This document shows positions 1-64,000 of a stretch of DNA of 64,000 nt, piece by piece. Position 1 is the first letter of the stretch; each line of letters starts with the position of its first letter. The DNA is from Takakia lepidozioides (lineage: Eukaryota; Plantae; Bryophyta). The translations under genes and the position numbers were made by a program. The DNA is taken from contig CM060733.1 in the NCBI GenBank assembly GCA_030704615.1, positions 52,204,001 through 52,268,000 on the forward strand, given 5' to 3'. Under the pieces are notes generated by a model. The model was not told where the DNA came from and did not search any database. It was given only the letters and a program-made list of their open reading frames with translations.

Positions 1-10
1 CCTGCAACTA

Positions 11-865
11 TTGGAAGAGATGCAAGTGGAAGGCTTGAAGCTAGATGGTATCACTTTTCTATGTGTTCTCTCTGCATGTAGCCATGCTGGCCTAGTGGAT
101 GAGGGCAAACACTACTTTGACTCCCTAAGTCGAGATCATGGCATCACTCCAGCAGTGGAGCACTTTGGCTCCATGGTGGACCTTCTTGGCCGTGCAGGGC
201 AATTGGATGAGGCAGAGGACTTCATCAACAAAATGCCAATGAAACCTAATCCTGTGGTTTGGAGGGCATTGCTTGGTGCCTGCAGAATCCATTGCAATGT
301 GGAGATGGCTGAACGCGCAGCAACATCTATTCTCAAGTGGGATGAGCAGGACGCTGCAACTTATGTGTTGCTATCGAACATCTATGCTGCAGCTGACAGG
401 TGGGATGATGGTGCAAAGGTGATAGAAATGATGAAGGTCAGAGGGGTTAGAAAGGAGCCAGGTTGCTGCCGCATTGAGGTTGGCAACAGGGTGCACAGCT
501 TTGTTGTAGATGAGAAATTTCATCCAAAAATTGTGGAGATCCATGCTGAGCTAAGAAGATTGTCTGGGCGGATGAAGGAGGCAGGGTATGTTCCCGACAT
601 GCGCTTTGTATTGCATGATGTGGGGGAGGAGCAGAAAGAATTTTCTCTTTGCCACCACAGTGAGAAGCTGGCCATTGGTTTTGGGCTGATCAGCACAGCC
701 CCTAGGACGCCTCTCCGTCTCATCAAGAATCTTCGGGTGTGTGGTGACTGCCACACCTCCACCAAGTTCATCTCAAAGATTGTTGGCCGAACAATTGTTG
801 TACGGGATGCTATCCGCTTTCACCACTTTGAAGATGGGGTTTGTTCTTGTGGGGACTACTGGTGA
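11..865 (+). CDS. PLS-E-DYW pentatricopeptide repeat protein (organellar C-to-U RNA editing factor), 3' part; 5' end lies outside the window
   Basis: P2-L2-S2 motifs, E1 (VVWRALLGACRIH), E2, PG box, HSEKLA and CGDCH zinc ligands, terminal CSCGDYW*. Confidence 0.95.
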   Translation: MEEMQVEGLKLDGITFLCVLSACSHAGLVDEGKHYFDSLSRDHGITPAVEHFGSMVDLLGRAGQLDEAEDFINKMPMKPNPVVWRALLGACRIHCNVEMAERAATSILKWDEQDAATYVLLSNIYAAADRWDDGAKVIEMMKVRGVRKEPGCCRIEVGNRVHSFVVDEKFHPKIVEIHAELRRLSGRMKEAGYVPDMRFVLHDVGEEQKEFSLCHHSEKLAIGFGLISTAPRTPLRLIKNLRVCGDCHTSTKFISKIVGRTIVVRDAIRFHHFEDGVCSCGDYW

Positions 866-1984
866 AACGATGTTTTTCTGGAAAGGTGCGACTGACTTGC
901 TTCATTCATTGATTTGTGTAGCTACTTCATCCACCATTTCCTGAGATTTCTGACCATGATGTACTGCTGAGGGCATTTCCTGTGGCATATCCGCAGGAAA
1001 TGGTAGTGGGGTCTACCCAGCATAGGTGGGAATTCAGCCCATAATGCAAGTGACTGGAATAGGTCAAGAGTGAGGGGTCATTTTGACTGACTATGGTGAT
1101 AGGAAATCAAGAGTGCTGTCCTAATTCTGGGGTGGGGTGGTGACCTTCTCCAAAGCTAGAAGATGGAAGTGAATATGATTCGTAATGAGCTTGATTGGAG
1201 GGGCAGTCTTGTGCAGTAGTTTGTTCAGCATCTTAAATTTGGAGATGTTTGTATGTTTCTCGTGGTGCTGCTTCAGAGAGAGCCCTTGACTAACTTGTTG
1301 TCAATTGCTAGCCTTAACCCACCAAGATCTACTCCCATGGTGTCCACTTGAAAGTTCACATAGTGACTGTAATGGTATTTTGGTATGTGTTATTGATTGA
1401 TGCGGCATGAATTGGATGCGGCCTTTCACCCAAATCACTATTCCATTCCTGTCTCTCTACATAACAGAGCTCATACAACTCGTCCAACATACGACTTCAA
1501 TGCAGTACACTCAACACTTTGAGAATACCAGAAAAGGTACTCCTTTTCATCTCCTTGAGAGAGTTTTCAGTAAGTTAGACTGCAGCCATCAATCCATTCA
1601 GAGTTTTTGAGTCTGCAGGTGCTCTCACTGCTGACATTGCAGGTGGGGTGGACGAGTATATCACCTTCGACGCAACCGCATGCCCCCTAGGATATGCTCG
1701 TGTGGAATATCAATTTGTGCATCTATGTTGGTAGCGGATCCCTTGCTGTACTCTTTTTCTGTTTAACGTGTTTGTGTTTCCCTTCAGATGCAGGTGGATC
1801 TCTCACCAGTTGGAGTCAACTGAGTAGTATTTCGACCACGCTATTGTCTGACACTCATATTTCTGTCTTGGGACTATAGTTTGGGCTCTCAGCCATCCTC
1901 GACTAACATGCCAAGTACTTGTAATGGTGTTTCTACAGGCCTTGATCTAAGCACACCTCTAATTCTGTCTCTATCATCTATCTG

Positions 1985-2419
1985 CCTACCTTTGAACAGC
2001 AAACAGAAGCAGAGAGGAAAGGGAGAGTGCAATTGCCCGTTGTGTGGGCAATCTGAAGACAGTATTCATTTTCTGATACACTGTCCGGGGTTCTCTCACC
2101 AAAGAGACCTCTCTTCAACTCTATCAAGGGAATTGTGCCTGTACCCCTGTTTACCAACTTTGAAAGTCTCGAGGCTGAGCCAAAAGCCCAGGCCCTCCTG
2201 AGGCCTAGTTTTTGGGCAAATCACACACAGCAGATTGATGCTTGTGTGAAGGGATTTCTAGAGGATATCTGGAAAACCTGGATTAATTCTTTATATGAAG
2301 GTAAGTCTTACTACCAACGTCAGCCCCTGACAGAGGTAGGTTCTGTTCCTTTTGTTCCCGCTCAAACTGGGTGTGGGGTCAATGGCCACAAGGCTACGGC
2401 AAACGTCTTATGAGTACAA
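1985..2419 (+). mobile_element. 5'-truncated non-LTR retrotransposon (RTE/RTEX-like ORF2 C-terminus)
   Basis: [17 protein letters not shown] zinc finger; 3' end ...GTCTTATGAGTACAA; 15-bp TSD TCTATCATCTATCTG at 1970-1984 and 2420-2434. Confidence 0.85.
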
Positions 2420-2434
2420 TCTATCATCTATCTG

Positions 2435-2497
2435 TTCCACTCAAACTGAGCGCGGGGTCAATGGCCACTAAACTACGGCAAACGTCTTATGAGTACG
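2435..2497 (+). mobile_element. Older short 3'-end fragment of the same LINE family
   Basis: Diverged copy of CTCAAACTG..GGGGTCAATGGCCAC..CTACGGCAAACGTCTTATGAGTAC. Confidence 0.75.
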
Positions 2498-3439
2498 TTC
2501 TATCAGTCTAACCCCCATTTTTGCAGAGCCCATTTGTACGTAAGTACTCCGATTGTTTGACCTTGAGTATGAGAAGAGACCAGTACCTTCCTAATTCAAA
2601 CTGTGCAATCTTCTTTACCCCTTCTCCTAAAAGAGCCTCAAACAGCTTGTCAAATTCATGGTTGAAGTGCAGTTATAAAATACAGGGAGAACTTTATGGG
2701 CCAAGAGCTGAATATTCTGCTTTTCTGCAAGTTTTCCAAAGAGGAACTGCTTCCTCATGTTGCAGCATCATCCCCTGTTACTCCAGCAGTACAAACAATC
2801 TCTTTAAATTCATGAACTGGTCTGATTGTTCGTCTTCAGTGCTCTGACACTTTGCAAACCAGAAAAGTGTGATCACACGCAGCTTTCCTTCCTTCGATTG
2901 GTCTCTTCTTGTACTTTGTTTGGATTGAAGTACAAACAACAGCTCTTTAGCTATAGGAGCATCATACACCCAAATAACACAGGCACAGCCAAGCAAGTCG
3001 AATGTGTAGTGAGACTAGGTGGGAGTTGGAAGAAGTTTATTTTTAGCCTCATTGAACACTTTCAATGTAGACTGAATGATAGGGCTCGGCAGGAGCTGCC
3101 CTTCCTTGTGTACCAAGCCACCTATGTTCCAATCACCACTAGGAGTCAATCACACTAACCATGTTTGTTTGGATACTACAGAACTCTGATTTCCTTCCAC
3201 TATCACCAGAGTCAGTTCAAATCCCCCCTTCACTCATTACCTGCTCACATCAATTATATGGGCTGACTTCCCACCTATGCTGGTAGACCCCACTACCATT
3301 TCCTGTGGATATGCCACAGGAAATGCCCTCAGCAGTACATCATGGTCAGAATTCTCAGGAAATGGTGCGATGAAGTGAGTAGCTACACAGATACAATGAA
3401 TGAAGCAAGTCAGTCGCACCTTTCCAGAAAAACATCGTT

Positions 3440-6418
3440 TCACCAGTAATCCCCACAAGAACAAACTCCATCTTCAAAGTGGTGAAAGCGGTTAGCATCC
3501 CGTACAACAATAACTCGGCCAACAATCTTTGAGATGAACTTGGTGGAGGTGTGGCAGTCACCACACACCCGAAGATTCTTGATGAGACGGAGAGGCGTCC
3601 TAGGGGATGTGCTGATCAGCCCAAAACCAATGGCCAACTTCTCACTGTGGTGGCAAAGAGAAATTTCCTTTTGCTCCTCCCCAACATCATGCAATACAAA
3701 GCGTGTGTCAGGCACATACCCTGCCTCCTTCATCTGCCTAGACAATCTTCTCAGCTCAGCATGGATTTCCGCAATTTTGGGATGCAATTTGTCATCTGCA
3801 ACAAAGGTGTGCACCCTGTTGCCAACCTCAATGCAGCAGCGACCTGGCTCCTTTCTAACCCCTCTGACCTTCATCATTTTTCTCACCTTTGCACTATCGT
3901 CCCACCTGCCAGCTGCGGCATAGATGTTTGATAGCAACACATAAGTCACAGCATCCTGTTCATCCCACTTGAGAACAGATGTTGCCGCACGTTCAGCCAT
4001 CTCCACATTGCCATGGATTCTGCAGGCACCAAGCAAGGCCTTCCACACCACAACATCTGGTTTGACTGGCATTTTATTAATGAGGTCCTCTGCCTCATCC
4101 AATTGCCCGGCACGTCCAAGAAGGTCCACCATACAGCCAAAGTGCTTTACTGTCAGAGTGACACCATGATCTCGACTCAGGGAATCAAAATAACGTCTTC
4201 CTTCATCCAGTAGGCCAGCATGGCTGCATGCAGAGAGAACACATATAAAGGTGATACTGTCCAGCTTCAAGCCTTCCTTTTGCATCCCTTGAAATAAATG
4301 AAGGGCCTCCCTATGACGACCATGCCGGGCATACCCTGCGATTATCACGTTCCATGACACCACATCTCGTTCGGCCATACTGTCGAACACTCCCTTTGCA
4401 TCCTCGATGCTCCCACATTTGGCATACATGTCCACGAGGGTATTGTTCAGAATTACATCTGGTACAATCCCAGATTTGTCGATGTCACCATGGACCTCTT
4501 TACCCTTTTCCAGGGCTGCCAGTCTCGCACACGCGTTACAAATGCAAACAAATGTGATGTGGTTGGGCTTCACCCCTTCCCGCATCATTTGCTCATAGGT
4601 CTCCAAAGCCTCCATCCCGCGCCCCTGCTGTGCATATCCTGCGATCATTGCGCTCCATGACACCACATCTCGTTCAGCCATATTGTCAAACACTCCCTCT
4701 GCATCTTCAATGCTCCCACATTTGGCATACATGTCCACAAGGGTATTGTTCAGAATGACATCTGGTACAATTCCAGCTTTGACAATGTCACCATGGACCT
4801 CTTTGCCCTTTCCCAGGGCTGCCAGGCTCGCACATGCATTGCAAATGCAAACAAACATGATGTGGTTGGGCTTCACCCCGTTCCACACCATTTGCTCATA
4901 GGTCTCCAAAGCCTCCATCCCGCACCCCTGCTGTGCATATCCTGCGATCATCGCGCTCCACGAGACCACATCTCGTTCAGCCATATTGTCGAACACTCCC
5001 TTTGCATCTTCAATGCTCCCACATTTAGCATACATGTCCACCAGGGCTGTGTTCAGAATGACATCTGGTACAATTCCAGCTTTGACAACGTCACCATGGA
5101 CCTCTTTACCCTTTTCCAGGGCTGCCAGGCTCGCACATGCATTGCAAACGCAAACAAACGTGATGTGGTTAGGCTTCACCCCTTCCCGCATCATTTGCTC
5201 ATAGGTCTCCAAAGCATCCGTCCCACGCCCCTGCTGTGCATATCCTGCAATCATCGTGCTCCACGACACCACATCTCGTTCAGCCATATTGTCGAACACT
5301 CCCTTTGCATCCTCCATGCACCCACATTTGGCATACATGTCCACGAGGGTATTGTTCAGAATGACATTTGTTACAATTCCAGCTTTGATGATGTCACCAT
5401 GGACCTCTTTGCCCTTTTCCAGGGCTACCAGGCTTGCACACGCATTGCAAATGCAAACAAACGTGATGTGATCGGGCTTCACCCCTTCCCGCATCATTTG
5501 CTCATAGGTCTGCAAAGCCTCCATCCCACACCCCTGCTGTGCATATCCTGCGATCATCACATTCCACGACACCACATCTTTTTCAACCATATTGTTGAAC
5601 ACTCCCTTTGCCTCCTGGATGCACCCACATTTGGCATACATGTCCATGAGGGTATTGTTCAGAATGGCGCCTGGTACAATTCCAGCTTTGACAATGTCAC
5701 CATGGACCTCTTTGCCCTTTTCCAGGGCTGCCAGGCTTGCACACGCATTGCAAACACAAACAAACGTGATATGGTCAGGCTTCACCCCTTCCCGCATCAT
5801 TTTCTCATATATCTCTAAAGCAGTCCTACAACACCCGTGCTTGGTAAATCCTGCTATCAGTATATTCCACGTGATCAAAGATCTTTGAGACATTCTGTTG
5901 AACACTTGGTGAGCATCCACAATGCTTCCGCACTTAACATACATGTTGAGAAGGGTGTTGTGTAGAAAAACGTTTGGCTTGAATCCACTTTGGATAATGT
6001 GAGCGTGTACATGCTTTCCAGCTTCCAGGCCTTTCATCTTGATGCACTTACGCAAGAGACAGACATAAGTATATGAATCTGCCGAAATGCCTCCTTGGTT
6101 TAAGGTCTGTAGAGCCTCTTTCAGTTGCCCTGCCTCACAGAGCATCCTCACGTGCCCAGAAGTGCAAGAAGAGGCATTGCGGGCCCCCTCTCTTGGTCCT
6201 CTTTCAGAAGCTGTGGTCATGGTCGAGGTGCCTGATTTTATCAACTGTGCAGCCGCTGCTGCTGCTTCCAGTTGACCATCTACCCATGCAGGTTTATTGC
6301 AGCTATCGATCCACAGGGAATCGTAGGTAATCTTGTGCTTGAAATCCGGCCATCTTGGATGAATCTGGACCCACTCTATCCCTGCTCCTTCAGCTATCCC
6401 TGCCTCTGCACAAATCAT
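3440..6418 (-). CDS. PLS-E-DYW PPR protein, intronless, about 20 PPR motifs plus E1/E2/DYW; start codon uncertain (6418, or the internal Met near 6220)
   Basis: 992-aa ORF with repeated P/L/S triplets, HSEKLA, CGDCH, CSCGDYW*; close paralogue of 11..865. Confidence 0.95.
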   Translation of the reverse strand: MICAEAGIAEGAGIEWVQIHPRWPDFKHKITYDSLWIDSCNKPAWVDGQLEAAAAAAQLIKSGTSTMTTASERGPREGARNASSCTSGHVRMLCEAGQLKEALQTLNQGGISADSYTYVCLLRKCIKMKGLEAGKHVHAHIIQSGFKPNVFLHNTLLNMYVKCGSIVDAHQVFNRMSQRSLITWNILIAGFTKHGCCRTALEIYEKMMREGVKPDHITFVCVCNACASLAALEKGKEVHGDIVKAGIVPGAILNNTLMDMYAKCGCIQEAKGVFNNMVEKDVVSWNVMIAGYAQQGCGMEALQTYEQMMREGVKPDHITFVCICNACASLVALEKGKEVHGDIIKAGIVTNVILNNTLVDMYAKCGCMEDAKGVFDNMAERDVVSWSTMIAGYAQQGRGTDALETYEQMMREGVKPNHITFVCVCNACASLAALEKGKEVHGDVVKAGIVPDVILNTALVDMYAKCGSIEDAKGVFDNMAERDVVSWSAMIAGYAQQGCGMEALETYEQMVWNGVKPNHIMFVCICNACASLAALGKGKEVHGDIVKAGIVPDVILNNTLVDMYAKCGSIEDAEGVFDNMAERDVVSWSAMIAGYAQQGRGMEALETYEQMMREGVKPNHITFVCICNACARLAALEKGKEVHGDIDKSGIVPDVILNNTLVDMYAKCGSIEDAKGVFDSMAERDVVSWNVIIAGYARHGRHREALHLFQGMQKEGLKLDSITFICVLSACSHAGLLDEGRRYFDSLSRDHGVTLTVKHFGCMVDLLGRAGQLDEAEDLINKMPVKPDVVVWKALLGACRIHGNVEMAERAATSVLKWDEQDAVTYVLLSNIYAAAGRWDDSAKVRKMMKVRGVRKEPGRCCIEVGNRVHTFVADDKLHPKIAEIHAELRRLSRQMKEAGYVPDTRFVLHDVGEEQKEISLCHHSEKLAIGFGLISTSPRTPLRLIKNLRVCGDCHTSTKFISKIVGRVIVVRDANRFHHFEDGVCSCGDYW
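4260..5800 (-). repeat. Intragenic tandem array of about five 303-bp (101-aa) P-L-S units
   Basis: Near-identical units HITFVC..GKEVHGD..VILNN/TALVDMYAKCG..ERDVVSW..GYAQQG with 303-bp periodicity. Confidence 0.9.
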
Positions 6419-7570
6419 GCATACATCCTCGCCTTGCTGCTAGCATCTGACAAAGACAGCCTAGATTTGCTCTAGCAAGAACCCGACTTATCACACAAGT
6501 TCGTATTCCGAGTTGCATCTGTGTCTCTCGGTAATCTAACGGGCATTCACCTTTTGGCCTCGATTGTCCCACCATTGTCCAGGGTCGGAAAAATATTCAT
6601 TCCAAAGCTTCTCCTCGTCTCTGTTATCTGTTTTTGTATACCCTCCTGTTGCAATATTGGCATTAACATGTCAAAATCACAACAAACCACCATAAGTCCA
6701 CCTAATGAGCTATCTTGTAGGATGCAATATGAAAAATTAGGGACGAATTTGATAAGAGGGCAGAACAGGCTGAAATGTGTTAGAAGAAGGTACCTTCATT
6801 AGCAGTGCCTGATTTTATCAATTGTGCTACTGCCGCTGCCACTGCTGCTGCTTCCAGTTGAGCATCTTCCCATGCAGGTTTCTTGTAGCTATCGATAGAC
6901 AGGGAATCATATGTAATCTTGTGCTTGAAATCGGGTCCTCTTGGGTGAATCTGGACCCACACTCTATGCCTGCCCCTTCAGCTATCCCTGCTTCTGCACC
7001 AGTCATGTATAGATCCTCGCCTTGCTGCTAGCAGCTGACAATGACAGCCTAGATTTGTTGTAGGAAACACCCCAACCCTGCTTCTCACAAACTAGTTCCT
7101 GTGCTGAATTGCTGCCAATGGGAGAGAGAGGATGACAATTTCCAACAAAGCATTGCATTGCATCTTGCTGTCTGCTCTCTGTAATTTAACAGACATTCAC
7201 CTTTTTGCCTCGATTGTCCCACCATTGACTGGGGTCGGAAAAGTATTCATTCCAAAGCTTCTCCTCACGTCTGTCACCTGTTTTTAAATACTTTCCTGTT
7301 GCCACATTGGCAGTAGTATGTCAAAATCACTCCAAACCACAATCGATCCACCCAACGAGCTTACTCGCAGAATCCAACATGAAAACGATCCTGATAAGAG
7401 GGAAAAATAGGCTGAAATAGGTGGAAGAAGAAGGTGCCCTCACCACATTGTCCTTGACCTTGTGTCATGACCCATGGAGGATTCAACCGACCATCAACCC
7501 AAAAGGACCTCTTGTATGTGCTGCCCGTGTCTGTAGTCAGGTGCTCTCGGATTGGTCTGTGAGACCCACC
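6228..7570 (-). repeat. Tandemly duplicated ~0.6-0.75 kb unit overlapping the PPR 5' end and upstream region (units ~6228-6798 and ~6806-7570); further copies at ~27090-27230 and ~41830-42470
   Basis: Both units begin GTGCCTGATTTTATCAA on the + strand and encode WVQIHPRxxDFKHKITYDSL..KPAW.D.QLEAA on the - strand. Confidence 0.85.
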
Positions 7571-8394
7571 AGGGTGCAGCTGAGCAGCCATAGATTGAAA
7601 CACGGCCTCCTAAGACCAAGCTGACCCTCCCCAAGTACCTTGTAAACACCATGAAAATTACCAAACCATGATACTAACAGAAAGAGCCCACATTTTCAAG
7701 ATGGACATATTTTTTCATATCGTACGTCAAGAAAGCCACACCTTGCGATTGCGGTTGTCCCACCATTGTGAAGGACCTTTAAAAATCTCGTGCCAGCTTT
7801 GCTCGATTCTCCACGGTAGACCTTTGTGCCGTGCGAGGGAAATTTCTGTGTCTGCTTCGTTTGGTATGCGTTGGTAGATCCATGCAGCAGGTTCATGGTA
7901 GGCCACCGGGCTGCAGATTGATTTGCTTTGCAGTAGGGGCAGGGCTGGAGACCGAAGACTAGACTAGTAGAAGACGAAGAAGAATCAGGTTTTCAATACT
8001 TAACGATTTTGGTGATGCATTCACAGACTTACTAACAACATTCATCCTTGACTCTGTCATACCGTGGTAAGTAAAGGTCAAGACATGTGCGCGGACGCTG
8101 AAAGCCGCCCAATTTTGTTGGAGACGCCACATGAGTTTCCACCGGTGCCCTCACGCCACGTGGTGGTCCAATATGGTACACCTCCCACGTGGTGGCATCA
8201 GACGCCTCCCACGACACCTGCGACTGTTCTTGGTGGGGCCGGCCCCAGTTAGGCGAGATTAGTGACTAGTGAGAAGATTAAGGGCTCATTAGGGTGACAC
8301 CCTTTTCACCCGATTACCGGATTGGACAGTGAAGCATGTGCGTTATAGAGTAGGGCAGTGCCACCCTTTTGCGAGTGCAGCATCGGTATGTGTA

Positions 8395-8399
<5 letters not shown>

Positions 8400-8436
<37 letters not shown>
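8400..8436. repeat. (GA)n microsatellite upstream of the PFK start codon (putative 5' UTR)
   Basis: Perfect GA run. Confidence 0.95.
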
Positions 8437-8438
<2 letters not shown>

Positions 8439-8580
8439 GGCGGGGTGTTGTGTTGTCTGTCCGGTGATGGTCAGGGATTCCTGTGATCCGAGGCTCAGTC
8501 AGAAACGTTCAGAATATTTGTTGGATTGTTACTGCTATCTGTAGAGTGAAGGAGGGATTGAGTTGGGGATTGGCAGGGAT

Positions 8581-11500
8581 ATGGCGGGTTTCAGCTCTGT
8601 CATTTCACAACGAGTGTTTCAAAATACTGTTTTTGGAGAAGGGTGGAGTGTGCAGTCTGGCGCAGAGCTGACAGATCGGAAAAACGTGATCTGGAGAGCT
8701 GATAATACGGTTTGTGTTGAGGGCAGAAAAACTTACCGTCGTCTAAATTGGAGGCGGACTGGTTTGGGAGGAGTTTTCTTCGGGGGCAAGAGCGATAATC
8801 CGCTGAGTGGAACAGCCATAGCCTTGCCCAGGAAGCATTGCCACAAGGAGGTTTGTATGGTTATGGAGACAGTCAAGGATATGAGAGAAACTGATGGTGC
8901 CGTTTTGGAAGACGTCGCACACCTTACGGATTGGCTACCTGATCTTCCGGTTAGTCTCTCATCGTCCAGGGGAACTGATACTCTCTGATTTTAAACTGAT
9001 GTTCAGTGCTTTTACAAGTTTGTCAATTTCAGATGGTTGGAAACGAGACCCTTTACTGCATATATGAAAGGGATCAAGACAATTGGTTGGTCTGGCGTTC
9101 TCGTTGAAATTGAGTCTCGAGCACTTGAGTAAAGTGAAATTGCATCAGTCTTTGACATTGCGGCTCTTCTTTGACTTCTTGTAGTGTTTTGTGTCCGTTT
9201 TGGATGAAGTTCACTTTATTTCCTTGGCTCCGATCCATGATTGATATGTGTGGGATCCCTACCTCTTTGTGTGCAGACTTATCCAAATCCCTTGAAGCAC
9301 AATCCTGCCTATGCAGCTGTTAAGTGAGTACATTTCTGGGACATTTTGTGCGCCAATACCTGACGTCTATATTTGCTTAACTCGAAATGTTATGTTAGTA
9401 TTCTAGGTTGGATGGGAATCAGTAATGATCATGATGGGTGAATGAGTCCAACTGATTGGAATGACGTGGTCTTTCCACTTGTTTTTTCGCACACACGAAT
9501 AATCCTGCAACCAAATCGTGTCTAGCAGCATAGAATCTAGCTAATTATTGCCATAACTATGGCACCTTGGCTGACAGCCTGATTGTGGTGGTTTTAAGCT
9601 AAGGCAATGGTGGGTGGATGCAGGCAATATTTTGTGGAGAGTGATGATGTTGTTGCCAAGGATGTAAGTCTGGCTGTTAGAGTTTTCATTTCCTTTCAGG
9701 CGGTCATTTGGCCGGAAGATTTCCAGCAATGGTTGCTCAAATGATCCATGTCAATTTGCTTAGCCATCACTGGAGTCAGAGGCTTGGATCTCATGACTAC
9801 CGTACCTCTTTGTGTTGATCAAATTGGATACAATGTTGGGTTGGTGGGAAGACTAAAATCTGCTGATGGAACAACAGTAATACGTGGGTGAAGGTTAGGA
9901 TGTATTTGAGTCATTCAGTGGACTTGACTATACTCATTTCTTCTCCTATGTGATTACAGGTGGTGGTGAAAATGACTCCGATCCGGGAAGGTGTTCATTT
10001 TCGCCGGGCTGGACCACGACAGAAGGTTTCCTTTTCTCTCTCTCTCTCTCTTTAAAGTGTTCCGCGGGGTCAATGGCCACAAGGCTACGGCAAACAACGT
10101 CTTATGAGTACAATCTTTAAAGTGTTCCGCCCATTCTGGGCACAGGGTCTATGGCCACAAGGCTACGCCAAACAATGTCTTATGAGTACATTCTCTCTCA
10201 CTGCAGAGGGGTCAACTCTGAGGTTAAGAAAACCATGCTTTGTCGCGTTATTAGACCTGCCTTGGAGTACGGATCTGCCATATGGGTTGATAACTCCAAC
10301 CAGGCTAAGTCTAGAATCCATTCAAGTGGGGGTGCTTAAGGAGTGCATGTCAGCATGCTCCAAAACAGCCAATGTGGCTGTTCGGGGTGAGTTTGGCATT
10401 CCGTTTTTAAGCTCCCGACGAGATGAATTCAAGGTCAGATGGTGGGGTCAGCTGCAACATATGCCCAACACCAGATAAATTAAGTTAATCGACTCTATAT
10501 CTTGGAAACAGGACCGCCCTGTCAAACAGGCTAAGTTCTGGCAGAAGAGAGTAGAAGAGATCCTCAAGGACCTGGACCTGGATCCGCACGTCTTGGCCCT
10601 GCTGGATAAATCTGACTTAGAGGCTGTAGTGTCCTCAGCCATGTCTGTTGCCATGAGATTGTCTGATGAAAATGAAGTTAGGCAGAAAACTTCCCTGAAC
10701 TTGTTTCCAGTCTGTGACATGGGGGAGGACATCTTGGATGACCTCAAGGGTCTACCCACTCTCGGCACTAGACTGAAATTTAAACTCATGGCAGGAAGCC
10801 TACCTTTGAACAGCAAACAGAAGCAGAGAGGAAAGGGAGAGTGCAATTGCCCGTTGTGTGGGCAATCTGAAGACAGTATTCATTTTCTGATACACTGTCC
10901 GGGGTTCTCTCACCAAAGAGACGCTCTCTTCAAATCTATTAAGGGAATTGTGCCTGTACCCCTGTTTACCAACTTTGAAAATCTCGAAGCTGAGCCAAAA
11001 GCCCAGGCCCTCCTGAGGCCTAGTTTTTGGGCAAATCACACACAGCAGATTGATGCTTGTGTGAAGGGATTTCTAGAGGATATCTGGAAAACCCGGATTA
11101 ATCCTATATATGGAGGTAAGTCTTACTACCAACGTCAGCCCCTGACAGAGGTAGGTTCTGTCCCTTTTGTTCCCGCTCAAACTGGGCCCGGGGTCAATGG
11201 CCACAAGGCTACGGCAAACAACGTCTTATGAGTACAATCTCTCTCACGAAGTTAGGCACAAAACGTCTTTGAACTTGTTAAGGATGATCTGAAGGGCCTA
11301 CCTACCCTCGGCACTAGACTGAAATTTAATCTCGGGGCTGGTAGTCTACCTTTGAACAATAAACAGATGCAGAGAGGAAAGGGAGATTGTCGATGCCTGA
11401 TGTGCGGGCGGCCTGAAATATCCATTTTCTGATACACTGTCCGGGGTATTCCCATCAGAGAGTGACCCACTTCAGGACCATCAAGAACATAGTCGGTGCA

Positions 11501-14500
11501 CCTCTGTTCACCAATTTTCAAATCTGCAGGCTGAGCCTGAAGCCCTGGCCTTGTTGAGATCTAATTGCTGGGCAGCTCACACAAAGCAGATTGATGCTTG
11601 TGCGAAGGGATTTCTATAGGAAATGTGGAAAGCCAGAATCAATTGTCTATACCAACGTAACTCCCCCCTACTGAAGGGAACCCCTCACAAAGATGGTGTC
11701 CATTTCCTCTTGTTCACCCAAACTGCGGTGGGTCTATGGCCACAGGCTACCGCAAACAACCTCTCATGAGGGCAGTCCCTCCCTTTCTCTGATGTGCTAG
11801 CTCTGTCAGTGAAACAGTGGAACTCTCCTCACATGAAAGTTCACTAGGAGGATTGTACATGTCAAATGTGGTAGTCACTGGATTAGTGAGGGGTCTATTA
11901 ACTGGGAGGTGTGGAGGAGATTAGGTGCTGCTGAGGCATGTTTAAGATTACCCTGTACTGGCATCGCATGTCCTGCAATGTAGTTACAGAACCGTCTTTC
12001 ACTGTGTCAGTGTACATCCTCCAACTCTAGTTATTCATTCACAATCAAATTCAACATTAGATAAATGTGACTCTTTCCAGAAAATCAATGTGCTGAGGGT
12101 ACTTTACCAACCAGACATATCTCTAATGGTCTTATTTGGGATGATGGATTTACAGGTTTACTTCCAGTCAGAAGAAGTGAGGGCATGCATCGTGACGTGT
12201 GGGGGCTTGTGCCCAGGGTTGAACACAGTGATCCGAGAAATTGTGTGTGGACTCTGGACTCAGTACGGTGTGCGCAGCATCCTTGGTATTGCTGTATGTG
12301 CATTTTCTCTACCTTGAGTCTCCTTCTTAATGGATGAAAGTGGTTATGAGAAGTATGTTCCCAACAATTTTGGCAAATGGAACTGAAGTTCTGCAGTTGA
12401 GACATGTTTTTCAAAGACGCATTGGGGCCAAATGTCCCTTTCTAGAAAATCTGCAAAAAGTGCATACACGTTATGCTAGAGGAGTGGGGTATGTTGGTGT
12501 GATTGCAGGGAGGCTACAGGGGTTTTTATGCACGCAACACAAAAGACTTGAACCCCAAAATAGTCAACGATATTCACAAGCGGGGAGGCACTGTTCTTGG
12601 GACCTCACGGGGTGGCCACGAGTGTACGAAGATTGTTGATGCCATTGAAGATCGGGGTATCAATCAGGTATGAACTTAAGATAATTTTCCCTTAAATTCT
12701 GATCAGGCTAGCAAGAATTTAGCACTGACTGACCATCTGTTGAAGTAGGAAGGATGGTTCTGTGTAGGTCAGGTCTTCATCACAGAAGGATTTATTAGTT
12801 CTTGTTCCAATGGATCTCTTTTTTTCCCCTGAAAATGGTCTCCTTAATCCTTTCATCAGTTATCTTTTGGAGTTTAATTGGCACATGCATGTATACAAAC
12901 CTACATATTAGTTCTGCCACAATTTTGAAGAGAGATGAGAGACATGCATACAGATGTAGAGATAGTAGCTTACTAGGTCAAGTTAGAAGTGAGAGTGTAC
13001 TGCTGCTACTGTGCTGGTAATTGGGAAGCATATAAGGGGCACCCATGGGCTATCCGGTTATGTGACCATCAGATTGTCTACCACCATACCTTCTGTTCAT
13101 TTTATCTAAAGAAACAAAGTGTAGTACAATCAGACAGATGGTTGATGCGCTCTGTGTTTGTGAAGGTCTATATCATAGGTGGTGATGGCACTCAAAAGGG
13201 AGCCAATGCCATTCATCAGGCATGCACTCCGACACCTCTTTCCTGAGGTTTCCTGAGGTTTTTTTACTTAGGAACCGTGTCTGCACTTGTAATGTGCATC
13301 ATACTTCTTTGTAACCAGTCTGATTCCTGTGTTCAATGCTTGTTGAGGCTACCTATCCCCAAGTTACATGGGAGATGGGAATTTTCTAGCAACTGTTGGT
13401 GCCTCCAAATTGACATGGCAGGCCGGTTGGTGTTCAGAGTTCAATTAGGGCTAGTCTTAGCCAATGGAAGGTGTCTGACACCCTGCTTTTCAACCCTGCC
13501 AAGGTGGGACTGTTCCTGAGTATGAACATGAGCATCCTCCCTACTTGCTCTAATCCAAGGACTGTCCAAACTAATATTGGTTGTTACATTGTTAAACTGC
13601 AGGAGATTAGAAGGAGGGGCTTGAAGGTGACGGTTGCAGGCATTCCCAAAACAATTGATAATGACATTGATGTACGTATGCTGCACAGAACCAAAACATG
13701 TACAAACACGGAGGCCATGTAGAAATAGTAGGGCATAATATTAAAGCTGTCAATCTGGCAGGCCCACCAGAGCTAATGAGATGAGGTATTTACTGTCAAA
13801 GCAATTGAGTCAACATCTTTAGGAAGGTTTAATGGATGGTACTCAGCAGGATCTCCATAAGTTAAGGAAGGTGCAGGGATTTCTGCAGGTGACCAGGTGA
13901 CATCTTGGCACAGGCCAAGGCTCATCATGGGAACATGAGACATAATTGTAATGTCTTTTACAAGCTCACAAACTGAGTGGGTTGACTGCAACTGCTTTAA
14001 ATGTTCTTGAATACATAGGTCGATAGGCCTGTTGGTGCACCCAGATTTTATGATTCTGATTGCATTGGTTAAATATCAACAAGTAGTGGATGTGGGCTGA
14101 GGGTGACAGATTATAGACAAATCATTTGGGTTTGACACAGCTGTGGAAGAAGCTCAACGCGCAATCAACGCAGCGCATGTAGAAGCTTCGAGCATTGAAA
14201 ATGGCATTGGCTTGGTTAAGCTTATGGGTCGCTATACTGGTGGGTACCTTGACTCATCCCAGAGGATATTAATGCTTAATTGAGCCAAAGTTTGTGACAA
14301 ATGTTGCCTTTAGCACTGTGATACCACATGTAACGAAAAATGACTCATGAGGTCATGCTTTCAGTGCTGGGTCTGAGTGGACATGTTCACTTGTGCAGGA
14401 TATATTGCGCTGTATGCCACACTTGCCAGTCGGGATGTGGTAGGCTTTCTCCCCCTCTCTTGTTGTTTTACACTGGAAATAAGTGCATATGGTGAAGCTG

Positions 14501-16780
14501 TCCCATCCTCACGGCCTTACAGTTAAGGGGCTTGGTGGTGGGAGCACAGGACTGCTGCTTGATACCAGAAGTGCCCTTTTACTTGGAAGGCCCAGGAGGG
14601 CTGTATGAGTTCGTGCAGAACAGACTGAGCGAGAATGGACACATGGTAATTGTGGTGGCAGAGGGTGCTGGCCAGGAGCTGATAGCTGAGACTATGGGGT
14701 CTCTAGACAAGCTCAAGGATGCTTCTGGAAACAGCCTGCTACTTGATGTTGGTCTCTGGCTCAGTAAGAATTTGAAGGTATGTCTCTCTGGAAAACTGGT
14801 TTGGTTGGAAACCTCACTAGTAATTGACCCAAATTGCCCTGATACCTCTGGTTCATGCATTCCACAACAATCAGTTTCTGCTGAGCTTGCTAAAGCTTTT
14901 GTTTGACGTATTTTGTTACTAGCATTCTGTATAGCTGCTGACTTCTTGAGGCATTACCTACCTCTGAATATTGGAGCAGTATTTGTCAAAGGAGAAGGTG
15001 GTGTGGTTGCTATGTAACATCGTTCAAGTAACCTGTATGTTTTGAAGTGTCAGAGTACGTCAATGGCATCGAGAATTGAACATAAGCTGATTTCTCAAAC
15101 AGAAAGTCGTCTCCGGTGATCTAATCTTCCCACTTCTCTCTTCCTGAGGAGCAATCACTGACTGCTGTAGGTGCTCTTGTGTTTTTCCAGGATCATTTTA
15201 AGAAGATCTACAAAGAACCTCTCAGCTTGAAATACATAGGTGGGCCAAAACCTCAGACTGGATTGTGTGCGTCCTTCAGCTGTCTAGAATGTTTATGCTA
15301 AAGTAATAAATCTCAGTACTCTTGTATCTGGATGTAGCTTGATCTTTACCTCCTTTGGTTATTGCTAGCAAACAGGAACAGAAATAGGAATGAAGATTTG
15401 ATTTTGAGAGGTTTAAAAGGCATCTTTTTCTTGCGTAGTCCAGATATCTGTCGTCATGGCCAGAAGAGTCTCTCCTGCATTGACTATAATCAGTCTCTGA
15501 GGAGAGTATGTACATTAAGGGGTTGTCAGCATACAACAATTGGCCAAGTCATTAGGGCGCATGGGCACTTTACAAGTGGCGGTGGACATAGGTTTATGTT
15601 GGATGTCACCCATTGTGGCCAACCCAACTAAAAAGGGGGGTAAATGGGTCTCTTAAGGAGTTTGTCTATTTCCATCTCACTCTCACACACACGTGTGAGA
15701 GTGAGTTTTACTACCAACGTCAGCCCCTGACAGAGGTAGGTTCTGTCCCTTTTGTTCCCGCTCAAACTGGGCGCGGGGTCAATGGCCACAAGGCTACGGC
15801 AAACAACGTCTTATGAGTACAATCTCACACACACGTTCTGTGTTGACATAGTCCACTACGACGCAAGTGCCTGACAAAGGAGGAGGATTTTGCAGATCCA
15901 ACCTACATGATTCGGGCTATCCCCAGCAATGCATCAGACAATGTCTACTGTACTTTACTGGCGCACAGTGCCATCCATGGTGCCATGGCAGGGTACTGTG
16001 GTTTTACAGTGGGCCCTGTCAATAACCGCCATTGCTACATTCCCATCAATGTCAGTTTGTCACATTCACTTCTGGGACTGTTCCCTATTGTTTGCTTTTT
16101 CCAATGATTTGTTGGAGTGATGTGAAGTGCATTGCAGTTTGTTGCAGAGTTAAGTAGCCCTTGATATGAACATATTCTACTTGAGCTTAAGTTTCTAGCC
16201 GTCAACTGTCCAGGGAGTATCTAAGATATAAAAGTTGAGGCCAGCAGTACAGTTCCTATCCTGGAACTAGACTCTTGAGGAAAAGAGAAGGTACCCCAGA
16301 ACAAACTTATAATGGTCAACCTTGACTCTCTCTGTTCATCTATGTATATTGTCAGGAAGAGGGAACTCCCCCCCCCAAGAAAACTTAATACAGCCGAGAG
16401 TTGCAGGCAGGGCTCTGCCAGTGGCTGGAGAAACACATAAACTGCAAACAACTAGAAAAGTGGTCTTAGGGCTCATCCCTCCCTTCTCTCATTGTTGCCT
16501 TCATACATGCTTTCTTGTGCAGAGAGTGACTGAGACACAGCGACATGTGAATACAAGTGACCGCATGTGGGCTCGTCTGCTGTCATCCACAAATCAACCC
16601 AACTTTTTCCACTACAACAAAGTGATTGAGCAACAGCGTAAAAAGAATGCCATAAAAAATGCTGAGGACAAGGAAAGTCAGGTTACAGCCACAAACGCGG
16701 CTCCAGGAGTCCTCCCTGCAGAAGTGACTCCACAAAATGCTCAGGTAATGGTGCACCGAGATCATTGCGTCCTGAGTTAG
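8581..16780 (+). CDS. PFK: ATP-dependent 6-phosphofructokinase (plant PFK family), 14 exons, approx. 8581-8949, 9277-9323, 9624-9663, 9960-10025, 12156-12293, 12508-12667, 13166-13219, 13602-13671, 14110-14239, 14399-14439, 14550-14777, 15191-15239, 15896-16050, 16523-16780; N-terminal extension may be a transit peptide
   Basis: Motifs [99 protein letters not shown] in order, with splice sites. Confidence 0.93.
10066..11772 (+). mobile_element. Stack of four 5'-truncated copies of the RTE/RTEX-like LINE in PFK intron 4 (10066-10113, ~10131-10191, 10202-11237, 11248-11772)
   Basis: TSDs TCTTTAAAGTGTTCCGC (10049-10065/10114-10130) and TCTCTCTCAC (10192-10201/11238-11247); post-RT motif [12 protein letters not shown] and CCHC finger; shared 3' end. 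Confidence 0.88.
15695..15822 (+). mobile_element. Short 3'-end copy of the same LINE in PFK intron 12
   Basis: 14-bp TSD TCTCACACACACGT (15681-15694/15823-15836); same terminus GTCTTATGAGTACAA. Confidence 0.88.
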
Positions 16781-19700
16781 TTGCCACCTTCTAATCCTGC
16801 ACATTCTGAAGTTTAGCCGAATCGTGCAGTTTACTTTTTGCCACTGGTCATCATTCTAACCTGCTTGTTGATATAATGGTCTCCAGGGTGGGAATGGCAA
16901 TGGCAATGGAGGTCTTGTTGACCAGTTACAGGAGGGTGCAGCTGTGGGGATGGAAACTTCAGACAGACAAATCTTTCCAATCCGTCGTGACGAATCCTTT
17001 GCAACCAACCATGTTTTAGGGGACCCAACGGCAACCCACGACAACAGTGCTCCATGAGGATCAAATTGCTTGTTGATGACAGTTGGTTGAGTCATCGTTG
17101 CATTCCACTTGAGTTGGCCAACCTTTTACCTAGAAACCATTTGATCTACATGCATGAATGTACTCCCTTTCCTCAAGCGCAGGAGGGATTGGAGAAAACT
17201 CTGTAGTTGTGTGAAGTTCTCTCAGCTGAGATGGAGGTTGTCTAGCCAAGAAAGCCTTCCAAAGACAAAGGGCAGGACTTACGTTCGCTTGATCATTCAA
17301 TTGAAACTGTTTCAGTGTGGGGGCAGTTGGCAGGGCAATCTGTAGAATATCATTTTTCTTTGTATCAAGGGGAGTAACATGGTCGAATTTTCTTAGCCAT
17401 ATTCTCTCAGCAAAATAGCTTCTAGTACTGACAGTTAGCTTGATAGACGAGAACAGTTTTTCTCCAGCTCATGGAGGGACCCCCTTTTAACCTTAGAACA
17501 TCTTGTAGTTGGCTTGCAGGGTTGGCCCTTGATTGTTCCTAAGTTGAAATGGTCATCTAGTCAGCATGTCTAATCTTTTCTGAGGAACAGCCTTTTCAGA
17601 CTCAGGAAGTAAGTATGGATACTGTCCAAGACAGACACAGATAATAAGTAGGCCGAGATACAAATGTATTTTCTGAGTTCTTACATTGGGAACTTGTTTC
17701 TTCATGGAATTTTTTGGAAAATTGGATGTTTACTCTCTCTCTTATCTTAACCGAGAAAATCCTCTCCTCTCGTCTGGCAGTGGCTAAGAGAAAGTTTTGC
17801 AAATTATGACGTCTGTTTGCATGAGTCTTTTTCCCAGTTAGGAGATACCAGGGAGGAGCAGTATCTTTTACCACGCCTGAACAGAGTATGTAGGACAAAT
17901 CTTCTACTGCATGGAAGTGGGAATGACACCCAACACTGATCAACGCTGAAAATGCAGCAATAAATCAATGTCGCTTATATTGATGAAGATTGTTGTTTCC
18001 AATAATTTCACCTAGGTAACAGGCTCTACGAGTCTTTCCGTGCATGGACTTGTTTGCACCCTCATTGGAAGGAGATCCAAACAGTCTCATCTCCCCATCT
18101 CTTGGATGTAGAGCCAAGGTGCTTAAAGTTGCATCAGCATGTGAGACGAGTACTAAAGGACACCCAAAACTGCTGTAGAAGAAGCATGTTCATGGTGACA
18201 TTCAAAGCAAAAGTGTAGTCAGAGGCCTGCAAGGTCACTAGTAGGTAGGGAGCAGTAACACATTGTTTTTCAAGAGCACCAGACTGTCAGATACCATGTT
18301 TCTGTCAATATGTGCAGCTTGTTTTAAGGGCAATGGCACCCGACCCATTTCCTTGACTGGAATTGCAGATTTTCACTGAGGGGTTTTGGAATTTAGGGAG
18401 AAGCGAAGCTGAATTCAAGCTACCGCCTAGGTAGTTCTGCAGGGTGAATTCCATAGAAAATGTTTCAGAGGGTCTTGGGTCCTTTTTTGAATACTCCGGC
18501 AAGTTCACCAATGTGCAATCTTTCTCAGTCAATCATTCAATCCGAATTCTGGGATGGATTATTGCACACATTGATGTTGTCTAAGGGAGTGCTTCAAAAA
18601 CCAGAATGCCAAGCACACCATGGCTGCAAGCTTCTAGCTTGTGTGTCAACGATCTGCTGCCAGCAACCATGGAAGCTGAATGTTGAGCAGCTGGAGTGAA
18701 GCGTTGAGTAGGAATGATGTAACACTTCGTGTGTGGGCTGCTGTAGTTTGCTGCACAAGATGCAGCAAGCGCCAGTGCATCAGCTGTGGGGGTTGATGTC
18801 AAGTGCTTTACTTGAATGTGTCGATAACCCCATTGGTGCACTTCATACATTCTGGTTGCATTGTGATTATGATATGATAAAACAAAAATCAACCAGTAGT
18901 GGATGTGGGCTGAGGGTGACGCTTCGAGCATTGAAAATGGCATTGGCTTGCCCTTAAATATGTCAAACTGATTTGTGATGAGCACCAATCTCCCAATCTA
19001 CACTGCCCTCAAGCCTACCATTCATGCTAGCAACACGACACCTACATTTCACTTTCAGGTTTTTCTCATGCTGTCTTATTGGTCCATAGCATCACACTGC
19101 ACATAGTTGCTTCAAGTACGCAGACTTTCCAAGGTGACTCAAATGATGGCACATCAAGTTTAGTCTGATCTCTGTAGATGTTGACTATGTGTGATATTGT
19201 CCCCAATTGTCAGAATGCCTTGGCAAGCAAACTATAGTGAGCCCCTTAGGTCTGTCTGGGATGGATAATTGCATACATTGATGTTATCTAAAGGAGTATT
19301 TTGGGGAGAAGCTGGAAAGCCAGATTCAAACTACACACCTACTATGTTCTCTTGAAGTCCTACTCCCCTCCTAACCTTCCTTCTTCTAGGATCAGTTGCT
19401 CCACCTCGGATACAAATGTTCCTTGGTTTGTGCAGGGTTCCATCCGCCAGGCTTGTTTCGCTCTCTCAGACACATGCACACAGTACGGAATTTTGGGGGA
19501 ATTCTGAAAAGTACTCCAAGATGGAGAAGAAAATTGCAGCACTCGGGTAGCAGGTTGGATCAAGCCTCTTTGCAATCACTTTGACGATCTTCAGAGGAAT
19601 TATTTCATTTATTGCAGGCTACCTCGTTGGGAACCTGACTCTGCCAGATTCAATTGGGATATATACCACATATGTTACAAGGGTTGGAACACGCACCATG

Positions 19701-22699
19701 AAGAACACATGCATCCACCAGCCCAGTCCTTACACGGAGACTTCCATCTCTATGCAACATATATTCATTAAAGCTATGTCGGTGTCAATGTACCTATCCT
19801 TGGAACTGAAACCATACGAGTCCCAGGTACTGAGCTCAATTTGTCCGCTTTCCGGTTTGTAAAGTCGGAAACTCTTTGATGCATGTACATATTTGTCAGC
19901 CCTCTGAGCATGTCTATCAATCAGGACATGAAACAAACTGCACCGTCATCCGTGACAATAATCTAAAAGCATCCACAGTTTGGCATGAGAAATGAAGACC
20001 GAGAACACCTTCATGCCATCATTCAAACCTCACACGCGGAAACCTTACAGACCAATGACAGCCAAAATACTCTTGCCACTTGCTCGGTCTACAGCCGTCT
20101 CTTCTCTGCTCCTTACCCCTTGGAGAAGAGAGTACGATGATGAACATCGTTCAAAATTATTCAAGCCAATCGAAGAACGCGATACCGAAGAATCCAGGTC
20201 TACAGCTTTGCTACTGACTTGGGTATAAGCGAGTGAAGACGAAACGTGGAAGGCAATGTACACTTGCCCATGTACTGCATCTATTGAAATCTACTGCATC
20301 TGTTTCCCAATATTGAAAGAATGAGTGAGCAAGAACAGACAACCGGCAGCGGAGGATGCCCTCATCTCTGCTGGAAGTGACTTCAGAGAAACTCTGATGA
20401 CATTGTCTGCAGTACTAACCTGATATGCCTCAATTTCTTGGCTGCAGGAGTGGTGCTATCGATGGCTTACTTAGCACCTTCGAGACCAACTGCAGTGTGC
20501 TCGTCCTTGCTCCTGCTTCCCAGCCACCGTCACCATTTGATCTCAAGTAGCCAACTCTGGGGTCCTCTACACACCGGATGAGCGCAGCGAGATTGGGAAA
20601 GCGGGGCAACTCTTACGCGCTAGAAACGCAGAGGAGCACCTCTTACCACAGAAACATAAAATTGCGGCACAGAAAAACATTATCCCATATCGATTGCCCA
20701 TATTCAGGATCCAGCGGAGTATATAGACCTCCAAGCTTCTCCGAAGACATATACCTTTTTCGGCCCTTCGGCTAACGTCACGTGTAGAATTTATACTTGT
20801 CAGTTTAATATTTGATAAGAGACTCATCGAGTCTCATGATATTAATCTAATTTTTCTGGGGTACGGGTCCATCTGTTAGCTTGCTGCCCGGACCCGCGCG
20901 GGTCGCCTTGGTATTGCACTACCTCCTTGGCCGGCGCAACCCTCCCCTCGCGGTATCCCATATATCACAAATCGGACTTGCCTTGCAACATAATGTGATA
21001 CTGTTCCCTCATCAAATATGTTCTCAGAAACAGTGGATGGACACACGGACAAATATAAACAGTTCAAGAAATTAACCCCTAATGGACGAGTCGACCTGAA
21101 TCGGGTCGATTGAAAATTTCTAATGGATGAAAAACGTCGGGATAAATCGAGCCCTAAATGAAACATGTAGGAAATATAATTCTGCGCCCCCCTTGGAATT
21201 GATGGCATCCTAGCTGTCAGGATTTTTTGGAGTGCCTGGGGGTACCCAAAATCATGTGGTTTGGGGCCCTCCAGCAGGGTTGACTTTACCACGTGCAGGC
21301 AGATGGGACCATTTGCCCCCTAAGGCAAATGGGGCCATTTGCCCACTACAGGTATATGCGGGGCCCCAAAAAATCGAGTGGACACAAAACAGCCCCCCCC
21401 CCCAGTTCATCGGTTTTCATGACGTGGCCCCTTTTTTGGCCGGAATTATCTACCGGCTCAGACAATACTTGGCCTGAGCTGGGATTCAGGTAGGAATTGA
21501 AATCTCTGCCTGCATTTTGGTTAGAATTCAGAAATTCTTTTTTGAGGTAGTAGGAAATCATTCAAAGAACAATTCCACCGTTGCAATTGTGCCAATTTGG
21601 ACCCCTATGACTGAATTATAGGTCAATTGAGCTAAATGGTGCTTTTTGACCCCCCCTGTTTTCCCATACAAAGCAACCCTATGCAGATTTTGGAATTCTG
21701 CTTTGCAAATTGGGGGAAAGATGCTTTAGGTGCCTCAGAATTGGAATGTGGGTGGGGTCTTGCAAGGGAATTTCTTTTTTTTTGTACCAATTGCCTGATC
21801 AAACCAATTTTTCCCTCTAAAATTGGAGTATACTACAGATTTAGGGCTTACCATTTTGTTATGATCTTCCTAATGACACGGTGAAATGGGCTGGAATTTT
21901 TACAGCGGGTGCATGAGGTAGGTAGGCTTCCTTTCATATGGCTCATCCTTGTGGATGTTTGTTAGCTAGGAGATATACCCTCATCCGTGAGAGCTGTTTT
22001 GGAGTGGGCCCACCAAAAACAACCTCCTCCATTAAGGGTTAACAAAAGTTGCAACATAGTAAAAGTATTTGCAAAAGTACAACAAATACAATGATGGTAA
22101 AAAGACAGATGTAAAGTGAATTACATGTGTAAACTGCGGGTTTCGGATTGTATGTGTTGAACCTATGTGAAAGTGAGTCTCATTGAGAAGCGCAACGATG
22201 ATCCTAGTGCCCCAGCCCTACTTCACCAGCCCCAAGTGCTCCACCTTGAAGACGAGCCCCCCATCCCACCTCAACGTTCTGTACCCTATCACTACTCCTA
22301 CATACTCCTACAACAGCCACAACCACCACTAGTGAGTTGCTTTTTAAGCCACCCATAATAGTAGAACTGTCTACAAAATCAACTAGCAAACTACTAAAGA
22401 TGGCTATACCACATTGGCTATACATGTACAACTATCTAGAAAGTCAACTAGTGAAGTAGTGAAGATGGCTATACCTACCTGCAGATTGGGCCCAACACCT
22501 ACATCCTAGGGACTGACCCACTATACCCTACATTTGTGGGTGAGATTGTTATATCCTATGGGTCTGGCCCAGGAAGCTTTATTTGGAATTATTGAAGGGA
22601 AAAAAAATTAAAACCCTTAGAGTGCCACAAGGCTGCCTTGAGGCTGATCGCACGGAGACCGTGCCGGATGCCTGAGAACAGTATCTGAGAGCCCTTTTC

Positions 22700-25650
22700 C
22701 TGGGCTAGTGACTACCACCTAAAATCAGAGGCGTATGGCCTAAAATATAGAGTTAACACTCTTAATAAAGCGGAGTTACAACCGTTTGAGGGAGAGACAA
22801 AAGCCACGTCGAGTTGAACGTGGACTCAACTAAGACCTGAGGGAAATAGGGTTGGAGCCCTATGGTGATGAGTGAGGGAGAACGGAACGGCGTGCAGTGG
22901 GATGAGAGGCGAGGCAGGGCAGTCAGGAGGTGGAGTGGCATGCAACGAAGAAAATCTAGCGATGGAAGTGGAGCCTTACTACTAAAGACGATCGTGCGTG
23001 CTTCCAGTTGATCTTGGATCTGTCAAATTCAGGGGAGGCTGAAGAGGGGATTTATGTGTCTCTCCCATGAAGGTGGAATTTTGTCTGCCCAAAGACAGGT
23101 GAGGTCACTGGAGCATGTGCAAATGAGCCCATTGTGGCCCCAGGTAGCCCTGAAAGTAGCGATGAGTGCTGGCAAATGCTCTGGTTTCTTGGTCGCCACT
23201 ACACACAGGGAGGCCCAAGCCCTTTTAGCTGCAATTGTCAAGTCAAAGAAAACCAGAGACATAATATCTATTTGCAGAGGTGTTTTCTTTGTTGAGGGTC
23301 CAGGCACAGCGACTCTTCCATATGTTCAGAGGACTGACCATCTAAGGGCTTCAAACACTGGACAGTCAGAAGCCTTAGTCTTTTGCCCCTGTAGTTGAGA
23401 AGGATTTCGAAGGATCCAAATCTTATGGTGTCCCAAGATCTGTAGAAGCCTCGAGCCAGAGGCCAGACAATTGAGGGCACCAGACAATGGAGAAGACAAT
23501 GCTCTAAAGATTCAATGGTTTGATTGTCACAACACTGGCAGATGATTGCTTCATTGAAATTGAGGAATTGGCCCACCTTGAGCACCCTATTGGCCACTTG
23601 CCATAAGAAAGCACTTATCTTTGCCGGCTTTGTTTTCTCCCAAACCAGGGACCAAATACCTTTCCAATCTTCCTGGTTGAAGTTCTCGTGACTCCATCTG
23701 TTTTCCCATTTAGCAACGAGAGGTCTGGCACCCAGCATAGCTCTATAGCCCTTTTTGGCTAAATAGGAAAATAGTGGGTGTAGTTCATCCTGAAAGGCCC
23801 ATTCCCATTCAGATGGGTCCAACTGTAGCAAAGTAATGCTGGAGTTTCCGATGAGGATAAAGATCTTCTTACTCAGCCATGTGAGTGTGTTTGTCCCAGT
23901 AGGCCTTGAAGGGTTGATTGTCTTTGTCGGGGACGACCACTGGCAAATTCTCACTGGGCTGGTATTGGAAGCTGGGAGTGATATGGGTTCCTGGTTGGTG
24001 AGAGAAAGGTGACCAGAAAACTCATCTGCTTGGAAGGAAAACCCCTTGAGCAGGATCTGGCCAACTTCTGAAATATATAGAATTTGTAGTGTCTGTGAGT
24101 TATTCATAACCCACTGATTGGCCTGAACGAGTCCTGGGCCAGCTTTTAGAATGAGTTTCCAAGGATCTGGGATCGATTGAATGATGAGGGAGATTCCAGA
24201 TTGAAGACGGTTTGCCCCCAGAGCCTGGTAGAGAGATTGAGGTATGCTTTCCCATAAATCGGAAATCGTGGAGATTCCTCTGGTCTCCCAGCCTGCCCAT
24301 CTTTTGGCTGAAGCTCGGTCCGCCGCCGAGGGGTCTGGATTGTTGAGGAAAAGGTGCTGCCAAAGGGTTTCATGGAAGGTTTAAGGCTCAAGTTTCCTCA
24401 AGAATGGCCTAAGGCAGTTCCAAGAATTCCAGATTGATGTCCAGAGAGGGGAGCCCAATGATTTATGTTTAAAGCCCTGAAGAAGCCAGCGACTTGAAGC
24501 CAACCATTGCACACTTTGCAGTGGAGTGGAGGAGGATATCGTGGTGGAGACCATTAGTTTCCAGCAGCCTCCGTCCGGCCCCATGAATCTTGGAATCCAT
24601 TTTCCAAGGAGAGCCTTGATCTGCGTAGCTAGGTCAAGAACACCCAGGCCCCCCATCTTTTTTGGCAGGCAGATTTGGGCCCAGGACACCTGAGGTCTTT
24701 TGTTTTGGGTTGAGTTAGCAGCTCCCCAGATGAAGTTCCTAATCAGCTTTTTGATTTCCTTGAGAAATTTTGAATGAGGGCCCCAAGTTGAAGCAAAGTA
24801 CCAATACTTGCTACAATAATCTGGTTGGCTACCAATGCCCTCCCCGTGATAGATAGGTGAGTTGACCCCCAGTAGGCTAGGTGACGCTTCAACTTTTGAA
24901 TTGTGGGCTCCATCCTTTGTTCCTCAGTGAGATTGATGCCAAAAGTCTGCCCTAATAGTGTGGTAGGCTCACCTTCTTTAAGCCAATGTAGGCCCAAGTG
25001 CTGCCCCCAGGTGGGAGTTGTCCCAATCTCGGATTTCGAGCGGTCCCCTAGTAACAAGGCTTTAGTTTTGGACCAATTGATTTTGAACCCAGAGACATTG
25101 CAGAAGTGGTTGAGCGTGTCTTGTGCAGCTTCTAGCGAGGGGCTATTAGCCTAGAAAAGCAATAAGGTATCATCAACAAACATTGCGTCCTTGACTTCCT
25201 TCCAGGTGTTGGTTCTTGGGTTTTGAAGCTTTAGGCCTTTCACTTGAGGGTTGTTGTCTAACATGTGCCCGAGAGCATTTGCCACAAACAAGAAGAGAAA
25301 GGGTGCCAGAGGGCAGCCCTGCCTTACCGACCTTTGGAGCTGGAAGGGTTTGGAGAGATGCCCATTAACTATGACTCTGCTTGTTGCTCCTTGCAGCAGA
25401 ATCTGAACCCACTGGCAGAAGCCATGGGGGATGCCTGATTTGCGGAGTATTGCCATAAGGAAGGACCAGTCTACTTTGTCAAATGCTTTCTTGAAGTCTA
25501 GTAGCCAAAGGGCCAATGACTGCCCTATCTTGCTTGCGTAGATATCAGCTTCTTGAGCTAATATGACATTGTCAAGGATGTACCTTCCTTTGACGTAGCC
25601 TGCCTGACCCGATCTAATCATTGAAGGGAGAAGGGGTTGGATGCGGACGG
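22700..25650 (-). mobile_element. L1/Tx1-type LINE ORF2 (RT and zf-RVT), degenerate; continues at 41140-41184 beyond the LTR insertion; left boundary approximate
   Basis: QAGYVKGRYILDN, LDFKKAFDKVDW, RSVRQGCPLAPFLF, FVDDT, WAQICLPKKMGGLG, CQCC..ESLEHCLLHC. Confidence 0.9.
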
Positions 25651-26078
25651 TGTCGAGCGGCTTTTACTCACCCATCCCTTCGCTATCCGAGGTGGAAACT
25701 CCAAGATAGAAGAGTTGGATATCTCTAAGCACTCAGCCCGCTCAGTACAATCAGTCATGACCTGCAGCTAGTGAATCATGGTTGTGTTTCCCATTTGTAT
25801 TCCTTCTTGCCTTCATGTTATCAATTTACCTTATCTGATACTGAAGCATCAGATTGCTTCAGTATCTTCTTAGTTCCAGTTAATCATGCATTCATTTCAC
25901 AGCTTCACTCATGTCTCTCTACACAGTGTGCTTGTATCGTATAAGTATCAGTTTACGATTTATCAGGTACTAGGCCAATGTCAAGGTGACTCTAATCCGC
26001 CCTACAGTATCACTACAGCTCTGCATGAAATAAGCATCTACTGTTCATCTTTTCTCATTCTTTCTGCTCTCGTTCTTG

Positions 26079-27248
26079 TACTACAACAGATGAGCGTTTT
26101 TATGACTGCACATATGACTATTTTTTCAGTCCTATATGCGTTCATGACTATATCACTCTGCAGTGAAAAAAACCCTGTCATAGCGACTAGTCTTTAGGAC
26201 TGCGTTTTGCAAGTCATAGCCGTGACTGCGTGCGTGGCACCTGGAGTCATGCTGTAGAGAGGATGTAGTCACAACTATATGATTTATATATGACTAACTA
26301 TATGACTACATGTCTACAGGTCATATATGTTGTCCATGTGGACACGTGTCACATCCGGAGTGCTACATATGTCTCTCTGACGCCTCTCCAATGGAGAATG
26401 TACTTGTTCGCTATCGGTCTCTTGCCCGTATTTAGCCTTGGATGGAATTTACCACCCGCTTAGGGCTGTGGGAAAGAATATCGTATCATATAATGCCACG
26501 TTGCCATGATGTAGTCATGAGTATATAACTTCATGACTAAAGAGGTTTTTTAATAATATTTTAATTTAATAAATTAAATCATACAATTATAATATTTAGA
26601 TTATTAATTGATTTAAATTCTCATTAGGTTTCTAGGAAAATAGAATGGAAGCCATTGTTGTCTTTTTTTATTATTTTTATTTTTGTTAACAAAGAGGGAC
26701 AGTGGGGGACAGTGGCCTCTAGAACTTTATAGGTAATGGACATAAAATGTCCTTGGATACAAAGAGGAAAAATAACCTCTGGATAGAGTGCCATAGAGGC
26801 TGAAAGAGGAAGACACAGCTTCACGTACCAAGACAAGAAAGAGTAGTAAGAAGGAAGGCAAGCAAAGAAGGGGGTCTGCATAGAGCTAAAGAGTCTAGCA
26901 GGAAAAGAGACTGCAGCTAGAAACTACTGCCATAACTTGGAAACAGAAAGGCACCGAGCTAAGGAGAAGAACTGAAAATCAGCTAACAATGTCATAAGAA
27001 AGCTGGGCCCTAGGCCTAGCCTTCCACTTCCTAAAAGATCTACAGATGGAGAGACATCCCTGTAGGGGTCGTGCTCTTCAGCTCAAGACCAACCAATTGA
27101 TCATCTATCCATGCAGGTTTCTTGTAGCTATCCTTCCACAGGGAATCATATGTAATCTGGAGATTGAAATCCGGCCCTCTTGGATGAATCTGGACCCATG
27201 CACTCTATCCCTGCTCCTTCAGCTATCCATATGTATCATGTATCAGAG

Positions 27249-27289
<41 letters not shown>

Positions 27290-28585
27290 TTACCATGTCA
27301 CATTCCCAATCTCTGGGGGGAGCTTAAGAATACAGTTCGTAATAAAAAAAGCCCTTTAAAAATACAGGCTTGGTAATTCTTGGGTTCAAATAGCTTAAAC
27401 AAGTATGTTGTAAGCTCAACAGGTCTTTGAGAAAACCATTCCAGCAGGCCTAAGAGTGAGAGCTTTGATGAAAACAATTCCCTATTACAGCTTTAAAGGA
27501 CTTGTATGTTCCTAAAAGCACAAGCTGAACTGATTGTACTTCCATAAGTAGATGCAGGGCTATGGTATGTATCCCAAGGCCTTATCCAGTCACTCTGCCA
27601 AGTTTTAGAGAGATCCTCAAAAATACCAGTCTGTAATCAGGTTATAATCTCCATGGGGGAGCCTGAAAGAATGTATGTGTTCTTAAAAAGGCTTACCCAA
27701 TGCCTTACTTAATACATTCTAAACTGGTGAGGCATAAACAACACTGTCTGACTCTCCAAAAGGCCAGAAAACGGTTCTGGAAAAATGCATCCAATGTCAC
27801 ACTTGCATCACCAAACCCTTGTCATCACAACCAGCCCGAACCTTCACAATAAGGTCTGATTTCTAGGAGGCCCAGCCCATTTACTTCCCTGACTTAATAG
27901 ATTTGGTTACCAAGAACCAGAAATCAAAGTAAAGGTTTAAGGCATATCCCCCTTGAAGCAGCTTTGAAGCAGAAAATTGCAACAACGGCAGCTTGCAGCA
28001 TATCTTAACCCTCCTGCAGTAACCAGATCATCTGCAAGCCAAAGAGTTCATGCCAAGTGAAATCCCTCACCTGCGCCTGTCCCAAAAACAAACACAAACA
28101 TTGAATGAATTCATTAATGTATATGCCTTTTAAATAACATGTGTAGTGATGTAGTCATATATATAGAGTTATGAAACAATTTGCAGTAAGGGACTCATAA
28201 GTTTACATGCCATGTCATCGATGGACAAACTCATCCAATGGATGAATACATTCATGTATGTGCTTTCAAAATGACACGTGTAGGGATGTAGTCGTATAAA
28301 TAGAGCTGTAAAACCATCTTCAGTCATGGAGTTACAAGATTCCATGAAACGTCATCCACGTCTAGTCAAACATATCACACTAGTCATAAAACCATCCTTG
28401 TCATCATGGTCAACAATGTTTGACCAATGCTCCCTAATTTTCCGGAGTCATGTAGTGATATCCATTACTATAAAGTGATAAAACTATGACTGCAACGCAT
28501 TTCAGCGCTCTGTAGTTGTATACCTAGTGCCGTTTTTATGACTCCGCCAAATCCGTAGTCCTAAAAACGCTCATCTTTTGTAGTG
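26079..28585. mobile_element. Non-autonomous CACTA (En/Spm) element carrying captured fragments
   Basis: TIRs (T)ACTACAACAGATGAGCG / CGCTCATCTTTTGTAGTG; 3-bp TSD TTG; empty site visible in the sister LTR near 40579; ATGACT-rich subterminal repeats. Confidence 0.93.
26400..26468 (-). pseudogene. ~70-bp fragment of nuclear 25S/28S rRNA
   Basis: Reverse complement GGTAAATTCCATCCAAGGCTAAATACGGGCAAGAGACCGATAGCGAACAAGTAC matches the conserved 5' LSU rRNA segment as recalled. Confidence 0.85.
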
Positions 28586-29073
28586 TTGCTCTCCGCCTGA
28601 TCCCCTCTTCCCCTTACCCACAAGCGCTCTTCGTGAACCCCCCTCTTTCCGTTGCCGCCCTCTTTATCTGCCCCCAAGCTGTTCTAACCACCTAACTAAT
28701 TAACCGTCATCCCTGAAGTAATACGTTCCTTCTACAGATGTCGTTCCCTCACAGTCGTTCCCTGTCAATGATAACTGTTCCCCATGTACTGTGACAGGCT
28801 GTGTCAAGTTGTGACTGGCTGTGTAAGGCTGTGTCGGGCTGTGACTGGCTGTGTCGGCTGTGTCGGGCTGTGTTGGCTGTGACTGGCTGTGTCAGCTGTG
28901 TCGGGCTGTGTTGGCTGTGACTGGCTGTGACGGGCTGTGTCGGGCTGTGTAACCCCCCCCCCCCTAAAGCCTGCTGCTGTCACCCTAAGGCTCCTGTTGG
29001 TCTCAGTCTGTGTAAAAATTAAGGGTACCCCATAGAACCCGTAAAAGCGTTAAAGTCCCAATCAGCCCTCTAA

Positions 29074-29092
29074 CATTTACCCCTCCCCCTCT
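29074..29092 (-). other. Polypurine tract of the LTR element
   Basis: GAGAGGGGGAGGGGTAAA immediately before the 3' LTR start TGTTAGAG on the - strand. Confidence 0.85.
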
Positions 29093-29114
29093 CAAAAAGC
29101 CGTGTCCTCATGGT

Positions 29115-32100
29115 TTACTGTTTAGGATTAGCAAACCTTTGTGATCGAACACCCTTCTGACGGTGAGAGTCTCGTGAAGGACTCCGTGTGCGAGCCCGAG
29201 TTTTGTCACTGGTTGACGGAGATGATTGAGCACTACCCGGAAATGTCTGACCCTCCTTTGGCTGATATCGAGGTAACCTCTCAGGCATAGGAGATCCCCG
29301 TCGTTTCTTTTCTGCCATCTGAAGTGCATGGTCTTCTGCCATGTCAAAAGAGTCTGCTGAAGAAACAGTAGTATCAGAATCCTCGTCCCCCCTGAGGTGT
29401 TTTAACGGTCGAACTCTAACTGGAATCCTGTGGGGCATACAATGTGGTCCCAGCATGTCTGGAAGTTTAAACTGTACAACTTGCTGTAAGCGCTTAATGG
29501 CAAAATTGGTGAACACCCTGAACTCCTTGTCCGTAAAGGTGAGTGGTGTGCCAATGACTTGTGAACAGTGCAAGTATTTCCAATGATCCCCACTGGAATA
29601 ACTCAGAAATCGCGATTGCATCCTCTGTTGCTCAATGTGATAACGTGCCAGAAAACAAGCAGCATAGTATAATCCACAGCCCATGACAATACTTGCTACC
29701 TCCTTGGTCTTGGTATAAATGTACCCATGTACAACTTGGAAGGCAATTAATTCCTTCAACATGGTACTTGCTTCAGACCAGTACCCGCAAAGTGATGATC
29801 CTCAATGGGTCGATTGTTCGGAAGAACCTTAGTCCTAGTTGCCACTGGCAGCCAAATGCGCATGATTTGGTAGTACTGTGCCAACGACTGCGGAGGACTA
29901 AATTCCTTCCAAGCCAAATCCAATACAATGGGAATTTGGTTGAAGGGCATAATCATAGTCCGACTGTACTCCCGTGCAGCAGGAGTCTTAGGTGGGTTAA
30001 AAGCAGCATCCCCCCATACCTCAGGCTGTGGTGTGGCTGTAGTAACAACAGGGTCAGCTACCTGCACAGTCACTTGTTGTGGTATTGGTAGCACTGGCCC
30101 TTCTACCACTGGCATCTCCTGCACCTCTTGCGAAGAAGACTGAAAAATTAGAGTTCGGGCTTGTAAATAAGTAGCCATCAGCTACTCCTCAGGTACAAGG
30201 ACTCTCTTGTCAATATTTGAACTCAGGTCATCCACCTGAGTCTGCAAGCCTTCTACATCCTCATGTAGCTCCGCTATCCTACTATAGACATTGTCTATAG
30301 TAGTTGTGGCAATGTTCTGCTCCTGCAGTCTGAGCTCATTCATCTCGCCCTGGGTGAACTTCCGTGGTGCTTTGCCTTCCACCGGCCCTTGTGCTAACCA
30401 GACCTGCATAAGGTGGTTATCCACCAAGTTGTGTGTGGCACCCCTGAGAGTCTGCTCCTCTATGAGCTTGTACACATCTAACTGCTGCTGTAAAGCCTCC
30501 ATGCGCTTCGCATGAGGTTCAACCAAACTTGCATAGGCAGCAGCCAGATTATTGGCTTCCTTCCAAGCCTTGTTAGCCACAGAGAGTTCATTTCTATTTA
30601 CCATGACCGTTTGTTGCAACTCCAGGATGTACCTCTCTTGGTCAGCTTCAACCTATCTGTATTGCTTCAAAGTATTCTCATTGCGACAGATTGTATTCTT
30701 CATATCAACAATGAGTTTCGCCTGCTCGACTATCTCTGCCTCTGCCTTCATACATCTCTCCCCTTGTCTGTTAACTTCTAATGCAGTTTGCTCAAGAGTA
30801 GTTGTGAGTGTAGCACGTTGTATGGTCATCCTCTCATGTATTGCCTGCAACTCTGTATGTAGTGCATTCACTTCTTGCAACTTGCCCTCATGCTTCACCT
30901 GCATTTGGTATAACTGTTGTTTATGTGCTTCGTGCAACTGGTCTTGCGCGGGGCCTGCTTCAATCAAATGTTCATTGGCCAACTGCAAAGCAGCTTTTGT
31001 ATCCTCTAACTCTTGCTGTAACTTGAGATTGACCTCCTCATCGACCTTGTTTGCACACTCAGCGGCAAGTCGAGCCTCAAACTCATTTCTGAGTTCCTCC
31101 CTCAAAGCTGCCAATTGGATAGATGGAACATGGGATTTCACATAAGTGCCCAACAAATTAAGTGTTCTGCTTATGGAACTCATAAGCATGGCCTGCTGAG
31201 GGTCTTCATGGGGAGCTTGCTGTTGTTCTCCCTGATCCTCAATAGTGTGATGCCTCACCAACCATTCAGGCCATTGCCCCACCAGATTTTCTTCCTGAAC
31301 CACCTCATCCGCCACAGGTGCTGCAGTGTCTTGATATTCTACCTCTAGTACCTCCGTCACAGGTGTGGGTATTACATGCACAGCAGGGTTTTCCCTGGAC
31401 AACCGCTGCACCTCTGGAATCACTGATTCCCTTACCAAACCAGAGTTTTCATAGAGAAGGTCACCCTTCTCAATTTCGGCCACGACCTGCTCTGTAGTGG
31501 GAATGTCCAACCTTTCTCCTTCCAGAGCAATTGGGGGTGATGTCACAGCATATACTAACTGTGGAACCTCTAAAACAACTGAGTCAATTGGTTGTGGTGG
31601 CTGTGGTATCGAAGTGACTTCCTCTTCCCTCTCTGAAGGCCGTGCTTCCAATAATAGCAGCTCTCTGTGCTGCTGTGCCCCATCCTTTACAAGAGCTTGG
31701 GAAACATTATCGTGCGGTTTCCGTGAAGCCAGTGGATCCGCCACTACAGTCATACCCCGCCTCTGTCTCTTAGACTGGTGTTGCGCTGTCAGTCCACCCT
31801 CACTGTGTGAAGAGCCTTGCTCTTCAATTGCAGTGGTTTCTGCCTCAAACACTCTCATCTCCTTACGTTCCCGAGTATCAAGTATGCAAGAATCAAGAAT
31901 TATTTGGGCAATGACTGGACCGGACACAATGATCGGAGACTTAGCAGCAGTGCCCTGTAACCTCTTTATCTCGTCCACCAATCCGTTGTACATTAACTCC
32001 GCCCAAGCGACATCCTCTCCCCTCAAAGCTTTCAAGTTCTCCTCTGTGAATGACCTGCTCAAATACTGTTGGTTCTGTTTCATGGCAAACAGAACGTTCA

Positions 32101-32500
32101 AGATTTGGCCAACTTCCCTAAGCCCTGGGTACTCGGCTTTGGTACAAGCGTAGCCTTGAGTTTTAAAGAAACTCCCTTCTTGGAACAAATTCCCTATCTG
32201 CAATCTTGCCCTGTGCTCATCCACATCCACATGTCCTGATGGCAAATCAAACAATTGCTGCAGGTACTGGGGAGTAATTTCTATATCTACTCCCCTCACA
32301 TGAGTAACTCCCGTCCGAGGCTCAAAATTCTGAAGAAAATGAACTGCCGATGATGCAAGGACCAGTCCTTGCGTAGCAGCCCTTCCAATCGCAACTCCCT
32401 TAGCAGCTGTACTGCCTGCGGTGCTGCAATTGTTTGCTTCTGGAGTATCGTCGTGCTCTTCACCCTGATATCCTCCATTCCCCTCACTCTCTTCATTCTA
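29115..32500 (-). pseudogene. Large additional ORF between integrase and 3' LTR (Athila env-like / plant transposon ORF with coiled coil), broken into 4-5 pieces
   Basis: ORFs 30653-32299, 30182-30619, 29756-30178, 29115-29762, sense to pol; RGVDIEITPQYLQQLFDLP motif; long E/Q/L heptad region. Confidence 0.65.
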
Positions 32501-33229
32501 GACAAACAGAAAGGCTTTGTTTGAAACAGCTGAAGGAAAGCTTGCAGGGCACAGAGCATGAAGGTATGGTTGGCACAGAATGAAATGGGTAAGTGCTTGT
32601 AAGCCTGTGGGGCTTGCAAGTATCGATTTAGAGAAAATGTACTCTCCGTTCGTCTGTCCTTGTGCCACTGCGTAAGTAGTAAGGCGAGCGTGTAGTCTGT
32701 TATTTCCGCCATAGCTTCAAAGCTATAGCTTTGATTGTCTCCCCTGTCGAGACGCCCGTTACTCGGAACCACGTCGACTCTTGCGCTCATAATTTCTCTA
32801 AATTCTTGATCTTGCTTCTTGGAAAATACCCTCTACAGGTAATTATGGCTCATGATTGGCTGTTGGCTCTGTGATTGGTTTTGTAATTTAATTCCCTTCC
32901 GTGGATTTTCCCCCCTGGACTGTCCACTAGGATAGCACATGTGACAAGGATTTCACTTTTCGGTACTTGTAAAGAGTTCCGTTACCCTTTCCCTGTATGC
33001 ATTAATGGGCCCACAATAAATTTCGGTTAACGTGTCGGGTAGGTACTTTGACGGCCAATTTTGTCTTCCTTCTTGATGACACCCGTTCTTGCAATTTATG
33101 TCCGGCTGTGTGTCTCGCCCTGGCGTCCACGTGTCCATTTCTAAACCTGCCTCCGTCCACTTTTCCGCCGGCCACTCTCCGGATGTTAACCCACGTCCAC
33201 TTGTCACTGATCATATGGATTGTGTAACC

Positions 33230-33410
33230 CTGGTAGGCTGTGTTGAGCTGTGATAGGCTGTGTCATACTGTGGTACGCTGTGATAGGCTGTGTCATGTTG
33301 TGGTAGGCTGTAATAGGCTGTGTGGCACTGTGGTAAGCTGTGATAGGTTGTGTCATGTTGTGGTAGGCTGTGATAGGCTGTGTGGCACTGTGATGGGCTG
33401 TGATAGCTAT
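33230..33410. repeat. Minisatellite (about 30-bp period, GGCTGTG core) in the spacer after pol
   Basis: Repeats of GGCTGTGTCATGTTGTGGTAGGCTGTGATA. Confidence 0.85.
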
Positions 33411-33566
33411 TCAAACACCTGTGTTCTTTGCTCAGACCATACCCAATCGGTTCAATGACAAATGCTTCATACTCCGTTGGTATTACCAGTGTAGCCCGTG
33501 ACTGTTCCTGTGTTTCTAACATGCAAATCGTGCTTAATGGTTTGTCATGGATACCACTGTATCCCT

Positions 33567-36500
33567 TCAACTTATTGGCATTGACTCTTCCCAGCATCTC
33601 TTTGTTAATGGTTTGTAACATGGCGGTGTTGTTATCATACATCTTCTGTATGACATAAGGTCCTTTCCATGGTGATTTAAGCTTAGAAGCTTTAATCTTC
33701 CCTTCTTCTGCAACCAGAGAACCAAATCTCCCGTCTTAAAAGTCTTTAATTTGCCTTCATCAAACTGTTCCTTCCTCTTCATCTGAATTCTCGTCATGTT
33801 ATCAGCTGCATCAGCACGTACTTCTTCCACATGGTATAATTCATGTTTCCTGACCTTAATTGAATCTTCCAATTCCATTCTCTTTCCCCATTCCGTTCTC
33901 ATGGTAGGTAACAAGAATTCCACTGGAAGTAAAGCTTCCATACCATAAACTAATTGGAATGGTGTATACTTAGTGGTGTCTTTATATGAAGTCCTGTATG
34001 ACCACAAAGTTGTCAGCAGCTTTGTATCCCAATCCGTTCTGTTTGCATTGACTATCTTAGCCAAGATAGTACATAGTATTTTGTTGGTAGCCTCTGCCTG
34101 CCCATTACCCTGTGGGTAATACGTTGTACTCTTCCTATGCACAATCATGAACTCTTTAGTCAATAGTTCAATGGTCTCATTAATGAAGTGACTTCCTTGG
34201 TCACTGATAAATTCCAAGGGACAGCCAAATCGTGTAAGTATGTTCTCATACATGAACCTTGCTGTGGACTTGGCTGTGTTGTCCCTCAGAGCTTTAGCTT
34301 CCACCCACTTCGTAGTATAATCAGTGGCTGTAATTATATACTTGTTCTGTGTATTCTTGGCCGGTGGGTTAATTGGTCCAACAAAGTCTAGTCCCCATTT
34401 CTGAAATGGTTCAGTAGGCATCGTAGGATGCAAAGCCATCTTCCCAGATCTCTGCAAAGGTCCTAGCCTCTGACATTCATCACAACTCTGACAATACTTG
34501 TGTACATCCTTGAACAAAGTAGGCCACCAGTAACCTGCAAGTAGTATCTTCCTACTGGTAGTCTCTTCTCCAAAATGTCCTCCAGCCACTCCTTTATGAA
34601 CTTCCTCCAAAACTTTATTTACTTCATGGTGGTACAAGCATCGTTTAAGTACTCCATCAGGTCCTAGCTTATACATTCTGCCCCCTACCATAGTATAAGG
34701 TAAAGCCTTGATAGCGATTCTCTTCCTCTGCTCCTTACCATAACTAGGTGGGCACTGACCATGAGTAAGGTAGTATCTGATTGGCCACTGCCAATCTAAC
34801 CATTCATCTGCACTTCCTTGCACCTCCATTGCAAATAAACTCGCATCAGGTAATTGGTCGTCTACTCCTGTGGCGGGCTCTCCTGTTGTTAGGCGTGACA
34901 AATGATTGCCACAAGATGCAAACGGCCAGGCTTGTAAACAACTTCGAACTCAAACTCGTGCAAGATTATTAACCACCTTGCTATCCTTCCACTTATCAAA
35001 GGTTTGTTCACCAGATATATCAGAGCCTGGTGATCCACATAAAACATAAACTTTCTTCCCAATAGGTAATGCCTGAATTTCTTGACTGCATAAATCATTG
35101 CCAGTGCTTCTCTTTCAGTTGTGCTATAGTTCCTTTCAGCACTGTTCATCAACCTGCTAGCATAGTACACAGGTGAATCTATATTTCCTGTAACATTTTG
35201 GGCTAACACCGCTCCCAACGCTTCTCCTGAGGCATCACAGTGAACATGAAATACTACATGCCAGTGAGGGTTAATCAGCACAGGTGTAGTTGTTACTGAC
35301 AATGTAAGTTCCTCAAAAGCCTGTTGACATTCAGCTGTCCATGCAAACACTGCATCTTTCTTCAGAAGCTTGCTCAATGGTGCTGCTATCTGTGCATACC
35401 TTTTGACAAATCTTCTGTAATAACTGGTTTGTCCAAGGAATCTCCTTAGACTCTTAACATTTACTGGTGGTGGAGAGGCTTTAATGGCCTCTGTCTTCCT
35501 GGGATCCACAAGAAGTCCCCTCTTACACACAATGTGTCCCAAAAGCACCCCTGAGTTCACACAGAAAGTACACTTCTCTGGATTCAGGCCCAGACCTCTC
35601 ATCCTGCATCTGGCCAAACATAACTCCAATTTATGCAAGTGCTCATTCTTAGAGCTGTACACACTGAAATCATCCAAGAACACCTGCATGAAATCATCCA
35701 GATACTCATGAAAAGATTCACTTATCACTCTCTGAAAGGTTGCTGGTGCATTACAAAGTCCAAAAGGCATGACTTTGTATGCATAAGCACCCCAGTCTGT
35801 GATGAAGCTGTCTTTCCCTGGTCTTCTTCTGCCACTTGCACTTGATTATAACCACTGAAGCCATCCATGAATGAGTACATCTCATGGCCTGCCACAGTGT
35901 CCAATACCGCTTCTGTGAATGGCAAGGAAAATGATCTTTCTTCGTGCAAGCATTCAACTTCTTATAGTTCACACAAACTCTCAGTTTACCATTCTTCTTG
36001 GGAACTATCACAATGGGTGACAACCAAGTTGTATACTCTATCGGGTATATAAACTTAGCCTCAGCCAACTTCTTGATCTCTTCTCCAACCTTCTGTGCAT
36101 AGTTGGGATTCATTCTGTACCTTGCCTGTTTGATTGGTACTGACCCTGGTTCCAGTTCAATCTTATGCTGACAGATCTCAGGTGGTATCCCTTTTAGATC
36201 CTCGTAGCTCCAAGCAAATACATCTCTGTATTTGATGAACAAACTCTTAGCTTCCTCAAAGAATTCTGGCTCCAAATCAGCCCCTACCTTCACCATCCTC
36301 GGTTCCTCTTCAGTTCCCACATTCACTTCTCTCACCTGCTCATCAGCTGTGATTGTCCAACCAGTCACCACTTCATCCTGTAAACTCACAGTGGCTGGTT
36401 CCTCTAGGATTTCCATTTCTCCTTCTCTTTCTTCATAAAAATGTGGTGGGTAACTGCTTATGTTCACCTTCAATTGGTGTTGCTGTCACTACACCACAAC

Positions 36501-39374
36501 AGATACCTTTTAAACAACTTAGGCCTTCCAGCTGCATCTCTGCAACCTGCTCCCACTCTGGGTGTGCAGCGAACAGGGTAGCTTCCTGCTCCTCATCCAG
36601 TCCTCCCCTCCAGTCATACTCCCTGACCCCTCGAGGTCTTCTCGTAGCAGGTAATCTACTAGATTTCTTAGTGGTAATTTGTATCTTGTGCATCCCATTA
36701 TGCACAGTTAGTAACTGGGAATTCCAGTCATGGAATACCCTGGCCTGTTTCAGCCACGGACGTCCCAATAATAAGGAGTAAGCTTCCATGACTTCATCCA
36801 TTTTCAACACAGTTACTGTGATCATAAAGATCATCTTTTGAATCTGTATCTTAACTCCTCTTATCAATCCCAATGGCTGTACACTTCTTTGATCTGCCAT
36901 TGTTACTGTAAATGGGGCTGGTTTCATGTTACTTAGACCAAGCTTCTGCCTTAATTGGTCTGTCATGATATTCACTCCAGAGCCTCCATCTATCAGTACA
37001 TCAGTTAGTTCTGTGCTTCCAATTCTCAATTGGATTACTGGCATAGAATCATCAAAGTCCATGACTGTTTCTCGCCCTTCCGGCTTCACATTATAACTGG
37101 TCACCTTGCTGTTCAGGTCTGTGTTCCCTGTCACATGGGCAATTCGATTGATTGCTTGATACAGCCTGTGTCTACAATAAGGTGCCACAGCCAATAGCTG
37201 TCCAATGGTAATCTCCGCTTTGGACTGGCATATTACTTCAGCCAAAGTCCCTTCATTACTCTGCATGTCTGCAGCTTCTTTCTTCCCTTCATCCTCACTC
37301 ACTTCCTCTTCTCTTTCAGAATCAGAGGAATCTGCCATAGGAATATCAGTACTCTTCTGCATTTCCCTTATGGTATCTGCCACTTCTTTGTGCAGTTCTT
37401 TCTCATCTCTCCAAGCCTCATCATCTTCAGGCACATCACTGCCATCTTCATTATCATCATCTTCCTCATCTACTGGAGGTATTAGTTTGGCTTTGCTTCT
37501 CGTTACTATCATTGTACTTACTTCTGGTACAACACATGGCCTAACCATGTGAGCTGCCACCACTGGCCCCTCATTCACAGGAGCTCTCATCTCATTCTGG
37601 TGTCTGATCCAGAATGGACAGGCTGCCTTGCGATGGCCTGCCTGATTACAATAGTAACACAGTTCTTCCCCATTAGGTCCTCGCCCTTGGTCTGTTCTGG
37701 AATTGTTTCTGTAATCCTGATTCCCTGGCTGGTAATTCCCCCTTGGATTACCCTGATAGTTGCCTCTGGAATTTCCTTGGTAATTCCCTCTTGGATTACC
37801 ATGCCATTGTTATAACCACCAGGCCTACCATAGTGGTCCTGATCACTGTTTCTTCTTGGCTGGGGCTGCACTTGATGCACCCTTACTTGCCTAGGTTCTC
37901 TAGCTGCTGTCCTTCTGTTGTAGTAACAATTCTCAGTAGAATGGTTATCCATTTTACAGATAGTACAATGTTTCTCCTTCATGTGGCATTCAGTGGTGGT
38001 ATGGCCTTCATTCTGGCACTTTGCACACCAAACACCCTTCCTCCAATGTGTTGCAGCCTCTGTGGCATACTTCTTCAAGATTTCTTCTAATCTTTTCTCA
38101 TAGTTATCCCTCTTCAACTTCTCCTTCCTCTTACTCTTCTTTTTCAGCTCTTGTTCTTCTTCCTCATCTGACTCATCCTCAGAGTCCTCATCATCTTTTT
38201 TTTTCTCTCCTGAGCATTCCCAATTGCTCAATTTTGTTCGCTGTTTCAAATGCCTCCTCCACTGTATTATGGGGTAACATATCCACTTTCTTTTGCAACT
38301 CTGGTCTTAGTCCACTCACAAACCAAGTCTTCTGTAAACTTGGTGCTGGTACAGCAGCCAGCTTTTTCATCATCAATTCCATTTTTTCCATATACTCCTC
38401 AACAGTTTCATGCTTCTTTTGCTTTAACTGTTGTAAACTTCCATACACTTCATCCTCAGTTTTACTTGTCCTGAACCTATTTCGGAATGTTGTATTCAAG
38501 CCATTCCAGGTTAGGAAATGATTATCAGGGAATCTTGCATACCATTCACTTGCTTTCTTGATAAGTGAACAAGGAAACAATCTCATCTTGGCATCCTCGC
38601 CATTCTCATTGTTCACAATACACATGTGCTCAAATTGGCTAATGTGTACATCGGGATCCCCTTTTCCTGAATATATTGGAAAAGTGGTTTTGCCCGTGTT
38701 GGTTGTAACGCCATCTGTGGCCCTACCCTCTGCCCACTGACAGATGCTGGCCCCCTTGCTGGTGCTGGTCCTTGAGGACCTGTTGTAGTTGTGGTGGATC
38801 TTCCACCAAGTGGTGGCCCCTGAGCACTCCCTGCTACTGGCCCCACGATATTCACAGTATTCCCAGCTCCAGTTGCACTACTTCCCACACTCCCTGTCCC
38901 CCCAGAGCCAGATCCAGGCTGCCCGCCTGATCCCCCTGAGCCGACACCTTCGTTGGCCTGTGATCCAAGTGCTCCACTTGATCCAGGTCCAACGGGTTGG
39001 GATGTCCTGGTTGTAGTCTCAACCTCAGCTGTTGGGTCTACTTCTTCATACTCTTCCTCTTCCAATTTCTTCTCTCTGTTTTCATCCTCCAAGTTCTGCC
39101 CTTGGGTTTCTTCTTCACTCATGTAACTCAACTGCAATGGTGTTGGAGAGTCTGAACTCTCCGTTGGCTCTGCCACATCCTCTCCTCCTTCTTCATCTTC
39201 CGTTTCAGAAACTGGAGTTCCTGCTTTTGGTGTTCCATGCCAACTCTTATCAAAGATTTCTGTCAAATCTTTTATCCAGGGATGTACCTCAGATCTTTCA
39301 CCTCGTGGTTGATCTTCTTCCTGTACCAATTCCCTTAATCTTTCTTGCAAAGAAAAAGAAGGAGTGGCATCCAA
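33567..39374 (-). pseudogene. gag-pol of the LTR element (Gag with CCHC knuckles, aspartic protease, RT, RNase H, integrase), several frameshifts
   Basis: CAKCQNEGHTTTEC; LIDGGSGVNIM; MYSFMDGFSGYNQ; MPFGLCNAPATFQR, FLDD; HCDAS, NYSTTERE; WGLDFVGP, SDQGSHF, PQGNGQAE. Confidence 0.93.
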
Positions 39375-40133
39375 CTCTAGTTCTTCCGATATGGGTGATG
39401 TCTTCTGATCTTAATGTGGTGTGAGAGGTCCAGATGATTCCCCTATATCTATTCCTCTCTCCCAAAGATATGGATAATTAGCTTTCAGATAACTTTCTCT
39501 TTTTGCTGAATATCTCTGGAGTCTAGCTTCTCTTTCATCACTCATGTCCCATGTCTTTCATTTCTTTAATGTGGCAATAACCAAAACTCTCTTCTGTAGT
39601 ATCTCTCGTATATGCCTGGGTTTCTTTCAAGCTTCAATGCACCCTTGGCTATACTAGAAGTCTCCGTTACCATATAACCATATGGCAAACAAGTCTGGAA
39701 AGCTGTTCTTGGTGTGAGTTTGATCCACAGAATATCCTTTGGAATCCAATTCTTTACCAGTACAAGCTCTTCATGCATATGAGTATAAACATTCACCTTC
39801 CTTTCTCCCAGCCTTCAAACTCTACTCGCTTAATGGATAGCAATGCTATCACATAAACCAGTGTTGGTAACCAACGTGCTCTTCCCTACAGGCCACCTGA
39901 TAAATCTTTATCACCCCTTTCTCCAGACCCCACTCAGGGTCAGCATCATGCACTCTCTTAAGAATGTTTTCTTTTTACAACCGTCTGGCAATTCCAAGAA
40001 CCTCTGAAAGAATTGTTTGGACAATCTTTCCTTCTCAGTTTCACAGGGAATTTGATTCACATCAAATTCTTTAATTCTCCAACCACCATGATCCCACCAG
40101 ATGCCTGTCACATCTGGTTGTTCATGACCCAGT

Positions 40134-40153
40134 TCCCCAGTATGGTCGCCAAA
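40134..40153 (-). other. Primer-binding site, tRNA-Arg-like
   Basis: TTTGGCGACCATACTGGGGA directly after the 5' LTR end ...CTCGACA; resembles the TGGCGACTCCACTGGGGA Arg PBS. Confidence 0.7.
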
Positions 40154-41139
40154 TGTCGAGCGGCTTTTACTCACCCATCCCTTCGCTATCCGAGGTGGAA
40201 ACTCCAAGATAGAAGAGTTGGATATCTCTAAGCACTCAGCCCGCTCAGTACAATCAGTCATGACCTGCAGCTAGTGAATCATGGTTGTGCTTCCCATTTG
40301 TATTCCTTCTTGCCTTCATGTTATCAATTTACCTTATCTGATACTGAAGCATCAGATTGCTTCAGTATCTTCTTAGTTCCAGTTAATCATGCATTCATTT
40401 CACAGCTTCACTCATGTCTCTCTACACAGTGTTGCTTGTATCGAATAAGTATCAGATTACGATTTATCAGGTACTAGGCCAATGTCAAGGTGACTCTAAT
40501 CCGCCCTACAGTATCACTACAGCTCTGCATGAAATAGCATCTACTGTTCATCTTTTCTCCTTCTTTCTGCTCTCGTTCTTGCTCTCCGCCTGATCCCCTC
40601 TTCCCCTCACCAAGAACGCTCTTCGTGAACCCCCCTCTTTCCGTTGCCGCCCTCTTTATCTGCCCCCAAGCTGTTCTAACCACCTAACTAATTAACCGTC
40701 ATCCCTGAAGTATACGCTCCTTCTACAGATGTCGTTCCCTCACAGTCATTCCTGTCAATGATAACTGTTCCCAGTACTGTGACAGGCTGTGTCAAGCTGT
40801 GACTGGCTGGTAGGCTGTGAGGGCTGTGACTGGCTGTGTAGGCTTTACGGGCTGTGCGAAAGCTGTGGCGGCTGTGATGGATGTGTCGATGTGTTGGGCT
40901 GTTGGATGTGTGACTGGAGGGTGGAGGGAGTGGTTGTGTGAAGGGCTGTGACGGCTGGTTGTAGGGCTGTGACTGACGGACTGGATGTAAAACGGGCTAT
41001 GTCGGGCTGTGTAAACCCCCCCCCCCCCCCCCAAAGCCGCTGCTGTCACCTAAGGCTCATGTTGGTCTCAGTATGGGTAAAAATTAAGGTACCCCAAGAA
41101 ACCCGTAAAAGCGTTAAAAGTCCAAGCAACCCTCTAACA
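40154..41139 (-). repeat. 5' LTR
   Basis: TGTCGAGCGG...CCTCTAACA on the + strand, matching the split 3' LTR. Confidence 0.93.
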
Positions 41140-41184
41140 GATGGCTAGGGCCTTAGCTATAATCTTATATGCCACGTTAAGAAG
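41140..41184 (-). mobile_element. Continuation of the L1/Tx1 LINE RT
   Basis: Translates LLNVAYKIIAKALA and joins in frame to RIQPLLPSMIRSGQAG at 25650 once the LTR element and one TSD copy are removed. Confidence 0.85.
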
Positions 41185-43819
41185 CACTACAAGAGATGAG
41201 CGTTTTAGGACTACGGTTTGGCGGAGTCATAAAAACTGCACTAGGTACATGACTACAGAGCGCTGAAATGCATTACAGTTTTAGTTTTATGACTTTGTAG
41301 TAATGGATATCACTACATGACTCCGGAAAGTTAGGGAGCATTGGTCAAACATTGTTGACCATGATGACAGGGATGGTTTATATGACTAGTGTGATATGTT
41401 TGACTACACGTGGACGACGTTTCATGGAATCTTATGACTCCATGACTGAAGATGGTTTCAGAGCTCTATTTATACGACTACATCACTACACGTGTCATTT
41501 TGAAGGCACATATAATGCAAATAAGGTTGCCCATTAGGTTTAAAAAAGTTAAAAAAATTGCTAATAAGGTTGCCCATTAGTGTAATCGTGAACAGAAAGG
41601 AGGGCTGGGACTTGGCGTCTTTTTGTCTCCTGCGCCACACCACATAGCTGAGGGATGGAACGCGATGATAGCAGGATATGCAGGGGCGTGGGATGGAGGC
41701 GTTGAGCAAATGATGCACGAAGGAGAAGAGGAGGAAGAGACGACGAGGAGAAAGCGAGCTCGCCGTTCTTGGGAGAGTCAGCTTGGTCTTAGCAAGCGTG
41801 TTTCAATCTCTGACTACTCATCTACGCCGTAGTGGTTCGATCTGACAGACCAATCCGACATTACCTGACTACAGACACAAGCAGCACACACAAGAGGTCA
41901 TCGGTCAAATCCTCCATGGGTCAGGACAGGTCAAGGACAATGTGGTAGGGCACCTTCTTCTTCAACCTATTTCAGCCTGTGTTGCCCTCTCATCAGACTC
42001 GGCCGCAAGATGCATATTGAATTCTGTAAGTTAGGTCGTTGGGTAGATCTGTGGTGGTTTGGAGTGACTTTGGCAAGTTACTGCCAGTGTGGCAGCAGGG
42101 AAGTATCAAAAAACATATAATAGAGGTGAGGAGAAGCTTTGGGGTGAACACTTTCCGACCCCAATGGTGGGACAATGGAGACAAAAAGGCGAATGCCTGT
42201 TGGACTACAGAGAGAAGCAGATGCATTTCAGATTGTGATAAGTAGGGTTGGGGTGTTTTGGGGAAGAACTCCACACCAGTATGGTTGGGGTGTTTGCTGG
42301 TAGAATTGTAGGCTGTCAGAGGCATGGATAGCTGAAGGAGCAGGGATAGAGTGTGGGTCCAGATTCATCCAAGAGGGCTGGATTTCAAGCTCCACATTAC
42401 CTATGATTCCCTGTGGAAGGATAGGTACAAGAAACCTACATGGGTAGATGGTCAACTGGAAGCGGCATGCTGTACTATATGTCATTACTGTACTATATGT
42501 CATTCCAGAGACTGTCATTGTTGGTCCATGTGTTTTACAACAATGCTATCAATATAAGACTCCTGGTTCGCATTGGAAGCTCAATCCCTGCAAGTTCATT
42601 GTGTGTGAAGCTCAAACTTGCGATTTGAAGGATCTTGTAGCCAAGTTCATTCAACCGGAAAGGAAAAATTCTGAAAGCTCCCAAATTTGATGTGGGCAAG
42701 CTTATGGAGGTAAGACTTAGCTTCCCTCCTCTAATGTAAGTGTTGGATAAGTTTCATTTAGTGTCGACCTTCACTGCATATATTGGCTCTTTTCTTGGCT
42801 GGTTTCATATTTTCTTGGCTGGTATGCTGTTGGTTGGCTTCTTTCATTTCACGTGTGTAGTGGAAGGGGAGAAGTACTTTCCTAAGTTCTGCTGCAACAA
42901 TGTCTTTTTCCAGCCTAGATGTTTTCGATGGATACAAATTGAAGTGCTTTGAATGTTGCTGCAATACTATAATAAAGTGGAGGGTGCTGAATGCAGTTGG
43001 CCTTGCTTCGTGCAGGCATAATCCAGGGAAATGTGGACATAGCTGAAACCCCATGATAGCATTTCCAGAGGACGGTGTGGATGGCCTCACAATCCAGCAT
43101 GCAAAATCCATGACAATGTGGAGCTGGCTGAATGGGCAAACAGGTTAAGTGGCGAACAAGCCACGTCACTGGTACATAGTTGCATGCTTACATAGTACAT
43201 GAAAGCGTACTATATGTCATTCCCGAAATTGACCATGTTGGTCCATGTATTTTACAACAATGCTATCAATAAAAGACCAATGGTTCGCATTGGAAACTCT
43301 ATCCCCGTAAGTGGCTTGTGCGTGATGCTCAAACTTGTGATTTGAAGGATCTTATACCCCAGTTCATTGCAGAGGTGATTGGAAAAGACATTGAGAAGGC
43401 AACAGCCGTTATCTATAATCTACAGATCCCCTTCAATTTGATGTGGGAAAGCCGGCTGGCTGGAGGTCTAGTCTCACTTTCACTCATCTAATGTCAGTGT
43501 TGTATCCATTGCAATGTGGAGATGTTTGAAACAACATTGGAGCATTTCCAGAGGATGGTCTGGATGGCCTTTCGTGGCGTGTGCCGAATCCATGGCAAGA
43601 AAACATTGCAGGCAGAACCCATGGCAATGGTACCAGCACGGGTTGGTCCAAAGCCAATTGCAACAACAAATGAATAAAGGGTGCTGAAAGGAAAGCACTC
43701 CATAATTGATCATAAAATCCAGTGTCCAAGCATGATATCTTAATGGGAATGCGAAGGGAGTGTTACCACCTTAAACTATCATGCATGGTCTATAACTGGA
43801 GTGCACAAATCGCGCATAT

Positions 43820-46800
43820 CTAATCTTCATCATCCTCATCTATGTCTGGGTCACTACATGTATCACTGTCTTCATCACAGACTTGATCTTGTCCAAGGGT
43901 TGGCTGAACATCATCACCACGTATACGGGGTGCTCGGAGGTACAAGGAGGCCACCTGCTCTGGAGTAACCGGTACCGCTCGGCTGCATGTTGGGCCATCA
44001 GTAACCACAGTCTCCTCTAGTCTTTGTGGGGCTAACAATCCTTCCACTTCCGCCACATCATCATTATCAATTGATATGTCGCAGACCACTCTACGTGCTC
44101 GGGGGCTCTTCTCCAGGACGACTTTCCACCCCGGCTCCTTCACACAATCAGAAAAAAACACTTGATCAACCTGGCCAGGAAACACAAAAGGTTGCTCAGA
44201 AGGTGGAAGCATACGGTTAAAATTGACAAGTGTGAAGCCAGCATCATCCTGCTTCATTGACATAGGTTGACGACCCACGCGACTCGCCCGTACCCACGAA
44301 CACAAAAACACTATAGGCTGTGTTTGGCCATAGTCAATTTGCAAAATCTCCCTTATAAGACCCACATATCTTGTAGGTTCCTCCATGTCATTGCCTGAAT
44401 TGTTGGTAATGGGCTGGTGCTGGAAAACAGATGAGACTCCACAATCAAAAGACACCATACTTGTTGTGTTCATGCCGGGGGATGTAACCCTGTAATGGTT
44501 ACCATACGCTGTCATACTCTTGAATGACAGGGCAGTAAATGATGGAGGCCTTGAAAGATCCAGTAATTCCTCACGTGTTGTAGGATCAAGCCCATCTGAT
44601 TGAATTGAGAGATGATCCCGTACACCTTGAGGGAGCCACAACAGCAAATGGAGGACAAGGATGCAAATCAGGAGGGTACTGAATTGCCGTGGGATTGCTC
44701 ATGCCTTCCAGCCCTTGCTCCTCACGAAACAAGCGTCGTCTGGCTTCTATCCGTGTGGACTCTGCTTCATATATCCTGTCACAATCCGAGGGTCAGCCAG
44801 GAGATTGACAGAGGTGGCGTGGGAGATTTGAAAAGACGCCATATGCCAACTAATGATAAATGACTAAAACTTGGAAATCTGAATGTCAATGAAGTAGATT
44901 TCTTACCCCAACATGACTGATAGACGAGGATGGTTCTGAATGATGTACTCATGTACAATATCACACAGGTCATTCAATTTTCGGGCTTTAGAACTTCCTT
45001 CCACAACTTCACGTTCCACAGATTCTGCCTCATCTGCATCCCACACCCTTCGTACACTTCCATCAAATCCTGCCATATACTCTGTGCAAAAACCCAATGC
45101 TTCTTCAAATTGGTATCCTTCTGCCATGCTCCCCTCGGGCCTTGCCATGTTTCTTACGTAGCCCTTCATATCTTTCATTGCCCGCTCCATGGGGTACATC
45201 CAACGAGATGCTACGGGCCCGCATAAGTACAACTCATCCACTAGGTGAACAACCAGATGTGTCATCACATCAAAAAATGATGGTGGGAACTCCTTCTCTA
45301 TAAGACACAGAGTGAGAACTGCTTCAGTTCTCAATTCCTCATACTCTACAGGATTCACCACTTTTGCACACAAAATACACGACATACTCGCAAAATGGCC
45401 CTTCGAGGACCACTTGGCATGAGCCCACGGATAGCAAGCGGTATAATTTGCTGCATGAGCACATGATAGTCATGTGATTTCATGCCTGACAACTTCTTCT
45501 TCACCACATGCTTTTTGAAAGCTGATGCGTAGCCTGTTGGCACTTTCAAGTTCTGCACAATCTCCAGAAAGACTTGTAACTCAGCCTCAGTGAGGACATA
45601 AGGGGCAGGAGGCATAATTAACGTATCTGCTCTGTCAGGATCACGTTGTAGCCACAATTCCGGGCGCATCCCAAGTAGCTCCAAATCACGGCGAACTTTC
45701 AATGTGTCTTTCTCACCAAAGATAGTTTTAATAATATTTTCAGCCAAGTTCTTCTCGCAATGCATTGCGTCAAACGTGTGGCGGATGAGGAGACCCTACA
45801 AAATGAACACATAAGCAATTGAGCATTTACTCATCACAATTTAAACAGAAAACGCAAAAATGTACACAGCCAATTTAAAGGCCATGAAGGAATTACCTCC
45901 CAATAAGGTAAGACATATAAAATTGACAATCGCTTAACTCCATGAGTTTTTGCTGGGTCTGTCCTGCTATCTGGCGTCCCTCCGTTTTCCACCCATGCAG
46001 TGCGAGCTGTTGCAAGGTCCTTGATTTGTGTTCCAGTCTGCGTTTTTGGAGGAGTTCCATGCTCAGTAGCGCCATTGAACATTCTTGACCTTCTATATGG
46101 ATGATTGCGGGCCAAAAATCTTCGGTGGCCTAGGAAAACAATTTTTCCACATGTGTGTAACTGCTGTGAAGTCACCCCGGGTCCACAAGCTGGACAACCA
46201 GCATAACCTTTCGTCACTTGACCTGAGAGCAAGCCATATGCAGGGTAGTCATGGATTGACCACATCAACACTGCCCTCAGTGTGAATTCGCGTTGACCAC
46301 GAGGACGGGAAACATCATGAGCTGCAATCCCTCTCCATAGTTCCAATAGCTCTTCCACTAGGGGCATCAGGTAAACATCTACGTTGTCCGAGGTAACAGA
46401 CTCCTTACCAGGAATCAGTAGCGCTAACATGACAAAGAACTTTTTGGTCATTAACCACGGAGGCAGATTGTAATTGACCAAGAGAACGGGCCATGTGCTC
46501 CAACTTGTGGATTGAGCTCCGTAGGGATTTACACCGTCTAAGGCCAATCCAAATCGCAGAGATCGTGGCTCTTCTGCAGCAAAATCCGCAAATGTGGTGT
46601 CAATGTGTCTCCATGCTTTGCTATCAGCTGGATGTCGAACCAACCCATCCTGGCTCTTATGTCTGTCGTGCCATGTCATGAGGTTAGCGATCGATTTACA
46701 TCGGTACATACGTTTCAACCTTGGAATGACAGGGAAGTGTCGCAATACTTTCTTGGGCACACTTCCACGACCTGGAATGTAACGGGAACTGCGGCACACT

Positions 46801-48001
46801 GGGCAAATGTCTACATTCTCATACTCCCCACGGAAGAGTACACAACCACGCTCACAGGCATGAATCATCGTGTACTGCAATCCCATCTTGGCAATCATGG
46901 TTTTTGCTTCATAGTGAGTTTTCGGCAATGAATTCTCTTTAGGCAAAAAACTCTTACGCAACAATCCCAGAAGCTCATCCACAAATGCATTGGTGCACTT
47001 GTGGGTAGTGCATGCGTTCAGCAACGTCAAAGTTGCTTGCAGCCGGCTGATGGAGCACCCTTCAAAAAGTGGACATTGCGACTGTCGGAAGAGTTTATCA
47101 TACTCGGGATCAACGTGCAGGTGAGCATTCTCATCAAATTCATTGTCTCCGGAATCGTCGAGATCATCGTCATGATCGGCAAATGTGTGATCGGTTCCAC
47201 CATGAATGGGGTCCTCTCTGTTTGCATCTGCAAAGAGAAACGCTTCCTGCAATGCACGCTGCATTTCTACCTCCAATCCACCACTCTCATCTGCGTTCTC
47301 TGTGACATTGGGCTCCCGCTGTGCCGCAGGGCCTTCGTCTTCATCATCTGAATATTCACATCCCTGCATCCCAATAGTCATCTTGTGAGTGGACCAACAA
47401 CGATGTGACACTTGTTCATATTATGACATAGGAGGCACGGTGACGTTGCAGTGATGCAGTCATATTTACGTATGTATCTTATGAATATACACCCAATCAA
47501 AACACGACATTTGTAACCATTGAAGTCATAGTTGCAGTCACTTACTTAGTCATATATGACTACATGACTACACATGACCAATGAAAACACGACATGTGCA
47601 TTAATTAAAGTGATAACGGAAGTGGCGTAGTCATAGTCACGTCTGTATCTTATGACTTCTTGACTACAATCACCCAACGAAATGTCGACATGTGGAGAAG
47701 AGGATCGTTGCATTCAAAATTCAAACTAAAGTGCTGAAGGGAAAGTGACGATCTTACCGGAAGAGAACAGCGTTGGAGAAGAGGATCCCTCCCGTGTATC
47801 ATGTAATGATTCCTCACTGTTTCCAACAACAGTACTTTTCCTCCATGACACTCATCGCAGTTGCATAGCATTTTTGTATGCCCATTCCTTGTGGCATAAG
47901 CTTCTTCCATTCGCCATAGACGGTCATCTATTCTACGCCTACGCATCCGTTCGCCACCTGCACTGTACATGCTTTGAACGTCACCCCTTCCCTCTTTGCA
48001 T
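43820..48001 (-). pseudogene. CACTA TnpD/Tnp2 transposase (transposase-associated N-terminus, Transposase_21, DUF4218, DUF4216), multi-exon, at least one frameshift
   Basis: IHACERGCVLF, HPADSKAWRHID, GLALDGVNPY, WPVLLVNYNLPPW, DYPAYG, MHCEKN, MKSHDYH, FFDVMTHLVVHL, RWMYPMER, PFVFPGQVDQVF. Confidence 0.92.
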
Positions 48002-48129
48002 GCTACGCACAGTGCATTGTCTCTAGTTTTGCACCAGCTGCCAATGTGCTATTTCTATATCTATAGTATACTATAAGTATCGTTTCTGAGTGTCCATGGT
48101 GAAGCGGAAGGTCTTCGAAGTGACAGTCC

Positions 48130-51100
48130 CTCTCACTGAGTACGAGAAGTTCCGAGAGCGCCGGATTGCTGCCATAAAGGAGGTGGAAGCAACGTTCAAG
48201 CAGTCGATAGATGGGTGAGTTTAGTTCCTGACTTTGGATACCCACCCACTAAACTTGCGATTTGCCTTATCCTCTAACCTTCCTACAGCGATCATAAGCT
48301 TCATAGCACAAATGGGGGCGAGTAGCTGCGACTTGTACAAACAGAGAGGCAAACAACATGCAGTGAGTGACGATTAGGTTTGAGGAGGGTGTGTCATTAG
48401 GCGGGAGATGTCCGCCGTCATTCGTGGGCAGCCATTACGTCCTGGTAGGGTGCGGCTGTGGTTCAGCGTAGGCTTAAGAGTATTAGGGTATGTATGCTTA
48501 CATTTGTTTGTGATTGTTTGAGAGGGAGGTCATGGAGGTGTTTGTGCAGGCTTGCGGGAGCGAATCGCCCTCGCAAGCCACGCGCTCCGAAGGAAAAAGC
48601 TAGGGATCAAGGTCCTGCAAGGCAAAGTGCCAGACTGAAGACGATGAAGACTACGATTCTGCATGAGGGCTCTTCTGAGGACGATGAGGACGATCCACTC
48701 CTCCCACGCCAGTGCGAGGCGAGTGAGTGCGTCGTCGGCGGATGCCACGGCAAGCCGAGGAGAACATGCCCATGCTCATGTCGCAGGACAAAAACGCCCA
48801 TCATCTACACTACGAACACCTTCTCCGTCTGTGAGTTATAGTTCTTCACAATGACCATGATTCAAATATGTATGTTTTTGGTAAAATCACGAAGAGATAG
48901 TATGTTTGTGTAAGATCACGAAGAGATAGGGTATGTCTGTCAAGACAGGGAAGTTGGACAATGCAGGGGTCAGCCAAGGCACAATCACAAATGATTTCCA
49001 CTAGACAAGTTGAAGTGCCAAAGGCATGATGTCAGGCCAATGTAGACTTCAGGTGTGTTCAAATTCTTTGCCCCATGAAACCAACGTCCTGGTACTAAGC
49101 TACAATGGCTACTTATAGAGATACTTGGGTTACTTATGCACCCAGAATATCAGTAAAACTTGGAGGGATACTTCTCATGGACCCATCAGGTTTGTCCATT
49201 TGAATTCTTGCTATGGATTTCAGGAACACCCCATACCTAAGAGGGCTCAAAAATGTACTGGGAGGACATCATTGGGGCCAATCAAATTTGGGAGATTTAC
49301 TGCCCAAGATCATACTGAGTTTTGGGTAATCTTGTCTTTACAAATGATATGTGCTTCCAGTTTGTTATATTGAATTCAAGGATTTGCTGCTTGCTGCCTA
49401 TATGTATGTGTAATCACCCACATTGTACTGGGGGAATTTCTTTTCAGGGCAAGCACAAGCGCACTGGATCCACGATCCCTGCTGCTAGCAATGGAGATGG
49501 CGCCCACAAGAACGCAGGAGGTGGCCCTAACTCTCCCAACGTTGTGGGTTCTGTGCCACCAGTACCCCCACCTTATTATGGTATGCCTCAGTACCCACAG
49601 TCTGGCACTCAGTATGGTCAGGGTCAATATGGTGCTCCTCCATATGGGCAGTATGGCCAGTATCCTCCTCCACCATATTTGCCACCCCCTAATAGCTATG
49701 GGGGTGGCAGGCCACCGGAATATCCTCCTGCTTATGGACAGTATGGCCAGTATGGTCCTCGGCCTTCTGGCCAACAGCCATGGCCACCAGTCCCTACTTG
49801 GCAGGATCCTGCTTTGAATTCTCCTGAGCGCACGGAGGTCTCTGAAGGAGGGGAGGGTGCCGTTTCAAAGAATGATAGAACCAATGCTTTAAGGAGGGCT
49901 AATAGCTCAGCCAAAATTGAAGACTGCCAAGGTGAAGGAGAGAGAGAGAATAGCTGCAGGTCTTCCTCCCACGGTGATTTTGACGAACCTCAAAGGAGCC
50001 CCGTATGGTCAGACCCGGAATGTATGGCACGCTGCCCTTAAAGGACAGGCTTATCGCAAGCTAGATTGTTCCCTTGCCATCAACAACCAACCTGATGAAG
50101 TTGTATACGAAATCAGAGATCACCTGGCTAAGCTATTTTCATATACGCCACACAAGTTAAAAGACTTCCACCTAAAACAAACAATTGGCAGAATAATGAA
50201 GAGCCAGCGTTATGAAGCACACACTGCGTGGTTGGGTGGTAAGGGGAAACCCATTACTGTATCTGACGAGGTATGGAACAAGCTTGTAAGTTACTGGCAG
50301 ACAGAGGTGTTCCACAAAGTGTCGGGCAACATGAAGAAGGCAAATGGTGCAATTCTGAATCCTACCAAGACTGGCCGTGGTGGGAAGGCAATGGTGGAAG
50401 CACGCTTGGTAAGTGGCATCATCACGACTCTGTATTTTGTTCCTCATTGAATTGCTATGTGTATATAGTCAGCCCTCACATTGCTTACTGACTTGTGGCA
50501 TGGGTTTGTTTGTGGCATGGATTAATTTGTAGGAAACACTATCAGGGTGCCCTCCTACATTATATGAAATTCAAGAGGGTTCAGTGTCACGGTTGTCAGC
50601 TGGGAGTGACAGGCGGGTAAGTGTGTTTTCCACGTTTGCTAGAGTGGTTGCTGCATCATAGGTTGCTAGGGTTTTTTTCACGGCTTTTGGCCTGGGTTTT
50701 CTTTCCAATGGTTGTTCATGCTAGGTTTTTTGGTTTGATTCATACTTGGGCAAGTTTTCATGGATTGGCAGGAGGGAAGTCTCGCATATTCTACAGTAGT
50801 TGGCAGGATGGATGGCTTGGACAAACTGGTGGAATCACAAGGACGTGACATGGCAGAATTAAAATTACAGATGCAGAGTATGATTGAGTACCAGAAAGCC
50901 ATTGTGACCAGATTGGGGATTAATCTACCAGGCGCAGGACCAGTGACATCTACGATGGATACGTCTGCTGTGACAGTATCAAAATGTTTGGAATCCCAAT
51001 TTCAGACGGTAACTGGTGCTCACTCTAAGCCCTTATGTCTTCCTGTCACTGATGATCTTTTGAATTTGACCGAGCAGCAGCAGCAGGATACAGGGAAGGC

Positions 51101-52706
51101 CAGCTGTGAGGTACACGTGGAAATTCAGCCCTTGCCACGTACAAAGGCAGTAGCAGTCCAGGGGGCAATGGTGACAGAGCCGCCGGGCACACCGGATTCT
51201 GGTATGCAGGTATGTGGGAGTTTAGATGGGGAGGAAGATGCAGACGGGGACAAAACAAACAAGCAGGTTGCTTTAATTTCTCCTGCTCACATGTTGAAGC
51301 CAAATGTCAGTTTACTTCCTGGACCAACGAGGAAGCATTTACTAATTCTGGACTTAAATGGTCTGTTATGTGAATCTTTTCATTCTGCTAATGGGCCTGC
51401 ATCCCTTCCCAAAGGTTTTGTGGGGAAGATGTGTGGCAAGAAGATGGTAGTTTTGAGACCACGCTGTTATGACTTTTTGCAAAAGTGTTTTGAACACTTT
51501 GAGGTGGCGGTGTGGTCTTGTTGCCAAGCTCGCAACTTCTTCCCAATGGTGGACTATATTTTTGCAGCCCACACTAACCTGGTTTTCCAGTGGGATGCCC
51601 TTCACTGTGACGAGGATCCAGTCCTCCCATGCCGTAAGGGGTCTGATTCAAAGCCATTATATTTCAAGAACTTGTCTACAGTGTGGGCAGACTGGCCAGA
51701 ATGGACTTATGAGGACACTGTTCTTGTTGACGACACACCAAGAAAGGCGGCAAACAATCCTCCCTTCAGTGGGATTTTTCCAGAGCCATGGAAGGTGCAA
51801 CCAGATTCACCAACTGATGAGTATCTAACAGAGGTGTTGTGGCCTTTCTTGTGGAAGGCATCGAAAGCTGCCAGTATTCCCAAGTTTTTGGAGTCTCAGC
51901 CTGTTTTCGGACAACAACCATACAACACTGCTACTGTGAAGGTACAAACATTCTGACAGTGCTCCAGAGGCTACAATTTTGTGGGTTCATTCATTGCATT
52001 GCTTTCCTGGATGCTTCTCCTCGGTTGCTTGATTAATGCTAGGTTTTCTTTGCAGCTTTTCATGTTGGCTTTTTTTGTTTGATTCATTACTTGGATTTTG
52101 TTCTATTCACTATTCCTGTTTGCTCATTGCTTTCCTGGTTGTTCTCTGGTCTGTGACACAGGAACTTGTGACAAACAAAGGTGATATTGTCGACAAGCCG
52201 GTACAGACGAGGGGCAAGAGTGTCGACCCGGCGAGTAGCCCCCCAAAAGAGGTCTCACCACCACTGGAGACTGCAAATGGAGTAAGTCCAGGCCGTTGTC
52301 TTGTTTGTTTATTTTTTCCAACCTTGGGGCTCTCTTTAATTCGCAAATGTTGAGTGTCCTAGTCGTGTGTATGTCATGGGTTTTCACATCGTGTTCTTTT
52401 TTGTGTGGAGTTGGGATCACAGTTCAGGGTGGGTGACGAGGTTCGGCTGTTGGATGTGAACTCCAAACGCAAGAAATGTGGAGTAGGGCTGATTGTTGCT
52501 CTTCAAGGTGCTGTGGTGGGTTACGGGTACCCTGCTGTGCCCCTTGATTATGCCTGTGTGTACATCAAAGAGGCATGTGTGTCAGTAACACCCCTCTACC
52601 ATATGTGAATGGTGTTAGGAAACAGACCGAGTTGGGGCAGGTGGTTGGCCAGACAACACTTTGGAGTCTAAAGTTACTGAAACTTATGGAGCTGCGGAAG
52701 GGATAG
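48130..52706 (+). pseudogene. CACTA TnpA-like multi-exon gene: Pro/Tyr/Gly-rich region, Ptta/Transposase_24 region, FCP1/NIF-like HAD domain, C-terminal Tnp1/DUF8039-like domain
   Basis: VWNKLVSYWQT..SGNMKKAN..TGRGG (49917-50450); LLILDLNGLL..LRP..VAVWS..LVDDTPRK..NP (51330-51930); GVGLI..YACVYI..TPLPY..ELGQVVGQTTLW (52422-52706); GT/AG junctions. Confidence 0.75.
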
Positions 52707-53279
52707 TCAGTATTGCACTGTTTAACAGAGTTCTTGATTCTAATAGCACTAGAACATACTAGCTACAACAATTCAGCCCATGTGTGGGCTTGCTTGTTTT
52801 TGGCTGGGCCTTTTGAGGCATGGATTTTTGACCTTGTGGCTTTTGAGGTGTCCATTGGGACATTGGTCTCATTTGGATTTTTGTAATGTGATTTATAGGG
52901 CTTGTATTGCCCTGTAGTTGACTATTTTCATTCTCCTTGTGGTTGATAGTATGCAGGAGGGATCCATTCTGTTTTCATGTTGGAATTTCACCATGTAATG
53001 AAGATTTTAAATCATTTAATTCACTTTCATTTTAAATAATAATATTAAAAAAATCCAAGGCTGCAATCTCCCTGTTCTTTTAAATATTAAATGAAAACTA
53101 AAAAATAAAATATGAACATTAAAAATATAAACTATTTCGGAAAACAATCTTGATGACACGTGGCATCACTCTTGCTCAAACCAGAACACGTGGCAGTATA
53201 TGACACGACATTCTTTATCCATATTTTCACCACGTGTAAAGATCCGTAGTCATATATGCTAGTCATATATTTTGTCTGT

Positions 53280-53600
53280 GTGCCACATGTCACATCTCAA
53301 GTGCAACAGGTGTCCCGCTAACAACTCTCCATGTATGAGCGATCATGTAGTCACCACGTGTGAAATCTGCCATAGCACACGTGTCTCGCTAGCGCCTCTC
53401 CATGTAGGCATCACTGTGCACATGTGTCATATGATCATGGCAAGAAGTCGTGACATATTCGCAGTGGCGCACGTGTCATCGTCGCCTCTCCATGTAGGCA
53501 TCACTTTGCAGACATATAGTCATATGATCCCCTGACGAATGCATGACGTGTCGCTTGTGCAGTGGCGCACGTGTCCCGCTGAAGCCTCTCCATGTAGGCA
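53280..53600. repeat. CACTA subterminal direct repeats (about four units)
   Basis: Recurrent CACGTGTC....GCCTCTCCATGTAGGCA. Confidence 0.8.
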
Positions 53601-53905
53601 GCGCAACAGACAATGTAGTCATATATTAGTCATATAATAGTTGTGACTGCAACCCTCTCTACAGCAGGACTCCAGGTGCCACGCAAGCAGTCACGGATAT
53701 GACTTGCAAAACGCAGTCCTAAAGACTAGTTGCTATGACAGGGATTGTACTACAAACTCTATAGACCAGAGGCTGGGTACAAGAGTAGCCCCATAGTAGT
53801 CGTCGTCTTGCAATCTGTGAATTGAGTAAGGGATCTATGTGTTTGGTCTCATAGTAGCTTGGCCTTGCATTTCTTCTTAGCCTTCCATGGTTGTATCCAC
53901 TCCCA

Positions 53906-54047
53906 CTATCCAATGCAATGCGGACATAACCAATCCCCATCAGGAACCATCTCAAGAGGTGGAGTCAAGCATCCCATATGCAACCTCTAGAGCACGATCA
54001 CACACCAGCATGGTGGCTGCCCCTCTAGCAGACCCACACAACATGCA
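53906..54047 (-). pseudogene. PHD finger at the integrase C-terminus
   Basis: CMLC..ATMLVCDRCSRG(W)HMGCLTPPLEMVPDGDWLCPHC* (C4HC3) after repairing two 1-bp frameshifts. Confidence 0.88.
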
Positions 54048-57000
54048 CCTCAAACTTGCAGGACCACTGCCAGGTTTGGAGTCAATCCTGCCATCAAACA
54101 TTCGGAAGGTGACATGGCGCGCAATACGCACATGGTCCTTCCAAGTCATGCCCATCCCGACCCTCCAAGATCAGGACGCCTAAGGGCAATACCTCTCGAA
54201 CCCTCAAAATAACACGTCATGCAGTCATATCCAGGGTCGTTGGAGCAGTCTGCTCTGGATAAACATAGTCACCAGGGTGAAATCTCCGAACCCCATGACG
54301 ATAGCCCCACACCGTATGGTAGCATACCCAACATATCACGATGTTGTTGTGCAATGACAAGGTTCTCGAAAGCCATGGGCATGACTTTCTTGAACAACTC
54401 CGCACGTTGACCACATGCACGTGCCCACACGTCCGGATTGTCAAGATTGAGGACTACTGCAGCCTCCCTGCGAATAGATGCAGGCAAATCTGGCTCTCGG
54501 CCAAAGAGAAAGAAATAAGGCGAGAACGAGGCAAGTGATGCTTGCTTGCTGAACCTGTAAACCATGGCTAACCAGGGTAGCTGAAGGTCCCAATCTCCAA
54601 GCCATCGGCCTCAGGATGATCCCGAGAAGTGGTGCGGTGGTCTATCAAGGCCTTGTCACACAACGCCTGAAACTCCCCCAAAAACTCTCTCCCTTGATCC
54701 TTGAGTGAGTACCTCAGCTGGAGCACCGAATCGGCTAAGTACACAATCCAAGAATGCATACGCAGCTCCCTCACTAGCCTTATCAAGCAATGGAACCAAC
54801 TCGATCCACTTGGAGAAGTGCTCCACCATCACCAACACGTTCTTGTTGTGGCGCATGGTCAGTGGCAACGGCCCTGCGAAGTCAAGACTCCACATGTAGT
54901 CCAATCCCATGATCGGAAGAGGGTGCAATTGTGGTGTAGGGGCGTTGAATGAAGCACGCACCCTGTCACACACCATGCACCTAGCCACAAATTGTTGCAC
55001 CTCTGTGTGCATACCACGCCACCAATATTGCCCCTGCACTAGACTATGAGTGCGTCGCACCCCAAAATGCCCCAACTCCTCATGGGCATGCCGCACTAAC
55101 CGTGCCCGCCCGTGTGTTGGGTGAGGCACAATCCTCACTCGACCATCCTCCCACACTCGGAGGAGGTGTGTCCCCTCCCATGAACCTCTTGGCTCGTTGT
55201 AGGATCCGATCCCTCTATTGGCAGTCACAGCGGTTGTCGTGTCTCCAGTGCGGAGATATAGTCCAACACAGCTGAATCCTCATGTATATTTGGCGCCACC
55301 TTGCTCATTGCTGGCCTCAGGGTCCTTAGACACTCGGTCTACAGTCATCCCTGTTGTAGGTCCAACCTGGCCTTCCGCTGCCAAGATATACAGAAATGCA
55401 GATGCATGCCATCCGGGCACCATCTCCTCGTCTGTCTCACCATGCCACCGAGCTCCAGTATCATCCTAATGGCTCGTGCATGGATTGCGACTCAACCCAT
55501 CTGCATCCCGATTGACCAAACCCGGTCGATGCAAAACTGAAAGTCATACTCTTGAAGTATGAGTGCCCACCGTGCAAGCTTCCCGTGCTTGTCTGACTCC
55601 ATCACCACTTGAGTGGCTGGTGATCCGTGATAAGAATGAAGAGATTACCGTATAGATAGCACCTGAAGTGTGTCACGGCCCATACTGTAGCTAAACACTC
55701 TCCCTCATATGAGCTATATTTAGCCTCTATAGCGTTGTTCGAGCGGCTAGCATAAGCCACTACGAACTCTTTTCCCTCATTATCCACCTATGTGAGCACC
55801 GCTCCAAGCCCCAGCATGCTCCAATCTGTATGCAGCTGAAAAAGACGCCCCTTGATAGGTCGTCTCAAGATGGGCGCTGAGGTCAACCTCAACCGCGCCT
55901 TGAGCTCTTGAAAAGCTCGTTCTTGCTCATCTGCCCACTGCCACTCTTTGTCCACCTTGTCAGCTTGGTTACGCTTTTGCTATGGCACTAAATCCCTTGA
56001 CAAACCGTCTATAATAGTTTGCCAACCCCATGAAAGCTCGAACTCGGTTCACATCCGTGGGGCGTGGAATCTGTGCAATGGCCTCTACCTTAGTCTGTTG
56101 TACCCCCAATCCTCCAGGATATATCATGTGACCAAGAGACTCAATCTGGTTGTGGAAAAACTTGCACTTCCCCGGATGTAATTTCAATCCGTGCGCCCTC
56201 AAGCGCTCAAATACCACCTGAAGGTGTCTCTCATGCTCCTCCACCGTAGCACTAAAGATGATGATGTCATCTATGTAGCACCGAGCAAACTCCACCCTGC
56301 TAAATCCTGTCTATGACTCTATGAAACTTTGCAGGAGCGTTCTTAAGCCCAAATGGTAAGAACCGCCACGGTATAGGCAATCCTTCCCATGCTCATTGAT
56401 CCCCAGAATGCCGTCTTCTGCTTATCCGCCTCTTGATTGGCAACTGGTGATATCCGGATCGTAAATCCAAAGTGCTAAAGACCTTGCATGCCAATGGCAT
56501 CAAAAATCTCCTCTGGTGTTGGCATGGCATACCTATCGGACTTAGTCTGACGATTTACAGGCCGGTAATCACCGCACATCTCTCTCCGTCCAATTGCCAT
56601 AGACCTCCTTCTTGGCTGGCATCACTGTGGCTGAAGCATACTCTCCTCCAGATAGCTCCACCAAACCAACCTCCCAGAGGTCCTGAGTCCTCATCTGAAT
56701 CAAGGACCTCTCCATGTCAGTGTATCTATAGGGTCTCCGATTGGCGTGTCAGTGGCCAATTCAATGCGAATCTCTTGACCCTTCAGTGCTCCCAAGTCCT
56801 TCAAACTGAAGGCAAAATAGTTCTTGTCAGCCCTCAAGAACCGCCGTATACGTCGTCTCTCTCCTCCGGTGACTATGGGTCCAACATCAGGCTCCCAGTT
56901 GTCCTCCGTGTTGAGTCCAACAGGCTTAGAGGTAGAAGACGTGTCTCGTGGTTGCTATGCTGCAACCTCTTGAGCAGTCACCACAACCTGCTCTATCAGT

Positions 57001-57259
57001 GACAATGCCTCATCCTGCCCCATCATCTCCTCCTTGTCTTCCTCAACCCGAGAAAAATCCCCAACCTCATCCATCACCGCCGCCTTGGTTGCCAACTCCC
57101 TCTGAACCTCAAGCACCTCCCACGTGTGCCATGGATACGGCCTGCACCTCGTGGTCCTCACCTGTTCGCCCCCACTCGCTGCCTGTACCGTCTCGGTAGG
57201 CAGAGAGACCATTGAGGGGAGTGAACTCCGTACTTTGCGCTGCTCAGCCATAGCTAAGC

Positions 57260-58205
57260 TGATAATCCAGGTCAAGCAATTGAGATCCATTGCTTGCCCC
57301 AACACCTGACGACTTGATGCCTCAGAAAGAGATGGCACTGCCGTGGTACCAGTGGTAAAACCCATCGCTTGCTCGCGCTCGTCAGCATTGGGCTCCACTA
57401 ACTGTTGCAACTAGCTATCCTACAAGAGGCCTGGTCCACCATCCCGGAAAGCATGAGATCCTGGAAAGCTGAGCAGTGTAGGCAATGCCGCTCGTGGGTG
57501 ACCCATCTTATTGACCATTGCCAAAGGTGATCGGTCATCGTGTCTCATATGCTGAGACTGCCTCCCTATGTCCAAAATGCTATCCACCGTCAGGTTTGGT
57601 GGCCGCTGCACCCCATCAAATGCACGCTTGAGCAGCGTAGGTGGCATCAAGTTGGTCCACCATAGTTGTGGGCGATGAGCCCGTGACCCCACTGCAGCTG
57701 CATCCAGCAACACTGCTAAACCAGGCCAAGACCGCACTTGATGCACACTGGCCATCACCTTGGCCCGATAATCACCCATCAATGGCACATTCTCCAAGAT
57801 ATATGCCGAGGAGTCTGTCTGCTGAAGCTGTAAATAGCGCAGGACCCTCAACATCTCCCAAAACAGACGTGACCTTGAGTCTTGTAATCCATTGCCATGT
57901 CCGGCTGATGAATGCCCTTGGCAGGGCCAACCTGCCACTACCAAGTGAATAGGGCCAACCCGCTCCAAATCATGCGCCCCCAACAAAGAGATGTCTGCTG
58001 GCAAGGCTTGTTGGTATCCACGAACTGCAGACACTGGCAACAAATCAGGGTACTGCTGCACCAACTGAGCAACATGGCGTAGTGAGACGCATCGTGCAGT
58101 CTCATCCATCTCCACATCCAAGTAACGTCAAACTCGTACACCTGCCTGCAACACTGCAGCCAATCCAGTGTTGATCCCGCCAAACAAGTCCAGAGTGCAT
58201 ATGCC
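57260..58205 (-). pseudogene. DNMT3-type DNA (cytosine-5) methyltransferase domain inside pol
   Basis: Motif I LDLFGGI, IV GWPCQG, SRLFWE, VI YILENV, VIII DAAAVGSRAHRPQLWWTNL, IX/X EREQAMGF..TAVPSLSEAS.RQVLGQAM; only in-frame nonsense codons interrupt it. Confidence 0.92.
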
Positions 58206-61200
58206 TTCATCCGGACACTGCCATACAAGAGGTGTGATGTCCAATGGTGACAACTGAGGTGGTCCTGGTGCAATCACCACACTCTCCTCCTCTCCTGACG
58301 GTACAAAGGCCTCTACCCATGCTTGTTGCATCCGTCTATCAGCAGCCTGCTGCAAATCCTTGCTCGTACCCCTCAATGGAGTGTGAGCAACCATGGTAGG
58401 CAACTCCGCCATACCATGCATGTCATCTTGCTCTGCTGGAGGTGGCACATCCTCTGCATGGGCATTGCCCTCCAGCAACTCTCCAAACCAACTAACTGCA
58501 GCTGTGAAGGCTGCTAATGTTGGCATCTTGCCCTCCCGGGCAGCACCAACACCCCCAGTGAATGTTACAGGGAGCTGTACACGACGACCATCCCCTGACT
58601 GCTATCCAAGCATGTAGGATGCTGACTCCTCCCAAAAATCCAAGGTGAAACCCATGGAATACAACACTGCCCCACCAACGAGGACATCGTAAGAGACCGC
58701 GTCTGTCACAATGGCCTTGGCTCGCATCATTGAGCCATCTATAGGATGATCCGACTGTAGTCTAATGGCCAACTCACGCCGTGTCATGCTCCGAGCCTGC
58801 TCTGATCCTCCCAGAGATGTCTGTATCTGGAAAAGACAAGGCTCCATATCTGTCTCCATGAGGCCCAAACCTGCAATAGCAGCTCTGCCCAACATCAGTG
58901 GCTGAGCTCCCGAGTCCAACAAGACCCGCAATGGCCGGTATCTCTTGCCTGCCGGTCCACTCAAAGAGTAAATGTCATCCTAGTTGTCTAACAAGACAAC
59001 TCTAGGTGTCACCATGGCGTGCTCAAAGGGTGGCCTAGCTGGCAGCTCCATCAACCTGGCAGCCGCAGCTTGCCATGGTGCAGCCGTGGCAGTCTTGACC
59101 CTCAAATCCGAGGATCCCTCTGCCACTATACCTTTCACTAACTCCGCAGAAGATGAAGTGACCTCCCCACTCTCACAGAGTGTTGTTGCTAGTCTGAACA
59201 CTGCAGCTAGTCTTACCCCCGGCGTTGCAATCATGGTTGCCGAGAACAGTGGGGCCTGACACACAGAGGTGGCTGCCCCCAACAACACGCTGGCTGCACT
59301 AGCCTTGGCAGCAGGTGTCAGTGTTGCACGTGTAGCTCTTCCCAATGGCACAATAACGGCCTCTGCTTCGGTATCCGTCGGGCGAGAACTAGGTGCCATG
59401 GATGTCGTTGACCCTGTCTCTGCCAAGATGAATGATTGAGGCAACCTAGCTTGACGGCTTGCCTCCCCACGCTATGGATCCAACTCCACCTCTGCACCTC
59501 GTGGCTCAGGAACTCGTGCTGCTCCTCGAGTGACGGCTGCAGCAGACTCCTCCTGCACTAGTGGTAGTGCTGCCCCACACATAAATCCCATGCCTCCCAT
59601 GTCTCCTTCGTCAAGATGACGTTGTTGAGGAGGAACAGGAGGTGGACCCTCAGGTCTTGGAGCTGGTACCACCTGAGCTGTGGCCATGGCAGCAAGCCGT
59701 TGCTCTAGCTGCTGAAGCCGGTTGGCCATGCCTTGGTCAACACCCTGACCTCCACGTCCTTGGCCATAATGTGCTTGCCCTCATCCTACACCTTGTGCCT
59801 GACCACCTCGTCCTCTCTGAGGTGCTCCACCTTGCCCTCGGCCACCATTGTTCCCTTGGAACTGGCCTTGCCGCAACTCAGGGTGCAAGTCATAACACTG
59901 GGCATCTCTATGCCCATACTTGCCACAATGCCCACACTGCAACTGTGCAGGCTGTGCTTGTGCCGGCCCTTTGCCACTCTCTAGGCAATCTTTCTTGATA
60001 TGGGGTCCTCCACATGTCCAACATACCACCCCTGGTTGTTGTTGGCCTGCAAAAAAAGCTACTGGCCTCTGCACCTGAGGTCCCCTGTAAGTTCCATGGA
60101 ATTTGGATTGGGCAACCTTGCCCCCCTGACCACGCTGTTGGGCAATCTCTTGTGCCTGTTGGCTGGCAGCTGCGCCTCGTGCAGGCATGTCCTTGCCAAA
60201 TCCAATGGTAACAACTCTCTCCTCCACCATGTTGAGCCCAATTCGCTCAGCCAGCAGAAACACATCTGCTAATGTGGGTTTGGCCGCTTGTAACAGGGTT
60301 GCATCCCGCACCCTTCTCCTGAGCTCCTTGTCCAAAATTCCATACTAGAACTGGACTACCTGAGCTTCAGTAACCCCTTGGGTCACATTTATCAAGCGCC
60401 TCATACGAGTGTAGGCCTCTCGCAAGCTCTTACTAGATTTGCGCTGGAAGTCTTGCAAACTTCGCAGCTTCTCTGTCCGTATGCCTTGGTAGTTCGTCCA
60501 CAACTCCTGGAAGAACTCCACCACCGGGTTGAATCTAGGTACATGTGTTGTAGAGTGGCAGGAGGAGTAGTAGCACCTTTTGAACTGGTACCACCTGTAG
60601 AAGTACCGACACTACTTGTTTCACTACTAGTGTTGGCAGTGGGAGATATTGGTGCTGATGCAGTTATTGGTCGCATCGTGCCTCGAGTAATGGAGACGTA
60701 GTCAGGTGACCAATACATCCTCCACTCCTCAATCTCTGCTTCATGTCCTCGCCTGAACTTGTGGTAATCGTCCATAGGCGGGCCTTCCAAATGCTGGAAC
60801 AGTCCCTTCCACGCCATGAATGGGGTGAACAGCTGTGGATTGCGCATCTGCTGCAAATCACACCAGCTGTCGAACTCCTGGATAAAGTCATCCAGTTTGA
60901 TCGTGCCCACAGCTCCAGTGTACCTACGAGGCTCCTTGGTAGCTCCATACATCTCCTTCACGTCGTCTCACAATAATGGCGAAGAAAACTGCACACCAGT
61001 TGATGAAGCCTCTGAGTCTGTGTCAGACTCTACACTAGTTGAGGATGGAGGTGAAGGTGGTCTGAACCAAACACCTCGTCTTGTGAACCCACTCTCACTG
61101 CTACTGCCTGTAGCCGTACTCCCCTCAAAACCCTTGGGTAACTCCGTGATGACACTCACAACGACCCGCACCTCCCCCACGTGACACTATAAGGCTCTAC

Positions 61201-63029
61201 TAGTACTAATTCTAAAAGTGACACGGGTGGGCACCTGTTGCAGTTTAAGGGTCATATCCCAGTGGCTCAGGGCACCTGCACCTGCATCCACCGCAAGAAC
61301 TCCTATGGTTGGCTGGTCATCAACCCAGTCTCACCATAGAAGAAACACTGGTGGTCTTGCTGGTCATCACTCCAGCCTCACCACCGACAACATACTCTAG
61401 GATTGACCGGTGATCAAATCCGGCCTAATCCCTATGAAAGCAAGCGCCCACACAAAACCAACATGGCGCACAATCAAGCATGCAGGTATTGGGGGGGGAT
61501 CCAAACCCAAGAAATCAAAACATCAACACCCCCACACCAAAATCCATCTGCAGTGCTGCTCCTGCAGAATACCCCAGCCCAAAAACCCGGACTGACTCTT
61601 GCCTCCACCTATGGAAAGGTTTTGGCCTACCGAGAGGGTGGAAAGCTATAGGAAGGAGAGATTAAAGCAATTCCTAAACCTAGCATGCCCTCATCCCGAC
61701 ACTCTTCATTTCCTCTCTAGCCATACACTAATGTCAAAAAGTGACAGATGTGTTACAAACAGACAGCTAAGTGATCATCCCTGACTTTAAACAACTTCTT
61801 CAATAGACCTCAAATAGATGTGGGAAGGATCTAATTTACATTAGAAAAATTCTATAGATTTTTGGTCAGGTCCAAAAAACTAAAACTAGATTTTCGCATT
61901 CTGTAGGTCCCTGCGCAAGTTTTGGGTCAAACAGCCTTGGTATGCCAAAGTTATGGCCAAACAGGCTCTATCTAATTTAAATTAGATCAAAGAATGAATT
62001 TCTTTAATTTTTCACACCCAAAACATTCTCGACATTAAAAGCTGCTCCCAAGTCATCTACGAGTTCCCAACACGTCCATGTAGTTCTCACAGATTCCCTG
62101 GATTTCACCTACAGGTGTTTCAAACATACACCAGTGAACTGCTCTGCTCCAGCCAAGATCTGTAGGTATGCCGACTCCGGGGGTTTGATCCTTCGCATCC
62201 ACTCCATCTAGCACATCCTTCCATGCCACACTTGACCACATGCCTCAGGGAAGCAATCTGAACAGCTCCAACTTTGACCACCCACAATGAACTCCTTCGC
62301 TCTTCATCAGGGCTGCCAAGCTTCTATTGCAAGCACATGTAAATGAATTATGTGGAGCCTGAGTCACACATCTGCCCCTTCAGTTGATCACTTGTCTATC
62401 AAGGCATTTTCCCACACCTAAGTGGGTTATACCCTCCTTCACCTTGCTGTCCCACCACTAGGAGAACTTCATGAGATCAGCCACAACTATCTCATACCCC
62501 GGGGTTGCACTACATGTGAGGTCCACCAACATTCGGCTGTCCCTTCCATTCACACCTTGCTGGGCATACCCTGTGTTAATCACACTCCCTCAGACCAGAT
62601 TTCAGCCATGTCATCAGTCGCTCCAACCTTCTCTATGCTGCTGCAACTGACCAGTACAGTGATTAAACAGCTCGAGGTGCTTGCTTCTTGAGATCCCAAA
62701 GCCCATCAGATCTGACCAACATGATCATAGACATACCCTTTGCCGTCATCCAACAGGTGGAAGCTCAGTCTCCTTTATGTCCTGACCTCAGGTTCGCAAT
62801 CCGCACACTATCCATTAAATTTGGCCTGAGTCAGCTCTTCCTTCAGCAACTTGCTGGTTCCTCACACAACTGTATCGCTGCCCGCAAACCCATGCTAGAC
62901 CAAGTGTGAATTGGCTGTCTATGCACAAAGTGTCTGCCACAATGTAGCCGCTTGCACAAACTGAATAAGGCCTGCGTGAGACAGTCGTCTTTATTTTTCA
63001 TTGTTCTTAGCCGCTTGGCAGCCTGATTT

Positions 63030-63170
63030 GCTCATCATCTGAGAAAAACTCCACAGCCTCATCAGCCAGTTCTTCATCATCAATGCCTGAAGCATCATAG
63101 GCCTTCTTGTGCAGGCTGGGGTTGTCCAAAACATAGTTGGAAAATCCTGGCACATAAGTAATCTCTTCCC
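63030..63170 (-). pseudogene. NAF1: NAF1 (H/ACA RNP assembly factor) gene fragment
   Basis: ITYVPGFSNYVLDNPSLHKKAYDASGIDDEELADEAVEFFSDDE resembles the conserved plant NAF1 block ..HVL....LYKKGYDASG.NDEE....EFSDDE. Confidence 0.7.
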
Positions 63171-63685
63171 CCGATTTATGTCTTATCAACGCTTCTTCCA
63201 AGAGCGATTTATCCACTGATCAGTACCAAAAATCGCAACATTACATAGAACTTTGTTTTCTTGCGGGAACCCAGGGGTGCAATAAGCTGTTGGCTGGCTG
63301 CCGCCTTGTTAAACGGCCCACCTGCGTAACTCTGCCCATGCTCTCATACACAAGCTTGCATAACCCCAGCAAGCTACAATGCCATCTTAGAGCAAACTGA
63401 GCTGCAGCCGAAATAGTATCCGTGCCATAACGATCCTCAAGCTCGGCCTGACCTGGTTCTCCATTTCAAAATATTATTTTGTATCGACAGGAACAACCTC
63501 CAGGGAGTTTGCCAAGCTGGTGGGAATCTCTTAAACTATTCCCCCAAGACCAAGAAAATGTGACATTGCTGCTGGGCGGCTACAGCCCGCCGCTTCACTA
63601 ATCGACCAACTCCAGAATGTTGCCACGGCCTGCTTTGCTTCTGCATCGGCATATACATCTATACACAATTTTTATTTTTATTTTA

Positions 63686-63804
63686 TCGGTGACTTCGGCA
63701 GCTCCCAGAAAGTCCACAATTTGGTGCTCATTGATGGGCAGCGAGAAGAGGTATATCTGCTCCAGACTAGACTTGATCTTCCCGTCCGTAACCAACCTCT
63801 CGAG
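63686..63804 (-). pseudogene. RPS2: 40S ribosomal protein S2 (uS5) gene fragment
   Basis: [33 protein letters not shown] resembles [31 protein letters not shown]; no flanking exons. Confidence 0.8.
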
Positions 63805-64000
63805 CTAGAAGGCAATGGAAACTTGCCTTGCCTTGCCTATGGCCATGCTAGTATCGAGTTTATCCGCCGGTTCACAGTGCGATGTGGCATGGTAGACCTA
63901 TGGCCATCCTCTTGGCATCCCTGCCAAGCTGACCCATAAGCACGACAACCGCTTCTCATTCGGCCTTCACTACTCGCACACCATACATATGGTCAGAATG

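Follow-up and report, generated by a model that had tools for sequence, protein, structure and literature searches.

Can a Ty3/Gypsy retrotransposon of a land plant carry a DNMT3-like cytosine methyltransferase of its own, and what would it use the enzyme for? The question is raised by the window (the whole 64,000-nt stretch of Takakia lepidozioides DNA analysed here), for which a first-pass annotation had proposed such an element. In print, Gypsy-borne DNMT3 is known from one charophyte alga.

The element and its methyltransferase domain

In run X1 the summed contig depth, a figure not equal to copy number, is 4.5e5-1.1e6 over 53836-61517, 5.5e3 over 61852-62185 and 4e2 beyond. On this depth the element was placed at 53747..61890 on the minus strand, with an approximate 5' boundary and a lost 3' end. 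At the break point (53608..53747, unstranded) it borders on subterminal sequence of a CACTA transposon; the CACTA piece matches 26170-26315 at 88%, and that other copy runs on into a terminal repeat which is absent at the break point. The cut lies about 90 nt short of the polypurine tract of relatives, as judged by eye. A self-search of the 64,000-nt window found no LTR pair, and the element ends have no self-match. An 11-nt inverted repeat (61988/61838) was considered as a primer site and rejected, since it overlaps an AT-rich palindrome where the depth is already low. The order Gag, protease, RT, RNase H and integrase is that of Ty3/Gypsy elements, with paired identical LTRs not seen in this truncated copy. 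The window copy is a dead, truncated member of an abundant land-plant Ty3/Gypsy family. No RNA dataset was listed among the sequencing runs containing it, a result that says nothing about expression.

It turned out that a single minus-strand frame, from 60611 to 56700, covers the Gag core, two zinc knuckles, protease and C5 methyltransferase with no frameshift, and contains 9 in-frame stops before closing at 56702. The first-pass annotation had read the ORF fragments 60335->56955 as lying in one frame with nonsense breaks only, which is right; frameshifts break the window copy in its Gag N-terminal part and in the whole stretch that begins with RT. The Gag N-terminal part and core (60200..60967, minus strand as for all features below) are separated by one frameshift and share 58-77% identity with related loci; Pfam Retrotrans_gag matches at E 0.004, under its cut-off. 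Two zinc knuckles (59870..60050; CX2CX3HX4C and CX2CX4HX4C) were read from the translation and are kept in related loci, with no Pfam match at E 0.05. The aspartic protease with LDSG (58602..58979) is 52-59% identical to its closest relatives (Asp_protease_2 E 0.007, under cut-off). As claimed earlier, the methyltransferase is placed between the protease and RT, followed by RNase H and integrase: RT (55969..56873; RVT_1 E 1.1e-13) has YIDD at 56266-56277 and several frameshifts, RNase H (55602..55961) matches RT_RNaseH at E 3.2e-19, and the frameshifted DDE integrase (54269..55150) has an H2C2 zinc domain (Integrase_H2C2 E 2.5e-16) and a core (rve E 1.1e-4, under cut-off).

Besides, a PHD finger missed in the earlier domain list is found at the integrase C-terminus (53909..54070). 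It is split over three frames, and its distal half matches Pfam PHD (E 1.1e-5; 25.8 bits with a cut-off of 24), while the finger is unbroken in the related locus L029 (E 1.3e-10). No chromodomain was found in the C-terminal pieces scanned, from L029 and the window.

The DNMT3-like C5 cytosine methyltransferase domain lies at 57222..58256 and has motifs I-X in linear order, including LDLFGGI (58173-58193), GWPCQ (57918-57932) and ENV (57786-57794), as well as SRLFWE, AHR..WWTNL, E.E..MGF and RQVLGQAM in its translation. The complete set of motifs noticed at first is borne out by Pfam DNA_methylase (E 4.7e-10; 39.8 bits, cut-off 22). Among solved structures, DNMT3A and DNMT3B are on top, and the best relative by sequence is DNMT3A (E 2.8e-10), versus M.HhaI at 1e-3 and DRM2 at 7e-3. 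The AlphaFold model (pLDDT 95.9) has DNMT3A as its best Foldseek match (E 7e-19; TM 0.70/0.84). By sequence and modelled fold, the domain is DNMT3-like, not DNMT2-like, among solved structures. A DRM identity is rejected, because DRM motifs are permuted, and the earlier reading of a linear DNMT3 type agrees with all of this. The domain is intronless, with no host accessory domain seen. In the window it carries three decay stops and has lost the arginine of motif VIII. ESM Atlas, which covers clusters of at least 50 members, gave only generic C5 methyltransferase clusters, the nearest large ones from phage, and viral contigs gave nothing beyond short partial matches to phage-like methyltransferases.

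For the host, a PPR-E-E+-DYW gene in the same window supports the claimed land-plant genome: among its best 120 matches, every taxon-named one is from a land plant. Its top identity is to "Gb" proteins, which we take to be from Ginkgo, and in a quick tree it falls beside Calypogeia, Sphagnum and a single Diphasiastrum row (SH-aLRT 96), a placement that is not decisive. CpG depletion is 0.48 in the methyltransferase domain versus 0.47 in the PPR gene and is uninformative.

Relatives and the stop codon closing ORF1

To the concern that other copies might lack the domain, the relatives, found in Marchantia, Calypogeia, Sphagnum, Klebsormidium and Closterium, give a clear answer. Among loci with enough flank, a protease lies upstream of the domain in 52 of 59 and an RT downstream in 51 of 64, and named Marchantia gene models share the domain order of the element. 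The methyltransferase domain is a family-wide trait. The methyltransferase tree and the RT/RNase H tree agree: both recover one land-plant group and divide the elements alike by architecture. In both trees, which lack a host DNMT3 outgroup, all PR-MT-RT rows fall to the same side of a branch that has full support.

The catalytic Cys is kept in 79 of 80 loci, and 27 of 28 hand-picked Gag-protease-methyltransferase proteins retain GWPCQ, ENV and motif VIII. Between the window and the Sphagnum-like family, pS in the domain is 0.75 (saturated) and pN is 0.22, with pN of 0.18-0.21 in Gag and 0.32 in protease. Such a pN at saturated pS suggests long-term constraint on the domain between lineages. 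Within the Sphagnum-like family, dN/dS is 0.59 in the domain, higher than in RT (0.35) and RNase H (0.34), all three being inflated by post-insertion decay, and these values do not point to strong constraint on the domain.

The frame ends at 56949..56957 with TAG CAA CCA, whose stop codon (56955-56957) is in frame with RT. Of 48 related loci, 44 have a stop followed by CAA at the matching codon (39 of 43 without near-duplicates), while decayed codons elsewhere are a stop in at most 35% of loci; Marchantia gene models terminate at the corresponding place. Judged by this conservation, the stop is a programmed feature of the family, not decay. Since it is conserved at the same codon, ORF1 consists of Gag, protease and methyltransferase. 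The first-pass annotation had placed the domain inside a polyprotein; the domain makes up the C-terminal end of an ORF with Gag and protease that is not open through to RT.

RT, RNase H and integrase are likely made by readthrough of this stop, and splicing or reinitiation could be other routes to Pol expression. Published work names CARYYA as a signal for readthrough (PMC3441728). The exact context follows the stop in the window and in the related locus L002, and most Sphagnum-like copies have CAA CCC, which is not exact; a decay stop at 58604 in the window fits CARYYA by chance. A search for polyproteins longer than 2283 aa gave 6 distant matches at 37-38% and none close, a weak result that is compatible with a programmed stop.

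Possible uses of the methyltransferase

Our preferred reading, held with moderate confidence, is that ORF1 encodes Gag, protease and the DNMT3-like domain up to the conserved stop, so that the enzyme would be as abundant as Gag, packaged and cut free, and would act on the element's own cDNA, methylating it ahead of integration. As the stop closes ORF1, many methyltransferase molecules per particle are predicted, and occasional readthrough giving RT, RNase H, integrase and PHD finger would leave many methyltransferases per RT in each particle. New copies methylated in advance may resemble host chromatin or evade surveillance of naked DNA, and the PHD finger might direct integration toward a chromatin state. 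The domains of SymbioDIRS-Dnmt3 perform de novo CG methylation, and cDNA methylation was suggested by the authors (PMC5890265).

It is rather unlikely that the enzyme acts chiefly on DNA in the chromosomes, be it at the insertion site, in older copies or in competing elements, damping transposition or shaping host methylation, and less on cDNA inside the particle. Expression at the level of Gag, as the stop implies, would supply free enzyme in excess of particle needs, the PHD finger suggests chromatin engagement, and insertion-site and host-benefit models were raised in PMC5890265. On the other hand, the domain has no targeting module, the PHD finger sits on the integrase beyond the stop, and Klebsormidium has such elements with a methylome that is not unusual (PMC5890265).

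We consider it improbable that the domain is retained not for methylating DNA but for binding nucleic acids or serving as a scaffold in the particle, or for methylation of element RNA. High stoichiometry would suit a structural role, and no methylation by the Klebsormidium domain was seen in yeast, a result called inconclusive, as human DNMT3B failed as well (PMC5890265). Against this, lineages with saturated synonymous sites still share the catalytic Cys, ENV and motif VIII, and the fold resembles DNMT3 and not DNMT2 among solved structures.

The terminal repeats, seen in relatives and not in the window's own family, add a further step to the preferred reading. Sphagnum-like relatives (L035, L044, L073/L075 and L074) have terminal repeats arranged as A-coding-B-A-B, and an A-coding-B form also occurs. 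Relatives with split repeats have 4-bp target duplications and a self-priming site, and their B|A junction is palindromic. The true LTR would be B+A, the cDNA ends would join into a circle, and the integrase would open this two-LTR circle at the palindromic B|A junction. We infer integration from the two-LTR circle because the split repeats, the 4-bp duplications and the palindromic junction all fit it, and this route taken on its own seems somewhat more likely than not. Circles are generally seen as dead ends; split repeats together with target duplications point to circles as a routine integration substrate. LTR finders that rely on paired terminal repeats would miss such elements, because their repeats are split.

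A broader picture, a Gypsy lineage spread across green plants and still abundant in land plants of bryophyte grade, with DNMT3 at capsid stoichiometry, integrating from the two-LTR circle instead of linear cDNA and with the methyltransferase choosing which of two identical palindromes is cut, has a small probability as a whole, and its weak step is the link to methylation. If true, it would mean a new retrotransposon life cycle and would offer, for the first time, a mechanism that explains why a transposon retains a methyltransferase. More specifically, the methyltransferase might mark or shield one of two identical B|A palindromes in the circle, so that integrase cuts only the one at the primer site and the replication-competent A-coding-B-A-B form results. 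This proposal is very doubtful. It fits the asymmetry of the repeats, as B stands before the 5' A repeat in 0 of 27 cases and the mirror form A-B-A-coding-B was never found, but location with respect to the primer site or polypurine tract could account for that. It would also suit the palindrome, which contains a symmetric CAG/CTG site closely preceded by a CG, and the joint presence of split layout and domain in Klebsormidium (PMC5890265) and the Sphagnum-like family.

Finally, we reject as extremely improbable that a methyltransferase gene of the host or a microbe inserted once into a Gypsy copy, that the assembly is wrong here, or that the sequence is algal contamination, given one order and spacing shared by dozens of independent loci and by named Marchantia models, an X8 contig from a separate study with the same organism label (record 27) that joins integrase region, RT and the C-terminal end of the domain, the land-plant PPR-DYW gene in the same window, and viral matches that are only brief and partial.

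Because the same Gypsy-DNMT3 lineage is present in Marchantia polymorpha, a genetically tractable plant in which many of its gene models are labelled hypothetical proteins, the use that a transposon makes of its own methyltransferase becomes directly testable. Element-borne domains may also distort counts of plant DNMT genes.

Comparison with known systems

The closest known system is KnitGypsy-Dnmt3 of Klebsormidium nitens (de Mendoza et al. 2018, PMC5890265), likewise a Gypsy element, whose DNMT3-like domain is intronless and non-permuted and has its catalytic residues. The earlier suggestion of kinship with charophyte elements is supported by the Klebsormidium gene model P0040, which has the same order of protease, methyltransferase, RT, RNase H and integrase and is 45% identical in the domain. 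The lineage may have come down vertically from algae to land plants or been passed on horizontally. The repeats of KnitGypsy-Dnmt3 are described as DIRS-like, A-coding-B-A-B (legend in PMC5890265), matching the Sphagnum-like relatives, and its domain is under purifying selection with Ka/Ks <0.2 (PMC5890265). Unlike it, the present element has a land-plant host, and the land-plant group forms a separate branch in both trees. The KnitGypsy-Dnmt3 domain is in the Pol ORF (PMC5890265) and P0040 is continuous into RT, whereas here a stop lies between domain and RT; because this conserved stop divides the two, we set the element apart as a variant of KnitGypsy-Dnmt3, not a member. The parts of PMC5890265 considered here make no mention of target duplications, self-priming, a palindromic junction or a PHD finger for KnitGypsy-Dnmt3.

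SymbioDIRS-Dnmt3 and EpiLTRs are likewise retroelements with a cytosine methyltransferase (PMC5890265; bioRxiv 10.64898/2026.05.21.726589). DIRS elements use a tyrosine recombinase, whereas this element has a DDE integrase (H2C2/rve) and relatives with 4-bp target duplications, on which grounds a DIRS/Ngaro identity is rejected. The DNMTs of EpiLTRs form the sister group of DNMT4, and a DAM domain and a chromodomain accompany them (bioRxiv 10.64898/2026.05.21.726589).

In Tcn1 and Tf1-sushi chromoviruses, which occur in seed-free plants, self-priming replaces the tRNA primer (Neumann et al. 2019, PMC6317226), as in the relatives here. Unlike Tcn1 chromoviruses, the element has a PHD finger, no chromodomain match in the pieces scanned, a methyltransferase cargo and, in relatives, split repeats; the main text of PMC6317226 does not contain the word "methyltransferase". 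In catalytic fold and motifs the domain described here is of the same DNMT3 type as host plant DNMT3 and DRM (Yaari et al. 2019, PMC6453930); it differs from them in having no introns and no accessory domain seen and in residing within a retroelement ORF, and from DRM also in its linear motif order.

The element in the window and its surroundings

The Ty3/Gypsy element on the minus strand of the window (about 53747-61890), with its DNMT3-like methyltransferase domain, is real. On this strand, positions 60611-56700 form one frame without frameshift. Its translation opens with a Gag core and two zinc knuckles, continues through a linker to an aspartic protease (LDSG) and then to a C5 methyltransferase, and runs into the start of the reverse transcriptase (RT), as the first-pass annotation had claimed for knuckles, protease and methyltransferase; 9 in-frame stops occur in the frame starting at 60611 before it closes at 56702. 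The translated methyltransferase domain (57222-58256, minus strand) matched the proposed Pfam DNA_methylase profile with E 4.7e-10, and its top sequence matches among solved structures were DNMT3A/B (2.8e-10), against 1e-3 for M.HhaI and 7e-3 for DRM2. The AlphaFold model of the domain (51-row alignment) has a pLDDT of 95.9, and DNMT3A/B/C made up 33 of the 33 Foldseek matches listed (best E 7e-19). The motif order is linear, so that with the DNMT3A/B matches the annotated DNMT3-like, non-DRM character is confirmed. Past the domain come RT, RNase H and a DDE integrase, which are frameshifted in this copy; a PHD finger forms the integrase end (Pfam E 1.1e-5, distal half).

The copy is dead, because three stops lie within the domain (among related loci, the matching codons are stopped in 3 of 77, 2 of 70 and 0 of 70) and the second arginine of motif VIII is missing. 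Self-search of the window revealed no terminal repeats of this copy, which stops about 90 nt short of the polypurine tract position known from relatives and adjoins with its 3' end a truncated CACTA end at 53746. This CACTA/En-Spm transposon (43820-53746; Transposase_21, DUF4216, Transposase_24) lacks the right terminal repeat and encloses a 405-aa open frame with a NIF (FCP1-like phosphatase) domain (50739-51956).

Eight sequencing runs from five studies contain part of the stretch, each at most 0.46 of its words. The summed contig depth over the domain was 4.8-6.8e5 in run X1, with protease and RT of the same order in the four runs examined, and it exceeded the flank 62186-62500 about thousandfold, as summed contig depth and not copy number. 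We take the depth to show no more than an abundant element family that includes the methyltransferase domain. Single sites have variants in up to 100 contigs, and a contig of run X8 from another study (record 27) spans 55181-57329, i.e. integrase region, RNase H, RT, linker and the last 108 nt of the domain.

Besides, another Ty3/Gypsy element (33211-39410), in which no methyltransferase was seen and CpG is strongly depleted (0.2), served as outgroup. The window also contains long inverted repeats (28120-28551 and 41217-41512), an exact 279-nt direct repeat (25651-25929 and 40154-40432), LINE-like RT and zinc-finger fragments read from translation (23268-25663 and 10479-11231), and a short frame (63598-63804, minus strand) which we take to resemble ribosomal protein S2, has no Pfam match and is perhaps a pseudogene piece. 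Two PPR-E-DYW RNA-editing factor genes (2-865, plus; 3440-6439, minus) stand face to face with about 90% identity over 911 nt, the longer one with five 303-nt repeat units, and PPR-like remnants lie at 62267-62603. For the 999-aa PPR-E-E+-DYW gene, all taxon-named matches among the best 120 were from land plants (7985 candidates scored, the ranking favouring long repeat arrays), and in a quick tree it clustered weakly with Calypogeia, Sphagnum and a single Diphasiastrum row. We take the host to be a land plant, probably a seed-free one.

Relatives and constraint on the domain

The domain search in proteins of 717-2282 aa (7989 candidates scored) gave 45 matches, unnamed proteins among them. 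Marchantia polymorpha has 14 matching models with 60-75% identity to the window domain (the Marchantia protein cluster counts 18 members); identity is 46% for Sphagnum fallax (whose model is gapped), 45% for Klebsormidium nitens and 42% for Closterium. Further relatives, named by look-up, are Calypogeia fissa (66%), a second Closterium and a Scenedesmus 'pol'. A wider protein search with the domain returned 1814 matches at E 1e-3 and 67 at 1e-30. Among 219 proteins classed by architecture, the domain stands before RT in 15, with protease only in 45, and after RNase H in 57 with RT and 20 with integrase only; 82 were too short or unclassed.

For metagenome loci, we studied the best 80 of 140 relatives (counted as 66 separate copies with a cut-off of 97.5%). 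Among these 80, protease lies immediately upstream of the domain in 52 of 59 loci with enough flank, and RT immediately downstream in 51 of 64, counts that answer the earlier concern that other family copies might lack the domain. In a quick domain tree (LG+G4; 94 of 169 rows after thinning distant groups, no host DNMT3 outgroup), the window is united with Marchantia, Calypogeia, Sphagnum and nearby unnamed rows in a single group (SH-aLRT 99). Within the tree, five of the sampled loci fall with Sphagnum fallax (100) and the Calypogeia-like locus L002 with Calypogeia (99). In the tree for RT/RNase H, built from 42 rows and with a bootstrap incompletely settled, this group recurs (98/90), and the protease-methyltransferase-RT architecture separates from the RNase H-methyltransferase-integrase one as in the domain tree (100/100). 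Because both trees give the same group and the same split, domain and RT were, on this phylogenetic evidence, inherited together. Marchantia pairs with the Sphagnum-like family of loci and not with the Calypogeia-like copy (80 in the domain tree; 98/94 in the RT/RNase H tree). Ancient paralogous lineages, or transfer from one bryophyte to another, could account for this pairing.

In a large sister group (P0060, P0222, P0046 and about 55 unnamed proteins), a methyltransferase of this kind sits between RNase H and integrase and is often accompanied by a PHD finger. The group has its own branch in both trees; it includes the Scenedesmus 'pol' and probably other chlorophytes, and no description of it was found in the accessible parts of the literature examined. 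Locus L013 (220-1773) is a Gypsy RT-RNase H-integrase piece whose contig showed no methyltransferase, located in the RT tree just outside all methyltransferase-bearing elements, and is a candidate for deciding whether split repeats predate the domain.

The catalytic Cys is present in 79 of the best 80 of 140 loci, with the Glu and Asn of ENV in 74 and 77 of them, and GWPCQ, ENV and motif VIII are intact in 27 of 28 hand-picked Gag-protease-methyltransferase proteins. Between window and Sphagnum-like family, the domain has pS 0.75 and pN 0.22 (pN elsewhere: Gag 0.18-0.21, protease 0.32, RT 0.17, RNase H and integrase 0.15). Synonymous sites are saturated, so the two appear to have different hosts as far as the element shows. 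Inside the decayed Sphagnum-like family (without L002 and L067, which are separate lineages), dN/dS reaches 0.59 in the domain and 0.64 in protease, against 0.34-0.35 for RT and RNase H, and the domain value speaks against a constraint reading.

The stop between methyltransferase and RT

The stop at 56955-56957 had been taken for one of several nonsense breaks. It turned out that 44 of the 48 loci that include an RT start (39 of 43 without near-duplicates) have a stop at this very codon, with CAA following. Among the exceptions, inspection revealed the stop in L069 and L080 as well, whereas it is lost in L034 and L047 has an insertion. Decayed codons across seven domains reach a stop frequency of at most 35%. 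The window and L002 read TAG CAA CCA at this point, the Sphagnum-like family mostly reads TAR CAA CCC, and the distant L067 has stops at the matching position. Marchantia models with lengths of 1278-1281 aa, like ten unnamed proteins that measure 1252-1451 aa, terminate shortly past the domain, while P0029, P0196 and the Klebsormidium model P0040 continue into RT. CARYYA is reported as a readthrough signal in the part of PMC3441728 consulted, but the motif alone proves little because the window's decay stop at 58604 fits it too; it is the conserved position among loci that marks the stop as programmed.

ORF1 would thus comprise Gag, protease and methyltransferase, and Pol would arise by leakage through its stop. 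Splicing is an alternative route to Pol. Reinitiation, for which the Sphagnum-like family offers an ATG two codons past the stop, is less likely because this ATG is absent from the window and L002.

Split repeats, proposed mechanism and known systems

In complete Sphagnum-like copies (L035, L044, L073/L075, L074), a 337-bp repeat A (TGTCA...) stands at the start. At the other end, a polypurine tract is followed by a 115-bp repeat B and then by A and B once more. L016 has this 3' end with the 5' part missing, and ten other copies terminate at the first B. The 4-bp target duplication is exact in 7 of 10 loci with both ends and matches at 3 of 4 bases in the other 3; L073 and L075 are a single insertion, which makes it 6 of 9. 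At the B|A junction stands the palindrome GACAGCTGTC in L006, L016 and L044, mutated in other loci, while at A|B the end of A is fused directly to the bases found after the polypurine tract. No tRNA-type primer site was evident by eye in the relatives. The 11 nt past the first A can pair with a site within A that lies some 30 nt downstream of a TATA box, exactly in 5 of 19 loci, at 9-10 of 11 positions as best or second-best site in 9 more and not recoverably in 5; a second, weaker site lies further along. This is the pattern of self-priming reported, in the portion of PMC6317226 seen, for Tcn1 and Tf1/sushi elements.

Ordinary reverse transcription of such elements would yield B-A at both cDNA ends. 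If these ends were joined into a circle, a cut through the B|A palindrome next to the primer site would give exactly A-coding-B-A-B. For A-coding-B, the source could be a circle with one LTR, two cuts instead of one, or recombination of the B repeats at a later time. The mirror form, with B in front of the 5' A, was seen for 0 of 27 5' A repeats. Cleavage of palindromic circle junctions is reported for the integrases of foamy virus and HIV-1 (PMC2884000, in part). We infer that the split-repeat relatives may integrate from a circle. A rearranged copy (L050:12461-13357 and L051) runs from a partial A through primer-site bases to B. Its 4-bp target duplication is exact, and aberrant end joining may have produced it.

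In the reading we moderately prefer, the methyltransferase would be made together with Gag, freed by the protease from the Gag-protease-methyltransferase product and would methylate the cDNA ahead of integration; new copies would then carry the mark when they enter a methylated genome. Action on chromosomal DNA is possible though unlikely, a non-catalytic or RNA role of the domain is doubtful, and marking of one of the two palindromes is more doubtful still. That the methyltransferase-bearing element is an artefact is hardly credible.

Gypsy-DNMT3 in 'streptophytes' is treated as previously described in the consulted parts of PMC12344493 and bioRxiv 10.64898/2026.05.21.726589, whose trees could include land-plant rows; one supplementary file of the former had no mention, and the parts seen of PMC6453930 and PMC8885841 gave nothing further on such elements. 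No report of a land-plant Gypsy-DNMT3 family, the programmed stop or the circle route was found in literature searched mostly at title and abstract level, with few subscription papers, and the family in land plants is new relative to this searchable literature. The closest known system is KnitGypsy-Dnmt3 of the alga Klebsormidium nitens, for which the sections consulted of De Mendoza et al. 2018 (PMC5890265) report no activity of the domain in yeast, Ka/Ks <0.2 and DIRS-like repeats. The window contributes another host lineage for the land-plant family, and its relatives contribute the programmed stop and the split-repeat anatomy.
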